Source: Podarcis filfolensis (lineage: Eukaryota). From it: a stretch of DNA of 64,000 nucleotides. Where the stretch lies: NCBI GenBank assembly GCA_964270895.1, contig OZ185445.1; one strand, 5' to 3'. Positions 1 through 64,000 of the stretch are shown here, piece after piece; the stretch's first letter is position 1; each line of letters starts with the position of its first letter. The position numbers and the translations under genes were made by a program. The notes under the pieces were generated by a model. That model was not told the origin of the DNA and did not search any database. It saw only the letters and a list, made by a program, of their open reading frames with translations.

Positions 1-3000
1 AGAAGAAAATATGAAATAGGCAGCTCCTAAGTTGGCACAAGTTTAGCTCTGTCACCAAGAGGATAGAACTACATGCACCTTGGGCAAGTCATTGGTGGGG
101 AGGCGGGTGCAAAGAGAGGAAAAGTTTACGGGCAGCACTTCTCTCAAATAGAACAAAGTCTCAAGTTTCATCACAATTAAGGCTGCAGGCACAGCTCTCC
201 AACTTCTCCAGGCTAGTGCAAGGCAAACTTTCTCCTTGCAAGGGGGAGAAGATATGGAGGCAAAAGAAAGGGATAACAGCTGTGGCTCCTGCATATGGAT
301 TCTCACTTCTATTCTATGAATGGATGCTTAACATGCTTGGGAATGAGAGGGGAATTTGATCAAATAGTTGCTCTCACCTCAGCATTTTGCTAGTTGGTAC
401 CCCAAGCAATTTTTTGTCTCCATCTGGGCTGCTAACTTTGCCTCATCAGAAGCAACTTAGTTACTCTTATTCTGGCCTTTTGAACAGGTGCAGATCCGCA
501 GTTAGGGTAAAAATGCTGCTGGACATGTGCACGAAGCAGCAATAAAAGAAAGATCATGCCAAGTCTCTCAGGGGAGACTATTGGCAGGCAAAATCATCAT
601 GATTGACATTTTACCTTGCAGTGTTCTGCTTGCCTCCACACTGAGATAATAGAAATGGCTGTTGCTGTTCAGTATGGGAATATCCATGTAGCCTACTTAC
701 ATTTCATTGTTAAAGCATTTTGGCAGCATTTCCTCAACATTTGCTTCATGGAGAAATGGAAAGACAACCAAATCTACTGAATTATTGGATAGTCAATACT
801 AGTAAAAGACATAGGAAAAGAGCTCCTTTATTTTAAAAGTTGTCTGAATGCTAGCTTATACCTTTGAAATTCTTTTTTCCAATAGCTTGTGATACATATT
901 TGGGCTGACACCAATAAGTTAATCACCAGTTCTAGTTGCAAGCAGGGATATCTTCAAATAGCATAGAGCCATCTTAGGGTCCATTGACAAAGAGTTGCCT
1001 GCAATTTCAATTGTTACGTTTTATCCATAATTGGTTAAGTAATTCTTAAGTAATTCGGCAGAGCATTGCTAACATACATCACTACCAGTTTTCTAAATCT
1101 GAAATATCTAGGAGGTATAAGATATCAGTGATACCGTGGTTTGTAAATACAAACACTTACATTAGTTCTTCTGAAATCAGTGTAGATGACATATTGTTTT
1201 AGCTCCATTGGTCCAGTGAAATAGTCCAATCAGCATACATGCGGCCTCTTTTTTTCTTTGAAATGATAGCTCTCCGTAAATTTTATAGCACCTGATAAGA
1301 CCATGGGAATTGCCCTTGTTTGTTGTGTCTTTGCCAGTATGGACAGTGGAGGAATGTTTCCCTCTTCTGGGTTAAACCTAGAGCTGGGACAATGGGTGCA
1401 ATGCACACATGCCTTGCAGCTGCTGCAGACGTGGGAGAGAGATATCAGATGCTATAGTAACAGGAATGCTTTCCATACCCTGTGAGATTGAGAAGATGTT
1501 AAATAGATGGTGCTATGGGAAGGATAGGTAGCAGGTAGAGCAGAACTTTTCAAACTGTGTGTTGTGACACGTCAGCATGTTGGCTGCAGTGTGTCTCGTG
1601 AATGCTCTCCGGGATGCTCCTACCGGGGCTGGAAAGTGGTTAGTTTAACCTCCAATTTGTTAATAAAACTGATTTACTGTGTTGCAAAATTATGCATGTC
1701 TAAAAAGTGTGTCACCAACATGAAAAGTTTGGGAGTGCCTTTCCCTAATAATCTGATGCAATCACTGTTGTGCCATTAGATAAGAATGCCATGTCCTGCA
1801 TAATTTACTACAACAGGAGAGCTATATTTCCGTGATGGAAGCCCGTACCATACCAGGTCACTATTTCAGCTGTCAGAAGACACCAAGTGTGTGATACAAA
1901 GTCTAAAATTCATTTTCCCTTTAATGAAGCTTTAATCTGTTTTAATGGTTTAGCATAATTATGTTTCAAAGTGTTGATTGGCATTACTTTACTTGTATAC
2001 AGATTAAGTGTTTCTTTTTTCTCTTTTAAATCTAATACTTTTACTAAATTTGTCAGATCATTCTCACTTATGTATTCTTACAGCTGGTTCAGAAACGTGT
2101 GTTACATCTTAATGTTAGTGACACAATATAAAGGTGTCCTGAAATCGGCTTCCTAATCATTACAAATCCATATTTACCTTTTTTTTTGCTTTTTTATAAA
2201 CTTTTTTTTTTAAATCTGCTTTCCCCTCCCCCCAACCCATTCCCAGATATTTGGGATATGTAAACTAAAAATGCTACTGTAATGTGTGGGTTGCGCTTTT
2301 CAAGGTATGTTGAGGAAAGCTTAACAGTCAGAACAAATCTTGTGCCCAGATAGATATACTTAAAAGATCTAGTAGCCCAGGAGATCTGAATTATATCTGT
2401 ATCATAGCAGCTTTTAGCCTTGCCACATTGTCTACTAGTGAGAGCTTGAGAAAAATGAACTGGAAGATACCACTGTAAGTTTGATACTGTTAATTGAAAA
2501 TTCATTTCCTGAGTTAAAAATACACAGATCAACATCAAATTGTGTGACTATCCATCAACATTCTGCATGAGTCAGTGCAGCTTCTATTAATTATGTGGCT
2601 CAAGGAATGGATAATATATAAAATCTGATTCATAAATTACAGAGCATAGGATAAGTTGAGATTCTGGATGATCTCAAACTGGAGGGCTGGTTGTTGTTGT
2701 TTTAGTGAGGTAAATCCAGGGGTCCGTAATGCTTGAATAGATCCTGGAGATAGTGGGCTAGGCAACATAACTCGAGCAAATAATGACAGTTTTAGGTGGG
2801 CATTGATGGACTGTGAGTCAGTATGTATAAAAATGCATGCATTTAGAATAACATAGTTCCAAGCCATGATTGAAGTCCTGTGCTGAGATTCCTTATCCAA
2901 TGAAAGGAGAAGAAATTGGTTTGACTTACGGAAATGTAGATCTGATTTAAAACAACTGAAAAGCTACATATGTCCACAACCTTTTTGAATGGTTCGATCC

Positions 3001-5457
3001 ACTGAGTGTGTGTTGAAGTCTCCACACACCTTTCATGCACAAAGCCAGAGAGTTGCATCATCACTGTTTTAAGCTTCTTCCAGTTTTCTGTTGTATGTAG
3101 GAAATTCTATCCAAAATTCCACAAATTAAGAAATTTCTAGAGATTATAAGACTTCTCTTAATTTCATTCTAGTATGCACATGCCTATAAGTGAACAAAAA
3201 GGAAGTGGCCATGTTTTATGTTGTGCTGTTTTCTGTGGTGTGTTTGCCATCTTTAAATATTGAGCTTCAAGGATCTCATTTCCTAGGATTATATATGATC
3301 TGATTTGAGTCACTTTGATCTTTGATTCAATGAAAAGTCAAAGAATCTGATTACATCCTTCAGAGGTAATTGTTTAACTATTAACCATTTCCTTCTACTA
3401 GTGTCTCACTCTTTTTCTTATCAGGAGATGGATTTAATGCATATTTTTTAAAAGACAGTTTTATGTCCACTATTGGTAGTTTTGTAATCTAAACTAGTTG
3501 TATGCAAATGATCTATTGTAATTCTCAACCCTATTTATGGACAGAGAAATTGGGGATGGGAAAGGGGGAATAAGCATTTCATCATCTTTCTGGAGAGAGG
3601 AGAAATGGGATTAGGCTTGCCATTATAAATGTAGTTATATCTATTGAAACACGTTGCTAATGAATGTGATAAATATATTATAATTGGTAGTAGAATGTCA
3701 TCCAGAGCTTACAATTTTCAAGTAATATCCAAATAATATATATCGGTTCATAACCAAACAGTTACTGTAAAGAGTTACTGGTGAGGAACACCATGATGCA
3801 GGCAGGATGCCTTTCAATGCCCAAGAAGTAATGTGGTGGGTGCTCCAATGTAACGAATTTAACAGCAATCAGCAAATAAGCAGTACAGTATATCCGGATT
3901 GGATCAACTGTTTTGAACTAGACTCTTCGTCAGCTGATAATGAAATTAAAGACATTACTTACAGTGAATGACAACAAAAATAATACTGAGCAACCTGCAT
4001 ATTAAATAATGAATAAATAAGGAATAAGGAATACATACCAAGTAGTTTTTTTAGAATATCCATACAGGTAAATATAGTACTTGTGGATCAGAGCTCACTA
4101 ATCAGTGTAGCTAACGGATACTGATACGACCGATGTAAGAACTTATAAAGCAGTAGTATAGCTTGTTTTTCTCATTAATTCCCCCGCTGCTGTTGCAAGA
4201 AACTGTTGGCAGCCTGGCCACCATTTTGCATTTTTACATTGCCTGGACCTAACACCATTCCAAGGCATTGTAGAAGGAAAAAGTGTTCACCACAAAAAAT
4301 GGTGGAGAGCATTCAGATAAAATTTTCAAAGTGACATATTTTTCATGGGTGAAATCTCCAAATTCTTTTAGAAAAAAAAGGCTTTTGAGAAATTTTGGTT
4401 CAACTAAAATTGTTGTATTTAGGGATACAAACAAATGCATGCCAGGAGAACAAAAATAATGAGGTTTTAAGTGTACAGGTGTATAATGTCTGTTTACCTT
4501 CTGATTTCCCAAGCCACTCTGCCAAAACTCGTTCTCCTGAGGACTGTAAAAATAGGTGGGTTGTCATGCTGACCACAAGACATGGCTGATGGTCTGAGTT
4601 CTGATTGCTGGACTATAATTTCTGTAATCCTAAAAATCTGTACAAGAGCTATAGATTTATTAATGAACTTTGTGACTGTTGAATACTAGTCATTTCTTTC
4701 TTTGGCACTATCCAATCATCCAGACACTGGCGTGCTCTATGCTCAGTCAAGTAGGAGGCAGGATTTCTCTGTGCAATGATTTTCTCTCCACCTTCACTTT
4801 TATAGTGCTATGGTACCTGTCTTTCAGAAATTGGGTTTTCCTCCACCTTCTCCACCACTGCTGCAGTGGCCAGGACTAAAGAGACCTAGCTGAGCTACCT
4901 TTAGTTTTTTAAGTTCCTTACTTTGGGGGCAGGGGAGGGTTTACTAGAGAATGATGGATGGTGTTCCTCATAGAGATGGCACTGCCTACTGGAAAGAACA
5001 GGCAGGTTCACTGAAGCCTTTTGCCTCCTCTCCGGTGGGAAGAGTGATCCCTCACACCAGACTGACTTTGCCTGCCTGCAGTTGGTGATGATTGAGTCTC
5101 CTTGCTCTCTGTTGAGTACTTGCCTTTTCTTGGTCTGGTGCTTTTCCTATTGTATATTTTTGAATTGGTTATGTTTTTGTTTTTATTTTTACTTTGCTTC
5201 CTCCTCTCCCCCTTTGGTGCTACTACAGTTGTTTGTTTACTTCCCTTTTGTTGCCCCAAATTGTGGGCTGTTTGTTTAGGAATAAGCAGCCACAGAACTA
5301 AAATAGAAAATGAAAGTAACCACCAGAACAGGTGAAGTCTTAGCTCAACCCCGTGGGGAGGGGGGGGGAGGGAATCAAATCCTATCATTTCCCACTGATA
5401 CATTTGGAAATAAGCATTGCCTAGCAGTTCTTGCATTGGCAGGCAGCAGAGCTCAGG

Positions 5458-5471
5458 GCTCCCCCTGGTGG
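5458..5471 (-). promoter_or_regulatory. Candidate CTCF core motif
   Basis: Minus strand reads CCACCAGGGGGAGC, close to the CTCF consensus CCASYAGRKGGCRS. Confidence 0.45.
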
Positions 5472-5526
5472 ATGTCAGGAATTTTGTAAAAGCTCATTGC
5501 TAACCACAAATCTTTTAGACAGAATA

Positions 5527-5565
5527 CAGTGGTACCTCGGGTTACAGATGCTTCAGGTTACAGAT
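5527..5565. mobile_element. Truncated Tc1/mariner-type MITE end
   Basis: TA-CAGTGGTACCTCGGGTTACA, same terminus as the full copies at 19527, 32369 and 59991. Confidence 0.7.
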
Positions 5566-5876
5566 GTAATTCAGAATCATATTTATTCCTCAAAGAATAT
5601 TTATTTAATGAATGTTGATGAAATTTAATTATTTCCTGTTCCTGCTGGTATAGTTGGTTCTATCTTGCTGTAGATGGTTCAAACATAATTTAGTGTGACT
5701 GTTTTGTTTTTAAATCTCAGTAGCTTTCCCTAGTTCATTTTAGGTTATATTGTTTTCTACAGCAGTCCAGTTATGTGTCATAGTCTATGAACATACAAAA
5801 ATGCATAAGTTTCATTCCTTCCTTGATATATTCACTAAAATGAAGATTTTTAATTTATTCTTTCTTTGATTTGCAG

Positions 5877-7385
5877 ATAAGCCTTTGAAGAAACGAAAAC
5901 AAGATTCCTATCCACAGGAGGCTGGAGGTGCTACTGGAGGAAATAAACCAGCTTCTCAGGAGACAGGTTCTGCAGGAAATGGGTCGAGGCCAGCCTTGAT
6001 GGTTAGTATTGATCTACAACAAGCAGGACGGGCGGACTCTCAGGCAACTGCTACTCAGGACTCTGACATCATCAAAAAGCCTGAAGAGATAAAGCAGTGT
6101 AACGATGGTTCTGTTTTTGTTCCTCAAGAGGATGTTATTGGAGTACTTAAACTAAAATCTGAAAACCACCCTGACATCCCTAGGAAAAAGTCAGATTCCG
6201 AAGGTGTAAAGGTGGAAATACAACACAATGAAAACAAACAAGCAGAAGTGCAGCAAAATGAGAGTAAACGGATAGAAACTAAACACACTGAAAGCAAGCA
6301 GGCAGAAATTAAACATGAGAGCAAACATGAGAGTAGACAGGTGGATGTGAAACCAAACGAGAGCAAGCAGAATAATGGCAAACAGGAAATAAGGCAACGA
6401 CCTGAGACTCCAAAACAGAAAAATGAAGTGAGGCCAGATACTCCAAAACAGAAAAATGAAGGCAGGCCAGAAACCCCAAAGCAGAAGAATGAAGGCAGGC
6501 CAGAAACCCCCAAACACAGACATGAAAACAGGCGGGATTCTGGTAAATCATCTTCAGAAAAGAAGCCTGATATATCTAAATATAAAATGGACATGAAATC
6601 CGATCCTTCCAGAGTGAAATCTGAAAGGCCTGATGCATTAAAACAGAGGACAGATGGACGTTCAGTTTCTGACTCTCTAAGACGGGATCATGATAACCTT
6701 AAACAAAAATCTGAGGACAGGGGTGAATCAGAAAGACACAGAGGAGATTCATCCAAGCTGAGAAGACCTGAGTATTTGAGGTCTTCGAGTAAGGGCGAGC
6801 ATGACTCTAAATATATCATTAAATCTGATAACACAAAACCTGAAAAACTAGACAGAAAACACAGGCATGAGTCTGGTGAGTCCCGGGATAGGCTGTCATC
6901 TGGGGATCAGAGACCAAGACCTGACAGCCCTCGTATTAAACAAGAAAGTAAAAGTGATATTGGTAAATTAAGGCCAGATAGACCGGGTTTTAAATCACAC
7001 AACAGTAAAGATGAACGAAGGACAGATGGTAATAAGAGCAAAATGGATAGTAACAAAGCACACACAGACAATAAAGCGGAATTTCCCAGTTATTTGTTGG
7101 GGGGAAGATCGGGGGCTTTGAAACACTTTATCATTCCAAAAATCAAACGTGATAAAGATGGTAATGTCATGCACGAAGCAAGGAAATCAGAAATTAAGGG
7201 TGAACCGAAGGACAAAGTTGAGAAGATTGGGCTCGTGGAGGATCTAAATAAAGGAGCTAAACCAGTTGTTGTTCTGCAGAAGCTTTCTTTGGATGATGTA
7301 CAAAAAATTATTAAGGATAGAGAAGACAAATCTAGAAGCTCTTGTTTTAAACCTAACAAGAACAAGTCATCCAGATCAAACAAAG
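5877..7385 (+). CDS. NIPBL: NIPBL exon 10 (large exon, 1509 nt; PETPKQK repeats, HP1-binding PxVxL)
   Basis: ttgcag|ATAAGCCTTTG...AACAAAG|gtaag; DKPLKKRKQDSYPQEAGG...KPVVVLQKLSLDDVQK...SNK; phase 1-1. Confidence 0.97.
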
Positions 7386-10300
7386 GTAAGTTTTCAAGTT
7401 TTTATCCATTATGCTTAGTATCGTGGTGTGTTTTATTCTAAATTTTAATTTTGGTAAAGAGGGTTTTTCTTGTTGTTGCTGCTGTTGTTGTTCCTAACCA
7501 TGACTTTCCTAAATCAGTTTGTGTAAACATATTAGGGATTGTTTTGTATTAGATTGTACTTGCAAAGCTTGATTATCCAAAAAGGTTGTTTAACAAAGAT
7601 AAAAGTATTGTAGGTGTTGATTTTCTACCCCACAGGAAAAGTACATGTTTTTATTTCAGCCTAGCTGTGGAATCGAGTTTATTATATATTTACTTAGGCA
7701 TTATTTCTTAGGGTTTCTAGCTTTCATCTTTGGTGGTAACCTGCTGCATTTTTCAGAAAAATAGTAAAATACAATACTATCTGTTTTATCCAGCTAAGTA
7801 TAACCAATGTGGACTTTTAATGGGTCTAAATTAGTCATGTCTTTTAATTTCAGTGGGTCTACACTGAGTATGACCAATATTTATTAGCTTGGTATAGTGA
7901 AACAAACATGGCTCTAAAAATTCCAGGTGTAGGCTTGTCCTAAAGTTGGAATTTCATAGAAGTCACCAATCTGCCTAGATTATCTAGCTTTCGGGAAATA
8001 ATGATTACATAATCATTTCCCTGTTTAATACCTTATCAACAAAGTATACTTGGATCAAAACAGATAAAAGAAAAGAAAGAGATTTTTTTATTTTTCAAAA
8101 AAATCATGATTTAGTAGGTTTGTGAAAATAAAACGGTATTTGGTGCTGAGAAGGCATTGCAGTAAGCGCCGGCTGGAATTCTTTGAGGAGGAAGTATGCC
8201 ACTATCAAGAAGATTCTGTCACTTGTAGCCACCTGCTGAAGTTCAGTTGACAGAAGCACACAAAGAAGAGCCTCAGATGAAGATTTAGTGCTAACTGTTT
8301 AATTCTGCATATCAACCTAGAAAGTGGAAATTAATTTGTTTTTGTAAATATTGTACAGTATAAGCAGATGATCAGCCATGTACACCTAGTTAACCATGTT
8401 CAGCTTGTTTTGCATTTCTGTTCTTGTCCAGGTTGTAGCTAATTTACTCATTTCTACACATAGTAGTCCTTTCTCAGTTATTAATATCCTTTCCTTTAAA
8501 TGTTTTTGCTCAACATGATACTATTATATTGCACACACATGTGTAACTATAATTAATGCAAATTTCAAAAAAATATATATGAAGGCATCAATGTATTATA
8601 TGTCTTTATTTCTGTAAATATTAGCTGAATGTAGAAGAGTGGCTAGCTTTCAATCTATGTTTGGTTGCAAAATATTGAGATCTATACTTAAACAGAGCGA
8701 TTACTGTATGGTCACTGATGCTGGAACTACAGCTCCCATTTTAGCATTAAAAAATGGCTACATTCATATGTCCATGGTAAGCTATGTTCCTCAGCACAAG
8801 CAGGGAGGAGCCGAATAGGTATAATGGGCTTGTGCATGGTACACCATGGTTTCTGGCTCACTGTGATATGTGAATGTTGTCATTATTAAATGCAGACCTA
8901 CTGTTGGGTTTATTTCTTGATTTCATTGTCACTTCGAAAAATGAACTATTTCCTTTCCCAGATGTGCCTGAGACAATAGTAACTGAGCTGAGCTGTAAAA
9001 CAAGCATACTTCGATAGTTAATGTAAAACTGGTTTATTTAAATAGCTCTTGATCTATAACTAATATCTGGGTCAGAGACTTTAATTTGAGCACATGAACA
9101 GATTTCATGACAGATGTATTAAACATTTTAGATAACTGAACAATCTAGAGGGTGAAAGTTTGCATCAGGTGGTCAAAGTGGGAGAAGAGGTGTCTGTGAG
9201 TTTTATCTCATCCTCAGTCATTTGTTCTGTTAGAGAAGGGTAATGCCTCATTTCTCATAACTGGAGAAATATCCTTGTTTTCACAGTGGTTATGTTGCAG
9301 CTCACTGTGGATAAATAGAACAGGAGGGGAGCAGAGACTAGAGAGAACGATCTGATTTAGCAAGCATACTTTTCTTGTATTCAGTAAACAAAGTTAAAAA
9401 CTTTGAAACTGCCAAGCTTACCTAATGCCTTCTTTGCATTTGACATTCTTTCATTGCTCTTAATGAACATATGAAATAGAAAATTTTCCAACGCTTTCTT
9501 TTTCTGTAGGAAATTTTTCATTTCCCACATCATTCGAAGGTGACTCCCAGAAAGTCTTTATGGGGGTGGGGAGGCTCACCAAAAGTTGGAGAGAAGCACC
9601 TTTTGTGAGCAGAAACTTGTGGGAGGCACCTTCACCCAATGTTCAGCAGTTACTGTCAGCTGCTTGCAACACAGCTCACTGTGTTAAGGCAGGAGGCCAG
9701 GAGGGGGCATGTCCTTGAATTGAACCGTATTATTGATGTATTTGCCACTTGTTTGTACAGTATGCTTTTTATAAATAATGCCAGCGTATCTAAAGATGCA
9801 CATAAAGTTGCTCTGCTATAAGTTGGGAATATGCATTTTGTTAACATAACTAGCTTTTCAAAGTTGCCTTCATCTGGTTACATGCACAATCTGCTTACAT
9901 ATGCAAATATGAAATGGGTAATGAATGGTTGCAAATAAAACATTATGAAGAGTCATGCTGAAGTAGGCTGCTTCTGAGAGGGAGATGATTTTTTAAAGTT
10001 TAATTTTTTGCAAACAAGAGCTCTTGATTGATTTGATATTTTAATTAACAATTTGTACTTTGAAGTTTGAATTAGTATTTTTGCTGATAATGCTGTGTGT
10101 TGCTAGTTGCTATAACTTTTTAAGTTTTAGAAACTATATTGTGATACCGTGTGAAAGGACAGGTGAAAGTGCTAATCAACACATGCAAATATTAATTTGT
10201 TTAGAACCTTATTCACTCACAGTGTACTCTTCATTGATAGGTAGCATAGATCAGTCAGTGTTAAAGGAATTACCTCCAGAACTCCTAGCAGAAATTGAAT

Positions 10301-13300
10301 CTACCATGCCTCTCTGTGAACGAGTGAAAATGAACAAACGTAAGCGTAGCACAGTAAATGAAAAACCAAAATACGCTGAAATCAGTTCTGATGATGACAA
10401 TGACAGTGAAGTGGCTTTTGAAAGTAAGTAGAGTGGTGATTTCTCATTTTGATAATGGTGATACATTGTGTTAAAAATGGTTTGTGGTGTCTTCCTAATC
10501 AGTCCTGCCAGATGAGCAAGGATGAAGCCTGGGTAGTTCACATGGCGGTGGGGACCAAGTAGGTGTACACACTCAGCATTCTGTAGTCTTCATTGAGTAA
10601 CCCAGTGTCTGAAGTAAATCACTTCCTGATTCAGCATAGTAAGGAAACAGCCAAGTAACATGCAGTGTCACATTTTGAGTACCTTAGATAAAAGCAAATA
10701 GGAGTTGAGACAGAATTTAGTCTGGATGGTTTTCTTGTGTAGGGTACTGTAGACATATTGAAGAAACTATAGTAGGCCGTGTTGAGGTATGCTGGTGTAG
10801 TATGTTACAGATAGGTAGCGGTGTTGGTCTGCCATAGTCAAAACAAATTTTTTTTTTCCCTTCCAGTAGCACCTTAAAGACCAACTAAGTTAGTTCTTGG
10901 TATGAGCTTTCGTGTGCATGCACACTTCTTCAGATACGAAGAAGTGTGCATGCACACGAAAGCTCATACCAAGAACTAACTTAGTTGGTCTTTAAGGTGC
11001 TACTGGAAGGAAAAAAAAATTTTTGTTTTGGTGTAGTATGGCAACTCTTGGGGGGATAACTTAGACAAGACATAGGCAAACTCGGCCCTCCAGATATTTT
11101 GGGACTACAACTCCCATCATCCCTGACCACTAGTCCTGTTAGCTTGGGATGATTGGAGTTGTAGTCCCAAAACGTCTGGAGAGCCGAGTTTGCCTATGCC
11201 TGACTTAGACAAAGGTCACTTAATAGGAATTCACTACAATACAGAGATAAACGCAGTCATGGAACTCATACATGGCTCTTTTTCTTTAAACAGTAAACAA
11301 ATTTATTTTGAGAACTCATCTGTGGTGCTTCAGGAAGTTGTGTTTTATAGAAAAATTAATCACCTTTAATGAACTAGTTGGGCTGAAAAAGATGGCTTAC
11401 TATGTTTTCCTTCCCTTCCTAGAAACTGAGCAAAAAGTGAACAAAATGTAAAGAAACATCAGAAGAAAGGTTTTATGGTTCAGTGGAAGGGTTTGAAAAA
11501 TTTTGGAGTGGAAAATAACATTCACATGCCTACTTCTGGGTTCCTGTCCTACTACTTTCATGGTGCTACAGATACGCTTTATTTACAAGAAGATAAAATG
11601 AATAGGCCCCTAAACAAAGTGTATTGCAATTTAATTGTATTTCTAAAACAAAATTAAAAGAATTAGGGGGAAATGGAAAATAATGATGCAGATAATGGTG
11701 TCCTTGGTCTTGAAATGAAAATCAAAGTTTTAGCTAAAAAATATACCTTTCAGTAACTGAAGCTAGATACACAGTTTTATCTAGTCAAGGAACACTAACT
11801 TCAACCAATAGGCAATTTATAAAGAGCAAGAAGGGGAAAAGGCATAGGAGGGAAATTCAAATTTGCATTTTGAAACTTTTCTGGAACATACTAATTTTCT
11901 TATTATGGGTGAGGCAAAAGAAGAAAGGTTGCAGAAGTTTGATGGTATGAGAGACGTTTGATTTATCAAGAAGAGGTCAGATTAATATAGAGTCCAGACA
12001 GGAACATCAATATATATATTTTTAAGGGCCCCCCTCCAATTTTTGAGAGCCTGAAAAGTGAGAATCAGACATATAAACTGAACACCTGATGACATTTGGA
12101 GCCAGGGATGAAAACGGTAAAGAAGAGAGAACATGTTTGTTTCAGTGAGCAAGAGAAATAAAGTAAGTAAAGGAATTCTGGAACAGCATCAAGGTTTCAA
12201 AGAAGTGGCTGGCAAACAAGTCAGTTCTGCATGCACATCTGGGATGTTGCTGCTTAATTAAAAAACACTAGCACTACCACAAACAAACAAACAACCCATA
12301 CCTCAGCCTATATATTTAGCAGTGGGAATTTCTGAAGTGAAAACAGCAAATGAAAGTCAGACATCAATCATAAGAATAGCTTATATAGATCTTGATCCAA
12401 AAATCGAAGGTGACAGTTGGAGCCCAGGTAAGCACAGCAATACCTTAGATGAGAAATAAAAGGCTGAACAAGCTTTTGGGTGCAGAAACAGAAAAGGATG
12501 GGCTTCCGTGTTTCTGTATATAGAATACTGTGCTTGAAAACTTTCAGTAGAATTTAGCAACTTGAGCTTTATCAGTTTGTCCTCCATGATTACTACTGCA
12601 CCAAGAAAGAAGTGAAAACATGCTTGTGAATTGCTCCTAGCTGGAAGATAAGTTGAGTTTCTTTAACCTGGACTTTGCATTCATAACAGTGTGTTAATTT
12701 CTAGCTTCTCGGAAAAGGCATAAAAAGGATAGAGAGGATGATAAAGCTTGGCAATATGAAGAACATGACAGACGAGCTTCTGGAGAACATAAAAGGAGTA
12801 GCCACTATCATGAAGGAAGGAGGAGCTCTGGTAGCAGTCGATATCGCAATCGTAGTCCAGAAGACTCAGATGTAGATGATTATTCTCCCCCTCCTAGCCT
12901 CAGTGAGGGTAATTATCACACCACTGTTAAACTTGCTCTCACATTAGTGATAATTTTTTCCTAAGGCTTAATTTTTAAAAAAAGTTTCTTAAGAACCTGA
13001 CTTACTGACAGATAGTTTTAAAGTTGTATTGGTCATATTGAATGTCATGATAAACCATACTTTATAGTGACAGGAAGAAGCCTAGTCTCCCCTGGCTTGT
13101 ATTCCCCTCTACTTCAGTATGTCCCCAAGAAGGAGTGTGGAAGTTTTGAGATTGATTAAATGTGACATCTACCTGAACCTAAGAATTACTGCATTCACAC
13201 AATGAAATCTTGGCTTAATAAGCCACAATAATACATGAGCTGCATATACTTACACATAGCCCCCACGTCACTTCTCCTTTTATGTAGGCAACAAAACAAA

Positions 13301-16300
13301 CCAGGAAGCTGCAATTGCCCATAGCTTTCCATTCATGTGAACCAGGAACTATGGTTAATGACTTTGAAAAAAGTCAGGATTTGGAAGTCAAACATGGTTT
13401 GAATTTGGATTGTGATCCTGGCTTGCTTGGAAGCTGTTAACCTTGGCAGTGAAGCTAGTTTATTTCAACAACCCATAATTAAGATTAACTTCAGTTTAGG
13501 GTTTGGACATAATGCTAAGCTTCAGGTAACTGAAAGCGGAAGCAAAAGTTTCCTGTCTCCTCTCACAGCCATGCAGCAGGAGGAGAGGAGAGCATATGAG
13601 CCAGGGAGGAGGCTGGGCTCATTCCCATCTCCATAAACCATGATTATTGTGATGTCTGAACACAATATTTGCATTACCATATAAGAAAGCATTTGTGGAA
13701 ATGTTCCATTTTGTATTTTAAGTGGCTAGAAAAATGAAGAAAAGAGAGAAACAAAAGAAGAGGAAAGCTTATGAACCAAAGCTAACACCAGAAGGTAAGG
13801 TTGCTGCCGCCGTTGTTTCCTACCTTTAATGTCTTTGCCATTGTTAGTTGCCATTAATTGATCATGGCTCAAATATACTATACTTCATATTTTTATTAGA
13901 AATGATGGATTCGTCTACCTTCAAGAGGTTCAGCGCTTCAGTAGAAAATATTTTGGACAATTTGGAAGACATGGATTATACTGCATTTGGTAAATAATCC
14001 TTTTCCTATCAAATGATACCTAGATTGCTATATATATTTCGGGCCTTTTTTGACTGACATCTTTAGTGGACTCGAACACTATTTTCCTAAAACTCCCCCT
14101 CCCCATGGCACTGCTTGAGAATTCAAGAAAGAATAGTCATTGCAACCCGCACAAAAATTCCTGTTTAGACAGGGTGGAATGATTGTGTTGCTTAGACTTT
14201 TGTTCTGAAATTCAGGGGTTTCTTTACCCAACTTTTGCCAGGGATCTCTTAACTGCTGTACTTGCAGACATTGGCTATGTTTACACATCATTTACACCTT
14301 AATTGTTTTATGCAATTGAGCAGTGTACTGGTGGAGTCATTACTTCTCTCCTCCTGCTTTCTTGGCTACACCAGGAGCAGCTTGTTGTGTCATCTAGACC
14401 CAGGCTTGTGGTTTGCTTCTCACTAAATAAACCATGAATAGTAGCTAAGTCATCTTCCTGTGTACCACTTGTGTTTTGTCAGGGGGAAACAAAATGTGAG
14501 CCAAGGTTTGCTTGACAACATGCCAATGCTTATGATTTGTTTCCAGCATTCAAGTCACACAGAAGGATCAAAGCCAAGACTTTTGAGCGGCATGCAGAAG
14601 CACACTGCTCATTCATATTAAACCATGGAATGGCATAGGGGGTCCCCCTGGATCATGAACCTTAGATTATGGTCTTGTTAGCCTGCTTGATAATTCAACC
14701 CTGCTCAAAATAGCTTCAGTTTCTGTCATCACAAAAATTTAAAGTTCATAACTTCTCAATTCTTCTGCAATGTTTCAGTGGACCAATTGAATGGAGCTGA
14801 TTTATGGAGCAGTTTGAGAAACTTTGAGCTAGGTTTTGAGAGACAGTCTTCTAGCCTATGCTTCTGTAGTCGAGAGGGATGGAGAAATTAGTTGGGCTCA
14901 CATTCTTCATTAACTGTTATGCACTTCTGCAACAAAAATATGCTTATAAAAAAGCATATATTTGGGGAAAGTGTACGCAAAAATGCATATATTAGGCAAA
15001 ATTGCATACAAAAAGTATATATTATGTGAAATGCATATTAGTGGACTTTAAAAAAAGGCAAACTGATACACAACTAAGGTAAACTGAAGATTGGAAAAAT
15101 AAGGAACAAAGATAAAATAAAAACAACAGCTATAACTTTCTTGAGGTATTGCTGTCTATCTTTAAAATCGTTCTGTCATGCTGCTGCATTGAAAAGAAAA
15201 ATGAAATCTTTCAATTTCTTCTTCTTTAGGTGATGATGATGAAATTCCTCAGGAGTTTTTATTGGGAAAGCATCAACTTAGTGAACTGGGCAGTGAATCT
15301 GCTAAAATTAAGGCAATGGGCATTATGGACAGGGTAAGTTATTGCTGCCTTAAAAATGAAGAATGCAGCAGATTTTTGTTCACAGAGGGATTCTTCAACA
15401 AATATTTTTCTTCTGGAAGAGATGTTATCTGAGAGCTCTTTTAATCTTCAGGGCATTTGGGACAAAATGTAAAAGACAAGTGTGTGCTGTCAGTTAAATG
15501 TATAGACATTTGTTATTTGTTTTGGTAACTCACAACTTATACACATTCAGCTTTATTCTCTTGGGAAATTAAGAAATTAAAATAAATTTAAAAGAAGGCA
15601 AAAATGGGGTGAGCGTCCAGGAAAAACCCCCTTTGGGAAGCCCACCCACTCAAGAACCCCATGGGTTTTGATGATACATTATTTTGGCTTTAGGCGCTAT
15701 CTGGAACATAATCCCAATGTAACTTGAGAGTTGCCTGCAGTCTAGTCTGAGCTCTGTCTGGGCACTAGGAGACAGCTCCCCCCCCCCCCCCCAATCCTAA
15801 CCTTGAGCTGAACTAGGATCTACTTTGAATTTTATTTGGAGCCATTACTTTTTTAATTGGCAAGTGAAAGTAAGGATATGCAATTTGAGGATGAAAGAAA
15901 CTCTGTTTATAAGTCCAAATGGTGGACATAGAGATTATCATATCCATGAAGGATAATAGGTAGATAAAATGTTCTGTTTTTAGCTTTCAACAGAAAAAAC
16001 AGTGAAAGTCCTGAACATATTGGAGAAGAATATTCAAGATGGTTCAAAGCTTTCTACTCTTCTTAACCATGTAAGTTGCTAAATGATGCTAGTATCATTG
16101 TATTTATTTTATACATTAATTGAGAGGCTAGAAATAGCCTCTCCAGCTCTCCTTCTGAACTGGAGACTGCACTTGAGAAATCCTAATAAGGCTGGTTCAG
16201 ATGGCATGGAGTATACTGTGACATTGCTACCAACCTCAGCTGAGAATGTCACTTAGAGAAAATAATATCTAGTCTAAGTAACTTACTAGGAAGTCATTTC

Positions 16301-19300
16301 TACAGAGAGCCTCTTTAAATTGAAATAGAGGTTCCACTAGTCTAGGTATGCACAACTCGAATAACCACAAAGGATTTGTTTATATTTTATCAACAGGACA
16401 TCACTGATACATTAACTGAAGACAAGCATCTTGTTATAATTTTAACTAACCAGTGTTCTCTTTAGCTAATTTTTTTACCTTTCATTTCTCCATGTCCCAT
16501 ACTGCTGTTTATTATCTCTCTCCAAGTAGAGACTTTTCTTTCTTTATACCACCATAGACCTGCATTCTCCTCTCTAGCCTCCCCACTTTCTGCTCCCATT
16601 TCCAAATGCCTTTGTATCCCATTTGTTACCTTTCTGTTCTCCCTGCAGTCTATATACTTTTCTGTATTCCCACTGTACCCGATGTATTACTCCCCCCCCC
16701 AACTTTCTCTTCCCATTACCTAGGCTTCTGTGCATCCCATTTTGTTATGTTTTTCTGCCTCACATCTGTTTCCTTCCCTCTCTCTCCCCCTCCCACCCCT
16801 GTTCCATTTCCTTCTCCCTGACCTCTTCTACTCTTCCTTCTTAATGTTGGTGGCTGCGGTGCAAAAGGCTTTCGCTCACTTAGCAATGCACACACTGAGG
16901 GAATCACAGATGCTAACCAAGGCTATTTGTATTTACTCTAGCAGAAGACTGGCTACCTTTCTTGAATTTGACACTGAAAGTAGAAAGTCTAAAGATGCAT
17001 CTGTGGAAAACAGGAATTCTGGCCCTTTCAAGCCTAGAGTTGGCACATGCCTGCCCTCTAGTGTCCAATTTTTATTTTGAAATGTAAACTCACCTGAAGG
17101 CTTGGGATGGACAATTTACATACATGCATATTGCTCTATATTTCTCAATCAGTGATATGTCTGCATGTTTTTTGTTCTCAAAGGCCTTTTCCCATTATTG
17201 TAACTGACTTCTTAACTGACTTCTGTGACTGACTTGTGTCAAGATCTACATTCTATTTTTTCTCTTTCTGTTGGTTTGCCTAGAGCAGGGGTAGTCAACC
17301 TTTTTATACCTACCGGCCACTAATGCATCTTTCTTGATGGTAAAATTTCCTTACCACCCACCAGTGCTCAATGGAAGGAGGATTCAGCTTGTGCTGTAGA
17401 ACCCCCTACCGCCCACCTAGAATCCCGAAACGCTCACTTGTGGGCGTTAGAGACCAGGTTGACAACCCCTGGCCTAAAGGAATACTGTAGCAAAGTGCTG
17501 TGACCTCTATATAATGCCTTATCCACATCATGCTAAATTCCACAGAATTAGACTTTAAAGTGACTTGTTTACCTTCCACTTTGAGAGGGAGGTAGTGCTC
17601 TTACTTCCCTGTTACTGGAAATAGCTGAATGCACTTGCACTGGAAATTCAGATTCCTTAGCTGGAACAGGAGCTCTTCCAGAGTGACTTTTCCCTGTTTT
17701 TGTGTTGCTTCTTCCTTCCTGACATGGTTTCCTACCTGGTTAACAGAAGATGGAAAAGAGCAGAATTTTTTTTATCAGAAATGATGCTCTATAAGAGTTC
17801 ATCTCAATGGATGAAGAAATACTGAGTAAGGCTCCAATACTGCCATGAACAGTGTGAGCCTCACTCACTGTTGTCATTCTGCAGGGTCATTTTGGGTGAC
17901 GGTTACTAACCAGAAAAAATCCCTGGCTGATTAGACGCAAGAGCATGGCTGGTGAAAAAGTTGGCAACTGTACTTCAGGAAGGGTTTTTCTGAGATTGTA
18001 GCATTGTGAAATATATCACAGAGATTCCTGGTTTGTATTTGGCTATTGAGAGGTTTTAAAATACGAGCAATCACTAAACTTTTTCATATTGATTTATTAA
18101 CTATTGCTGCGTAAACTTTGCTCACATTTATTTTTTCTGATTGCTTTTTAAAAATGTTTTCTTTTAAACTTAGCACTCTGAATTTTTCTACAGAATAATG
18201 ACACTGAAGATGAGGAAAGATTATGGAGAGACTTGATCATGGAGAGAGTCACAAAATCTGCAGATGCCTGTCTTACAGCTATCAACATTATGACATCACC
18301 CAACATGCCCAAAGCTGTATATATTGAAGATGTAATAGAAAGAGTTATTCAATACACTAAATTTCACTTACAGAACACACTTTATCCTCAGTATGATCCT
18401 GTTTACCGATTGGACCCTCATGGTGGTTAGTATAACAGATATATTTCTTGCTTTTTGAAATCATACTATTGTAGAGAATATACATGCAGATCCAAAATCA
18501 TCATCATCTCCTCCTCCTCCTCCTCCTCCTTTATACTCCGCCCATCTGGCTGGGTTTCCCCAACCACTCTAATGTAAAGTAAGCCTTTTTCAACTTTACT
18601 TAGATATATATTTTGTTTAAAGTATTGATATCCCGCCTTTCTATTCCACCACTGGTGTGCCCAGAGTGTCTGTCAACAACAAATTTAATAATAGAGAGAG
18701 AGATCTGAGAGGGCTGGGGAGGCTAAAATAAATTAATACTGCCAAGTATATGTGATGTAATGGAAGAAAGGGAACTCTTGATATTCTGGTCCCAGATTGC
18801 TTGGAGTTTTAAAGGTCACTATCAATACCTTGAATTGAGACTGGCAACAAGTGAAGCTCAGACAAGTGTAAAACAATTTGATTGACTACCTGGCAGCTCA
18901 TTTTGGAGCAGTTGAAAGGACAGCCCCATAAGAACATATGAATGGCCTTGCTGGAACAGACCAGTGGTTCATCTCGTCCAGCATCCTGTGCTCAAAGTTA
19001 CCAATCAGATGCCCATGGGAAGCCCTCAAGCAGAATCTGAACACAATGCCACTATCTCCTCCTGTGGTTTCCAGCAACTGGTATTGAGAAGCCTATTGCT
19101 TCCAACTGTGTGGACATTGCAGCTAGCAGACATTGATAGCTGTTAGCTGGTCTATCAATATATAGCTGTTGATAGACCCATGCAAAGCACATCACAGCGG
19201 TCTCTTTTCTTTTTCATTATGCTCTTCTTGTATTTTTCAGAATATTGGCTTGTGCTTTAGAGGGTTCCCATTGGTAGCTGTGGCAGCTGCAACATAAAGT

Positions 19301-22300
19301 ATAAGTTGCATTTTCCCTGAAAATTTTGACTATGGGAAAATCCTGTCGGGATCTGAATAGTCTGAAATTATTTGGGGTCCTGTCATAATTGATTTGAGTA
19401 AATTTAATTTGCATACTTAATGGTGTAAAAGCTTCATTAAGTGTTCCCTTCAGAAGGTCTCTCTCCTCTCATGCGTACAATACATGCAATCAACTTGATT
19501 TATTATAGTCAACTTGGTTGACTATACAGTGGTACCTCTGGTTATGAACTTAATTTGTTCCGGATGTCTGTTCTTAACCTGAAACTGTTCTTAACCTGAG
19601 GTACCACTTTAGCTAATGGGGCCTCCCGCTGCCGATGCACAATTTCTGTTCTCGTCCTAGGGCAAAGTTCTTAACCCGAGGTACTACTTCTGGGTTAGCG
19701 GAGTTTGTAACCCAAAGTGTTTATAACCTGAGGTGTTTGTAACCCGACGTACCACTGTATTTCATCTTAGGAGATAAGAGAAATATATGAGCTTGGTGAG
19801 GAGCAGCTTTATATCTAATATGGTTGCATTATGCTAAATTTCTAAAAAATGTGTCTTGTTTTAAAATTTACTAGGTGGTGTATTAAGCTCAAAAGCAAAG
19901 CGTGCCAAGTGTTCTACCCATAAGCAAAGAGTAATCGTGATGTTATACAACAAAATTTGTGATATTGTTAGCAGTTTGGCTGAACTGTTGGAGATACAGC
20001 TTCTTACTGACACCACTATTCTTCAGGTAAGTTTGATCCATTTTATCCAGATTTCTCTTCCCCTTCTGCACACACACACAGGTCTAAAGTTCTTCTCCAG
20101 TGGATATTTTTTTTCTTTTACAAGCAGTAATGATGAAACTTCTTAAATTTAAGCTACTAGATTTTAAAATTTATTTTATAAGGCAACTTGGACAGTCAGT
20201 TATGAATATATATGATATGGAAAATATATGAATCTTTGAAGAACAATAACTACAAAATACCCAAGGAAAACAAATGTGTTTTTCTGTCTTAAATCTGAGG
20301 TCCTTTTCATCCCTGTTGTATGCTACTGCGACTAGTATGGGAATTGGAGAACACAATTAAATAGATGATGATCAGAGGTCTTTTTCTGTTGAAAAGATTT
20401 TATTTTCGTTTTTCAAGAATTATGAGAATTTATGTATATATTTCCTTTTCTGTTAATAGGTTTCTTCAATGGGGATAACACCTTTTTTTGTAGAAAATGT
20501 CAGTGAACTTCAGTTATGCGCCATCAAACTTGTCACTGCAGTAAGCACACCTTTTAACCAATATTTAATTGTACAGAAATGAATGACTTCTTGTGGTGTT
20601 GTTGGTTTTTAAAGGAACCTTTGTGGGGGTTGGCTTTCATGAATTACTTAATCTGGTCCTGATCATGTCCTCACTTCTAACTTTGCCTGACAACAGGTTC
20701 TTTTCCCCACTGAACTACTTCTCACTAAGCTTTGCCTCATAACCCAGATTGCTGCTGGTTTGTGAGAAAAGTATAACAACGCCACTGATCTTTCACGCCA
20801 TTATTTACCTTAATTGTTAGAAGGAAGGATATGCTGGCAGGAGCACTGCCGATCAAACAAATCTATTGCTTTGATAGTAGGCAACGGTTAAGGAATTATG
20901 TTACTGAGACCATGTCTGATGTGTCTATGATGGGACACTGACTTGATTTGGGGCATGCTGAGAGTAGCTGAAAACCTACAAGGAGATATCCCTGAGAGAG
21001 AAATCTCATTGCTATAGCAAAGGCAGATTGGTCTGATTTTTAATTTGTTTTGAAGCAGTGTAGATTAGGACAGCAGCTTTAAAGCAGCTACTGTATTTTT
21101 CCATGTATAACACGCCCCCATGTATAAGACGACCTCTATTTTGGGGGACTCCAATGTAAGAAAATGGGGGGGGATTGCCCAGGGTTGTTGAGTGTTTTTT
21201 TGGGGGGGGGTGTGCCAAAAATCACTAATCCGACTGACAAACGCTACAAATCGCAAGTGTCGCCAAAGCCACAACGCGTCTGCTCGCTCACCGACAGAAG
21301 CCGGCATTCGCACGCCCAATTGCCGCAGCGACAGCCAATCCACAGCAGCCCTTGCCGCAGCCACCAATCACCCACCAAATCGCTGCTGACAAGCTCCTGC
21401 TCGTGGCTGCAACCAATAGCCCGTCTCCCCTCTGCACTATGCATGTATAAGGTGACCCCAGATTTTTAACATTATTTTAGAGTAAAAAACCCTCTTCTTA
21501 TACACAAAAAAGTACGGTAGTTTGTCCAGCCTGATGGCTCAGTGTGTGAACAACTTTGTGAGCCTCACTAGGTTTGAAAGTTTACTTAGAAAACAATTTG
21601 AGTTGGTATTTTCAACTCTCTTAAATTAATGTTAGTAGTACCTTCTCCAAAATAATTTAAAACCATTTAATACATTTACATTAATACCACTTTTCTGGAT
21701 ACATACCTCTTGGCTATAGATATTGGTTGGTAATAGGAAAATAACTTTATGTTTTAATAAGTGTGTATGTGTGTTTGTAAAATAGTTTGTATTTTGGACA
21801 GCAAAATAAACAGGAAATGAAATACATATAATAACCATAATGAACTTTTTTCAGGTCTTCTCAAGATATGAAAAGCATAGGCAGTTGATATTAGAAGAAA
21901 TTTTCACTTCACTTGCAAGGTTACCAACCAGCAAAAGAAGTCTGAGGAACTTCAGGTAATGTACAGTGCTAATTTCTCTCTCCCTCTCCTCCCATCTTTA
22001 GAAGAAGTCTGTTTTTTTAGACATTTTATTGTTAACTGCCTGCTTCAAGGGGCATGCTAAGCCAAACTATGTCTGCATAACTGCAGGGTTGGGATTTGAA
22101 TCTAAGGTGCAATTTCAGATTTTGCATACGAGGTTTGTGGCTGTTGGGAGAGTAGAAAACACATCAAATGTCAGACGAGGGAAAACTCCTACCATCCTCT
22201 ACTTTTTGCTTGAATTTTTTCAATTTTTTGTTAATATGGCTTAACTGAATATTGGTTAACGAAATGCCAGTGAGGTTTAGTGGACTAAGACTAGGCAAGC

Positions 22301-25300
22301 ATCTATTCCAATCCCCACTCCACCATGAAACCCCCTGGGTGACCTGCGCCAGCTACTGTTACAGCCCAACCTACATCACAGATTTGATGAGATGATAAAA
22401 GAGGGGTGGGGTATAGCATAGGATCAAGCCATGCAAAGCATGCCACTCTGAATGCTATAAAGGAAGGGTGGGATAACATTGAAGGAAGGAGATATATGAG
22501 TGTGAGGCAGGAATGCTTAAATAAGGCATGGGGAAAGTTTGGCCTGCTGACCAAATTAGACCCAGCAGGTCTAGTTTGGCCTACAAGGCTGTTTTCCCCA
22601 TGCCATACACCTTCTGTCAATCTGTATCTACACCCAGTATTAGGTTTAGGACAGGTAAAGACATTACTGCAAAGGAACAACCAAAAGCTTTGAAGTGCAC
22701 TCCCAATTGTTCCATAGCACTTGGGAGCTGCTGATCCCTTCTGAAGGTGTGGATTGCTGTCATAGCTCATGGGTGGTGACTGCAATCTCCACTGGGGTTC
22801 CTGATCCAAAGCTTTCACATGCTGAAAGTGGGACTTGAATTCAGCATCAACTCCCAAGTCCTGCTTTTGTCAGGGGTCTTCCTCTACAACCTTGCTTGTA
22901 GTCAAGCTGGGCTGTAGAGCAGAAAAGTTCCCATCCCTGGCTTAAATCATGTAGCTTCAAAGTAAAGTGATACACTTCTGTTGGATCAACTTTTGTTCCA
23001 GAAATGTACTGCTCTTTGGGGGAAGCTTATTGCTTAGTTTGAATGCAAAACCACAACCCTATTGTGGGGATAAGATTTGAGATCATTGTAATAATTGAAG
23101 CCAATTGAAAAAAATGCCAAGGGTTTTAGTGTTTTCCACTGGGTTGATTTTTAACATTAGTAAAATAGGTTTGTGTTTTTCAACAGACTGAACAGCAGTG
23201 ACACTGATGGTGAACCTATGTATATTCAAATGGTGACTGCACTGGTGCTACAACTAATTCAGTGTGTTGTGCATCTACCATCAGGCGAGAAGGACTCTAA
23301 TTCTGAAGAGGAGTCAAATAAGAAGGTGAAAATGCTTTAGATTTATGTATTTAGCATATGTTCATATAGTTCTTACCGTTATCATCATAAATTCATGGAA
23401 TGCTGGGCCAGTGATGGGTCGGGCATGGAATGTGGGGAAAGAGCAAAGGGGGAAATGTCAGTTGGTGACACTTGAAGGAGAAGTTGAAAAGGCACTGAAG
23501 AGAGAGGAAGCAAGTAAACACAATATATCAGAGAGGAAGAAAAGTGAACCTGGGCAACAGAGCAGATAGACTGAAAGAACTGTGAGAAATGAATATTCAA
23601 CTAACTGTGTTAACTGAGGTTGAGTTATTTGATCACAGTGTTCATTGGCTGAGTGAATTATATTTTGTTTTTAAGATAATGAAGTAGCGTATTTACCGAG
23701 TCTAATGCACCATTGAATCTAATGAGCACCTCAATTTCCAGAACATTGAAACCAAAAAAAGTATTTCCTGGTGAATGTACTGTATTGGCCTGAATTTAAG
23801 CCTCACTTTCCCCCCCAAATTCCAACCATGAAAAGTTAAAGTGCAGCTTATATTCGCAACCTTACGGTATGCATCCAGGAGCGCAGGGCAAACAGCGCCC
23901 ACGTTGTGCGTAGTTCCCCGTCCTCTCCCCCAAGGCCGGGAAGGGAGAGAGCGAGGAAGGGGAAAGGCTGCCGGCAATGCAGCCCCCCCCCAGTATGTAG
24001 CCAGGAGCAGGGAGAAAGGGAGCAGCTTATATTTGGGTATTTGTTTTTTCAATTCTAAAGGTGCGGTTTATATTCGGGTCTGGCTTATATTCAGGCCAAT
24101 ATGGTAAATGTGCCATCAAATCTAATGTGCACCTTAATTTTCACAGTGTAATTTGTCCAAAAAAGGTGAGCGTTAGGTTCAAGTAAATACAGTATTGTTC
24201 ATGTTCATTAGACTCAAAAGTGATTGCAAGGTTGCATCTCCTTGTCCATAGTTGAGAAACGTATGTATTATACTTGCTGTTGTATAAATCACAACACACA
24301 TTCAGTAAGCAGGCGCTGTGTTCATTTTCAGGTGGACCAGGATGTCCTCATTACAAACTCATATGAAACAGCCATGAGAACAGCACAAAACTTCCTTTCC
24401 ATTTTTCTCAAGAAGTGAGTAGAATTCAACTGTTCATGTGTTATAAGTTTTATTTCTGTGTTGCTGTCCGTGCAGGGCTTTGTCTCCTTCCACTTGCTCA
24501 AGAGGCAGGGATCATGATAAATATTACCCTTACCTCCCTTATTAAGCTCTTAGAATTCTATAATTCTTTCTTTCTCCCTGGAGAATATCAGGAATTATCC
24601 CACTCTACCAAAGACCTATGGCATAAATTGGTTGTGTGCAGAGCTCTTAGAATAGACATCTAACGCACATCATTGTTCAGAAAATTTTATAGCCTTTTTG
24701 TTTCCTTCCACCCTCCCTGGTGAAAGAAGTATCTACTTCCACCATTGCTTAGTAGATCAAGGTTTGCATTCCTCTAGCATACAAAGCACAACACATCCCT
24801 GTTTCATTCATCATCATCGTACTTTCCATCAGGGCTGCAGTTCTCTCAGCATCCCTGTCATCAAATGCTCCAATGTCAGATCTGTTGGACAGTTATCACA
24901 GTCTGGATATCTGGACAAACAGAGAAAGGAACATTGGGACTTTCCTTCTCAAAATGTCCAGAGGCACTCAGAATCAACCCCAAACTCTCATTCAATGGCT
25001 GGCATTCAGTGGCAATAATCTATTTTCATGGACTACATGCAGACACTTCTGCATCATAAACAACCCTTCCCTCATAGTTTCTCTTTTCTTTGTCCCTCCC
25101 TCAATTCCGGATAACTCTTGACATTTATGAACTTGTCCATGGTGAAACTGGGAGGGGCTTGTTCCGGGGAGGCAAAAATGTGTGAGTGCTTTTATATTTA
25201 GCGCTCATTAACCTGGCATCAAAAGGATGTTAAGGCATACTTCTTCTCCCAGGTGTGATTATCAGGCTTATTACTGTTATATTGTTCCACATTTATGATT

Positions 25301-28300
25301 ATATATATAGTGCCAGAAAATTCTCACTTAAAATGTAAAAGAAAAATCTAGGATTCATTGAAAGGTGAATTCATTATGTCTTATTTTCCCCTTTTCATTC
25401 CTTTCTTCAAACAGATGTGGTAGCAAGCAAGGGGAAGAAGATTATAGGCCACTCTTTGAGAACTTCGTTCAGGATCTCCTTTCCACGGTCAACAAACCAG
25501 AATGGCCAGCTGCGGAGTTACTACTTAGTCTATTGGGAAGACTGTTGGTAAGATGCTTGGATTTTTGAAGCAATAATTCTGCTTCACTTTTAATAATGGC
25601 TTGCTTATTTTGATGTAAGTTGTGAAAATAGTCTTACTGTACTGAATCTGCATGTTGCATGCAGTGCAATGTGCTTTGAGCTGGTGAAGACTTAATATAA
25701 GAGTGATCCTTAAATAGGATGAGGGATGAAGAACAGGCAATTTCACTCCTTTTCCTACCATTTCTTCTTTTAGACTTTGAATTCTTCTCCCTCCTGCTCT
25801 ATTATCACTGTTCCATGTTAAGTCTCGCCAGTGTTAAACATGGTTACAGAAATGGACTCCAGATTTCAAAAGCTATGTTTGAAGTATCCTTGAGTTAATG
25901 TTGGTCAACTGTAAAGATATGCTAAATGAGAAGCAGAAGAAATTTTCTGACAAATGGAGAGAGGATGGGGAAGTGCAGGCTTTTGATCTGAAGTGGTCTG
26001 AATTATATGTGAAATGCTAAATAATGTTACTGAACTCTTCCCATTATTGTAGGAGAGGATCAAGCAATATTGTCTTGAAATGTGAGGAGAATAAAAATGA
26101 AGTTTATATATTTTTTTCTTTCATTTTCTTAGGTCCATCAATTTAGTAATAAATCTACAGAGATGGCTTTGAGGGTGGCATCACTCGACTATCTTGGTAC
26201 CGTAGCAGCACGGCTGCGGAAGGATGCAGTCACTAGCAAAATGGATCAAGGATCTATAGCTCGAATTTTAAAACAGGTTTGAGTGAAGTTATTGTTGATT
26301 ATTTTAAGGCAGGTTTCACTGTAGAGATTAGTGTCCATAAAATATTTGGAGTAACATCCCATACAAAACAATGAGAAAAATAGCATTGTGAGATTTCTTC
26401 TTTGTGTTACTCTCAAAAATCAAGAGTGCTTTTGACCTCTCATTTTGATTAGTTTACCCTTAAAATATAAGTTTGTGGCAGTTGCCTCTGGGAGCATCCA
26501 GTTGTTAGCTGGGGTGATGTGGGAGGTGGAGGGTGAGGGGGAAGAGACATTTAATTTCATGGTAAAATAAAAATTTGCTGCAGAAGGAGCAGCCCAACAG
26601 GTTTGCTGGGAGATGGTGTTTCACACACTTGCTACTAATTGATTGTGCGTATGACGACTTTGCTTGATTCCTTTTATTTTTGTTGTGTGTTAACGTGTTG
26701 TGTGTGACATATTGATGCTCCCGGTGTGTTTTGTAATTTGTTTACTTTAAAGTGTGTTTAGGTCAAATCAATCCAAGTTAGTGTGTTCAGATATTGGGAA
26801 GGGTGTGAATTTTATTTAAAATATATTGTGTGTTACAGGTCTCAGGGGGGGATGATGAAATCCAACAACTGCAAAAGGCACTGTTAGATTATTTGGAAGA
26901 AAATACAGAAACGGATGCATCACTAGTGGTATGTTGTAGTTGTTTAAGTGAAAGTCTGCTTAACCCTTTATGTCTTGAAGGCCACATCAGCTGTAGGCCA
27001 ACCCCTTGAGGCTGGTATGTCCATGTTGGGCATGGCCAAAGTTTGCAGAAAGAAGTCACATGCGCAGGCGCACACCCACACCCACCCACACACACATCAT
27101 GGTGCTGCATTGGAAAGGAAGGTCTTCTGCTTACCTTGCAAATGTGCTGGCTTGTTCCCTTTTAAGCTGAGTGAGTAAGGTCTTGGGAGACCTTAAGCCT
27201 TTCTCCCTTAGCACACCAATAGAGGAGGTGGCACAAAGGCTACTGCCTTTTAAACTTTTAAACTGCAACTAAGTTAGATACACAGGCATCACAAGTTAAA
27301 CAGAAAGGTGGTATGTATGGACATCTAAAAGGTTATGTAGAGATTGATACCAACAGTTATAAAGTTCATGTTACTTGTAGCTTTCTGATATGAGGCAAAA
27401 AACTGGCAAAATGTATTACTCTAGTGTTTTTCCCTGCTGAACTTTACATGTCAGTGTTTTAGTATTACATGCAAATTGCCTCTTTTTACTGTAAACTGTT
27501 TTCTGCTTTATACACACCCAGTGTTAGGAAGTTTGGGGGCTGTCCTGACAAGCTCCTGCACTAAAAATATACCACTACACCACCGTTCAGTATAAAAATG
27601 CTCATTCTTCCAATTTGGCAATACTTTTTTTCTTTTTAAAGTTTGTGGGGTTGTAATATAACCTAAGAAAGAGATGACAGAACCACATTTGATGGTAGTT
27701 ACTAAAACAACTTGAGTGATTTTTTTGGGGGAAGTTCAAATAAAGGAGCAAACATGGAAGTGAAAATCAGACATTTTCCCTGCTCCCTTCTTAGAAGTTT
27801 GAGAAGCTGAAGCAGGAGTTGCACTCCTTGGATGTGTCACAAATAAGTTTTGCTACTTTTTAAATGTTATGCTGCTTTTGCATGAGTGAAAGAGAAAAGA
27901 ATCAAGTATTCAGTGTTGTGGATTTTGGATCTAATTTGCTCAGTACAATGTACTGCCTATACTGACTGGTAGGCTTCCAGGCCGGAATTTTTCCTAGTCC
28001 TATCTGGAGATACCGGGAACTGAACCTGGGGTCTTCTGAATGTAAAGCATGTGCTATGCCTTGAGCTGTGGCCCTTCTCCTTTATTGGGAATATACCACC
28101 GTTGTCATTGACTCTGCTTCCTATCATGTAAGCAGTCCTGTATTATGGACAGAGGCACTCTGGGTAGGTGAAGAGTAGGCCCTAACACTTTTATGATGGT
28201 CACATTTAATAAGCAGTAGAGGAACACGTTCATTTATTATAGAGTCTAAAAACAGTTTATAATTGTTTTATCATGTTTTGTAGTGTAAATAATCCAGGAG

Positions 28301-31300
28301 TTAAAGTGTATTTGCAAACTGAAGTAACTCTTGTACATGAAAATGGCTTTGGGTTAAATTCAGCTATATGCAACTCAAAATACAGTTGATAAATTCAGCT
28401 ATATGTAATTCAAAATGTAGTTGGCTTGGAATATGGAAATGCCCTGCTTCATTTCCAGTAACAAGAACTTATATCAATATATTCTAAAATACTAGTGTCT
28501 GCCTTATTTATTTATTTATTTATGAAAATCTATATCCCTCCTTTCTGTTGCTGTAAAAATACTCAAGGCAGCTTTCATCAATTAAAAATATACTAAATAA
28601 GCATATCCAACAAACAGTAGAAGCAATGAAATACTTTCTGACATTGTCCTTTTTGGGACTTATTTTCCCACGCTCTCTCCTGCCGCACCAGTTTTCTCGG
28701 AAATTTTATATAGCACAGTGGTTTCGGGACACTACTATGGAGACTGAGAAAGCAATGAAAACTCAGAAGGATGATGATTCATCTGAAGGAACACACCATG
28801 CAAAAGAAATCGAGACAACGGGACAAATCATGCACAGAGCAGAAAGTCGCAAAAAATTTCTTCGCAACATCATTAAAACGGCACCTTCTCAGTTCAGTAC
28901 ATTAAGGTGAGTTCCACAGTTAGTTCATTTTTATTTACTAAACAACATTGGGTGTTCATGTATTGCCATATTCTTCTGTTGATAACCAAATGCTAAAGCA
29001 ATATTCTACCACTTCATTACAGGATGAATTCTGATACTGTGGACTATGAAGATGCTTGCTTGATTGTTCGCTACTTGGCCTCTATGAGGCCGTTTGCCCA
29101 GAGCTTCGATATTTATTTGACACAGGTAAACTGTGCCAGAAGTCTTAGTGAAATACAGTTGGCTTCCTGGTTCCAAACGCTTATGCGGTAGTGTGCAATA
29201 TCTGTTCATTGTTAAGCGCAGGTATTTAATAGGTCGTGGTAACACCACATGCTTCCATAATTATGTATCAATTCCACAACATTTTTCTTTATCCTGCATG
29301 CATTTCACACCTCCTTGAACTCTTTATTTCATCTGTTCATTTTTGTAACAAGAACCTTAAGTTAAAAAGGTGTCTTAAAAGGATAATGGTCCTTTGCCTA
29401 CATATACTTTATTTGCATTCTTGAATTTTAAGGCTATTACCTCATAAAGTGTATATTCACACATCATAGTAGAGCAGCTTAATAACTCAGAATAGAAAAT
29501 AGTTTTAGTAGTTTGCTTGCAGTGCATGGTACTGCCATGATGAATGTCGTAATTTAGTAGCTTGATTATATTAATACTTAATAGGAATGCAAGCATGTTT
29601 GAATGGGTCACCACGTTAGGCCTCCAGAAATACAAGCGTACTCCTACTTTGTTTAATTTTTTGGCCTTCATTGTGGTTCTTGACCAGAGTGGATTAAAAA
29701 AGCAGAAAGAGTAATGAAATAGCTACTATGGAGGACTTGATCCAAAATTATCACAAAAAAATCAAAAGAAAACACATACTTAGATGCCTCTTTAACGAAG
29801 GCATTATCAACAAGCAATCAGTCATATTTTATATCACTCTGGGCACAATCCACCTAACATTGCTATTGCACAGCCTCCATTCATTTCAAGGGGAGGCCCT
29901 CCACAAATCCACTTACCGCGGCAAATGTCCCTCACCTAGGCTCAGTGCTGTGGCCTAGATGTTCTCTTTACCTTCTCCCTGACCATATTTGATACAAGCA
30001 GCCAAGGCTCACTGTAGTGAGTTCCAGTGCACTGCTGCATCTGCCCAACAGTGCTATAGACAGGATAGTCTATTTTCCTGGCCCCAAAATCATGCATCTT
30101 TGGTGAGGAGGAAGTGCTTTCTCTGTGATGGCCAATGAAAATCCTACCCTCTTACAGTTCAGCCAGCCGTAATATTCTCTGGAGTGGTCTTCAGTTCACA
30201 TCATTCTTGAGAAGTGTCACAGGTAATGGATGCACCTGCCCACCCCATAAGTGAATCAAGTGGGACACAGGGTGCCCCTACCCAGTCTCCTTTTGGAATA
30301 AGCTGGGCTTTGGAGCAGGCAAACACTTTCTGCTTCTACCAGTTTCAAATGTCAGCAAGACGTAAGGCACCTCTTGCCCCCAGTCCTCCACATATGCAAG
30401 TGTGCACATGTTCAAGGATTTGAAGGAGGGGAATATTGGCTATTTCAGATAATGGCTTGGCTACTGAATTGTGGCAAAACATGTGGACCTTTCACATGGA
30501 GTGAAATGGGGTGGTGCAATTAATATGTTTGACTGAGTGCCCCTTTGGTGAGGTTATGTTAGATTTCTGGTAGCTGGTTTTTCATTTTACTTCAATTCTA
30601 GCATGTTTCCTCACTTCATTTTTGTTCGTTAAACATTGCGTGCTACTTTTCAAAAGCAAATAAAATGCCATTTTTTTTGTTTTCTTATTAGATTCTGCGT
30701 GTGCTTGGTGAAAATGCAATTGCTGTTCGAACAAAAGCCATGAAGTGTTTGTCTGAGGTTGTTGCTGTAGATCCCAGCATTCTAGCCAGGGTAAACAAAG
30801 AAAACACTCTGTAACCATACACACATTTTTCTCACAAGCATCTTTTATGGTTTCCCTCACTTTGTGTTTCTTTTTTGCTTGTTGCTTATAGCTTGACATG
30901 CAACGTGGTGTCCATGGACGGTTGATGGACAATTCCACTAGTGTACGAGAAGCAGCCGTGGAATTACTTGGTCGGTTTGTGCTTTGTCGACCACAGCTTG
31001 CTGAACAGTATTATGACATGCTGATTGAGCGAATACTGGTATGGCTACTTTTAAATTCTAACATTTTATAAGTTCAACTTTTACATAGCTCTTTATGATG
31101 AAAATAAATATGATGGTCCTCTGTTCACCTCTGTTGAAACATAGTTTCTGACATGCATCTCAAATGGCAATACTGAGCATTAAGAAGATTTTTTCTCCAT
31201 TTGTAAGGATTTTACACTAAGTGTTTTAGCTTATTAACCATGGTACCGTGTGGTCATGTTTTAATAGACATTATATTAGCTATCTGTTGCTAATCAGCTT

Positions 31301-34300
31301 ATAGCTGCCCTATGTGTTGTAAGATGGATAACATGCTGATTCCCCCCCCCCCCAATATTAAACTTTTTCTTTCTTTTGCTTCTTCAGGATACTGGTATTA
31401 GTGTCAGAAAAAGAGTCATAAAGATTCTTAGGGATATCTGCATTGAACAACCAACATTTCCCAAAATTACAGAAATGTGTGTGAAAATGATTCGCAGAGT
31501 CAATGATGAAGAAGGCATTAAGGTACAGTAAACAAATCATTTACTACAGGGGTGAGCAGCCCTGAGCAGGTGAGCAGGTGAGCAGGATTAAACACTGTCC
31601 TCATACCCATCAGCTGACATCCTGCCTTAGCAGCATGCCATGACTTCAGCAAATAACAGGATTGTGCAGCCAGGACAGCGGGACTGAGCAGGGATTAAAG
31701 CACTTCTCAAAAGCAGTGTTTGGATCTCCTGTGAGCAGTGGGTGGTTGCTGCTTCAGCAGGGTGGAGGTTGCTTGACTGAGGCTATATTGGTGCTGATTT
31801 CCCTTCCATTCAAGTTGAACTGCTCGTGATGTGTGTCTAGTGGGTTGTGCTTTTTGTAGACTCTTGTTGGTAGTTTAGGGAATGTGGAAAGCTACTTTTA
31901 CCTAATCAATATCTATCCATTTTATTTCCAGAAACTGGTAAATGAGACATTCCAGAAGCTGTGGTTTACTCCAACCCCCCATAATGACAAAGAAGCAATG
32001 ACCAGGAAAATATTGAACATTACAGATGTGGTATGAGAGTGCTATTGTTCCCATTGACTAATGTATCAATTGTGATAAATTGAGTTGTATCTGACGTGTT
32101 CTAATTTTCTTATTGTCCTTGACATGATTGGTGATTATACTCTGTCCCTAAGTGTTGGTTTATTCTTTAAAGTCTGCCAGTTCTCATACTGTAGTGCTCA
32201 AGCAAATGTTGCAGTTTGTAGCACAATACTCTGGGTTTTTAGTGAGGTTCCCTATAACTGATCAACTATTCTAGTATGGCATGTATGTAGGATTGAAGTT
32301 GATTAAGTAAACATAAAGTTAAATGGATTCGAATATTTTCAAGAGAGTTTAACAATACTCCTGCAGTACAGTGGTACCTTGAGTTACAAATGCCTCAGGT
32401 TACAAATGCCTCAGGTTACAAACTCCGCTAACCTGAAAGAGTTACTTCGAGTTGCCCCACGATGAGAACGGAAATCGTGTGCCAGCGGCACAGCGGCAGC
32501 AAGAGGCCCCATTAGCGGAAGCACGCCTATAGTTAAGAACAGTTTCAGGTTAAGAATGGACCTCCGGAATGAATTAAGTTCGTAACTAGAGGTACTACTG
32601 TACTTACAATATTTTTATAGTTTTCATTTATATAAAGCAGATTTCGTGTTTATTTGAAATTGTTTCCAAAAACATATTTGGTCTGCATTGGACTTACATT
32701 GATGATTAATGAACTTAGATGGTGTTTCAAATATTTGAGATGCTATTCAGAAACCTATTAGTACTATGAATGAGCATGTCACTTTACAGAGCCTAACAGG
32801 AAAGAGGTCCCTGCTTCAAAAATACTGTAGGTTAGACAGAGTGAAGGGACAGTAACATAAAGCAATAGTCATAAGGTTAGAAAAAACTTACATTTGATAT
32901 ATTACTATTGTGGGTGGTGCTGTAGTCTAAACCACTGAGCCTCTTGGGCTTGCCAATAGAAGGTCGGCAGCTTGAATCTGCACGACAGGATGAGCTCCCG
33001 TTGCTCTCTCCCAGCTTCTGCCAACCCAGCAGTTCTGAAGCACACTAGTGCAATTAGATAAATAGGTACCACTGCGGTGGGAAGGTAAATGGAGTTTACG
33101 TGCGTTCTGGCTTCCTTCATGGTGTTCTGTTGTGCCAGAAGCGGTTTAGTCATGCTGGCCACATGACCCGGAAAGCTGTCTGTGGACAAACACTGACTCC
33201 CTTGGCCTGAAGCGAGATGAAAGCCACACCCCATAGTCACCTTTGACTGGACTTAACTGTCCAGGAGCCCTTTACCTTTTCTTATTGATGTTTTAATATT
33301 AGCATAGGTTACTGTTGAAAAGTTACATGCAAGTGTATTTTCATTTTCTCTTAGGTCGCAGCTTGTAGAGATACAGGGTATGATTGGTTTGAACAGCTTC
33401 TTCAAAATGTAAGTAACTGTTCAGATAACTTATTTTTTTCAAAAATGGAACTCCCTCAGTTTGAGGTTTATACTGAATGGGGTGGGCTGTGGAATGGTAA
33501 TTTGAAGATGAAGGTGGATTCTTGAGGTTGTTTCCAGAAATAGGAGCAAGACCTTTTTGGGAAGCCATTTTGGAGAGGGGGTTGCCAGGAGGGTGTGAGG
33601 AAAGTCACCCTCCTCCAACCCCATTACACGCACTTTTCTTTTGTTCCAGTGCACTGCTTTCAAATTATTGGCCTATTGACAGTTGCTTCCCATGTGTGGC
33701 AGAAATATAGTTCTTTGCTTTCTTATGAAGATGGCTTGTATATTCTCAGAATCTATCCATGAGTATCAACATTGTCCATATTGTGTATCTTTGTAGTTGC
33801 TAAAATCTGAAGAAGATGCTTCATATAAGCCTGTAAAGAAAGCCTGTACTCAGCTTGTGGATAATTTGGTTGAACACATTCTGAAGTATGAAGAATCTCT
33901 GGCAGGTAAAACAGTTATTTGCATTCCATTCATAAGCTTTGTAGAATTTTTTGTGGGTACCAGAGCTCCAGGTGGAATTCAAATTACTCTTCCACATGAC
34001 TGTACGAATTATTTTAGAAGTGTGTTCATATATAAACCTCATGTAGTGAGGTGTGTGTGCCTCCAACACTGTTGGCTTTCAGGAGGAATTGGAGAACATT
34101 CCTGTCTACCCAGGCATTTGGTGGCTAAAGAATACTGTAAGGGCCATCCTGAGATCACTGGATGAAATGTTTTTACCTGTAACTTTTTAGATATTTTTAA
34201 CTGTAACTGTTTTAGAATGCTTTTTAAAATTTATTGTGGATGTGTTTGCTGTCTTGGTCCCCTTAGAGGGGAAGAGTGGGATATAAATTTAGTAAATAAA

Positions 34301-37300
34301 ATACACTTGACCATGTGATTGTGTAGCTAGAAAGCAGGTACAGGAGGACCTGTTCACATTGAGAGAAAGCATCTTATGACCCAGCCTTCAGAACCAAATC
34401 CATTACAAAATGAAGCACACAGTGCAGTTTTCTTGTGCACATTTTATGGTCTTAAACTGAATTGCAATAGTTCTGCACTTGTGAAATAAAAACCCATCTA
34501 AATAATGTTCCCATGGAAGCTTTGAGGAAGCAGATGTTGCCATGTCAAACCAGAAAGTAGACAGGAACAGGATAATAGACAGCTCCAAGGGGGCACTGTT
34601 GGATGAAACATTCTCCTCCTAAGGCATCTACACCTTGCTGGTGAAGCTGGCTGGTTTGTTAAAGGGCCCTTGCCTTATTTTGTAGCCTTTGACTTCTGCA
34701 AGATGGAGTCAGAGGAGGATGGTAGCACTGTGCCCTCTGATGGGTGAAGGGGGGCAAATGAGATATTCACAGTTCTCCCCTCCCCAGGAAGCAGCACATG
34801 GACCTGGCCATTGCAAGCAGCTTCGGTTCTAATTCTGCTTGTTGATTTAATTGTCCATAATATATCCAGGACGCACATGATACTAAATAATACTAACAAC
34901 AGTTTTTGTATATTTGAACATCTTAATGGAATATTAGTTAAGTGTGTTTGTGTGTGCATATGTATATACACGTATGCTTACATTTTTTTCTTTATTTTTC
35001 AGATTCCGACAATAAGGGTGTGAATTCAAGTTGCTTGGTAGCTTGCATAACCACTTTGTTCTTATTCAGCAAAATCAGGCCCCAGTTAATGGTCAAACAT
35101 GCCATGACCATGCAGCCATATCTTACCACTAAATGCAGTGTAAGTACTCCCTATTGTTTCCCCACATTGCCTCTGCTTATGTTATATGAAACTCATGATT
35201 TGAAGTGAAAATTGGAAGCAACAAAGTTATTGGCTTTCCCTATTGGCTTTTAGGCACCAGGCCTAGGTAACCTATTTCCAGGGGAATTTGGGGTTGCCCT
35301 GATTTACTCCTTTTTATATATATTGGTTAGCTGCATAGGAAACAGTTGCAAACATCTTGCTGCTTTTAAATTTGCAAACTGGAGATCACGGGTTGGGAAA
35401 AAGGTTGATAGTCCTCTTGTGCCTCAGAAAGCATTCCTTTTCAGGCAGATGACTCTTCTTTAATTCAGGGTAGTTTCAAACCTTATGTGCCCGATAAGTT
35501 TGCATGGTCTCCAATACTTCCCTTGGCAAATGGGTAAAGTGTGATAACATGCAGAGTGTGTGTGTACACATCAGAAGGGACCTTATTAGACAAATATCTA
35601 CATGTTAGTCATATATGCTTTTTATGTTTGCTGCAGGGCAGTTTCAGTTCCAGTTATGGAGATGGTTTCCATGCCCCACCCCCCAGTAAGCCTACCTCCT
35701 CACTGCAGCAGGTCTAGGGGGCCCTTTACAGTGAGCTCTGTTGGGTGTTGGCCCTTGTCATATGCCCATTTGTGTCAACCCTTGCTGATGCTAGTTTAAC
35801 ATTTATTTATTTATTTATAATAAAGTTGCTAGCTGTTTAAACTCACATACTGGCAACTGTTTTTTCTATCTGCAATATAATTTTTAATATTCCATTCAAG
35901 GTGTATTTGTAAACAGATGGAATTGATCACTAGGAGTGATTGTTACTCACTTTATTCAGATAACGTAGTAGTATAACAGAACATGAAGAGTGTAGAAGCT
36001 TAACCATATGCAATGTTTTTCTGTAGAGTCAAAATGATTTCATGGTGATCTGCAACGTTGCAAAAATTTTAGAATTAGTAGTGCCACTGATGGAACATCC
36101 GAGTGAGACTTTCCTTGCTACTATTGAAGAAGATCTCATGAAGCTTATAATCAAATATGGCATGACAGTAAGGTTTAATTTCTACCTCAAACTCATTTTG
36201 CATTAGCATGGTACTCATGTTAAATATGACTTGACTTCATATTTTTGTAATGGTTTTTACTGCACTTTATTTGCATTAGTCTTCTTATAGAGATGTTAGT
36301 TTTTGTATAGAAAAGAAAGCTAGAAATATAGTAGAATAAAATTGTATTCTCATAATAGCCGCAGAGCTTTCAGCTTTTGACATTTGCTAAAATAAGAGCA
36401 AGATGTTGATTTCTCCACTGACTGCTTTGTATTGTCTTAGAGATTACTTCTAACAAAATCTAATGTGTTCTGCTTTGTTTCTAGGTAGTGCAACACTGTG
36501 TCAGCTGTCTTGGGGCTGTTGTAAACAAGGTCACTCAGAATTACAAATTTGTATGGGCCTGCTTTAATAGATACTATGGTAAGTAAATTTTTATGCAGAA
36601 TTTTCATTATTTGAAAGTTAATTAAACATCTAATAGGAAAAGAAACTATGAAGACAAGTATTCTTCATTTTTTGCAGGTGCACTTTCAAAATTAAAAAGT
36701 CAACATCAAGAAGACCCAAACAGCACTATACTTACAGCAAATAAACCAGCACTCCTTAGATCCCTTTTCACTGTTGGTGCACTGTGTCGGCATTTTGATT
36801 TTGATCAAGAAGATTTTAAAGGCAACAGCAAGGTAAACATTCAGTATTTATTTGCTTACTACTACATTTGGATAGACTGACATTTTGGGGAAAAATAAAC
36901 TTAGATGAGCAGATTTTCCTATGTGATTACTTTTTAAATGAATGAAAATTTTCTCAAGCTTTTCCCCCTGAATTATCCACATTGTTTCCCCTTTAAATAG
37001 GTTAACATTAAGGATAAAGTACTTGAGCTGCTGATGTATTTTACCAAACATTCAGATGAGGAGGTACAAACAAAAGCCATTATTGGTCTAGGTAAGAACA
37101 TCAAAATACTGTGGTATTAGATGCACACAGATTTGCCTATGGTGGAATTCTGCTACCAAAGTTTGGTTGATGGAAGTAGGAAAGAGAGCTTCTGCTGATT
37201 TCTGCTTTCCCCTGCAGCCTCCTACATGCCCCTCCATCTGCTCCAGAGAGTTGGTGGATGGCAGGTGGAATTGGAAATTTGCAAGGGAAAGGGGAAATTG

Positions 37301-40300
37301 GTGGGAAAATGCCTCCTGTCCCCTCCTCCAGAAGTAACCTGCACTGGATTCAAGTTGCTTTGATGAATAGCAGTTACCTTTGCATTTGTTGAACAGACAC
37401 TCAGGATTACTTATGAGTTCTTGGTTATGATGATTCAGAGCAATTGCTATTTAAATATAGGCAGTGACCATTTTGTGCTGACATGAGGTCCTTTTGGATC
37501 CAGAAGGGGGCGGAACAGGGGCAGGACAGGATAATATGCACTCTGCTGACACACACAGGGGCCAGGAATGGAACCCCTATGCAGAATTCTCGCCACCTGT
37601 ACAGTATTCCATGAGGATTTACTTCTGTGTTGAGATAGATTATTGTAAGAGTTTGATTCTATGCAAGCAAGTTTTACACTTCAGATAAATTCTAATGCTT
37701 CTAAAATGGGTTAGTACCCACTTTATGTATCTATATACTTTTTGTGTCCTATCGTAAGGCAGCTGATACTATTCCACAATTTGGCACAGTATCTTTTCAA
37801 AAGGAATTTGAAATAAAGTTGCCTGCAAATATGAATGTGGCCCCATTATAAACACTCAGGACTTTCTTTTAAAATCTGCTTCAGTAAAAGGATATACCAA
37901 ATTGTATCATCTTATTTTCTTTCAGGCTTTGCATTCATACAACACCCAGGTCTAATGTTTGAACAAGAAGTGAAAACATTATACAACAGCATACTCTCTG
38001 ATAAGAACAGCTCAGTAAACTTAAAAATCCAGGTGTTAAAAAATCTCCAAACATACCTCCAAGAGGAAGATACACGGATGCAGCAGGCAGATAGAGAATG
38101 TGAGTGATGAGCCTTGTTGCACTTTAAGTAAACATTTTAAAGAAGTAATTAATATCAAGTAACTGCAACTTAGTTTTCAGTTCCATCTCTGATGTTGTTT
38201 TCACAAAGAGCTTTCTGTGCATTGAAAATTTACAGATAATGGGATAACAAATTAGGAAAGATCTATACGTGCAGCAGAATGAAATGGTTGAATGCAGTTT
38301 AAGCAGTAAACCTCAGGTGTATAATCACATTTTGAATGCACCCCCAAAGTAAAAACATATTTGCAAGAAGAAAAGTGGCATAGCAGTGAAAGGGCTGTGC
38401 CAGAACCGTATGTGTGTTGCTTTTCAGAGAAGGTTTCTTGAGAGGGAGCATTAAAAGCATAGCAACTACCACCTGGAGTATGAAGTGGTACAGTCTGCTC
38501 TTCCACTTTAGCCTTTTTCATATGTAGAAAAGGACTTAAACAATGGCTGTTAAAAGTAGTTTCTCCATCATTGGAGGCAGCTACCCTGGAGTGGATTACT
38601 CCTCCCACTTGCTTCAGCAGGCGGGGCTTATGCAAATTATTCAAAGAACCTTTGTCAATGGCAGTTGCAAAAGTAACTGCTGTTTTCCAGTTTCTCACCT
38701 ACTTGCTCTAGAGTGATGGAGCTTCTGAGGAGCTCTGGCTCAGTTTTCAACGATACTTAGATTTTTTTCGAGCAATTGCTTCAAACTTTTCCTTCCCTCC
38801 TAAACTTGGAATTGGTGGCAGTTTCTTTTAGAAGAAAGACTTGTATGGATAGTTAAACTAGAAGGCACTTCCCCTTCCAGTCTTTCTGCTACCTCTGTAG
38901 TAAACCACAACAGAAATGATATTGTGTGGTTTCATATCCTGAAATAAGCAATGCTTTTCTCCTGTAGCGGTAATGAAACTTTAAGCATTTGCAGCTGAAA
39001 ACAACCAAGAAGTTTATGCGCCTCCATGTTTTTGACACAGGTATCAAGCTTGGGCTTAAACTGTATCTTTTGATCTTCAGCGGTGATGGTGTTTCTCAAG
39101 AGGCCTTTCAGTCATCCCAGTTAGTGAGGAGGCACATGCTGAAATGTTGTCATGTTATGCTGATGAAATGAGTTAGTAGGGAAGAAGGAGATGCTGTTTC
39201 TGTATTTCCAGCAAAGCATACAAATATTGGACCAGGGATTTGGTTAGGAAGGAGTTAAGCAGTACCACTAAAAAATTGCTGCCCACAGGCTGTTTCCAAC
39301 CTGTGTTCCATATAGTAGGAAAAACCATATACTTGTATGTATATAATGTGATAAAAAGTGTTGATAAAACATCTCCTTTGGTTTCTGTTTTTTTCATAGG
39401 GAAAAAGGTAGCAAAGCAGGAAGATCTGAAAGAAATGGGTGATATTTCCTCAGGGATGAGCAGCTCTATCATGCAGCTCTATCTCAAACAGGTCCTTGAG
39501 GCATTCTTTCACACGCAGTCCAGCGTTCGTCATTTCGCACTCAATGTTATTGCACTGACATTAAACCAGGGTCTTATCCATCCAGTTCAGGTATGCAATT
39601 GCATAATTTGGGCTGCTATCCTATATACACCTGCTTTGGAGTAAAATAAAAAAACGTATTCACAAAAACCTTTTGCACTTCTTAATCTGCAAATTGATTT
39701 ACGTTTTCAGTAATACATCAATGAGCTGTTTATTTGCAGACTTATAGACAATGACACAGGAACTGGTGGTTTTCTTTCATAGAATCTATAATCTCTTAAG
39801 AGGTGCTCCAGAAAAGGTTCAAAGTTTCAAAAACTACCACCTGGTTAAACTGTTGTGCTATTATTTGAGTGACTTCGTCAGATATTTTTGTTTCTACTTT
39901 GCGGTTCTTAACTGAAATCAAGAAGTAAATTACACAGTTTTCACAGTGTAGCTCTGTGGTGTTCACATAGCCTTTCCAGACCTCTTTTTATGGTGCTCTG
40001 CAGGCTATGGATATTTGTAGCATGTCAAACATGTACAATATAAAAGGAGGAAAATATAGACATCTGCAGGCATATGTGAAGATTTTACAATGTTTCTATC
40101 TCTCTTTCAGTGTGTGCCATACTTAATAGCTATGGGCACAGATCCAGAGCCTTCTATGAGGAACAAAGCAGACCAGCAGCTGGTGGAGATTGACAAAAAA
40201 TATGCTGGATTTATTCATGTATGTATGCTTCTGTTTGTTGTGCTTATTTTTGTTCCTTTCCAGTGAAGCCATTCAGTAATTACTTCCAAAATGGGGAACC

Positions 40301-43300
40301 AACCAACAAACCAGTCATTTATTATATGGTCACAGACCTGCTAATAAAATGGGGAACAGTGGTGGAATGTATTTACTGACTAGGATCTTCAAGTACAATT
40401 TGATCTGGCGTTAAATCCTGTTTTGGAAGTAATGACCAACTGTAGTTTACATTTATCAAGATCTGTGCACAGGGAAGAGATGATGCCTGATGCGCAATCC
40501 TAGCTTGCTAAATTGTGGTTAACAAACTGGGAATGTAGATATGAACTCTGCCTCAATTCACAGTATAACAAAAATGCTTGCATTGCAACTACAGTAGCTT
40601 TGGAAAACACACATATATTTTCTCTTCCTTGGCCTAGAAAGTCTACAAATATTAAAAACACAAATAATCCCCCTAACTGCAACATGTATACCAATGTGTC
40701 AAAATTGTGCATGTTTGCTATAAAAAAAGCAAATGATTTGTAAATTGTTCAGTAGAAAGCTATTGGGGAAACTGAAACAGGTAACTTTGAGCTCAAATCT
40801 TTGTGGCAACCTCTTTCTGTTTGTCCTAAGCAAAATGAAGACTTATAAATGTTTTTAACTTCAGATGAAAGCAGTGGCTGGTATGAAGATGTCATACCAG
40901 GTGCAGCAAGCAATCAACACTTGCCGTAAAGATCCTGTGAGGGGCTTTAGGCATGATGAATCCAGCAGTGCTTTGTGCTCACACCTTTACTCCATGATCC
41001 GAGGAAACCGACAACACCGACGAGCCTTTCTCATTTCCTTACTCAACCTCTTTGATGACACAGCTGTGAGTCTAATGCAGACCTTTTCTATACTCTTTTT
41101 AAAAAGTGCTTTTGATGAAGTATGATCTGCTTTGGAGAGAATATTTGGTTTTGAAAATAGTATAAAAGTTGCAGTATAATATCTACATAGAAATTAAGTA
41201 GTGACATGTTGAATTTTGGCATTTTTTTTAATTCTTTCATTGTCTTGAGCAGCCGTCCCCAATCATGTGCCCTCCAGATGTTTTAGACTACAATTCCCAT
41301 CATCCTTAACCTTTGGTTATGCTAGCTGGGGTTGATGAGAATCCAAAACATCTGGAGGGCACCAGGTTGGGGGAGGCTGGCCTGGAGAATTGCTAACAAA
41401 AATGAAGATGCATTCCCCCTACACAGTGCTAAACTTGATTCAATAATATTTATAGGTTTTCCTAAATGCGGGATTCCATCCTTAGGGTTAACAAGGCAGT
41501 TGCTTGGTCAGATTTGAGTTTTCACTTCTTCTCCTTGACAGGAGTGAAACCCATCCCTCTCTCTTCCCAGAATGCTTTGTGGCTTTCCTGGTTCATCTTA
41601 GCTTCCTTCCAATGCCAAAAGAGCTCTCTGTTTTTTTTGGCACAGCCCCTGTATTTATAGATGGAGTGGGTAGAGGCACCAGGAGACAGAATCCATTCCT
41701 TCTGTGATGTTTCAGTGGCTACAATTGCAAGAGCTTTTCATGCTCACAACTTGGAATAGGCATAATGGTTTGTATTCAAAGTAGTGGGAATCCACTACTT
41801 TGCCTTTGCACAACGGAATCTCCTCCATGCCGTCTAAATGTGCCAACTCTGTAGGGCTGAGATGTCTTCAGCCACCCCCCAAAAAAGAATCTATTGGGAC
41901 AGGGCTCAGCCTACCAATCTTGAGGGGCCAGGTCTTGCAATGATGGTCGGCCTTGCGGCACACGCGATGAAACACGTGGAAATCCCCCCTCCCCAAAAAA
42001 ATGTTGGGTGGAACTCACTGGATACTGTATTCAAGGAGCAAGAATGTGGCATGGAGCTCATTGAGCACAGAAATGATTGTATATGTGTATCTGTCTATTA
42101 TTATTTTCTTCTACTTCCACAGAAAACGGAGGTGAATCAGCTTTTGTACATAGCAGACAATCTAGCCTGTTTTCCTTACCAAACCCAGGAAGAGCCACTT
42201 TTTATAATGCACCATATAGACATCACATTATCAGTTTCTGGTAGTAACCTTCTCCAGTCATTTAAGGAGGTAAGTGGAATTATATTATACAACATTACCT
42301 CCCTCTTCCACAAAAATAGCTGTTTACTTGGCCGTTTTCCTATGTCCTGAGGGCTGAAATTTCAATTCAGTGGAGCTGGGTCAAGATATTAACTAATATG
42401 CATGAAATTTCAGATATAGCTATATAATCCCTAGTTTAGTAAGATAAGACCTTCGGAGCAGGCACTTAAAAAAAAAAAAAAAGTTTATGAACCACCCTAC
42501 TGCCCTATACTCCACTGGGCTTCCTGGGTCCTGGAAAGTCTCTTATGTGAAGAAAATGAGACTAGGCCAAGTAGATTAGGCCTTGCCTTGCCTTCACCCC
42601 ATCCCCTGCGTGCAGCCGATTTTTCTTCATTTTATCGCTGTGGGTGTTTTCTTTGTTTTGTCTCGGTAAACCACTTTGCAGGTTTTTTAAAAATAAATTT
42701 TATTAAATAAATAAACAATAAATAAATATAAGCCAAAACACAACCCATCCTGTAGATTTAAGTATCTGTCCATAGTTGACTAGTTGTTAGAGGCCCAGAA
42801 TCCACATTCCTTTGTAAGAAAATATGAAATAACGGAAAACTATTTTTGCAGGGGGGAAAAGAAAAGAAAAAAAAATCAATGGTGGGGGAGTGACAATGAA
42901 CCCTATTGCTGTTTTCCGAATGTGCCATGAATCTTGTGCCTACCAGCTGGGGCCCTGCACCCCCACTGCAGATTTACCACCCATACATTAAAAAAGAAAT
43001 GCTGCAACCATGTAAGGGGCTGCTGATAATCAAGTTAAGCAGTCCTTTGTCTTGTAGGATGCATTGACTGTATTCTGAGTTGAATATTTAATAGCTTAGA
43101 TGTGCGTGTAGTTCATCCTTTGAGTCTGCTTTCCCAAAATCTTGCCACTTAATTTCCCTTGATTGATAGTTCATACTGGTGAATGACTACATGTCAGAAC
43201 GGTCTTCAAATCCCTTTTTATAATATATTGATAATGGTGTTTGCTATTTTTCTAAACTACCTGCCATTTTCTTTCAGTCTATGGTGAAATATAAAAAAGA

Positions 43301-46300
43301 AAGGAAGCCATCATCTGATGAAGAGAGTGAGAGTGAAAGTAACAGTGAAAGTGACAGCGACAGTGAGGAGGAAGTTCACAAACCCCGAAAGTTGCGAAAA
43401 CGTGCAGAGTCTGATTCAGATACTGATGAAGAGAATGATATAAATGCTGTCATGAAATGTTTGCCAGACAATTCAGCTCCTCTCATTGAATTTGCAAATG
43501 TTTCCCAGGGCATATTGTTGCTGTTGATGCTAAAACAGCATTTGAAGAACCTCTGTGGATTTTCTGACAGGTGAGGAGCATTCAAGTTTTGCTTACTTTA
43601 TCTCAGGAGTGGGGAAGTTTTTCAGTTTGCATTCTTCTGCGAGCAACTTCTAGGGTGTGCATGGCAGTGATGGGTGGGGCTGGAAGCAAACTTGGAGCAA
43701 GAGATGTGACTCTTACAATAGGCTACATTCCAGCCATGCGAAAGTCAGATCTTTCCTCTTGTACACCCAGCCCATCTCTCCAACCTTTATTCAGGCAAGC
43801 AAGAACTATTATCACAGTTCAGGTGCATTTTAGCCAAGCAAAAGCTCTCAAGGAAGGCATGCAGTAAGGCTGGCGAGGAGTGTGGCTGAGGAGAGGCCTG
43901 GGGACTGGAAGGCCACATTTTGCTGGTGGGCTTGAGGTTTCCTACATCTGTTTTATCTGATCATTCCCTGTGATCACATTATTGAGGTTTTGTTACGGAT
44001 TGAACTCAAAACTTGGGTGAATTCTGCATAATGCAGATGCATCTAGCAAAACCTAGTGCCATAATGTTTGTTTTATATAACACTAAGAATTTTGACCTAA
44101 GGGACTCAGAAGAATTGCTTATGGATTCTACTTTCAAAGGATGTGGGGAAATCTTACTAACTTCAAGCATTCGTTTTGTTTTCTTGATAACAGTAAAATT
44201 CAGAAATACTCTCCCTCTGAATCGGCAAAAGTATACGATAAAACAATAAACAGGAAGGCAGGAATTCATTTCCATCCAAAACAGACGCTAGACTTCCTTC
44301 GAAGTGATATGGCTCATTCCAAGCTCACAGATGAAGTGAAGAGGAATATAGTCAAACAGTACTTAGATGTAAGTATTGAGAGCCTGCACAATTTTACTGC
44401 CTATCAACTTCATTATAAAAACGCTTGAACTCTGTTCTGAAATACTTTTAAGTTTTTGTTATTTAGAAGGTGAAATATGAAGAGCAGTGGCTGCAGGCTG
44501 AAATTGTTTTTTTTCTTCAGAGGTGAGGAATGGAGTATGCTGACTTCTTCCACTGCAAGTTGCCCTCTTCAGTTTGCTTGCTGAAGAAATGTGTATCTAA
44601 TGCACAGAATTAGGCAAATTAGAGGCTGTTGGATGAGCTGCAGGTTGCATCATTTTTTCATTGACAGTGCAATGTCATTGGGTTGGGCTGTCACAGTGAG
44701 CTTGAGATGGTCCATGCAAATGTAGGCTCAAGCTACATGTGACATCACAGAATTTGCCACTGAGCACAAGCTTTTGCTTTCACACATTACCAACATACCC
44801 TAGTGTGCTGTTGTCCCGATCTGGGTTGGGGGGGCCCCATGCCTTCAATCTGCATTATGGGCTGCAGGGGAGTCTCTGTTCGTTCAACTGGGAGCTTTTT
44901 ACCTAATGCAAATTTCATGCATGGGCCTGGCCCAGAAATGGACCACAGAGCAGGCAAAGAGTCAAAAGACTCCCTCTTGGGTTTGAGTTGGTGTGCTAGC
45001 AAAATTTCCCCACAATTGCCAAAAGTTAACATTGAGGCTCTAATATGTACGAGATCTAAAACCTTGCCCCCTTAAGGCCTATTAAGGAAAGAGAACAGTC
45101 CTTGCTTTCTCCAAGAAAAGATGTGTCACATGCTACTAAATTGATAGTGTACTCCGCAAATTGTCTTAAGGTTACTCCCATAAGGCTTGCGCACCACCTT
45201 CCTTCCTTTTTTTCTTTTCTGTTTTCATAACTCATTTTAAGGTGGCGCCTAATCTTCTTTCCAATATCCTTTCTTAGTTCAAACTTCTCATGGAACACTT
45301 GGATCCTGATGAAGAAGAGGAAGATGGAGAAGTGTCAGCTAGCACAAATGCTCGCAACAAAGCTATTACCTCGCTGCTCGGAGGAGGCAGCCCTAAAAAC
45401 AATGCAGCTGAGACAGAGGATGATGAGAGTGATGGGGAGGATAGAGGAGGAGGCACTTCAGGGGTGAGGCGGAGGAGGAGTCAACGTATTTCGCAGCGTA
45501 TTACGTAAAATGATTTTATGTGCTTATAAATGTCAGTCTATAATAAAATGTACACTGAGTAATGTAATCAATATGGAAAAAAAACCATTTTGTAGATAGA
45601 AATTCTTAACCGTTTATACACCTTTTTGTAGAAAGTTCTAACAAAAACAATAAAAAACATAGAAGAGATTTTATCTAGCATAAAGTTTAATTTTCCTTTG
45701 GAATGTACTGTGTGTATCCTTTTTATTGTTGCCAAGTTTTTATGTAGCTTTATGATTCATTTGTACATATAATTTTATATATCAATAAGAGTTAAAAGAC
45801 ACGGGTACAATTTAATATGTGATTTTGCAAGGATGTTAACCCCTTGGCGCTGGCGGTCGCGGTGCGTCTCATTGCCGGCAATGGAATGTGTGCCGGGAAA
45901 TCCCAACTCCCGGCGTCAAGGGATTAAAAGCAATAAAAGCAATAANNNNNNNNNNNNNNNNNNNNNNNNNNNNNNNNNNNNNNNNNNNNNNNNNNNNNNN
46001 NNNNNNNNNNNNNNNNNNNNNNNNNNNNNNNNNNNNNNNNNNNNNNNNNNNNNNNNNNNNNNNNNNNNNNNNNNNNNNNNNNNNNNNNNNNNNNNNNNNN
46101 NNNNNNNNNNNNNNNNNNNNNNNNNNNNNNNNNNNNNNNNNNNNNNNNNNNNNNNNNNNNNNNNNNNNNNNNNNNNNNNNNNNNNNNNNNNNNNNNNNNN
46201 NNNNNNNNNNNNNNNNNNNNNNNNNNNNNNNNNNNNNNNNNNNNNNNNNNNNNNNNNNNNNNNNNNNNNNNNNNNNNNNNNNNNNNNNNNNNNNNNNNNN

Positions 46301-46368
46301 NNNNNNNNNNNNNNNNNNNNNNNACTTTACGATCGTTGTATGCCGCCAAGGATGGAACTTCCAGCTAA
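5877..46368 (+). CDS. NIPBL: NIPBL (Nipped-B-like cohesin loader) gene span, 5'-partial: exons ~10-47; upstream exons lie outside the window
   Basis: 38 exons spliced by hand give one frame with hallmark peptides (PETPKQK repeats, KPVVVLQKL, HEAT-repeat region, LYAAKDGTSS*); exon lengths mostly match recalled human exons (183,72,90,104,87,232,152,81,101,139...). Confidence 0.98.
10241..10423 (+). CDS. NIPBL: NIPBL exon 11 (183 nt)
   Basis: gatag|GTAGCATAGAT...GAAA|gtaagt; GSIDQSVLKELPPELLAEIES...KPKYAEISSDDDND. Confidence 0.97.
10859..11010. repeat. Perfect palindrome (73-bp arms, 6-nt spacer), Penelope-like element remnant
   Basis: 10859-10931 is the exact reverse complement of 10938-11010; CCAGTAGCACCTTAAAGACCAAC...CACACTTCTTCAGATAC resembles recalled squamate Penelope termini. 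Confidence 0.85.
11067..11202. mobile_element. hAT-type MITE (136 bp)
   Basis: TIRs ...CATAGGCAAACTCGGC / GCCGAGTTTGCCTATG...; perfect 8-bp TSD ACTTAGAC at 11059-11066 and 11203-11210. Confidence 0.88.
12705..12908 (+). CDS. NIPBL: NIPBL exon 12 (204 nt)
   Basis: ctag|CTTCTCGG...GAGG|gtaatt; SRKRHKKDREDDKAWQYEE...YSPPPSLSE. Confidence 0.96.
13723..13794 (+). CDS. NIPBL: NIPBL exon 13 (72 nt)
   Basis: taag|TGGCTAGA...GAAG|gtaagg; VARKMKKREKQKKRKAYEPKLTPE. Confidence 0.96.
13900..13989 (+). CDS. NIPBL: NIPBL exon 14 (90 nt)
   Basis: attag|AAATGATG...TTTG|gtaaat; EMMDSSTFKRFSASVENILDNLEDMDYTAF. Confidence 0.96.
15230..15333 (+). CDS. NIPBL: NIPBL exon 15 (104 nt)
   Basis: ctttag|GTGATGAT...GACAGG|gtaagt; GDDDEIPQEFLLGKHQLSELGSESAKIKAMGIMDR. 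Confidence 0.96.
15984..16070 (+). CDS. NIPBL: NIPBL exon 16 (87 nt)
   Basis: ttttag|CTTTCAAC...AACCAT|gtaagt; LSTEKTVKVLNILEKNIQDGSKLSTLLNH. Confidence 0.96.
17286..17471. mobile_element. hAT (Charlie-like) MITE
   Basis: TIRs CAGGGGTAGTCAACC / GGTTGACAACCCCTG; 8-bp TSD GCCTAGAG/GCCTAAAG. Confidence 0.85.
18194..18425 (+). CDS. NIPBL: NIPBL exon 17 (232 nt)
   Basis: ctacag|AATAATGAC...CATGGTG|gttagt; NNDTEDEERLWRDLIMERVTKSADAC...YRLDPHG. Confidence 0.96.
18501..18570 (-). mobile_element. L2-like LINE 3' tail fragment with (CCT)n
   Basis: Reverse complement of the GAGTGGCTGGGGAAACCCAGCCAGATGGGC tail also seen at ~63800-63830. Confidence 0.75.
18930..19170 (-). mobile_element. CR1-like LINE/SINE 3' fragment
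   Basis: AGAACAT...GCTGGAACAGACCAGTGGTTCATCTCGTCCAGCATCCTG; related copy in opposite orientation at ~61215-61350. Confidence 0.6.
19527..19757 (+). mobile_element. Tc1/mariner (Tigger/pogo-like) MITE, 231 bp
   Basis: TIRs CAGTGGTAC... / ...GTACCACTG; TA TSD. Confidence 0.88.
19875..20026 (+). CDS. NIPBL: NIPBL exon 18 (152 nt)
   Basis: actag|GTGGTGTA...CTTCAG|gtaagt; GGVLSSKAKRAKCSTHKQRVIVMLYNK...DTTILQ. Confidence 0.96.
20460..20540 (+). CDS. NIPBL: NIPBL exon 19 (81 nt)
   Basis: aatag|GTTTCTTC...ACTGCA|gtaagc; VSSMGITPFFVENVSELQLCAIKLVTA. Confidence 0.96.
21091..21517. mobile_element. Tc1/mariner-type non-autonomous DNA transposon
   Basis: Imperfect TIRs CTGTATTTTTCCATGTATAA / TTATACACAAAAAAGTACGG; TA on both flanks; GC-rich core. 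Confidence 0.8.
21855..21955 (+). CDS. NIPBL: NIPBL exon 20 (101 nt)
   Basis: ttcag|GTCTTCTC...TTCAG|gtaatg; VFSRYEKHRQLILEEIFTSLARLPTSKRSLRNFR. Confidence 0.96.
23187..23325 (+). CDS. NIPBL: NIPBL exon 21 (139 nt)
   Basis: caacag|ACTGAAC...AAGAAG|gtgaaa; LNSSDTDGEPMYIQMVTALVLQLIQCVVHLP. Confidence 0.96.
23687..24192. mobile_element. Tc1/mariner-type non-autonomous DNA transposon
   Basis: GCGTATTTACCGAGTCTAATGC ... GCGTTAGGTTCAAGTAAATACAG; TA flanks; internal repeats AATCTAATG.GCACC and TTATATTC. Confidence 0.78.
24332..24414 (+). CDS. NIPBL: NIPBL exon 22 (83 nt)
   Basis: tttcag|GTGGACC...AAGAA|gtgagt; VDQDVLITNSYETAMRTAQNFLSIFLK. Confidence 0.96.
25415..25547 (+). CDS. NIPBL: NIPBL exon 23 (133 nt)
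   Basis: aacag|ATGTGG...CTGTTG|gtaaga; CGSKQGEEDYRPLFENFVQDLLSTVNKPEWPAAELLLSLLGRLL. Confidence 0.96.
26133..26276 (+). CDS. NIPBL: NIPBL exon 24 (144 nt)
   Basis: cttag|GTCCATC...AAACAG|gtttga; VHQFSNKSTEMALRVASLDYLGTVAARLRKD. Confidence 0.96.
26839..26928 (+). CDS. NIPBL: NIPBL exon 25 (90 nt)
   Basis: ttacag|GTCTCAG...CTAGTG|gtatgt; VSGGDDEIQQLQKALLDYLEENTETDASLV. Confidence 0.96.
28692..28906 (+). CDS. NIPBL: NIPBL exon 26 (215 nt)
   Basis: caccag|TTTTCTCGG...TTAAG|gtgagt; FSRKFYIAQWFRDTTMETEKAMK. Confidence 0.96.
29023..29125 (+). CDS. NIPBL: NIPBL exon 27 (103 nt)
   Basis: ttacag|GATGAAT...ACACAG|gtaaac; MNSDTVDYEDACLIVRYLASMRPFAQSFDIYLTQ. Confidence 0.96.
30692..30790 (+). CDS. NIPBL: NIPBL exon 28 (99 nt)
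   Basis: attag|ATTCTG...GCCAGG|gtaaac; ILRVLGENAIAVRTKAMKCLSEVVAVDPSILAR. Confidence 0.96.
30892..31038 (+). CDS. NIPBL: NIPBL exon 29 (147 nt)
   Basis: ttatag|CTTGAC...ATACTG|gtatgg; LDMQRGVHGRLMDNSTSVREAAVELLGRF. Confidence 0.96.
31388..31522 (+). CDS. NIPBL: NIPBL exon 30 (135 nt)
   Basis: cttcag|GATACT...ATTAAG|gtacag; DTGISVRKRVIKILRDICIEQP. Confidence 0.96.
31932..32030 (+). CDS. NIPBL: NIPBL exon 31 (99 nt)
   Basis: ttccag|AAACTG...GATGTG|gtatga; KLVNETFQKLWFTPTPHNDKEAMTRKILNITDV. Confidence 0.96.
32369..32600 (-). mobile_element. Tc1/mariner MITE, same family as 19527-19757, opposite orientation
   Basis: TIRs CAGTGGTACC / GGTACTACTG; TA TSD; reverse complement aligns by eye to the 19527 copy. 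Confidence 0.88.
32911..33279 (+). mobile_element. Sauria SINE
   Basis: tRNA-like head, GCAGTTC.GAAGCAC...GATAAATAGGTACC core, CCTTTACCTTT tail; paralogue at 49870. Confidence 0.9.
33355..33408 (+). CDS. NIPBL: NIPBL exon 32 (54 nt)
   Basis: tcttag|GTCGCA...CAAAAT|gtaagt; VAACRDTGYDWFEQLLQN. Confidence 0.96.
33797..33905 (+). CDS. NIPBL: NIPBL exon 33 (109 nt)
   Basis: ttgtag|TTGCTA...GGCAG|gtaaaa; LLKSEEDASYKPVKKACTQLVDNLVEHILKYEESLA. Confidence 0.96.
35003..35139 (+). CDS. NIPBL: NIPBL exon 34 (137 nt)
   Basis: tttcag|ATTCCG...TGCAGT|gtaagt; DSDNKGVNSSCLVACITTLFLFSKIRPQLMVKH. Confidence 0.96.
36027..36167 (+). CDS. NIPBL: NIPBL exon 35 (141 nt)
   Basis: ctgtag|AGTCAA...ATGACA|gtaagg; SQNDFMVICNVAKILELVVPLMEHPSETFL. 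Confidence 0.96.
36485..36578 (+). CDS. NIPBL: NIPBL exon 36 (94 nt)
   Basis: ttctag|GTAGTG...ACTATG|gtaagt; VVQHCVSCLGAVVNKVTQNYKFVWACFNRYY. Confidence 0.96.
36678..36832 (+). CDS. NIPBL: NIPBL exon 37 (155 nt)
   Basis: ttgcag|GTGCAC...AGCAAG|gtaaac; GALSKLKSQHQEDPNS...RHFDFDQEDFKGNSK. Confidence 0.96.
37001..37091 (+). CDS. NIPBL: NIPBL exon 38 (91 nt)
   Basis: aaatag|GTTAAC...GTCTAG|gtaaga; VNIKDKVLELLMYFTKHSDEEVQTKAIIGL. Confidence 0.96.
37926..38099 (+). CDS. NIPBL: NIPBL exon 39 (174 nt)
   Basis: tttcag|GCTTTG...GAGAAT|gtgagt; GFAFIQHPGLMFEQEVKTLYNSILSDK. Confidence 0.96.
39400..39590 (+). CDS. NIPBL: NIPBL exon 40 (191 nt)
   Basis: tcatag|GGAAAA...GTTCAG|gtatgc; WKKVAKQEDLKEMGDISSGMSSSIMQLYLKQVLEAFF. 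Confidence 0.96.
40111..40218 (+). CDS. NIPBL: NIPBL exon 41 (108 nt)
   Basis: tttcag|TGTGTG...ATTCAT|gtatgt; CVPYLIAMGTDPEPSMRNKADQQLVEIDKKYAGFIH. Confidence 0.96.
40865..41065 (+). CDS. NIPBL: NIPBL exon 42 (201 nt)
   Basis: cttcag|ATGAAA...ACAGCT|gtgagt; MKAVAGMKMSYQVQQAIN...LFDDTA. Confidence 0.96.
41250..41379. mobile_element. hAT-type MITE related to 11067-11202
   Basis: CAGCCGTCCCCAA / TTGGGGGAGGCTG ends; CCCTCCAGATGTTTT...GACTACAA.TCCCATCAT core; degenerate TSD. Confidence 0.8.
42123..42269 (+). CDS. NIPBL: NIPBL exon 43 (147 nt)
   Basis: ccacag|AAAACG...AAGGAG|gtaagt; KTEVNQLLYIADNLACFPYQTQEEPLFIMHHIDI. Confidence 0.96.
43278..43570 (+). CDS. NIPBL: NIPBL exon 44 (293 nt)
   Basis: tttcag|TCTATG...TGACAG|gtgagg; acidic Ser/Glu/Asp tract then MKCLPDNSAPLIEFANVSQGILLLLMLKQHLKNLCGFSD. 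Confidence 0.96.
44194..44368 (+). CDS. NIPBL: NIPBL exon 45 (175 nt)
   Basis: taacag|TAAAAT...TTAGAT|gtaagt; KIQKYSPSESAKVYDK...FHPKQTLDFL. Confidence 0.96.
45278..45463 (+). CDS. NIPBL: NIPBL exon 46 (186 nt, spliced to exon 47 in isoform A)
   Basis: tcttag|TTCAAA...TCAGGG|gtgagg; FKLLMEHLDPDEEEEDGEV...GGGTSG. Confidence 0.95.
45464..45508 (+). CDS. NIPBL: NIPBL isoform B C-terminal extension (read-through of the exon 46 donor)
   Basis: In-frame VRRRRSQRISQRIT-TAA, matching the recalled human isoform B tail. Confidence 0.92.
   Translation: MRRRRSQRISQRIT
45509..45945 (+). promoter_or_regulatory. NIPBL isoform B 3'UTR with poly(A) signals
   Basis: AU-rich; AATAAA at 45542-45547 and 45932-45937; Pumilio-type TGTACATA at 45762-45769. 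Confidence 0.7.
45836..45927 (+). other. TTAA-flanked inverted-repeat element / predicted RNA multi-hairpin (piggyBac-MITE-like)
   Basis: 18-nt arms TTAACCCCTTGGCGCTGG / CCGGCGTCAAGGGATTAA (2 G-U, 1 mismatch); internal perfect palindrome CATTGCCGGCAATG at 45870-45883. Confidence 0.65.
45946..46323. other. N-gap, 378 nt (covers most of NIPBL exon 47)
   Basis: Run of n. Confidence 0.99.
46324..46368 (+). CDS. NIPBL: NIPBL exon 47 visible 3' end (isoform A C-terminus); the rest lies in the N-gap
   Basis: ACT TTA CGA TCG TTG TAT GCC GCC AAG GAT GGA ACT TCC AGC TAA = TLRSLYAAKDGTSS*. Confidence 0.93.
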   Translation, partial: TLRSLYAAKDGTSS

Positions 46369-46630
46369 TGCATTTGTACATGCAGCCAAATTTTACAGGA
46401 AATGAAATAACAGAAAAAAACTTGAAATATCAACTTTCTGGCAAAAAAAAAATCATTTTAATGAAGAGTAAGAATGACACCTGGGATGCAGGAAACAGAA
46501 GGAAATGTTTGGTAAACATTTTTGTGGGAGCTTCCTTCGCTGTTGTGCAGCAGAAACTTCTCAGTTCATTTTTACTCCCACTGTATAATAGTTTAACAAA
46601 AATTGTTTATATCTTGAAAAAAAACCTTTC

Positions 46631-46910
46631 NNNNNNNNNNNNNNNNNNNNNNNNNNNNNNNNNNNNNNNNNNNNNNNNNNNNNNNNNNNNNNNNNNNNNN
46701 NNNNNNNNNNNNNNNNNNNNNNNNNNNNNNNNNNNNNNNNNNNNNNNNNNNNNNNNNNNNNNNNNNNNNNNNNNNNNNNNNNNNNNNNNNNNNNNNNNNN
46801 NNNNNNNNNNNNNNNNNNNNNNNNNNNNNNNNNNNNNNNNNNNNNNNNNNNNNNNNNNNNNNNNNNNNNNNNNNNNNNNNNNNNNNNNNNNNNNNNNNNN
46901 NNNNNNNNNN
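46631..46910. other. N-gap, 280 nt (NIPBL 3'UTR)
   Basis: Run of n. Confidence 0.99.
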
Positions 46911-46947
46911 AAGGGATCCCCAGCAAATCTGGTGGAACGAATACTGC

Positions 46948-46953
46948 AATAAA
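46948..46953 (+). promoter_or_regulatory. Candidate poly(A) signal in the NIPBL isoform A 3'UTR
   Basis: AATAAA followed by T-rich/GT-rich sequence, ~580 nt after the isoform A stop. Confidence 0.5.
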
Positions 46954-47162
46954 TTTTTTTACTTCTCTTTGTTACTTGTCTGTTTCCATTTGAATTTCTT
47001 ATTGTAAAGATCTGTTTAAATCCATTTATATTATTTTGCAGTCTTTTATGTAAAATTTACTATATCAGTGGTTTTCAAAGCAAGACATAAATATTGTTTA
47101 TACAGTTTGTATAGGCTGACTTCTGAATAATTGGTATCTTTTATTTTTATCCCTTAAAAGGG

Positions 47163-47302
47163 NNNNNNNNNNNNNNNNNNNNNNNNNNNNNNNNNNNNNN
47201 NNNNNNNNNNNNNNNNNNNNNNNNNNNNNNNNNNNNNNNNNNNNNNNNNNNNNNNNNNNNNNNNNNNNNNNNNNNNNNNNNNNNNNNNNNNNNNNNNNNN
47301 NN
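47163..47302. other. N-gap, 140 nt (NIPBL 3' end region)
   Basis: Run of n. Confidence 0.99.
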
Positions 47303-49444
47303 TTCAATTTCTTTCTAATGCTGTCTATATAGCAATGTTCAAAATTTGAGTGGGGGTGGGAACAGCCATCACACTCGCCTGAGAAACTAGCAATGGATAT
47401 ATTTCACTTGGTTAGGACATCAGGAGATCAGACTGCTCTTGACCAGGAACAATGTATGTGACCCAAGACCACCACCTGTGCATTAGGATCCTATTGTTGG
47501 ATATATTTTTATGTGAACCAGAAAATCCTAGCTGCACTAGTGGTATTTTCACTTAACTGAATTACAGTCATAGGGTGCAAATATCAGAGGAGTAAATATG
47601 GATTTGTAACTGATTAATTGTGCTAATATGCTCATAAGTTATTCTCTAAAAGTTAGGGGTCAGAACAGTTGGTTGTATTGTAGTTACTTGAATTTCTTTT
47701 CACCTTTTACTACTTAAAACTCTGGAGTGGTTGCTTCAATATATCTCATCACCAGGTTTAAAAGCAGCTTGACTTTCTGGATAGTAGTCTCTCCCCCCCC
47801 CCCCCATATTAACATACGGAGAAGAAATTAATAGCATCCAAATAATTAGCAGAGAACTACTTTAAGGTCTTTGTTTTCAAGTTTGTATAAAAGTGGATGT
47901 TCATCAAACAGTTTTGGGATGCATTTATCTTATTCTGCAAAATTGGATATATGGTGGGGTGGGATTTTTATTACATCTGTTTACAGAACTCTAGTGTGCT
48001 ACTTGATCTGTTAGGAACAGCAGAATAATATTCAAATCCTACATTTTCTTATACAGAATTCAAGAATTAAACTAACATGATCATCAGAATCTATTTAATA
48101 ATTTTCTATGAAATAATTTTCATTTCCTCCAATTTGTTTTCTGTTGTACTGCAGTTTAGTGCTAATTTAGTCTTTTAAGTTGGGAAAGCAAATGTTATAC
48201 TTAGTCACTTAATGGGTTTCTTTTACTTGTTCTTTATAAAACCATGCTGACGGTTAGTAAGTCAAATTTACCCTCTAGGTCTGCTTTCCCCAACCCTAGT
48301 GCCTTCTAGATGCTTTGGTTTACAGTTTTTGAGTTTTAGATGGAAGTTGCAGTGCAAAACCTATAGAGGGATCAACATTGGGGAAGGCTTCTCTCTAGGT
48401 GCTTACAAATTGGTTTTATTACTTCCTTATTACTTTATTACTTATTCCAATACCTTCCTGGCTAGAATTAATATCTTAGTGGTTAAACTTTGTTTCTCTG
48501 GAATACAATTTAACAGCAAAAAATGTCTGAAATTTCATGATAATATATTCCCATTGCTAATTAAGCTTGTTCCTTGCAGCAACTGTTCCAGGATATTTTG
48601 AGTTTACACAGAACTGATTCAAAGTTGTTTACTGTGTTTCCAGCACAAGCTCCTAAGGGGAGCAGGTATTGATAATGGTGAGTGGATTATATGTTGAGTC
48701 TTGCTTCTGGAGGGGCATCAAGAATTGCAATAAATTCAACCTACTCCTTTTACGTATACAAACAAAACTGTTGAATAAGAAAATATGGATGTTTGATATC
48801 TTTATACAGTCTGAATCTTGCAATCTCTGACCATTGATGAGCACTTGACAAGAGAAATCAATCTTTGGATAATTTGATAAGGACAGCAATACTATTTTCA
48901 GGAATGGTGCCTTGGAACTGGGCAGAGCAAAGGGTATTCCTCCCTTCTGAGTTAAAGTTTACTTTTTAATTAAATGTTGGCTTGTGTTTTTCTTCAAATA
49001 TACCCCTTCAGCCTCCAGGTAATTTCTGCAAAGATAGCAAGTACCACTGGAGGCAAGCAGCAATTCTGTACAGGGTTATTTGCTTTGGGATGCCACCTGA
49101 GTACACCTCACAGGTAAGAATGTGAGTCCAACAGACACTCTTAAACTCTTAGCTTAGATGATTTATAACATGAATAGGAAAACATGTTGCCCTCCAGATA
49201 TTGTCGAGACTCCAGCTCTCATCAACACCAGCTAGCATGGCCAATAGGGATTGTGGGAGTTGTTGTCAAGCACACACGGTTTCTAACTTGTTGCCCTCTA
49301 TATATTGCTGAACATCCCTCTATTAATCTGGATTTTCTTTTTAAGAATGTTGTTTCAAAGATCAAGTTCCAACTCTTTGTTATTCAGAATTCCCTCTTTC
49401 GGGACTTCCTGCCTCACAGCCTATAATCCCATTTTAAATGTAAA

Positions 49445-49580
49445 CAGGTGGCACAATGGCTCTTAACCCGAAGGCTGGTGGCCTGAGCCCACCCAGGGAC
49501 AGCTGTGGGCAGGATTCCTGCATTGACCGGGGGGGTTGGACTAGATGACCCTCCATGGTCCCTTCCAACTCTATACTTCT
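49445..49580 (+). mobile_element. Short SINE with CR1-type 3' tail
   Basis: GGGTTGGACTAGATGACC...GGTCCCTTCCAACTCT; matching tail in reverse at ~54771-54834. Confidence 0.7.
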
Positions 49581-49869
49581 AGGAGATTGTGTTGCATATA
49601 CTGTAGGGTATATAGAGGTGAAATGAGATCCAAGGGAAGACAGATTGCCCAGATGAGGATAGATGCACTTTTATAAGACCACCACCACCACCTCTTGTGC
49701 TAAAGTTTTGTTTGTGTGGTATTGCGACCTAAATTTTACTTCCCATTCTACCAATTTCTGTCTCAGATGTAATTCTTCCACATCTGCCCTTCTAATGGAG
49801 TAAGGTACAATCGGTGTTGTGCCTTGTATTCACAGTACAGTGGACTGTAGGAACTAGTATTTTGTAAAT

Positions 49870-50215
49870 GGGCACGGGATGCGTGGGTTAAACTGCAGAG
49901 CATAGGGCTTGTCGATCAGAAGGTCGGCGGTTTGAATCCCTGCTGACAGGGTGAGTTCCCGTTGTTTGGTCCCTGCTCCTGCCAACCTAGCAGTTCGAAA
50001 GCACGTGAAAGTGCAAGTAGATAAATAGGTACCACTCTGGTGGGAAGGTAAACGGCGTTTCCGTGCGCTGCTCTGGTTCGCCAGAAGTGGCTTAGTCATG
50101 CTGGCCACATGACCCAGAAGCTGTACGCCGGCTCCCTCAGCCAGTAAAGTGAGATGAGCACCACAACCCCAGAGTCGGTCACGACTGGACCTAATGGTCA
50201 GGGGTCCCTTTACCT
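49870..50215 (+). mobile_element. Sauria SINE (near full length) between NIPBL and CPLANE1
   Basis: GATCAGAAGGTCGGCGGTTTGAATCCC head, GCAGTTCGAAAGCACG core, GGGGTCCCTTTACCT tail. Confidence 0.92.
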
Positions 50216-50816
50216 AAATGGTCACAGTAGGCCTAAAATAGAAGGTGACTATGGATGAGGTGAGCAGCATCAGTCATAGTCTTCAAAGCAGCTGAACAAC
50301 AAAACCTTGTTGGGTCATTCAATTTTAATGGCCTTTGGGGACAAACAATAAAGCTGTGACTGACTGACCTGCCAGAATCGTCTTTCTTCTGCAAAAACAC
50401 CATTTGAAAGTATTAAACAGCAAAAAAAATTATTACATTACTACAAACTACTACTTAAATAATTATAAAACATGATTCAGAATCTTAGGTATGAATTATC
50501 TTTTTAATCACTGTGCAACTGTGGCTATTTAAATCTTGCTATTTAAATACTGCTTTCAGAAACTATGAATCTTGTCTTCTTTGCCCCATATACCAAACAT
50601 ATGTTCCAAGAAGCCTAAGTATATGTGGTATTGTACTGGTCTGCATAATTCCGTGATTTTGCTTTTAAATGCTAGCTTATTGGTTAGGAAAGAAGTGTTA
50701 TTTGCTTAGAATTTTGCCGTAATTTTATGCCATGATGGTCAGCTATCAGATATTTTTCCAAATAATATTGGGCCTACTTTCCTTTTAAAGGGCAGAGCAT
50801 CCAAGAAATTCTGGTT

Positions 50817-50957
50817 TTATTTTTCTTCCACATTTGCTACCATAGCCTCCACTGCATTCCAGTCAAGCTTGCTGAGGATGCTGCTAGTACTTTCAGACAC
50901 ACCGTCCAAGTTATTAAGGCTGGCAATGGAGCAAGCATCTTCATGAGGCAAAGATTC
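50817..50957 (-). CDS. CPLANE1: CPLANE1 last coding exon
   Basis: ccacag|GAATCT...; [46 protein letters not shown]. Confidence 0.92.
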
Positions 50958-53900
50958 CTGTGGAGATATAAAAGGTAATCAGTGACAGGAGTGTGTGTGA
51001 TAGAGCTTAGCTAGCCAGACTAAGCTCCCCAAAGTGCTTTCTTCACCAACTTTATACTGACACCACCAACTGCCAGGATCTCATTTCCCCCCTCTCTTCC
51101 TCTACTCTGACTTACAGTCTACCAAATTCCATATTTCCTCTCAGAGGGTGGTCTAAACATTCAAGATAGCCACTCCTTCGGAGCAGCAGCCAGGTTCTGC
51201 TTTAACAGCAGGAGAATAATTATCCTGCCTGCCCAGCATTGCTGTCCGTAATGCCAGCAAAGACCACCTTATTTGGAGTTTCTGTGAGCTCACACTGTTT
51301 CAGCTTCTCTTCCCCCTCTTCCAGAAACCCACCAGGGACAGTAGGGTGGGTGCATCCTATGCTGCCATGATCCCTACCACCAGTGGCTTGGACTGGCACC
51401 TTCTCCCAGTTATCATGTCTGCATTTTAGTGTCGGGTGCATTTGCATAGAAAAGGGGATTAAGATAAAGTGACTGTCCCAAATACGCAGAATGAGTAATA
51501 GCTAATTATGTTTCCACCCTTGCCTTGAAATGGGAATTTGAACCGCCATACAGTATCCTCTGGATCTCATCCGGAATGCTCCAAACACTCATGGCGTCGT
51601 CTTCACTCTCCTCATTTGTGCGCGTTGTTGTGTCAGTGTCTTGGAACTTTCTCTGCTCATCAGAAGCTGCAAGAGAGCACATTCTTTATTTGCAAGTATT
51701 TCTTTCCTTCAATTATCTCTTGTTAATTGGTGTTGTGGACCTAAATTCGGCAACCCTTGCTCCCAAAGTCAGATTTGCTAGTGGTTTCCACCTGCTCTAG
51801 AATATCTGATATGGGCTACTGAGTCCTCTTATTCGTTCTACCCAATTATAACTGTCTTAGAGTCACCCCTGCCATGGTACACTTTGGGGCCTACTGTTCT
51901 CTGCTTATAGTTCCAAGTTCACAGAAGAGAGATGCAGCAAAATGGATCTGTTACAAATGGAAGGAATAAAGATTCTGTAATCAGTGCATGCAGTATTACA
52001 ACTTAACCCTCAACCGCTTACTATTTGAAGCAAGATGCGCTACAAAGCGATGCAATATAAACTTCTCAACACAGCAAACTTTACTGTAAATAAAGGGACT
52101 GCAGCACAAAGATCTGCTCCCATAGCCTCCTCCATTATGTTGGTCTTGACAGTGATGCCCATTGGACATGCTACTAAATGGTGTAATTACCAAGTATAAA
52201 TTTGGCTACTTTGTTACGTTGAAATGGTATTCATCTCAAACATCATTATTTTCCTCAAAGGCTCAGAAGGTTCTGCACAGCTAGTCAAATACACCAAACA
52301 TTTTTAAAGCTCCTTCAACTATTGGGCAAGCTCACTTGCATTTCCAAGTTTTGGGGAAGCTGCCCAGACCAAGTTCTGGAAAGGTCCCCAACTCCAGCAA
52401 AGAGCATCGGTAAAGACTTTTGATTATCCAGCTCTTAGTTAAACCCCTAACCTATGTATTTTGGACTTTTTAAGCTTATAAGACAAAAAACTTTCCTCCC
52501 AGAAGTTTCAGTGTTCACTGCAGGAAAGCAGAGATGAGCACCAATGAACAGTGTGAGAACTGGTTGAATAACAAACCTTGACTTCTTAAGTCAAGCCTGT
52601 GACTTGACCACTGTTGCAGGTGTCTTCTGCTTTTCCACCGCATCTCCCCTTGATGGGATTCTGGTCCCTTTCTTCTGTAAGGAGTTTGGCATAGTCGGCC
52701 TTGAGCAGAAATGACACAAAATACCCAATTTATGGATCAGGAATTGGAAAGCACAACTATATAACGCCCCCCCCCCCAATAGTTCAGTGCAAACTGGGCA
52801 TTGTGGCCATCTCATTTCCATTCTTACCTTTCCTTGGAGTTATGCCACAGGACAGACTGGAAAAGGATCTCGTCTGACTCAAACTACCTTTGGAAGCAGC
52901 CTTCCTCCTTGCAGCGTGGCAACTTCTACAAGGGATATACCACATTTCTATCAGAAATAATATATAAAAGTGCACGAAAATGGCTTCTCATAACATTAGC
53001 AGGGTCCATGCTGGGGCTAATCATGTAACATTACAATACCATTATGTCTATAATGACAACCATGTGCCACTGCAGTGTTCAAATGGTTCATTTTTGCAAT
53101 GAGGAGTTTGCAATGAGGAGATTCCCAACTACTGAAAAAACCATATCAAATTATTTGGCTTTCTATGCAAGTATTATCTACAGCAAAGAACTGATTCCAT
53201 CATCTTACCAATTCAACTTGAACCTGGGATCTTTACATATAAAGTAGATCCTTTACCACTAAGTTAGGTTCCCTTTTTGCTGTTAGCACTGGAAGTAGCA
53301 CAGATACCCACAACAATCTCCATAGCCCCAAGAGCAAACTACATGTTACATTAACATGCACACTTGTGTGTGTGTGTGCACTTAACTCTAGCCATCCATG
53401 CTGCGGTCCTGACCCAGATGGTGGGGGAAGCAGCAGCTAATATTTTTGTCTATTGAATTCAATCGGTCTTACTTCTGAGCTGGGGAAATTAAAGACATTG
53501 GGAAGCCTGTATACTTTACCCTCCAGCGGAAGCAATATGTGGTCTCTTGAAATCATAAGGTGATCTTGTTTTAGAGAGTGATTCACTTGAAGGAAGTTGC
53601 ACAGTGTCAGACAACAGCTCATGCATCAGAGTGAGGGCTTCAGAGACTCTAATGTTATGATGCTCAGAAAACAAGGCCCTGAAGGGAATGAAAACAAGAT
53701 GCCTATTATTTAAGCCTAATATTACAAGTCTTGTTTCTTTACTGACATTTCGTCTAGTTTAAAGAAGAAAACTAAGCCTGTCTAACCTTTGGGGGAAAGC
53801 AGAGGGATCCAAATTCATCTATGGGCCTTAAGTTGTACAACCCTGCTGTATAACTTCTCCAGAGAAACAGGACAGACAGCAATATACAACTTTTAGATGT

Positions 53901-56900
53901 ACCATCTTTCCCCCTTTTTTGAGTCAGAATTTCCTGCCCAAGGCCTATTTTTCAGCAAATCATCAGGGCTGGAGCTTCATATCCAGGCCTAAGACAATTG
54001 TCCTCATGTAAAATTGCTTCCTTTGATCTTATTTCCGGGCAGGTGACTGAAAGGTCTATATGGAGAAATCCTAAGTTCCCACCCCCACACCAACAGGGCT
54101 TTACAGAATGACAGGGTGACATCACAGTTGGGCCCAATGCTTAGGATCCAGCAGCCAGTGGCATTTCTGCCCATCCACACGTCCAGTGAGTGAGCAGAAG
54201 GGGGGCTCCATGCCAATAGAGTGACATCAGCTGGTGGCTGCTGGGAAGCTACAGAGGCCAGCAGGGCTGACATAGACACCTCAGCCGGATCCAAACTCCA
54301 CCCCCTGCCCAGGGTAAAGGGGTTGGCAGTCACATACAGCAGAACAAAATAAAGGGAAAGGCTGGAATGGCACTGAGTGATAACTTACTTATTTTTTTCA
54401 CATTTCTTTTTCTCCTGTAATTTAATATCCTGTGTTGTGATTCCAAGTGGCTATACAAGAAAGGCAAACGGTTACTAAAATTATCTTCTCTTTCCAGTCT
54501 TCATAATTGGTTACACATTCATCATAAGTGCTTTTTCAGAGCTAGGATTTTGGAACTGTGCCCAAATGGAAAAGTGAGGTGTGGCCACTTGACAAATAAA
54601 AACTATTCAACTGGTTGCCTCCGAACATTTCAAGCCAACAAACATGGTCCACAACTATACTTTCAACTGATACAACCTATGAGAATTTTCAGTCAACTGC
54701 TGGGGTGGGGGTGACTGAATGGGTCAGAGGTCTGGTAAATTTGCATGATGGAGTGGTGTCTGCTGCCCTTACAGAATCACAGAATAGTAGAGTTGGAAGA
54801 GACCCCAGTGGTCATCTAGTCTAAAGCCCTGCATAGACACACCCCCTCCCAAATTTGGTTGCATGTTCCCTGTCTTTCTTGGGCTGTAGGAGAAGCTAAC
54901 CCATACTCAATGCACGGTTCACTCCAACCAGAAAATAAATGAATGGAATGGAATGTGTGAAGGACAAAGAGAAAAGAGTATCTCTACTCATTTTGCTCTA
55001 CCCACTACTGGTATGTTAGGCCATCCCTGGATTAAAGGATCAGGCCATGTGATCAACCCCTCCCCCCACTCCCCACCCCTTCTCATATTTTATCCCACAA
55101 ATAAATAAGCTTTGATCATTTCTGTATCTGAACCAGCCCCAAATGGATCCAGCTAATTTTAAAGCTGTAATAGATTGTACAGAAGAATGTAGAATTTGCA
55201 GCGGAAGCTGATTAGGGCATTCATATTTGAGAACGACATCTTAACACATTTTTAAAATGATTTTCTACACTGAATTGTTACAGCCACATGATCACAATAC
55301 AATGTAAGTAGTCTTACCATTTTTCTTCTAAAATGAAATGGATTGTGTTCTTTTGCCCTTTGTTCAGCCAGCGTTTGCAGATACTCAGCTAGCCTTTCCT
55401 TTTGCTTTCTTTTCATCCAAGTGTGTAACTCTTTTCTCTCCTTTTCTGTTTTACGTGAATGCCCACTCACTACACTGGAGAGGCTGGAATACAGCACAAA
55501 ACTCAGACATAATTAACACGTACTTCAAATAATTAGATGAAATAACATTTAAAAGCATGTAAAAGTAGCATAGCAATATATATGTCTGTTTTGATCTCAA
55601 AGGACTACAAAGTTTCCAAAAATATCAAATGCATGGGAAACAAAAGTTAGCCCACAACTAGAATTGGATTTGGACCTCTCTCAAGGTAACACTAATAACT
55701 TGATCATGAATCTCCATGAAGCTGTGTGGGGAGGGAATAAATATCCAAGAGACGGACAGGAGTGAAGCCTTCCAGCTCAGTCCAATCTGCCTCTAGGACA
55801 GAAACAGCAACGCAGCCTTCCCATGATTGGCCAAATTTGGGGCAGGCTGAAATCCACTTCCCTGGATGGTGTGGGGACCATTTTTGGTGTTGTGCTGGCT
55901 GGGACACGCCCCCCCCCCCGAGTCATGGCCCATCGCTGGATAATGGTGGGGATGGGGTGGGGATGTTATCCCACAATGCCACCTGACAGGTTAAGGTAAA
56001 CAGATGTGTATCACAAATCTCAGTAAAGGTTCAGCTGTAATTATTTACTTACTGCCTGCCTTCCAATGAGCTCAATGTGGTATACATGGTTCTACCCTAC
56101 AAGGTAGGTTAGATATAGATAATGACAGGTCCAAATTCACCCAGTGAACTTTATGGCTGAGTGGAGATTTGAACCTTGATTTTCCAAGGTGTATCCTAAC
56201 CTCTAACCACTCTACCACAATGTCACAGGTCATGTAGCAATTACCTGGATATTTTTTTTGCTTGTGTTTCTGTGAGACCCAGCTCTGAAGCAGAAATGCC
56301 ACCCTCAAGTAGAAGGTCAGCAATGATGTCAGAAACACCACTCAAGCCAGTGATCTGCAGAGGATCTTCTGAAAAACTATTTTAAAAAAGCAATTACATT
56401 ACTGCAAATAGGAAAAACATACCACTTCTAGAAAAAACTAGGGAGTCAAATTTGATGATACATTAAATGTATAATTGCAATTTCATACCTTTACTTAAAC
56501 AAACAAACAAAGGAATCTATGGATACTTTCAATTTGGATCAGGACTTTGGGTGTGCAGGTGTTTTTTAACCCTTCCTCCCAAAGGCCCAGTTCTCCAGAC
56601 AAACCCATGCCCAGTTCTCCAGACAAACCCATGCCCAGTTCTCCAGACAAATTTCCTGTTTCAATATTTTCTCATACATACCTCTCATCCAATTCTTCTG
56701 ATCTAACATTAATATCTGCAAAAAGAAACAGAATTTATTGACAGCATAGATTGTAGAAGAGAAATGCACCATAAGATACAACCAACATGGGATACTGTAC
56801 AAATACATTAGGACAGAAATAGGAAAGGTGTGACCCTGTAGATGCTGTTGGATGGTAACTCCCGTCAGCCTAATGTCAGGGATCTTGGGAGTTGCAGTGT

Positions 56901-59900
56901 TTGGATTTGCTAAGTAGTCATGAATAGTTTATACCTTTGTATTTAGACAGTATTACATTATTCAGGACAACTACCAAGTTTAGTGTTAAAACCATAGCAT
57001 AAGTCTATCACTAAAAAAGGACTGTGAGGACACTACTCTAAAATAAACCATTAAAGCATTGCAGGGCCAGCCCACATAATTTAAAAAGCCACACTTCAAA
57101 TGCCTCTCATTAGATGATGAACAGCACAATCCTACAGACCTTAGTGACCCTACAATTATGTTTTACAAGGGCTCAACCATCCATCTGTGGTACAATGCCA
57201 TTAAGAAAAATGATTTATGCAACACTCTCATGCCAAGCCTTTGTCTAGCTCTGTAAGGAACAGAGGTAAGACAGGGCACCTCATATGGGGGATTATGGAG
57301 GAGTAAGCATAATATTCTGCCCATTTCTTTTTAATATGCAAAGATCAGAGGAAGCAGAATGCAGAACAGAGGTAACAGCATAGGAAAGAACAATTTCCCA
57401 ACCAGGCTCGACTTTATCTACTATCTCACACAAGATCCATGACACTTTCCTCAAATATGACTAAATAAAATGGCAAAGTTAGAAATGTTATGGAAGCAGA
57501 ACTATTCCACATATGATGAAATGTGGCTACTATACAAATAATGCTAACTAAAAACAGTAAGCAGCATGATTATAGAATAATCAACAAGTAGGGAGTGGTA
57601 CCAGAAGATGACTTTTTGATTCTGGGAAGATTAGAAGCTGATGCTGAAGGAGAAGCAGAGGGTGTTTGCAAAGCAATGTAGTTAGTTTGAAATGATTCCG
57701 TTCCTAAACTCCTTTCCTCCTCTGTATAATTCTCCACAATCACACGGGTTGAATAGCGCTCTGTTTCAACAAAAGGATAATTGAAGCCAAATGAGTGCAC
57801 ACTGATTTTTAGAAGCAATAAAACACATTTTTACAATATGTTCAGAGGAGCAGCCGTGTGAATCTCTTGTAGCAAAAACAGGAAACGGTCTTGTGACACA
57901 AGGGTTTTTAAAAACAAAAATCCAGTGTTAATCATGCTCAGAGTTTACCCATTGAACTTAATGGACTTAAGTCTATTAAACTTACATAGATCTGCTCTGT
58001 GTGACTTAGGGTATTATCCAACTACCAAGTTCATTATGGGCATAAGCTTTTGTTGGCAATAGTCTCATTCAGATGCATGAAATGAACCAATACATTTATT
58101 AGGTCTTGAAGGTATCGTAAGACACTTCCTTATTTTTGCAATATTTCGATACATTTGGATTTTTTTACCTTTTCCCAATGCTCCCTACACTGTTTTATTC
58201 ATTTCAACATATTTTATCCAGCAAAACCTCTCTCCACCCATCTCATTCTCACAAACTCCTACCATTCTCACCCTGAGCCCACATCCCTTCCACTCCTGCT
58301 GCTGACAATTATTTTCAACTTTCCATAGATCAGCCAGCAGAACAAGACCCACCTTCTTTAGAAACTTTAACACCTGGGGCAAAGAATGAGATGTCATCCT
58401 CTCCTGTACCTACATCTTCTACAGTGTCCACAACCTGAAAAAAAGGAGAGAGATCACAAAGCCACACTTTAAACATAAATATTTCTCCAATCTTTAACAC
58501 AGGCACAAAAAAGTTTTAAGCAGAAGGAAGCATAAACCTACCAGTTTAGTACTGCTAAATTCTTTTTCTATTCTTTCTGCCACGTTCTGTAGGGCCAGTA
58601 GCTGCCTATCCATTTCCTGCAGCTTGGCAGAAATGTGCTTTCTGCTCATTTTTCTGGCTAATGGTCCTGTGGAGGAAGCAGTGCTGAAATCCTCGTTCAG
58701 GAGGTTCAATGTTAGACGATCACCAGAAATCTCTGTCTCTACTGGCTTAGGTGGCGCTTGTGGTGATTCAGTTTGAAGAAGATCTCCTTTGAATCAAAAA
58801 AGTGGGGGAAATGCTTTTCCATTAACTGCTAGAAACATAAAATACAACAATGAACGCTACAGCTTTGCAGGAAGAACTTAAAGTGTGTTTTGAAGGGGTG
58901 CACATTCTCAGAGGAATTGTTCAATTAACAACATCAAAAGGATCCGGTTTTAAAAGCGAATATTTTGAAATAAAATGAAAATTGTTCACCTTCTGTCTCA
59001 AATTCTTCAGGTGGAATTGTATTGGTAACAGATGTTGCCATGTGATGCAATTTTGCAGAAGCTGGGAATTCAGACTTCATAGGCTGAGTGGCAATGTGTT
59101 TTGGAACAGACTCAGAAATATCTGGCAAGTTTTTCAGAAGATCACCATCTTCTATATCAATCACATTGATAAACTTCCGTCCAGTCTAAACCGCATCAAA
59201 AAGATCAATATTAAATTTTTAAATGAAATTAGTGAACTACTCCCCCTTCAGTGGATGCATGAATGTAACACACATGTTGTATCTATATACTGCTCCATCA
59301 TCAGCACATATTTCTCATAACTTACCAAATCAGATGTAATATCAGATGAGGATTGTAAAGTCACATTTCCTGATTCAGCAGGGAAAGTAAGGTTCAAGTA
59401 CACATCTGGCGGCAATGCCTGGGGAACACTTGCAGGTAAAAGCTCTGTGTGAAGAAAAAGAAATTGTTAAGTCACCATGGGCAGTAAATATCCAGGAATG
59501 CTGGAAAATATATTTGGACACAGTAGCAATAGGACTGATAAGAACATTGAAAACCTGAATATGCTATGACAATAAGGTATTTTCCTCCTGTGCTGAGCAG
59601 TGGGGGTTAGTTACCATATTGTCTCCCGCATACCACTGGGCATGCTGGTTGAAGCTGATGGGAGCCGATTGAAGCTGATGGGAGAGTCCAACAACACATG
59701 GAGCACTACGGGTTCCCCATCCCTTTACTACAAGTGGGAATGAGCCTCATGCGTCTCCCCCAGAAGAGGGATTCTGGCAGAGTTTACTTGACTGATGGTG
59801 CTCATTTCCATCAGAAAAACTTTAATTAGGTTTTCAAGGGCCTAACTGCACTAGATGCAGCAAATGCATCATTGGATCTCTCAGTACGTCTTCCTTTTTT

Positions 59901-62805
59901 TGGTTAAAAGCAACCACAGAGGACCTGTGATTCTGTTTGGAGCAGCAGCCCTGGGGGAGTGGGTTAACCCTTTACCTATCAAGGCGAATACAGTGGTACC
60001 TCGGTTTAAGAACAGCCCTGTTGACGAACTATTTGGTTTACAAAGTCCGCAAAACTGGAATCCAAACGGTGGAAGCGCGCCTCGGTTTCAGAACAGATTT
60101 GGTTTAAGAACGGACTTCGGGAACAGATTAAGTTCGTAAACCGAGGTACCACTGTAACTGCTTTCAAAGGGAGAAAAGACTGCTTTCAAAGACTGAGAAA
60201 ATTAAATGGGAAAGTTAAATCCTCTCCTCCACAAGCACATTCTCAGCAGATGTGTGCTGGGGAGTCCATTCGCTCTTAATAACAACAACATATGAAATAC
60301 AAATACAAAATTTGCTCAAAAATTTTTTTCTAAGGTCTTCACAGAAGGCAAAGACTAAATATTAACTTCTTAGCTATCTTTGAAAAACAAATGACAATAA
60401 AAGAGGGTACGTAAGTGAAAAATGTGGTTCATCAACATTTTTTTGCCAATAAAAATCAACATGAACTTTATGTCCATATTAACTGGGGGGGGCAGTCTCA
60501 TACTATAGTCGTATATGGATTCTAAATCAGTAAAATAAAGTTTCTTTTCTAAAGGAAGATACAATGTGCACATATAAAAAAATCAACATGGACAGACTGA
60601 TGGCACACCTGCAATAGACGCAGAAGCAGGAGTGATTGGTTGATTTTTACCAGATTCAAAAACGATTTCTTCTGAGATGGTTTGCATATCCTCACAAGGT
60701 TTAACAACTTGATTGATAAAATAAAGAAAAGCCAAGATGAATCAATAGCAGGAAAGCACATTCTATTCTTTATTAAAATACAGGGATTTCTGAGGATATT
60801 TTGAATAATTTGGCCTTAGGAGAGCAAGTGAATTACTTCAAGATTAATTTAAGATAAAAAGAAATTGAAGATAAATTTAAAGATACCTGGTTGGATCCAG
60901 AGGAGTCCCTTCACGGACTGTCAGTTCAATAGATCTGCCTACTCATTTGCCAATTCTTCCTCCACCCTACAGCAGGGTTGGCTAACCTGTAGGGCATGTT
61001 TGGCTTCCCAAGCAGTTTATGGTGTTCCTCAATTTATTTTGTTAAAAGGCAATGCTGAGAAACTTTTCAAAAAAAATTTTCACCAGCAGGTGGCGCTGTT
61101 GAACACCACACCTAATAGGCTGAACCCCATCCTCAGATCTCATAAGCAAGGAGGGGACATTATAGCGCCACATTTTATTTTTCCAAAGGGCCCTTCTCCC
61201 TCTGGTGTGGTGCCCTTATTAGAATGTTTCAGAGATTCTTGGGAAACAGGAAGAAAATTGGCTACCGTGACAACAGGATGCTGGACTAGATTGGCCCCTG
61301 GTCTGATCCAGCAGGTTAGTCTTGCATTCCTGAGTTCCTGTTTCCTCTCCTTCTAACAACGGCACCACAGATTTGTGCATGCACTGACATATGGTCCTTG
61401 AACGGGCAGCAAACACTTAAATGTGGCCAATCTTCAAAAAAGGTTAGTCCCCTGCAGCACCTCCCACACTATTCTCCAACACCCAGAGCAAATTTTTAGT
61501 CATCCCAGGAGACTTCAGGAAAAGTGGAACCCACCAGAATGAACACATTTGAAAAACAAACAAGCAAGCAAAAAAACCAACAATTCATACAAACAGACTG
61601 AAAGGAAGCACACCTGTTAGAGACGCAGAAGCAGTGGTGATTGGTTGATTTTTATCAGGTTCAGAAACTATTTCATCTGAGACAGTTTGTACATCTTGGT
61701 GTGATTTATTAACTTGATTGGTAAAGAAAAAAGTAAAATCAAGATCAATCAACAGAAAGGCAAAACAAAACATTCTGTTACTTATTGAAGGAGGGTTATT
61801 TCTGGTGGAAGGATTGAAGGACTTGGTCTGAAGAGGACAAATTTCATACACAATGCTTAACATTGCAAAAATTATTGATTGCCATTTCTTCCACAATTCT
61901 TAGGCTGTAATCCTAAACATACCCAGAAGTCACACTGAACTCACTGTGACTTAGTTCTGAGTAGACATGCATAGGATTGGGCTGCTAGGAGATATTCTAA
62001 TATAAATTAACTTAGAGGAAAGCAATTTAGCTGCAAATGCTAAAAAAGCAACAACATAAAAAATTCCGGCAGATTATTTTACCAGGATCTGTATTTGTAG
62101 AGGCATCTTGAAGATCCGCAATTCTTTTTCTTACAGAAGCTAAGTAATGTAGTCCTGCTGAAGAAATAACAGCCTCTGGGTCTAAGAGGGAGGAATACAT
62201 AATTACTATCCACATTAAAATTAGTAGGGGAAGAAAACTATTTCAATAGTTTTTGCTAAATTCATTGTCTCAGCTGTACAATTAAAAATGAAGAAAACAT
62301 AATTCATATTCAATAAAGAGGATTAGAGAAACATTTTTGCCTATGTAGGTGCGTTAGGTGAATCCTGCTCTTATATCCTGCTCTTATATCCATTATAAAT
62401 ATAATCACATTTCTACAGATAGGAAACCGATGCCAGGAAATAGTGATTTATTTCAAAATGAATCTACAAAAGCAGTGAATGCATGTAAAATTATGACTGA
62501 CAATTCATTCCAAAGTTCTTTGTATCTACTAGATCATGCTAAATATCACTGTCATTCAAGATAAATACCACGGGTTGTGTTCCATCTTACTCCTATTCAG
62601 AACAGACCAATAGAAATTAACGGGTATGACTAAATTCATTCATTTCAATGGATCTACTCTATGTAGGACTTAGTTGGATACAACCTCATATTTAAATAGA
62701 ATGGACAGGTCATAACTGGATCTTCCATTTTTAAGTTTTGTTGAAATACTCACTCAGTAAGGAGCCACCATCATTGAGGTCATAGCTGAATTCTGTTTGA
62801 TTATC
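50817..62805 (-). CDS. CPLANE1: CPLANE1 (C5orf42/JBTS17) gene span, 3' portion (17 exons); 5' part lies beyond the window end
   Basis: 17 minus-strand exons chain in frame. Peptides resemble human CPLANE1: [79 protein letters not shown]. Convergent synteny with NIPBL as in human. Confidence 0.92.
51524..51666 (-). CDS. CPLANE1: CPLANE1 penultimate exon (GC donor; alternative GT donor at 51518)
   Basis: ttgcag|CTTCTG...TTCAAG|gcaagg; SDEQRK...[24 protein letters not shown]. Confidence 0.85.
52577..52699 (-). CDS. CPLANE1: CPLANE1 exon (123 nt, phase 1-1)
   Basis: gctcaag|GCCGAC...GTCAAG|gtttgt; [41 protein letters not shown]; called from splice sites and phase fit. Confidence 0.7.
52828..52925 (-). 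CDS. CPLANE1: CPLANE1 exon (98 nt, phase 2-1)
   Basis: ttgtag|AAGTTG...GGAAAG|gtaaga; [32 protein letters not shown]. Confidence 0.75.
53520..53678 (-). CDS. CPLANE1: CPLANE1 exon (159 nt)
   Basis: cttcag|GGCCTT...TGGAGG|gtaaag; [29 protein letters not shown]. Confidence 0.88.
54389..54450 (-). CDS. CPLANE1: CPLANE1 exon (62 nt)
   Basis: gtatag|CCACTT...AAATAA|gtaagt; [20 protein letters not shown]. Confidence 0.85.
55318..55474 (-). CDS. CPLANE1: CPLANE1 exon (157 nt)
   Basis: ctccag|TGTAGT...AAAATG|gtaaga; [46 protein letters not shown]. Confidence 0.9.
56060..56220 (+). mobile_element. Degenerate MIR-like SINE
   Basis: CTACAAGGTAGGTTAG...GGCTGAGTGGAGATTTGAACC; similar degenerate copies at ~22270-22400 and ~22700-22860. 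Confidence 0.5.
56245..56368 (-). CDS. CPLANE1: CPLANE1 exon (124 nt)
   Basis: ttttcag|AAGATC...ATCCAG|gtaatt; [34 protein letters not shown]. Confidence 0.88.
56585..56651. repeat. 24-bp tandem repeat, ~2.8 copies
   Basis: CCAGTTCTCCAGACAAACCCATGC x2 plus partial copy. Confidence 0.92.
57602..57760 (-). CDS. CPLANE1: CPLANE1 exon (159 nt)
   Basis: gaaacag|AGCGCT...CTTCTG|gtacca; [20 protein letters not shown]...KKSSS; phase 1-1 fit. Confidence 0.72.
58410..58434 (-). CDS. CPLANE1: CPLANE1 25-nt microexon (phase 0-1)
   Basis: ctctccttttttttcag|GTTGTGGACACTGTAGAAGATGTAG|gtacag; required to connect phases of flanking exons. Confidence 0.75.
58542..58786 (-). CDS. CPLANE1: CPLANE1 exon (245 nt)
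   Basis: ttcaaag|GAGATC...AAACTG|gtaggt; ...[32 protein letters not shown]. Confidence 0.87.
58990..59185 (-). CDS. CPLANE1: CPLANE1 exon (196 nt)
   Basis: gtttag|ACTGGA...CAGAAG|gtgaac; [21 protein letters not shown]...[17 protein letters not shown]. Confidence 0.88.
59326..59444 (-). CDS. CPLANE1: CPLANE1 exon (119 nt)
   Basis: cacacag|AGCTTT...GATTTG|gtaagt; [23 protein letters not shown]. Confidence 0.87.
59991..60154. mobile_element. Tc1/mariner MITE, 164 bp
   Basis: TIRs CAGTGGTACCTCGGTTTA / TAAACCGAGGTACCACTG; TA TSD. Confidence 0.88.
60609..60707 (-). CDS. CPLANE1: CPLANE1 99-nt exon, duplicate copy A
   Basis: aatcaag|TTGTTA...TTGCAG|gtgtgc; [33 protein letters not shown]. Confidence 0.78.
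61083..61096 (+). promoter_or_regulatory. Candidate CTCF core motif
   Basis: CCAGCAGGTGGCGC matches the CTCF consensus. Confidence 0.45.
61614..61712 (-). CDS. CPLANE1: CPLANE1 99-nt exon, duplicate copy B
   Basis: aatcaag|TTAATA...TAACAG|gtgtgc; [33 protein letters not shown]. Confidence 0.78.
62083..62181 (-). CDS. CPLANE1: CPLANE1 exon (99 nt)
   Basis: ctcttag|ACCCAG...ATCCTG|gtaaaa; [32 protein letters not shown]. Confidence 0.87.
62573..62685. mobile_element. Short palindromic MITE-like repeat
   Basis: GGTTGTGTTCC ... GGATACAACC ends with self-complementary interior; similar elements near 57920-58020 and 61903-61985. Confidence 0.5.
62754..62805 (-). CDS. CPLANE1: CPLANE1 exon (52 nt)
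   Basis: ctgtcag|GATAAT...TACTGA|gtgagt; [17 protein letters not shown]; phase 0-1 fit. Confidence 0.7.
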
Positions 62806-63354
62806 CTGACAGAAGAATAAGTATGATTAAATTCATATAGGTTCAACTGCTGCTAACATATTTCAAGATACTAATATTATTTCAATGCAGTATGTTTAAG
62901 TAAGAAACAGATAAGCGTGCAACTCCTTTCAACTGAGAGATCATACATGGCTTTCTATAACTTTCTTACAAATTATTATTTTAAATTCGATTTGCTTCTG
63001 TGATTCCCTTCATCGTTTTAAAATATACCTAGGAAGTATTTCAGGGAGGGAAATTAAATAGGTTTTGTTCTGATTAGTCCATCCTGTCTGGAAGATCTAC
63101 TAAATACACAATTGAAAAATTATGTATGTCAACATTGCTTACTTCATAGAATAAGTCTTATAATTGTTCTGCCAGAGTATAATAATAATAATTTTATTAT
63201 TATTTATACTCTGCCCATCTGGCTGGATTGCCCAGCTGAGCTGTTGTGTTGGCTGAGCTGCTTTGTCTATAAGCCTTCCCTTTTTTTTCTCCAGAGTTAA
63301 CTTTAACAGGTCAGCATCCAAGTTTGTCTTTGCATCCTACTCAGAATAGGCAGG

Positions 63355-63848
63355 AACATGTGGGGCTACCTTTGAAGGTAACCCGGAAACTACAACTAAT
63401 CCAGAATGTGGCTGCTGGACTGGTGACTGGGAGCAGCCACCGAGACCACATAACACCAGTCCTGAAAAACCTACATTGGCTCCCAGTACATTTCCGAGCA
63501 CAATTCAAAGACCAGTATATCTGAAGGAGTGTCTCCACCCCCATCATTCAGCCTGGACACTGAGGTCCAGCTCTGAGGGCCTTCTGGCAATTCCCTCCCT
63601 GTGAGAAGTAAGGTTACAGGGAACCAGGCAGAGGACCTTCTTGGTAGTGGCACCCACCCTGTGGAATGCCCTCCCATCAGATGTCAAGGAAATAAACAAC
63701 TATCTGACTTTTAGAAGACATCTGAAGGCAGCCCTGTTTGGGAAGTTTTTAATGTTTGATGTTTTATCATGTTTTTAATATTCTGTTGGGAGCCGCCCAG
63801 AGTGGCTGGGGAAACCCAGCCAGATGGGCAGGGTATAAATAATAATTA

Positions 63849-63892
<44 letters not shown>
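63355..63892 (+). mobile_element. L2-type LINE 3' end (internally deleted) with (ATT)n tail
   Basis: Degenerate RT C-terminus LQLIQNVAAGLVTG...HITPVLKNLHWLPV..RAQFK; 3'UTR; TAT/ATT microsatellite at ~63840-63892. Confidence 0.88.
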
Positions 63893-64000
63893 GGAATTTC
63901 TTGGCTCTCGAGGGGCTACCCCTGGTTCCTTTTCTGCCCTGCCCAGGATCAGACCTATTATCATATCAGTGTCATTTCTGCTCAGCATTTAGCTGCTCTT

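Follow-up and report, generated by a model that had tools for sequence, protein, structure and literature searches.

A conserved predicted hairpin beside the candidate isoform-B poly(A) signal of NIPBL as a possible control point between 3'-end formation and splicing

How is the choice between the two isoforms of NIPBL made? NIPBL, the principal gene of Cornelia de Lange syndrome, is highly sensitive to dosage, a drop of 30% leading to disease, and its isoforms A and B have different C-termini. A literature search gave no published account of how the A:B choice is made. Isoform B terminates in an expanded form of exon 46, isoform A exceeds isoform B in all human tissues with parallel tissue patterns, and variants in exon 47 only, affecting isoform A alone, are associated with milder disease (PMC5372497). 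The window analysed here, a stretch of 64,000 nt from Podarcis filfolensis (assembly GCA_964270895.1, contig OZ185445.1), contains this end of the gene, and within it a short GC-rich element that a preliminary description of the same DNA had proposed as a candidate isoform switch. The relevant part of the gene is organized as follows.

45278..45463, plus strand: part of NIPBL exon 46 common to isoforms A and B, recognized by its acceptor AG (45276-45277) and open frame
45464..45508, plus strand: isoform-B read-through, comprising the intron-46 donor (GTGAGG) followed by 14 codons and the TAA stop (45506-45508), from sequence and reading frame
45509..45835, plus strand: upstream isoform-B 3'UTR, AT-rich, containing 8 UGUA and coinciding with the body of intron 46, aligning to birds and lemur
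45836..45927, plus strand: hairpin-forming GC/CpG-rich element of 92 nt, from sequence, fold, inverted repeats and composition
45932..45937, plus strand: AATAAA, candidate isoform-B poly(A) signal, invariant in 11/11 sequences
45946..46323, plus strand: masked run of N, 378 nt, unread and unfilled, with its expected content taken from spacing in relatives

The exon-46 protein of the window is identical to exon 46 of the bird P0066, and the GTGAGG donor at 45464 lies inside an exon that is readable through to a stop, as in a composite terminal exon. Bird and lemur show no difference in the orthologous 45-nt read-through (100% identity). The isoform-A/B context that had been claimed for this locus is recovered, with exon 46 ending at 45463 and being followed by the donor and a 14-codon read-through, and it fits isoform B as published (PMC5372497). 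The AATAAA at 45932 is preceded by UGUA motifs, as in an intronic poly(A) site, and the accompanying downstream CA and GU/U-rich tract are taken from relatives. UGUA occurs 8 times in 45509..45835 versus 2.45 expected, a count reached by 7 of 2000 shuffles; the bird possesses 7 and the lemur 6, most of them recurring at similar distances from the element, and UGUA is found 74-78 nt ahead of the stem. Runs recorded as RNA from other organisms contain 0.19-0.25 of the sampled words, and a bird shares 0.14 of the 31-mers without the element and signal and 0.27 with both, word shares that hint, indirectly, at the presence of the element in RNA.

The element itself stands out sharply by composition, with a GC content of 0.60 compared to 0.25 in the UTR and nine CpG, corresponding to an observed/expected ratio of 1.10 versus 0.22 for the window. 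TTAA can be read directly at both of its ends (45836-45839 and 45924-45927). Its parts are the following.

45836..45853, plus strand: left arm of the outer stem, TTAA included, an 18-nt inverted repeat invariant in 11/11 sequences
45870..45883, no strand assigned: perfect 14-nt palindrome forming the apical hairpin, found as a self-reverse match, pair probability about 0.69
45893..45913, plus strand: alternative inner hairpin CCGGGA/TCCCGG, sharing 4 nt with the right arm
45910..45927, plus strand: right arm of the outer stem, TTAA included, an 18-nt inverted repeat invariant in 11/11 sequences
45923..45928, plus strand: ATTAAA variant hexamer, partly buried in the stem base, invariant in 11/11 sequences

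The arms are 83% complementary and comprise, on the plus strand, 15 Watson-Crick pairs, two G-U pairs and one C.A mismatch, the latter at the first position inside the TTAA. AATAAA begins 5 nt past the end of the element, 4 nt separating the stem base from AAUAAA, and an AATAA (45941-45945) stands directly before the N run. Most of this architecture had been described before, and the TTAA-flanked 92-nt island, the 18-nt arms with two G-U pairs and one mismatch, the palindrome, the CCGGGA...TCCCGG hairpin that competes for 45910-45913 and the succession of AATAAA and AATAA are all present. The title of that description places the hairpin after the poly(A) signal and ahead of the acceptor, and this has to be corrected: reading downstream, the isoform-B stop (45506-45508) comes first, then the hairpin, and only then the B poly(A) signal. 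The ATTAAA overlapping the right arm is a second hexamer, beyond those listed earlier.

Searches with the element returned nothing familiar. A second copy is absent from the 64-kb window even with up to 3 mismatches allowed, and no Rfam family matches, the best hit being a CRISPR repeat (E 1.6; 19 bits versus a gathering score of 42). ARAGORN reports 0 tRNA genes on the element, a viral-contig scan with it gave 0 matches, and a protein word search with the reading frame spanning it gave no candidate. Two metagenome contigs (L001 and L002) are regarded as chance matches, since they are GC-rich and bacterial and have only a 23-mer in common with the element.

The distribution of the element among other vertebrates was examined in 11 sequences: the window, the lemur L007, the bird metagenome contig L003 and eight assemblies from birds (L008-L015). 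The human sequence was left out, and so were three entries that might be human, namely P0001 (a spliced read-through transcript of mammalian type), P0080 (a 104-aa ORF common to mouse and probably many mammals, in 174 contigs) and P0091 (a flagged contaminant in a penguin assembly). The element occurs at the orthologous position in nine birds and the lemur with 95.7-100% identity. It is 100% identical in L003, L009, L010, and L015; L011-L014 carry a single change (A>G), by which the closing pair of the inner hairpin is kept as G-U; L008 carries four changes, including a G>A in the central CCGG of the palindrome; and the lemur carries one change and a 1-nt deletion. No variation is seen in either arm, either TTAA or the AATAAA (11/11 sequences), and the nine CpG are retained, the lemur having 8. 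Over the 110 nt that include the element and both hexamers, the window and the bird contig are 100% identical, while elsewhere, in a blastn comparison with 45419-45519 masked and the exons searched one at a time, their exons align at 84-93% and their introns do not align. The proposal had been made dependent on conservation outside the lineage, and 95.7-100% identity is what is seen across sauropsids and a primate.

This near-identity in birds and lemur suggests an ancient, strongly selected candidate control element and not a recent insertion; judged from the alignments, it is nearly unchanged since before the bird-mammal split, hypermutable CpGs included. The wide amniote distribution, as opposed to restriction to one lineage, is what these comparisons appear to add to the picture of the element. 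The identity of the upstream B 3'UTR to the window is 84% in birds and 80.5% in the lemur, and that of the surrounding 3'UTR is 80-88% overall. Bird and lemur share 97.8% of the element, 86.4% of the upstream UTR, 92.7% of exon 46 and 97.8% of exon 47, and they are 93.4% identical over the entire block that extends to the acceptor. As the whole B UTR is highly conserved, the element represents a peak within a constrained region rather than an isolated island. At the teleost and shark loci examined, neither the element nor the B extension is found, and the introns are unalignable at the site. Two further loci were rejected. At L019, an apparent homologue with what looked like compensatory CpG decay was matched by 182 of 2000 global and 154 of 300 local shuffles, and the segment folds no better than shuffles (z 0.06), although a 5' UTR block is held in common. 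The elephant shrew locus (L016), which lacks the element, consists of a 282-aa copy in one exon and is probably a processed retrocopy.

As sense-strand RNA, the element is predicted to fold with a minimum free energy (MFE) of -42.0 kcal/mol (z -3.26), none of 200 shuffles being as good; for the minus strand the values are -38.0 kcal/mol and z -3.17. Pair probabilities in the outer stem are 0.95-1.0 for 13 pairs of the left arm, and the TTAA pairs as the stem base with a probability of 0.3-0.68. The fold has asymmetric arms and an 8-nt bulge. The predicted sense-strand fold contains six G-U pairs, which on the antisense strand would be C.A mismatches. A two-state switch between the outer stem and the inner hairpin had been suggested. 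Forcing the alternative inner hairpin gives -40.5 kcal/mol versus an MFE of -41.3 kcal/mol, with an ensemble probability of about 0.04, and in thermodynamic terms such a switch is possible; however, nine outer pairs persist in both states, and what the alternative rearranges is the interior alone. None of the 31 predicted pairs shows compensatory changes (covariation term 0.01; 11 near-identical sequences, seven variable columns), as expected from the near-absence of variation among the sequences. Among the seven variable columns, five are unpaired, one keeps its pair as U-G and one breaks it. That loops are as invariant as stems indicates selection on the sequence itself and not on pairing alone, and a role at the DNA level or one purely in protein recognition fits this invariance equally well.

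The surroundings of the poly(A) signal can be read in the relatives; for the window their geometry is transferred, since its acceptor region is masked. In these relatives, birds and lemur, AATAAA is followed by a CA (12 nt past AATAAA), a GU/U-rich tract, GTAAC, the pyrimidine tract and AG, the final 40 nt of the intron being 75% pyrimidine, and about 70 nt accommodate the B poly(A) site with its GU/U-rich downstream element as well as the branch region and pyrimidine tract. In the nine birds 72 nt separate the end of the element from the acceptor AG, the lemur having 75 nt, a spacing from which the exon-47 acceptor of the window is predicted at about 45999-46000, inside the masked run. This agrees with the earlier estimate of an acceptor near 46003, made on the assumption of a 366-nt coding length for exon 47, and 366 nt is the length in the relatives. 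By the same spacing, the region of B cleavage, the exon-47 acceptor and most of the exon-47 coding sequence are expected inside the masked run; the interval in L003 that matches it measures 376 nt.

We tentatively favor the view, which we hold to be somewhat short of probable, that a conserved cis-acting RNA hairpin tunes isoform-B 3'-end formation against the splicing of intron 46. Exon 46 would be a composite terminal exon, the GTGAGG donor of which is either spliced to exon 47, yielding isoform A, or left unused when cleavage and polyadenylation occur within the intron of about 540 nt, yielding isoform B. The B signal would be a complete canonical site with upstream UGUA, AAUAAA, a CA 12 nt on and a GU/U-rich tract. 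As the branch region, the pyrimidine tract and this GU/U-rich tract all fall in the same 70 nt or so, the factors for cleavage and those recognizing the 3' splice site would compete for a single stretch of RNA, provided that the B site is indeed cleaved there. The sense-RNA hairpin, if formed in vivo with its base 4 nt from AAUAAA, would then set the efficiency with which the B site is recognized, and so might shift the A:B ratio. It could do so as a platform for protein binding, or by a fold that would bring the UGUA block 92 nt closer to the hexamer and bury the weaker AUUAAA. Either way, it may enhance or attenuate the B site.

Sequence-plus-shape recognition, to which the equal invariance of loops and stems would correspond, might also serve the mature B mRNA, in which the hairpin would be a site for an RNA-binding protein governing stability, localisation or translation without any role in splicing or polyadenylation. 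The position at the very end of the B 3'UTR and the conservation of that whole UTR (80-88%) are in keeping with this idea, which we nevertheless consider rather unlikely: the fixed distance of 4 nt between the stem base and AAUAAA and the block that is 93.4% identical between bird and lemur as far as the acceptor point to 3'-end processing or splicing.

Should the element act as DNA, it could be a site for a transcription factor or chromatin protein or an unmethylated islet (enhancer, insulator, or Pol II pause), and its RNA fold would be a by-product of palindromy. By eye, it resembles CTCF, RFX, E2F, and NF-kB motifs, a likeness to which we give no weight. Nine CpG retained despite a CpG-depleted genome, a perfect 14-nt palindrome, two strands that fold about equally well (z -3.26 and -3.17) and invariant unpaired positions would all be accounted for, and NIPBL is reported to be rich in ultraconserved elements (PMC13513235). 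We still judge a DNA-level role to be fairly improbable, because the outer arms differ at three positions, two of them G-U-compatible only on the sense strand, and these differences are invariant in the 11 sequences rather than corrected to full pairing; the exact position with respect to both poly(A) signal and acceptor also argues against it.

The origin of the element is a separate matter, and descent from a piggyBac-type MITE, inserted at TTAA in an amniote ancestor and later exapted, would be compatible with any of the functional readings. Of the piggyBac signature that had been noted, the TTAA on each side and the CCC at the left terminus are present, the inverted termini starting with CCCC and ending with GGGA; the right end reads GGGA|TTAA rather than GGG|TTAA, opposite a left TTAA|CCCC, and the window holds no second copy. 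The composition sharply unlike that of the flanks and the absence of element and B extension from the teleost and shark loci would suit an insertion. On the other hand, TTAA is common at 25% GC and, being palindromic, merely extends the stem, each relative has one copy per orthologous locus, and L019 shares the 5' UTR block without significant similarity in the element. We rate a piggyBac origin as quite unlikely. Exaptation also enters a more elaborate form of the hairpin mechanism, in which the element, recruited once before the bird-mammal split and possibly from a TTAA transposon, would be bound by a trans factor that shifts the A/B balance and buffers NIPBL dosage. The factor might be NIPBL itself, the C-terminal region of which is reported to bind RNA (bioRxiv 10.1101/658492), or a cohesin or Integrator partner, and the whole scheme is highly doubtful.

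The remaining explanations carry less weight still. An imperfect, strongly conserved hairpin of 92 nt with about 31 pairs calls to mind a small-RNA precursor, miRNA-like or other, released from intron 46 or the B UTR, but given the asymmetric arms, the 8-nt bulge and the absence of an Rfam family or tRNA match we think this most improbable. The C.A mismatch would offer A45923, the first base of ATTAAA, to A-to-I editing, a proposal of low likelihood as the 5' neighbor of this A is a G, which is disfavored for such editing, and as a literature search gave nothing tying NIPBL to conserved editing. A young, lineage-specific and functionless MITE insertion, which the CpG ratio of 1.1 versus 0.22 might have suggested, has practically no chance in view of the orthologous element in nine birds and the lemur.

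For NIPBL, a precise 92-nt candidate element is now defined that can be tested, and in the relatives the poly(A) site of isoform B physically overlaps with the acceptor of exon 47. If the element tunes the A:B ratio or total output, it would be a place for non-coding pathogenic variants and a handle on isoform balance; if it acts on DNA, it would be a compact conserved palindrome worth footprinting.

Several known systems resemble this arrangement in part. With vertebrate ultraconserved elements it shares near-identity over >300 My and the association with a developmental chromatin gene, whereas classical members of that class span at least 200 nt with 100% identity in human, mouse, and rat and the present block spans 110 nt, compared in the window, birds, and lemur. 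Conservation tracks may well contain the element already, with no function given for it. The piggyBac-derived MITEs of mammals, of the MER85/MER75 type, likewise have TTAA flanks, short C/G-rich inverted termini and a size near 100 nt, but the NIPBL element is a single orthologous copy under extreme constraint, and its right terminus is not GGG|TTAA. In the HTLV-1 Rex-response element and in structured mammalian mRNA 3' ends, folds shorten the distances between poly(A) elements. Similarly, the predicted fold between UGUA and the hexamer would bring these 92 nt closer; the known folds usually lie between the hexamer and the cleavage site, and that of NIPBL lies upstream of the hexamer.

The polyadenylation inhibition element (PIE) of U1A, a conserved RNA structure immediately 5' of the poly(A) signal, serves autoregulation. 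NIPBL presents a conserved predicted stem-loop a few nt upstream of the hexamer in a gene under dosage control, and autoregulation through it is pure conjecture; in contrast to the PIE, which acts on a terminal 3'UTR, the NIPBL site would compete with a downstream acceptor. The textbook switch between a composite terminal exon and intronic polyadenylation is that of the secreted and membrane forms of immunoglobulin mu. Common to both genes are a donor within a potential terminal exon, a poly(A) site in the next intron, a competition (in NIPBL, a proposed one) of cleavage and polyadenylation with splicing, and C-termini that differ as a result. In NIPBL, however, the intron measures about 540 nt, and in the relatives the downstream element of the poly(A) site and the tracts of the acceptor are compressed into some 70 nt. 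To our knowledge the IgM paradigm involves no hairpin of this kind, while in NIPBL a GC-rich one adjoins the hexamer and is 98-100% conserved over the bird-mammal split.

Exon 46 of NIPBL in the window, followed by GTGAGG and a 14-codon read-through, corresponds to the published isoform B, which is the same as isoform A through residue 2683, continues into an expanded exon 46 and totals 2697 amino acids (PMC5372497); the isoform A/B context claimed in the preliminary description is thereby confirmed. Isoform A exceeds isoform B in every human tissue tested, and the tissue patterns of both are parallel (PMC5372497). The structural statements made earlier about the 92-nt element (GC/CpG-rich island, TTAA ends, arms, palindrome, inner hairpin, and AATAAA) are all borne out by the window sequence. 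Its placement between poly(A) signal and acceptor needs correction, as the hairpin actually lies downstream of the B stop codon and upstream of the signal.

Features of the NIPBL isoform-B region in the window
45278-45463: NIPBL exon 46, preceded by AG at 45276-45277
45464-45508: isoform-B read-through (B extension), GTGAGG after 45463, 14 codons, TAA stop at 45506-45508 (window sequence and open frame)
45509-45835: AT-rich stretch upstream of the element, GC 0.25
45836-45927, + strand: 92-nt block (the element), GC 0.60, 9 CpG, CpG observed/expected 1.10
Within 45836-45927: TTAA at both ends, read from the window sequence
45836-45853 and 45910-45927, + strand: 18-nt inverted arms, 83% complementary (15 Watson-Crick pairs, two G-U, one C.A mismatch)
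45870-45883: perfect 14-nt palindrome (self-reverse match)
45893-45913: CCGGGA/TCCCGG hairpin, 4-nt overlap with the right arm
45923-45928: ATTAAA, overlapping the right arm
45932-45937: AATAAA, candidate B poly(A) signal (window sequence)
From 45946: masked run of N, 378 nt

The CpG observed/expected ratio of the element contrasts with 0.22 for the whole window. Two more CpG-dense patches are located in NIPBL introns (21202-21360 and 23847-24000; 8 CpG per 92 nt). CpG-rich interspersed repeats at 32426-32590 and 60045-60200 both contain GTTAAGAAC-type internal repeats, the latter also ending in a GGTACCACTGTA-type tail, and resemble squamate Sauria-type SINEs. Taken with an exon-46 protein like that of birds and introns that do not align, these repeats point to a non-avian sauropsid as the source.

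When metagenome contigs were scanned for a 23-mer from the left arm, one true match appeared, L003, besides two GC-rich bacterial contigs that are chance matches. L003 is a 9.3-kb contig with the 3' end of NIPBL, whose exon-46 ORF encodes a protein identical to that of the window; as it aligns to a bird assembly through introns at 87%, it is avian. With the window, exons alone align (84-93%) and introns do not, so the two genomes are deeply diverged. Nevertheless, the isoform-B UTR aligns over its full length, and identity is 100% over the 110 nt that comprise the element and both hexamers. Querying with the L003 exon-47 ORF, together with named cluster members, retrieved the loci of the lemur Propithecus coquereli (L007) and of eight bird assemblies (L008-L015).

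Nucleotide identity of the element and of neighboring segments
Element versus window, bird contig L003 and birds L009, L010, L015: 100%
Element versus window, birds L011-L014: 98.9% (1 change)
Element versus window, lemur L007: 97.8% (one CpG to CpA, one 1-nt deletion)
Element versus window, bird L008: 95.7% (4 changes)
Bird L010 versus lemur L007, exon 46: 92.7%
L010 versus L007, B extension (45 nt): 100%
L010 versus L007, UTR upstream of the element: 86.4%
L010 versus L007, element: 97.8%
L010 versus L007, signal to acceptor: 93.4%
L010 versus L007, exon 47 (366 nt): 97.8%

Both 18-nt arms, both TTAA, ATTAAA, and AATAAA are invariant in 11 of 11 sequences. Judged by these identities, the element is conserved to the same degree as exon 47, the best of the coding exons, despite nine hypermutable CpGs, and its presence in sauropsids and a primate places its origin before birds and mammals diverged. 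The B extension, with 5 CpG (L010 2175-2219; L007 2178-2222), exceeds the adjacent exon 46 in conservation, and constraint seems to act there on the RNA or DNA sequence of the donor region besides the peptide. In the B 3'UTR of the window (45520-45835), UGUA occurs 8 times versus 2.45 expected, a count reached by 7 of 2000 shuffles. The bird has 7 such motifs and the lemur 6, mostly at distances from the element similar to those in the window; the motif closest to the stem lies 74-78 nt upstream of it.

Beyond the amniotes, the element is absent or unrecognisable in the few loci available. Intron 46 of the teleost loci L006 and L018 (roughly 200 nt and 50 nt) contains neither B extension nor element. 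Given these very short introns (L006 2263-2480; L018 555-640) and unrelated read-through peptides, amniote-type isoform B is not encoded there, in contrast to the literature, which calls both isoforms "conserved in vertebrates". At the shark locus L017 B extension and element are both absent; L004 and L005 do not extend far enough to judge presence of the element. L019, with a tetrapod-like exon 47, has a block in common with the 5' part of the B UTR of the window (L019 246-351; 72% over 107 nt, E 2e-7), so part of intron 46 and the B UTR may be older than the hairpin; an apparent element match in L019 is no better than shuffles, and the fold of that segment is also unremarkable. An elephant-shrew "nipped-B-like protein-like" model (L016 2001-2849) consists of a single ORF of 282 codons with no interruption, lacks both intron 46 and the element, and probably derives from the isoform-A 3' end as a processed retrocopy.

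In relatives, AATAAA is followed at 12 nt by CA and then by a GU/U-rich tract, the branch-like motif GTAAC (about 30 nt before AG), a pyrimidine tract, and AG, the last 40 nt of intron 46 being 75% pyrimidine. From the end of the element to the exon-47 acceptor AG there are 72 nt in nine birds and 75 nt in the lemur. From this order of motifs, the putative downstream element for B polyadenylation and the branch/pyrimidine region of the A acceptor occupy the same ~70 nt in these relatives, which agrees with the overlap proposed earlier. As the N run matches the corresponding bird interval in length (378 versus 376 nt), the acceptor of the window is predicted near 46000, inside the masked run. 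We tentatively favor, at somewhat less than even confidence, a conserved RNA hairpin that would act in cis at a composite terminal exon and tune how well the B poly(A) site is recognised in its competition with the exon-47 acceptor.

For the sense RNA of the element the predicted folding energy is -42.0 kcal/mol (z -3.26), a value not reached by any of 200 shuffles; for the antisense RNA it is -38.0 kcal/mol (z -3.17). Six G-U pairs are predicted on the sense strand only, and outer-stem pair probabilities are 0.95-1.0. Of the two-state structure suggested earlier, the alternative inner hairpin is thermodynamically possible, costing only 0.8 kcal/mol when forced, but nine outer pairs stay intact, so that "two-state" describes an interior rearrangement and not an on/off stem. 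For the 11 amniote sequences RNAalifold predicts 31 pairs, none with a compensatory change, and the covariation term is 0.01, which, with only 7 variable columns, is uninformative rather than negative. Five of these columns lie outside pairs; of the other two, one replaces U-A by U-G and one disrupts its pair. This pattern mildly favors the fold, but it is post hoc and depends on a fold predicted from the same sequences.

Sampled words of the stretch occur at full share in sequencing runs of the source organism and at 0.75-0.87 in two relatives. Runs recorded as RNA from other organisms, in three studies and with poly(A) RNA-seq listed as chicken gut among them, hold 0.19-0.25. Since L003 contains 27% of the 31-mers of 45290-45945, and 14% without those touching element and signal, contigs of those runs are, indirectly, suggested to contain at least part of the element. 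These shares are compatible with B mRNA and retained intron alike. As the function of the element, a post-transcriptional role in B mRNA is rather unlikely. Equally doubtful is a binding site acting at the DNA level or a small unmethylated island. A young MITE, first suggested by the intact CpGs, is ruled out by orthologs at the same locus in birds and lemur. A piggyBac origin, which concerns history and could accompany any functional reading, gets no support and is improbable, because the TTAA itself belongs to the stem, the right end reads GGGA|TTAA, and neither further copies (there is no second one within the 64-kb window) nor an empty site among the loci compared were found. A small-RNA precursor is highly improbable; the element matches no Rfam family or tRNA.

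In the library searched, literature on NIPBL together with intronic or alternative polyadenylation, ultraconserved elements, or A-to-I editing contains no title or abstract on the element or A:B choice, neither of which is discussed where PMC11870849, PMC13420535, PMC13513235, and PMC5898910 mention NIPBL; a role for the element appears so far undescribed. N- and C-terminal regions of NIPBL are reported to bind RNA (preprint 10.1101/658492). NIPBL is among the genes rich in ultraconserved elements (PMC13513235), and public conservation tracks very likely show the element.
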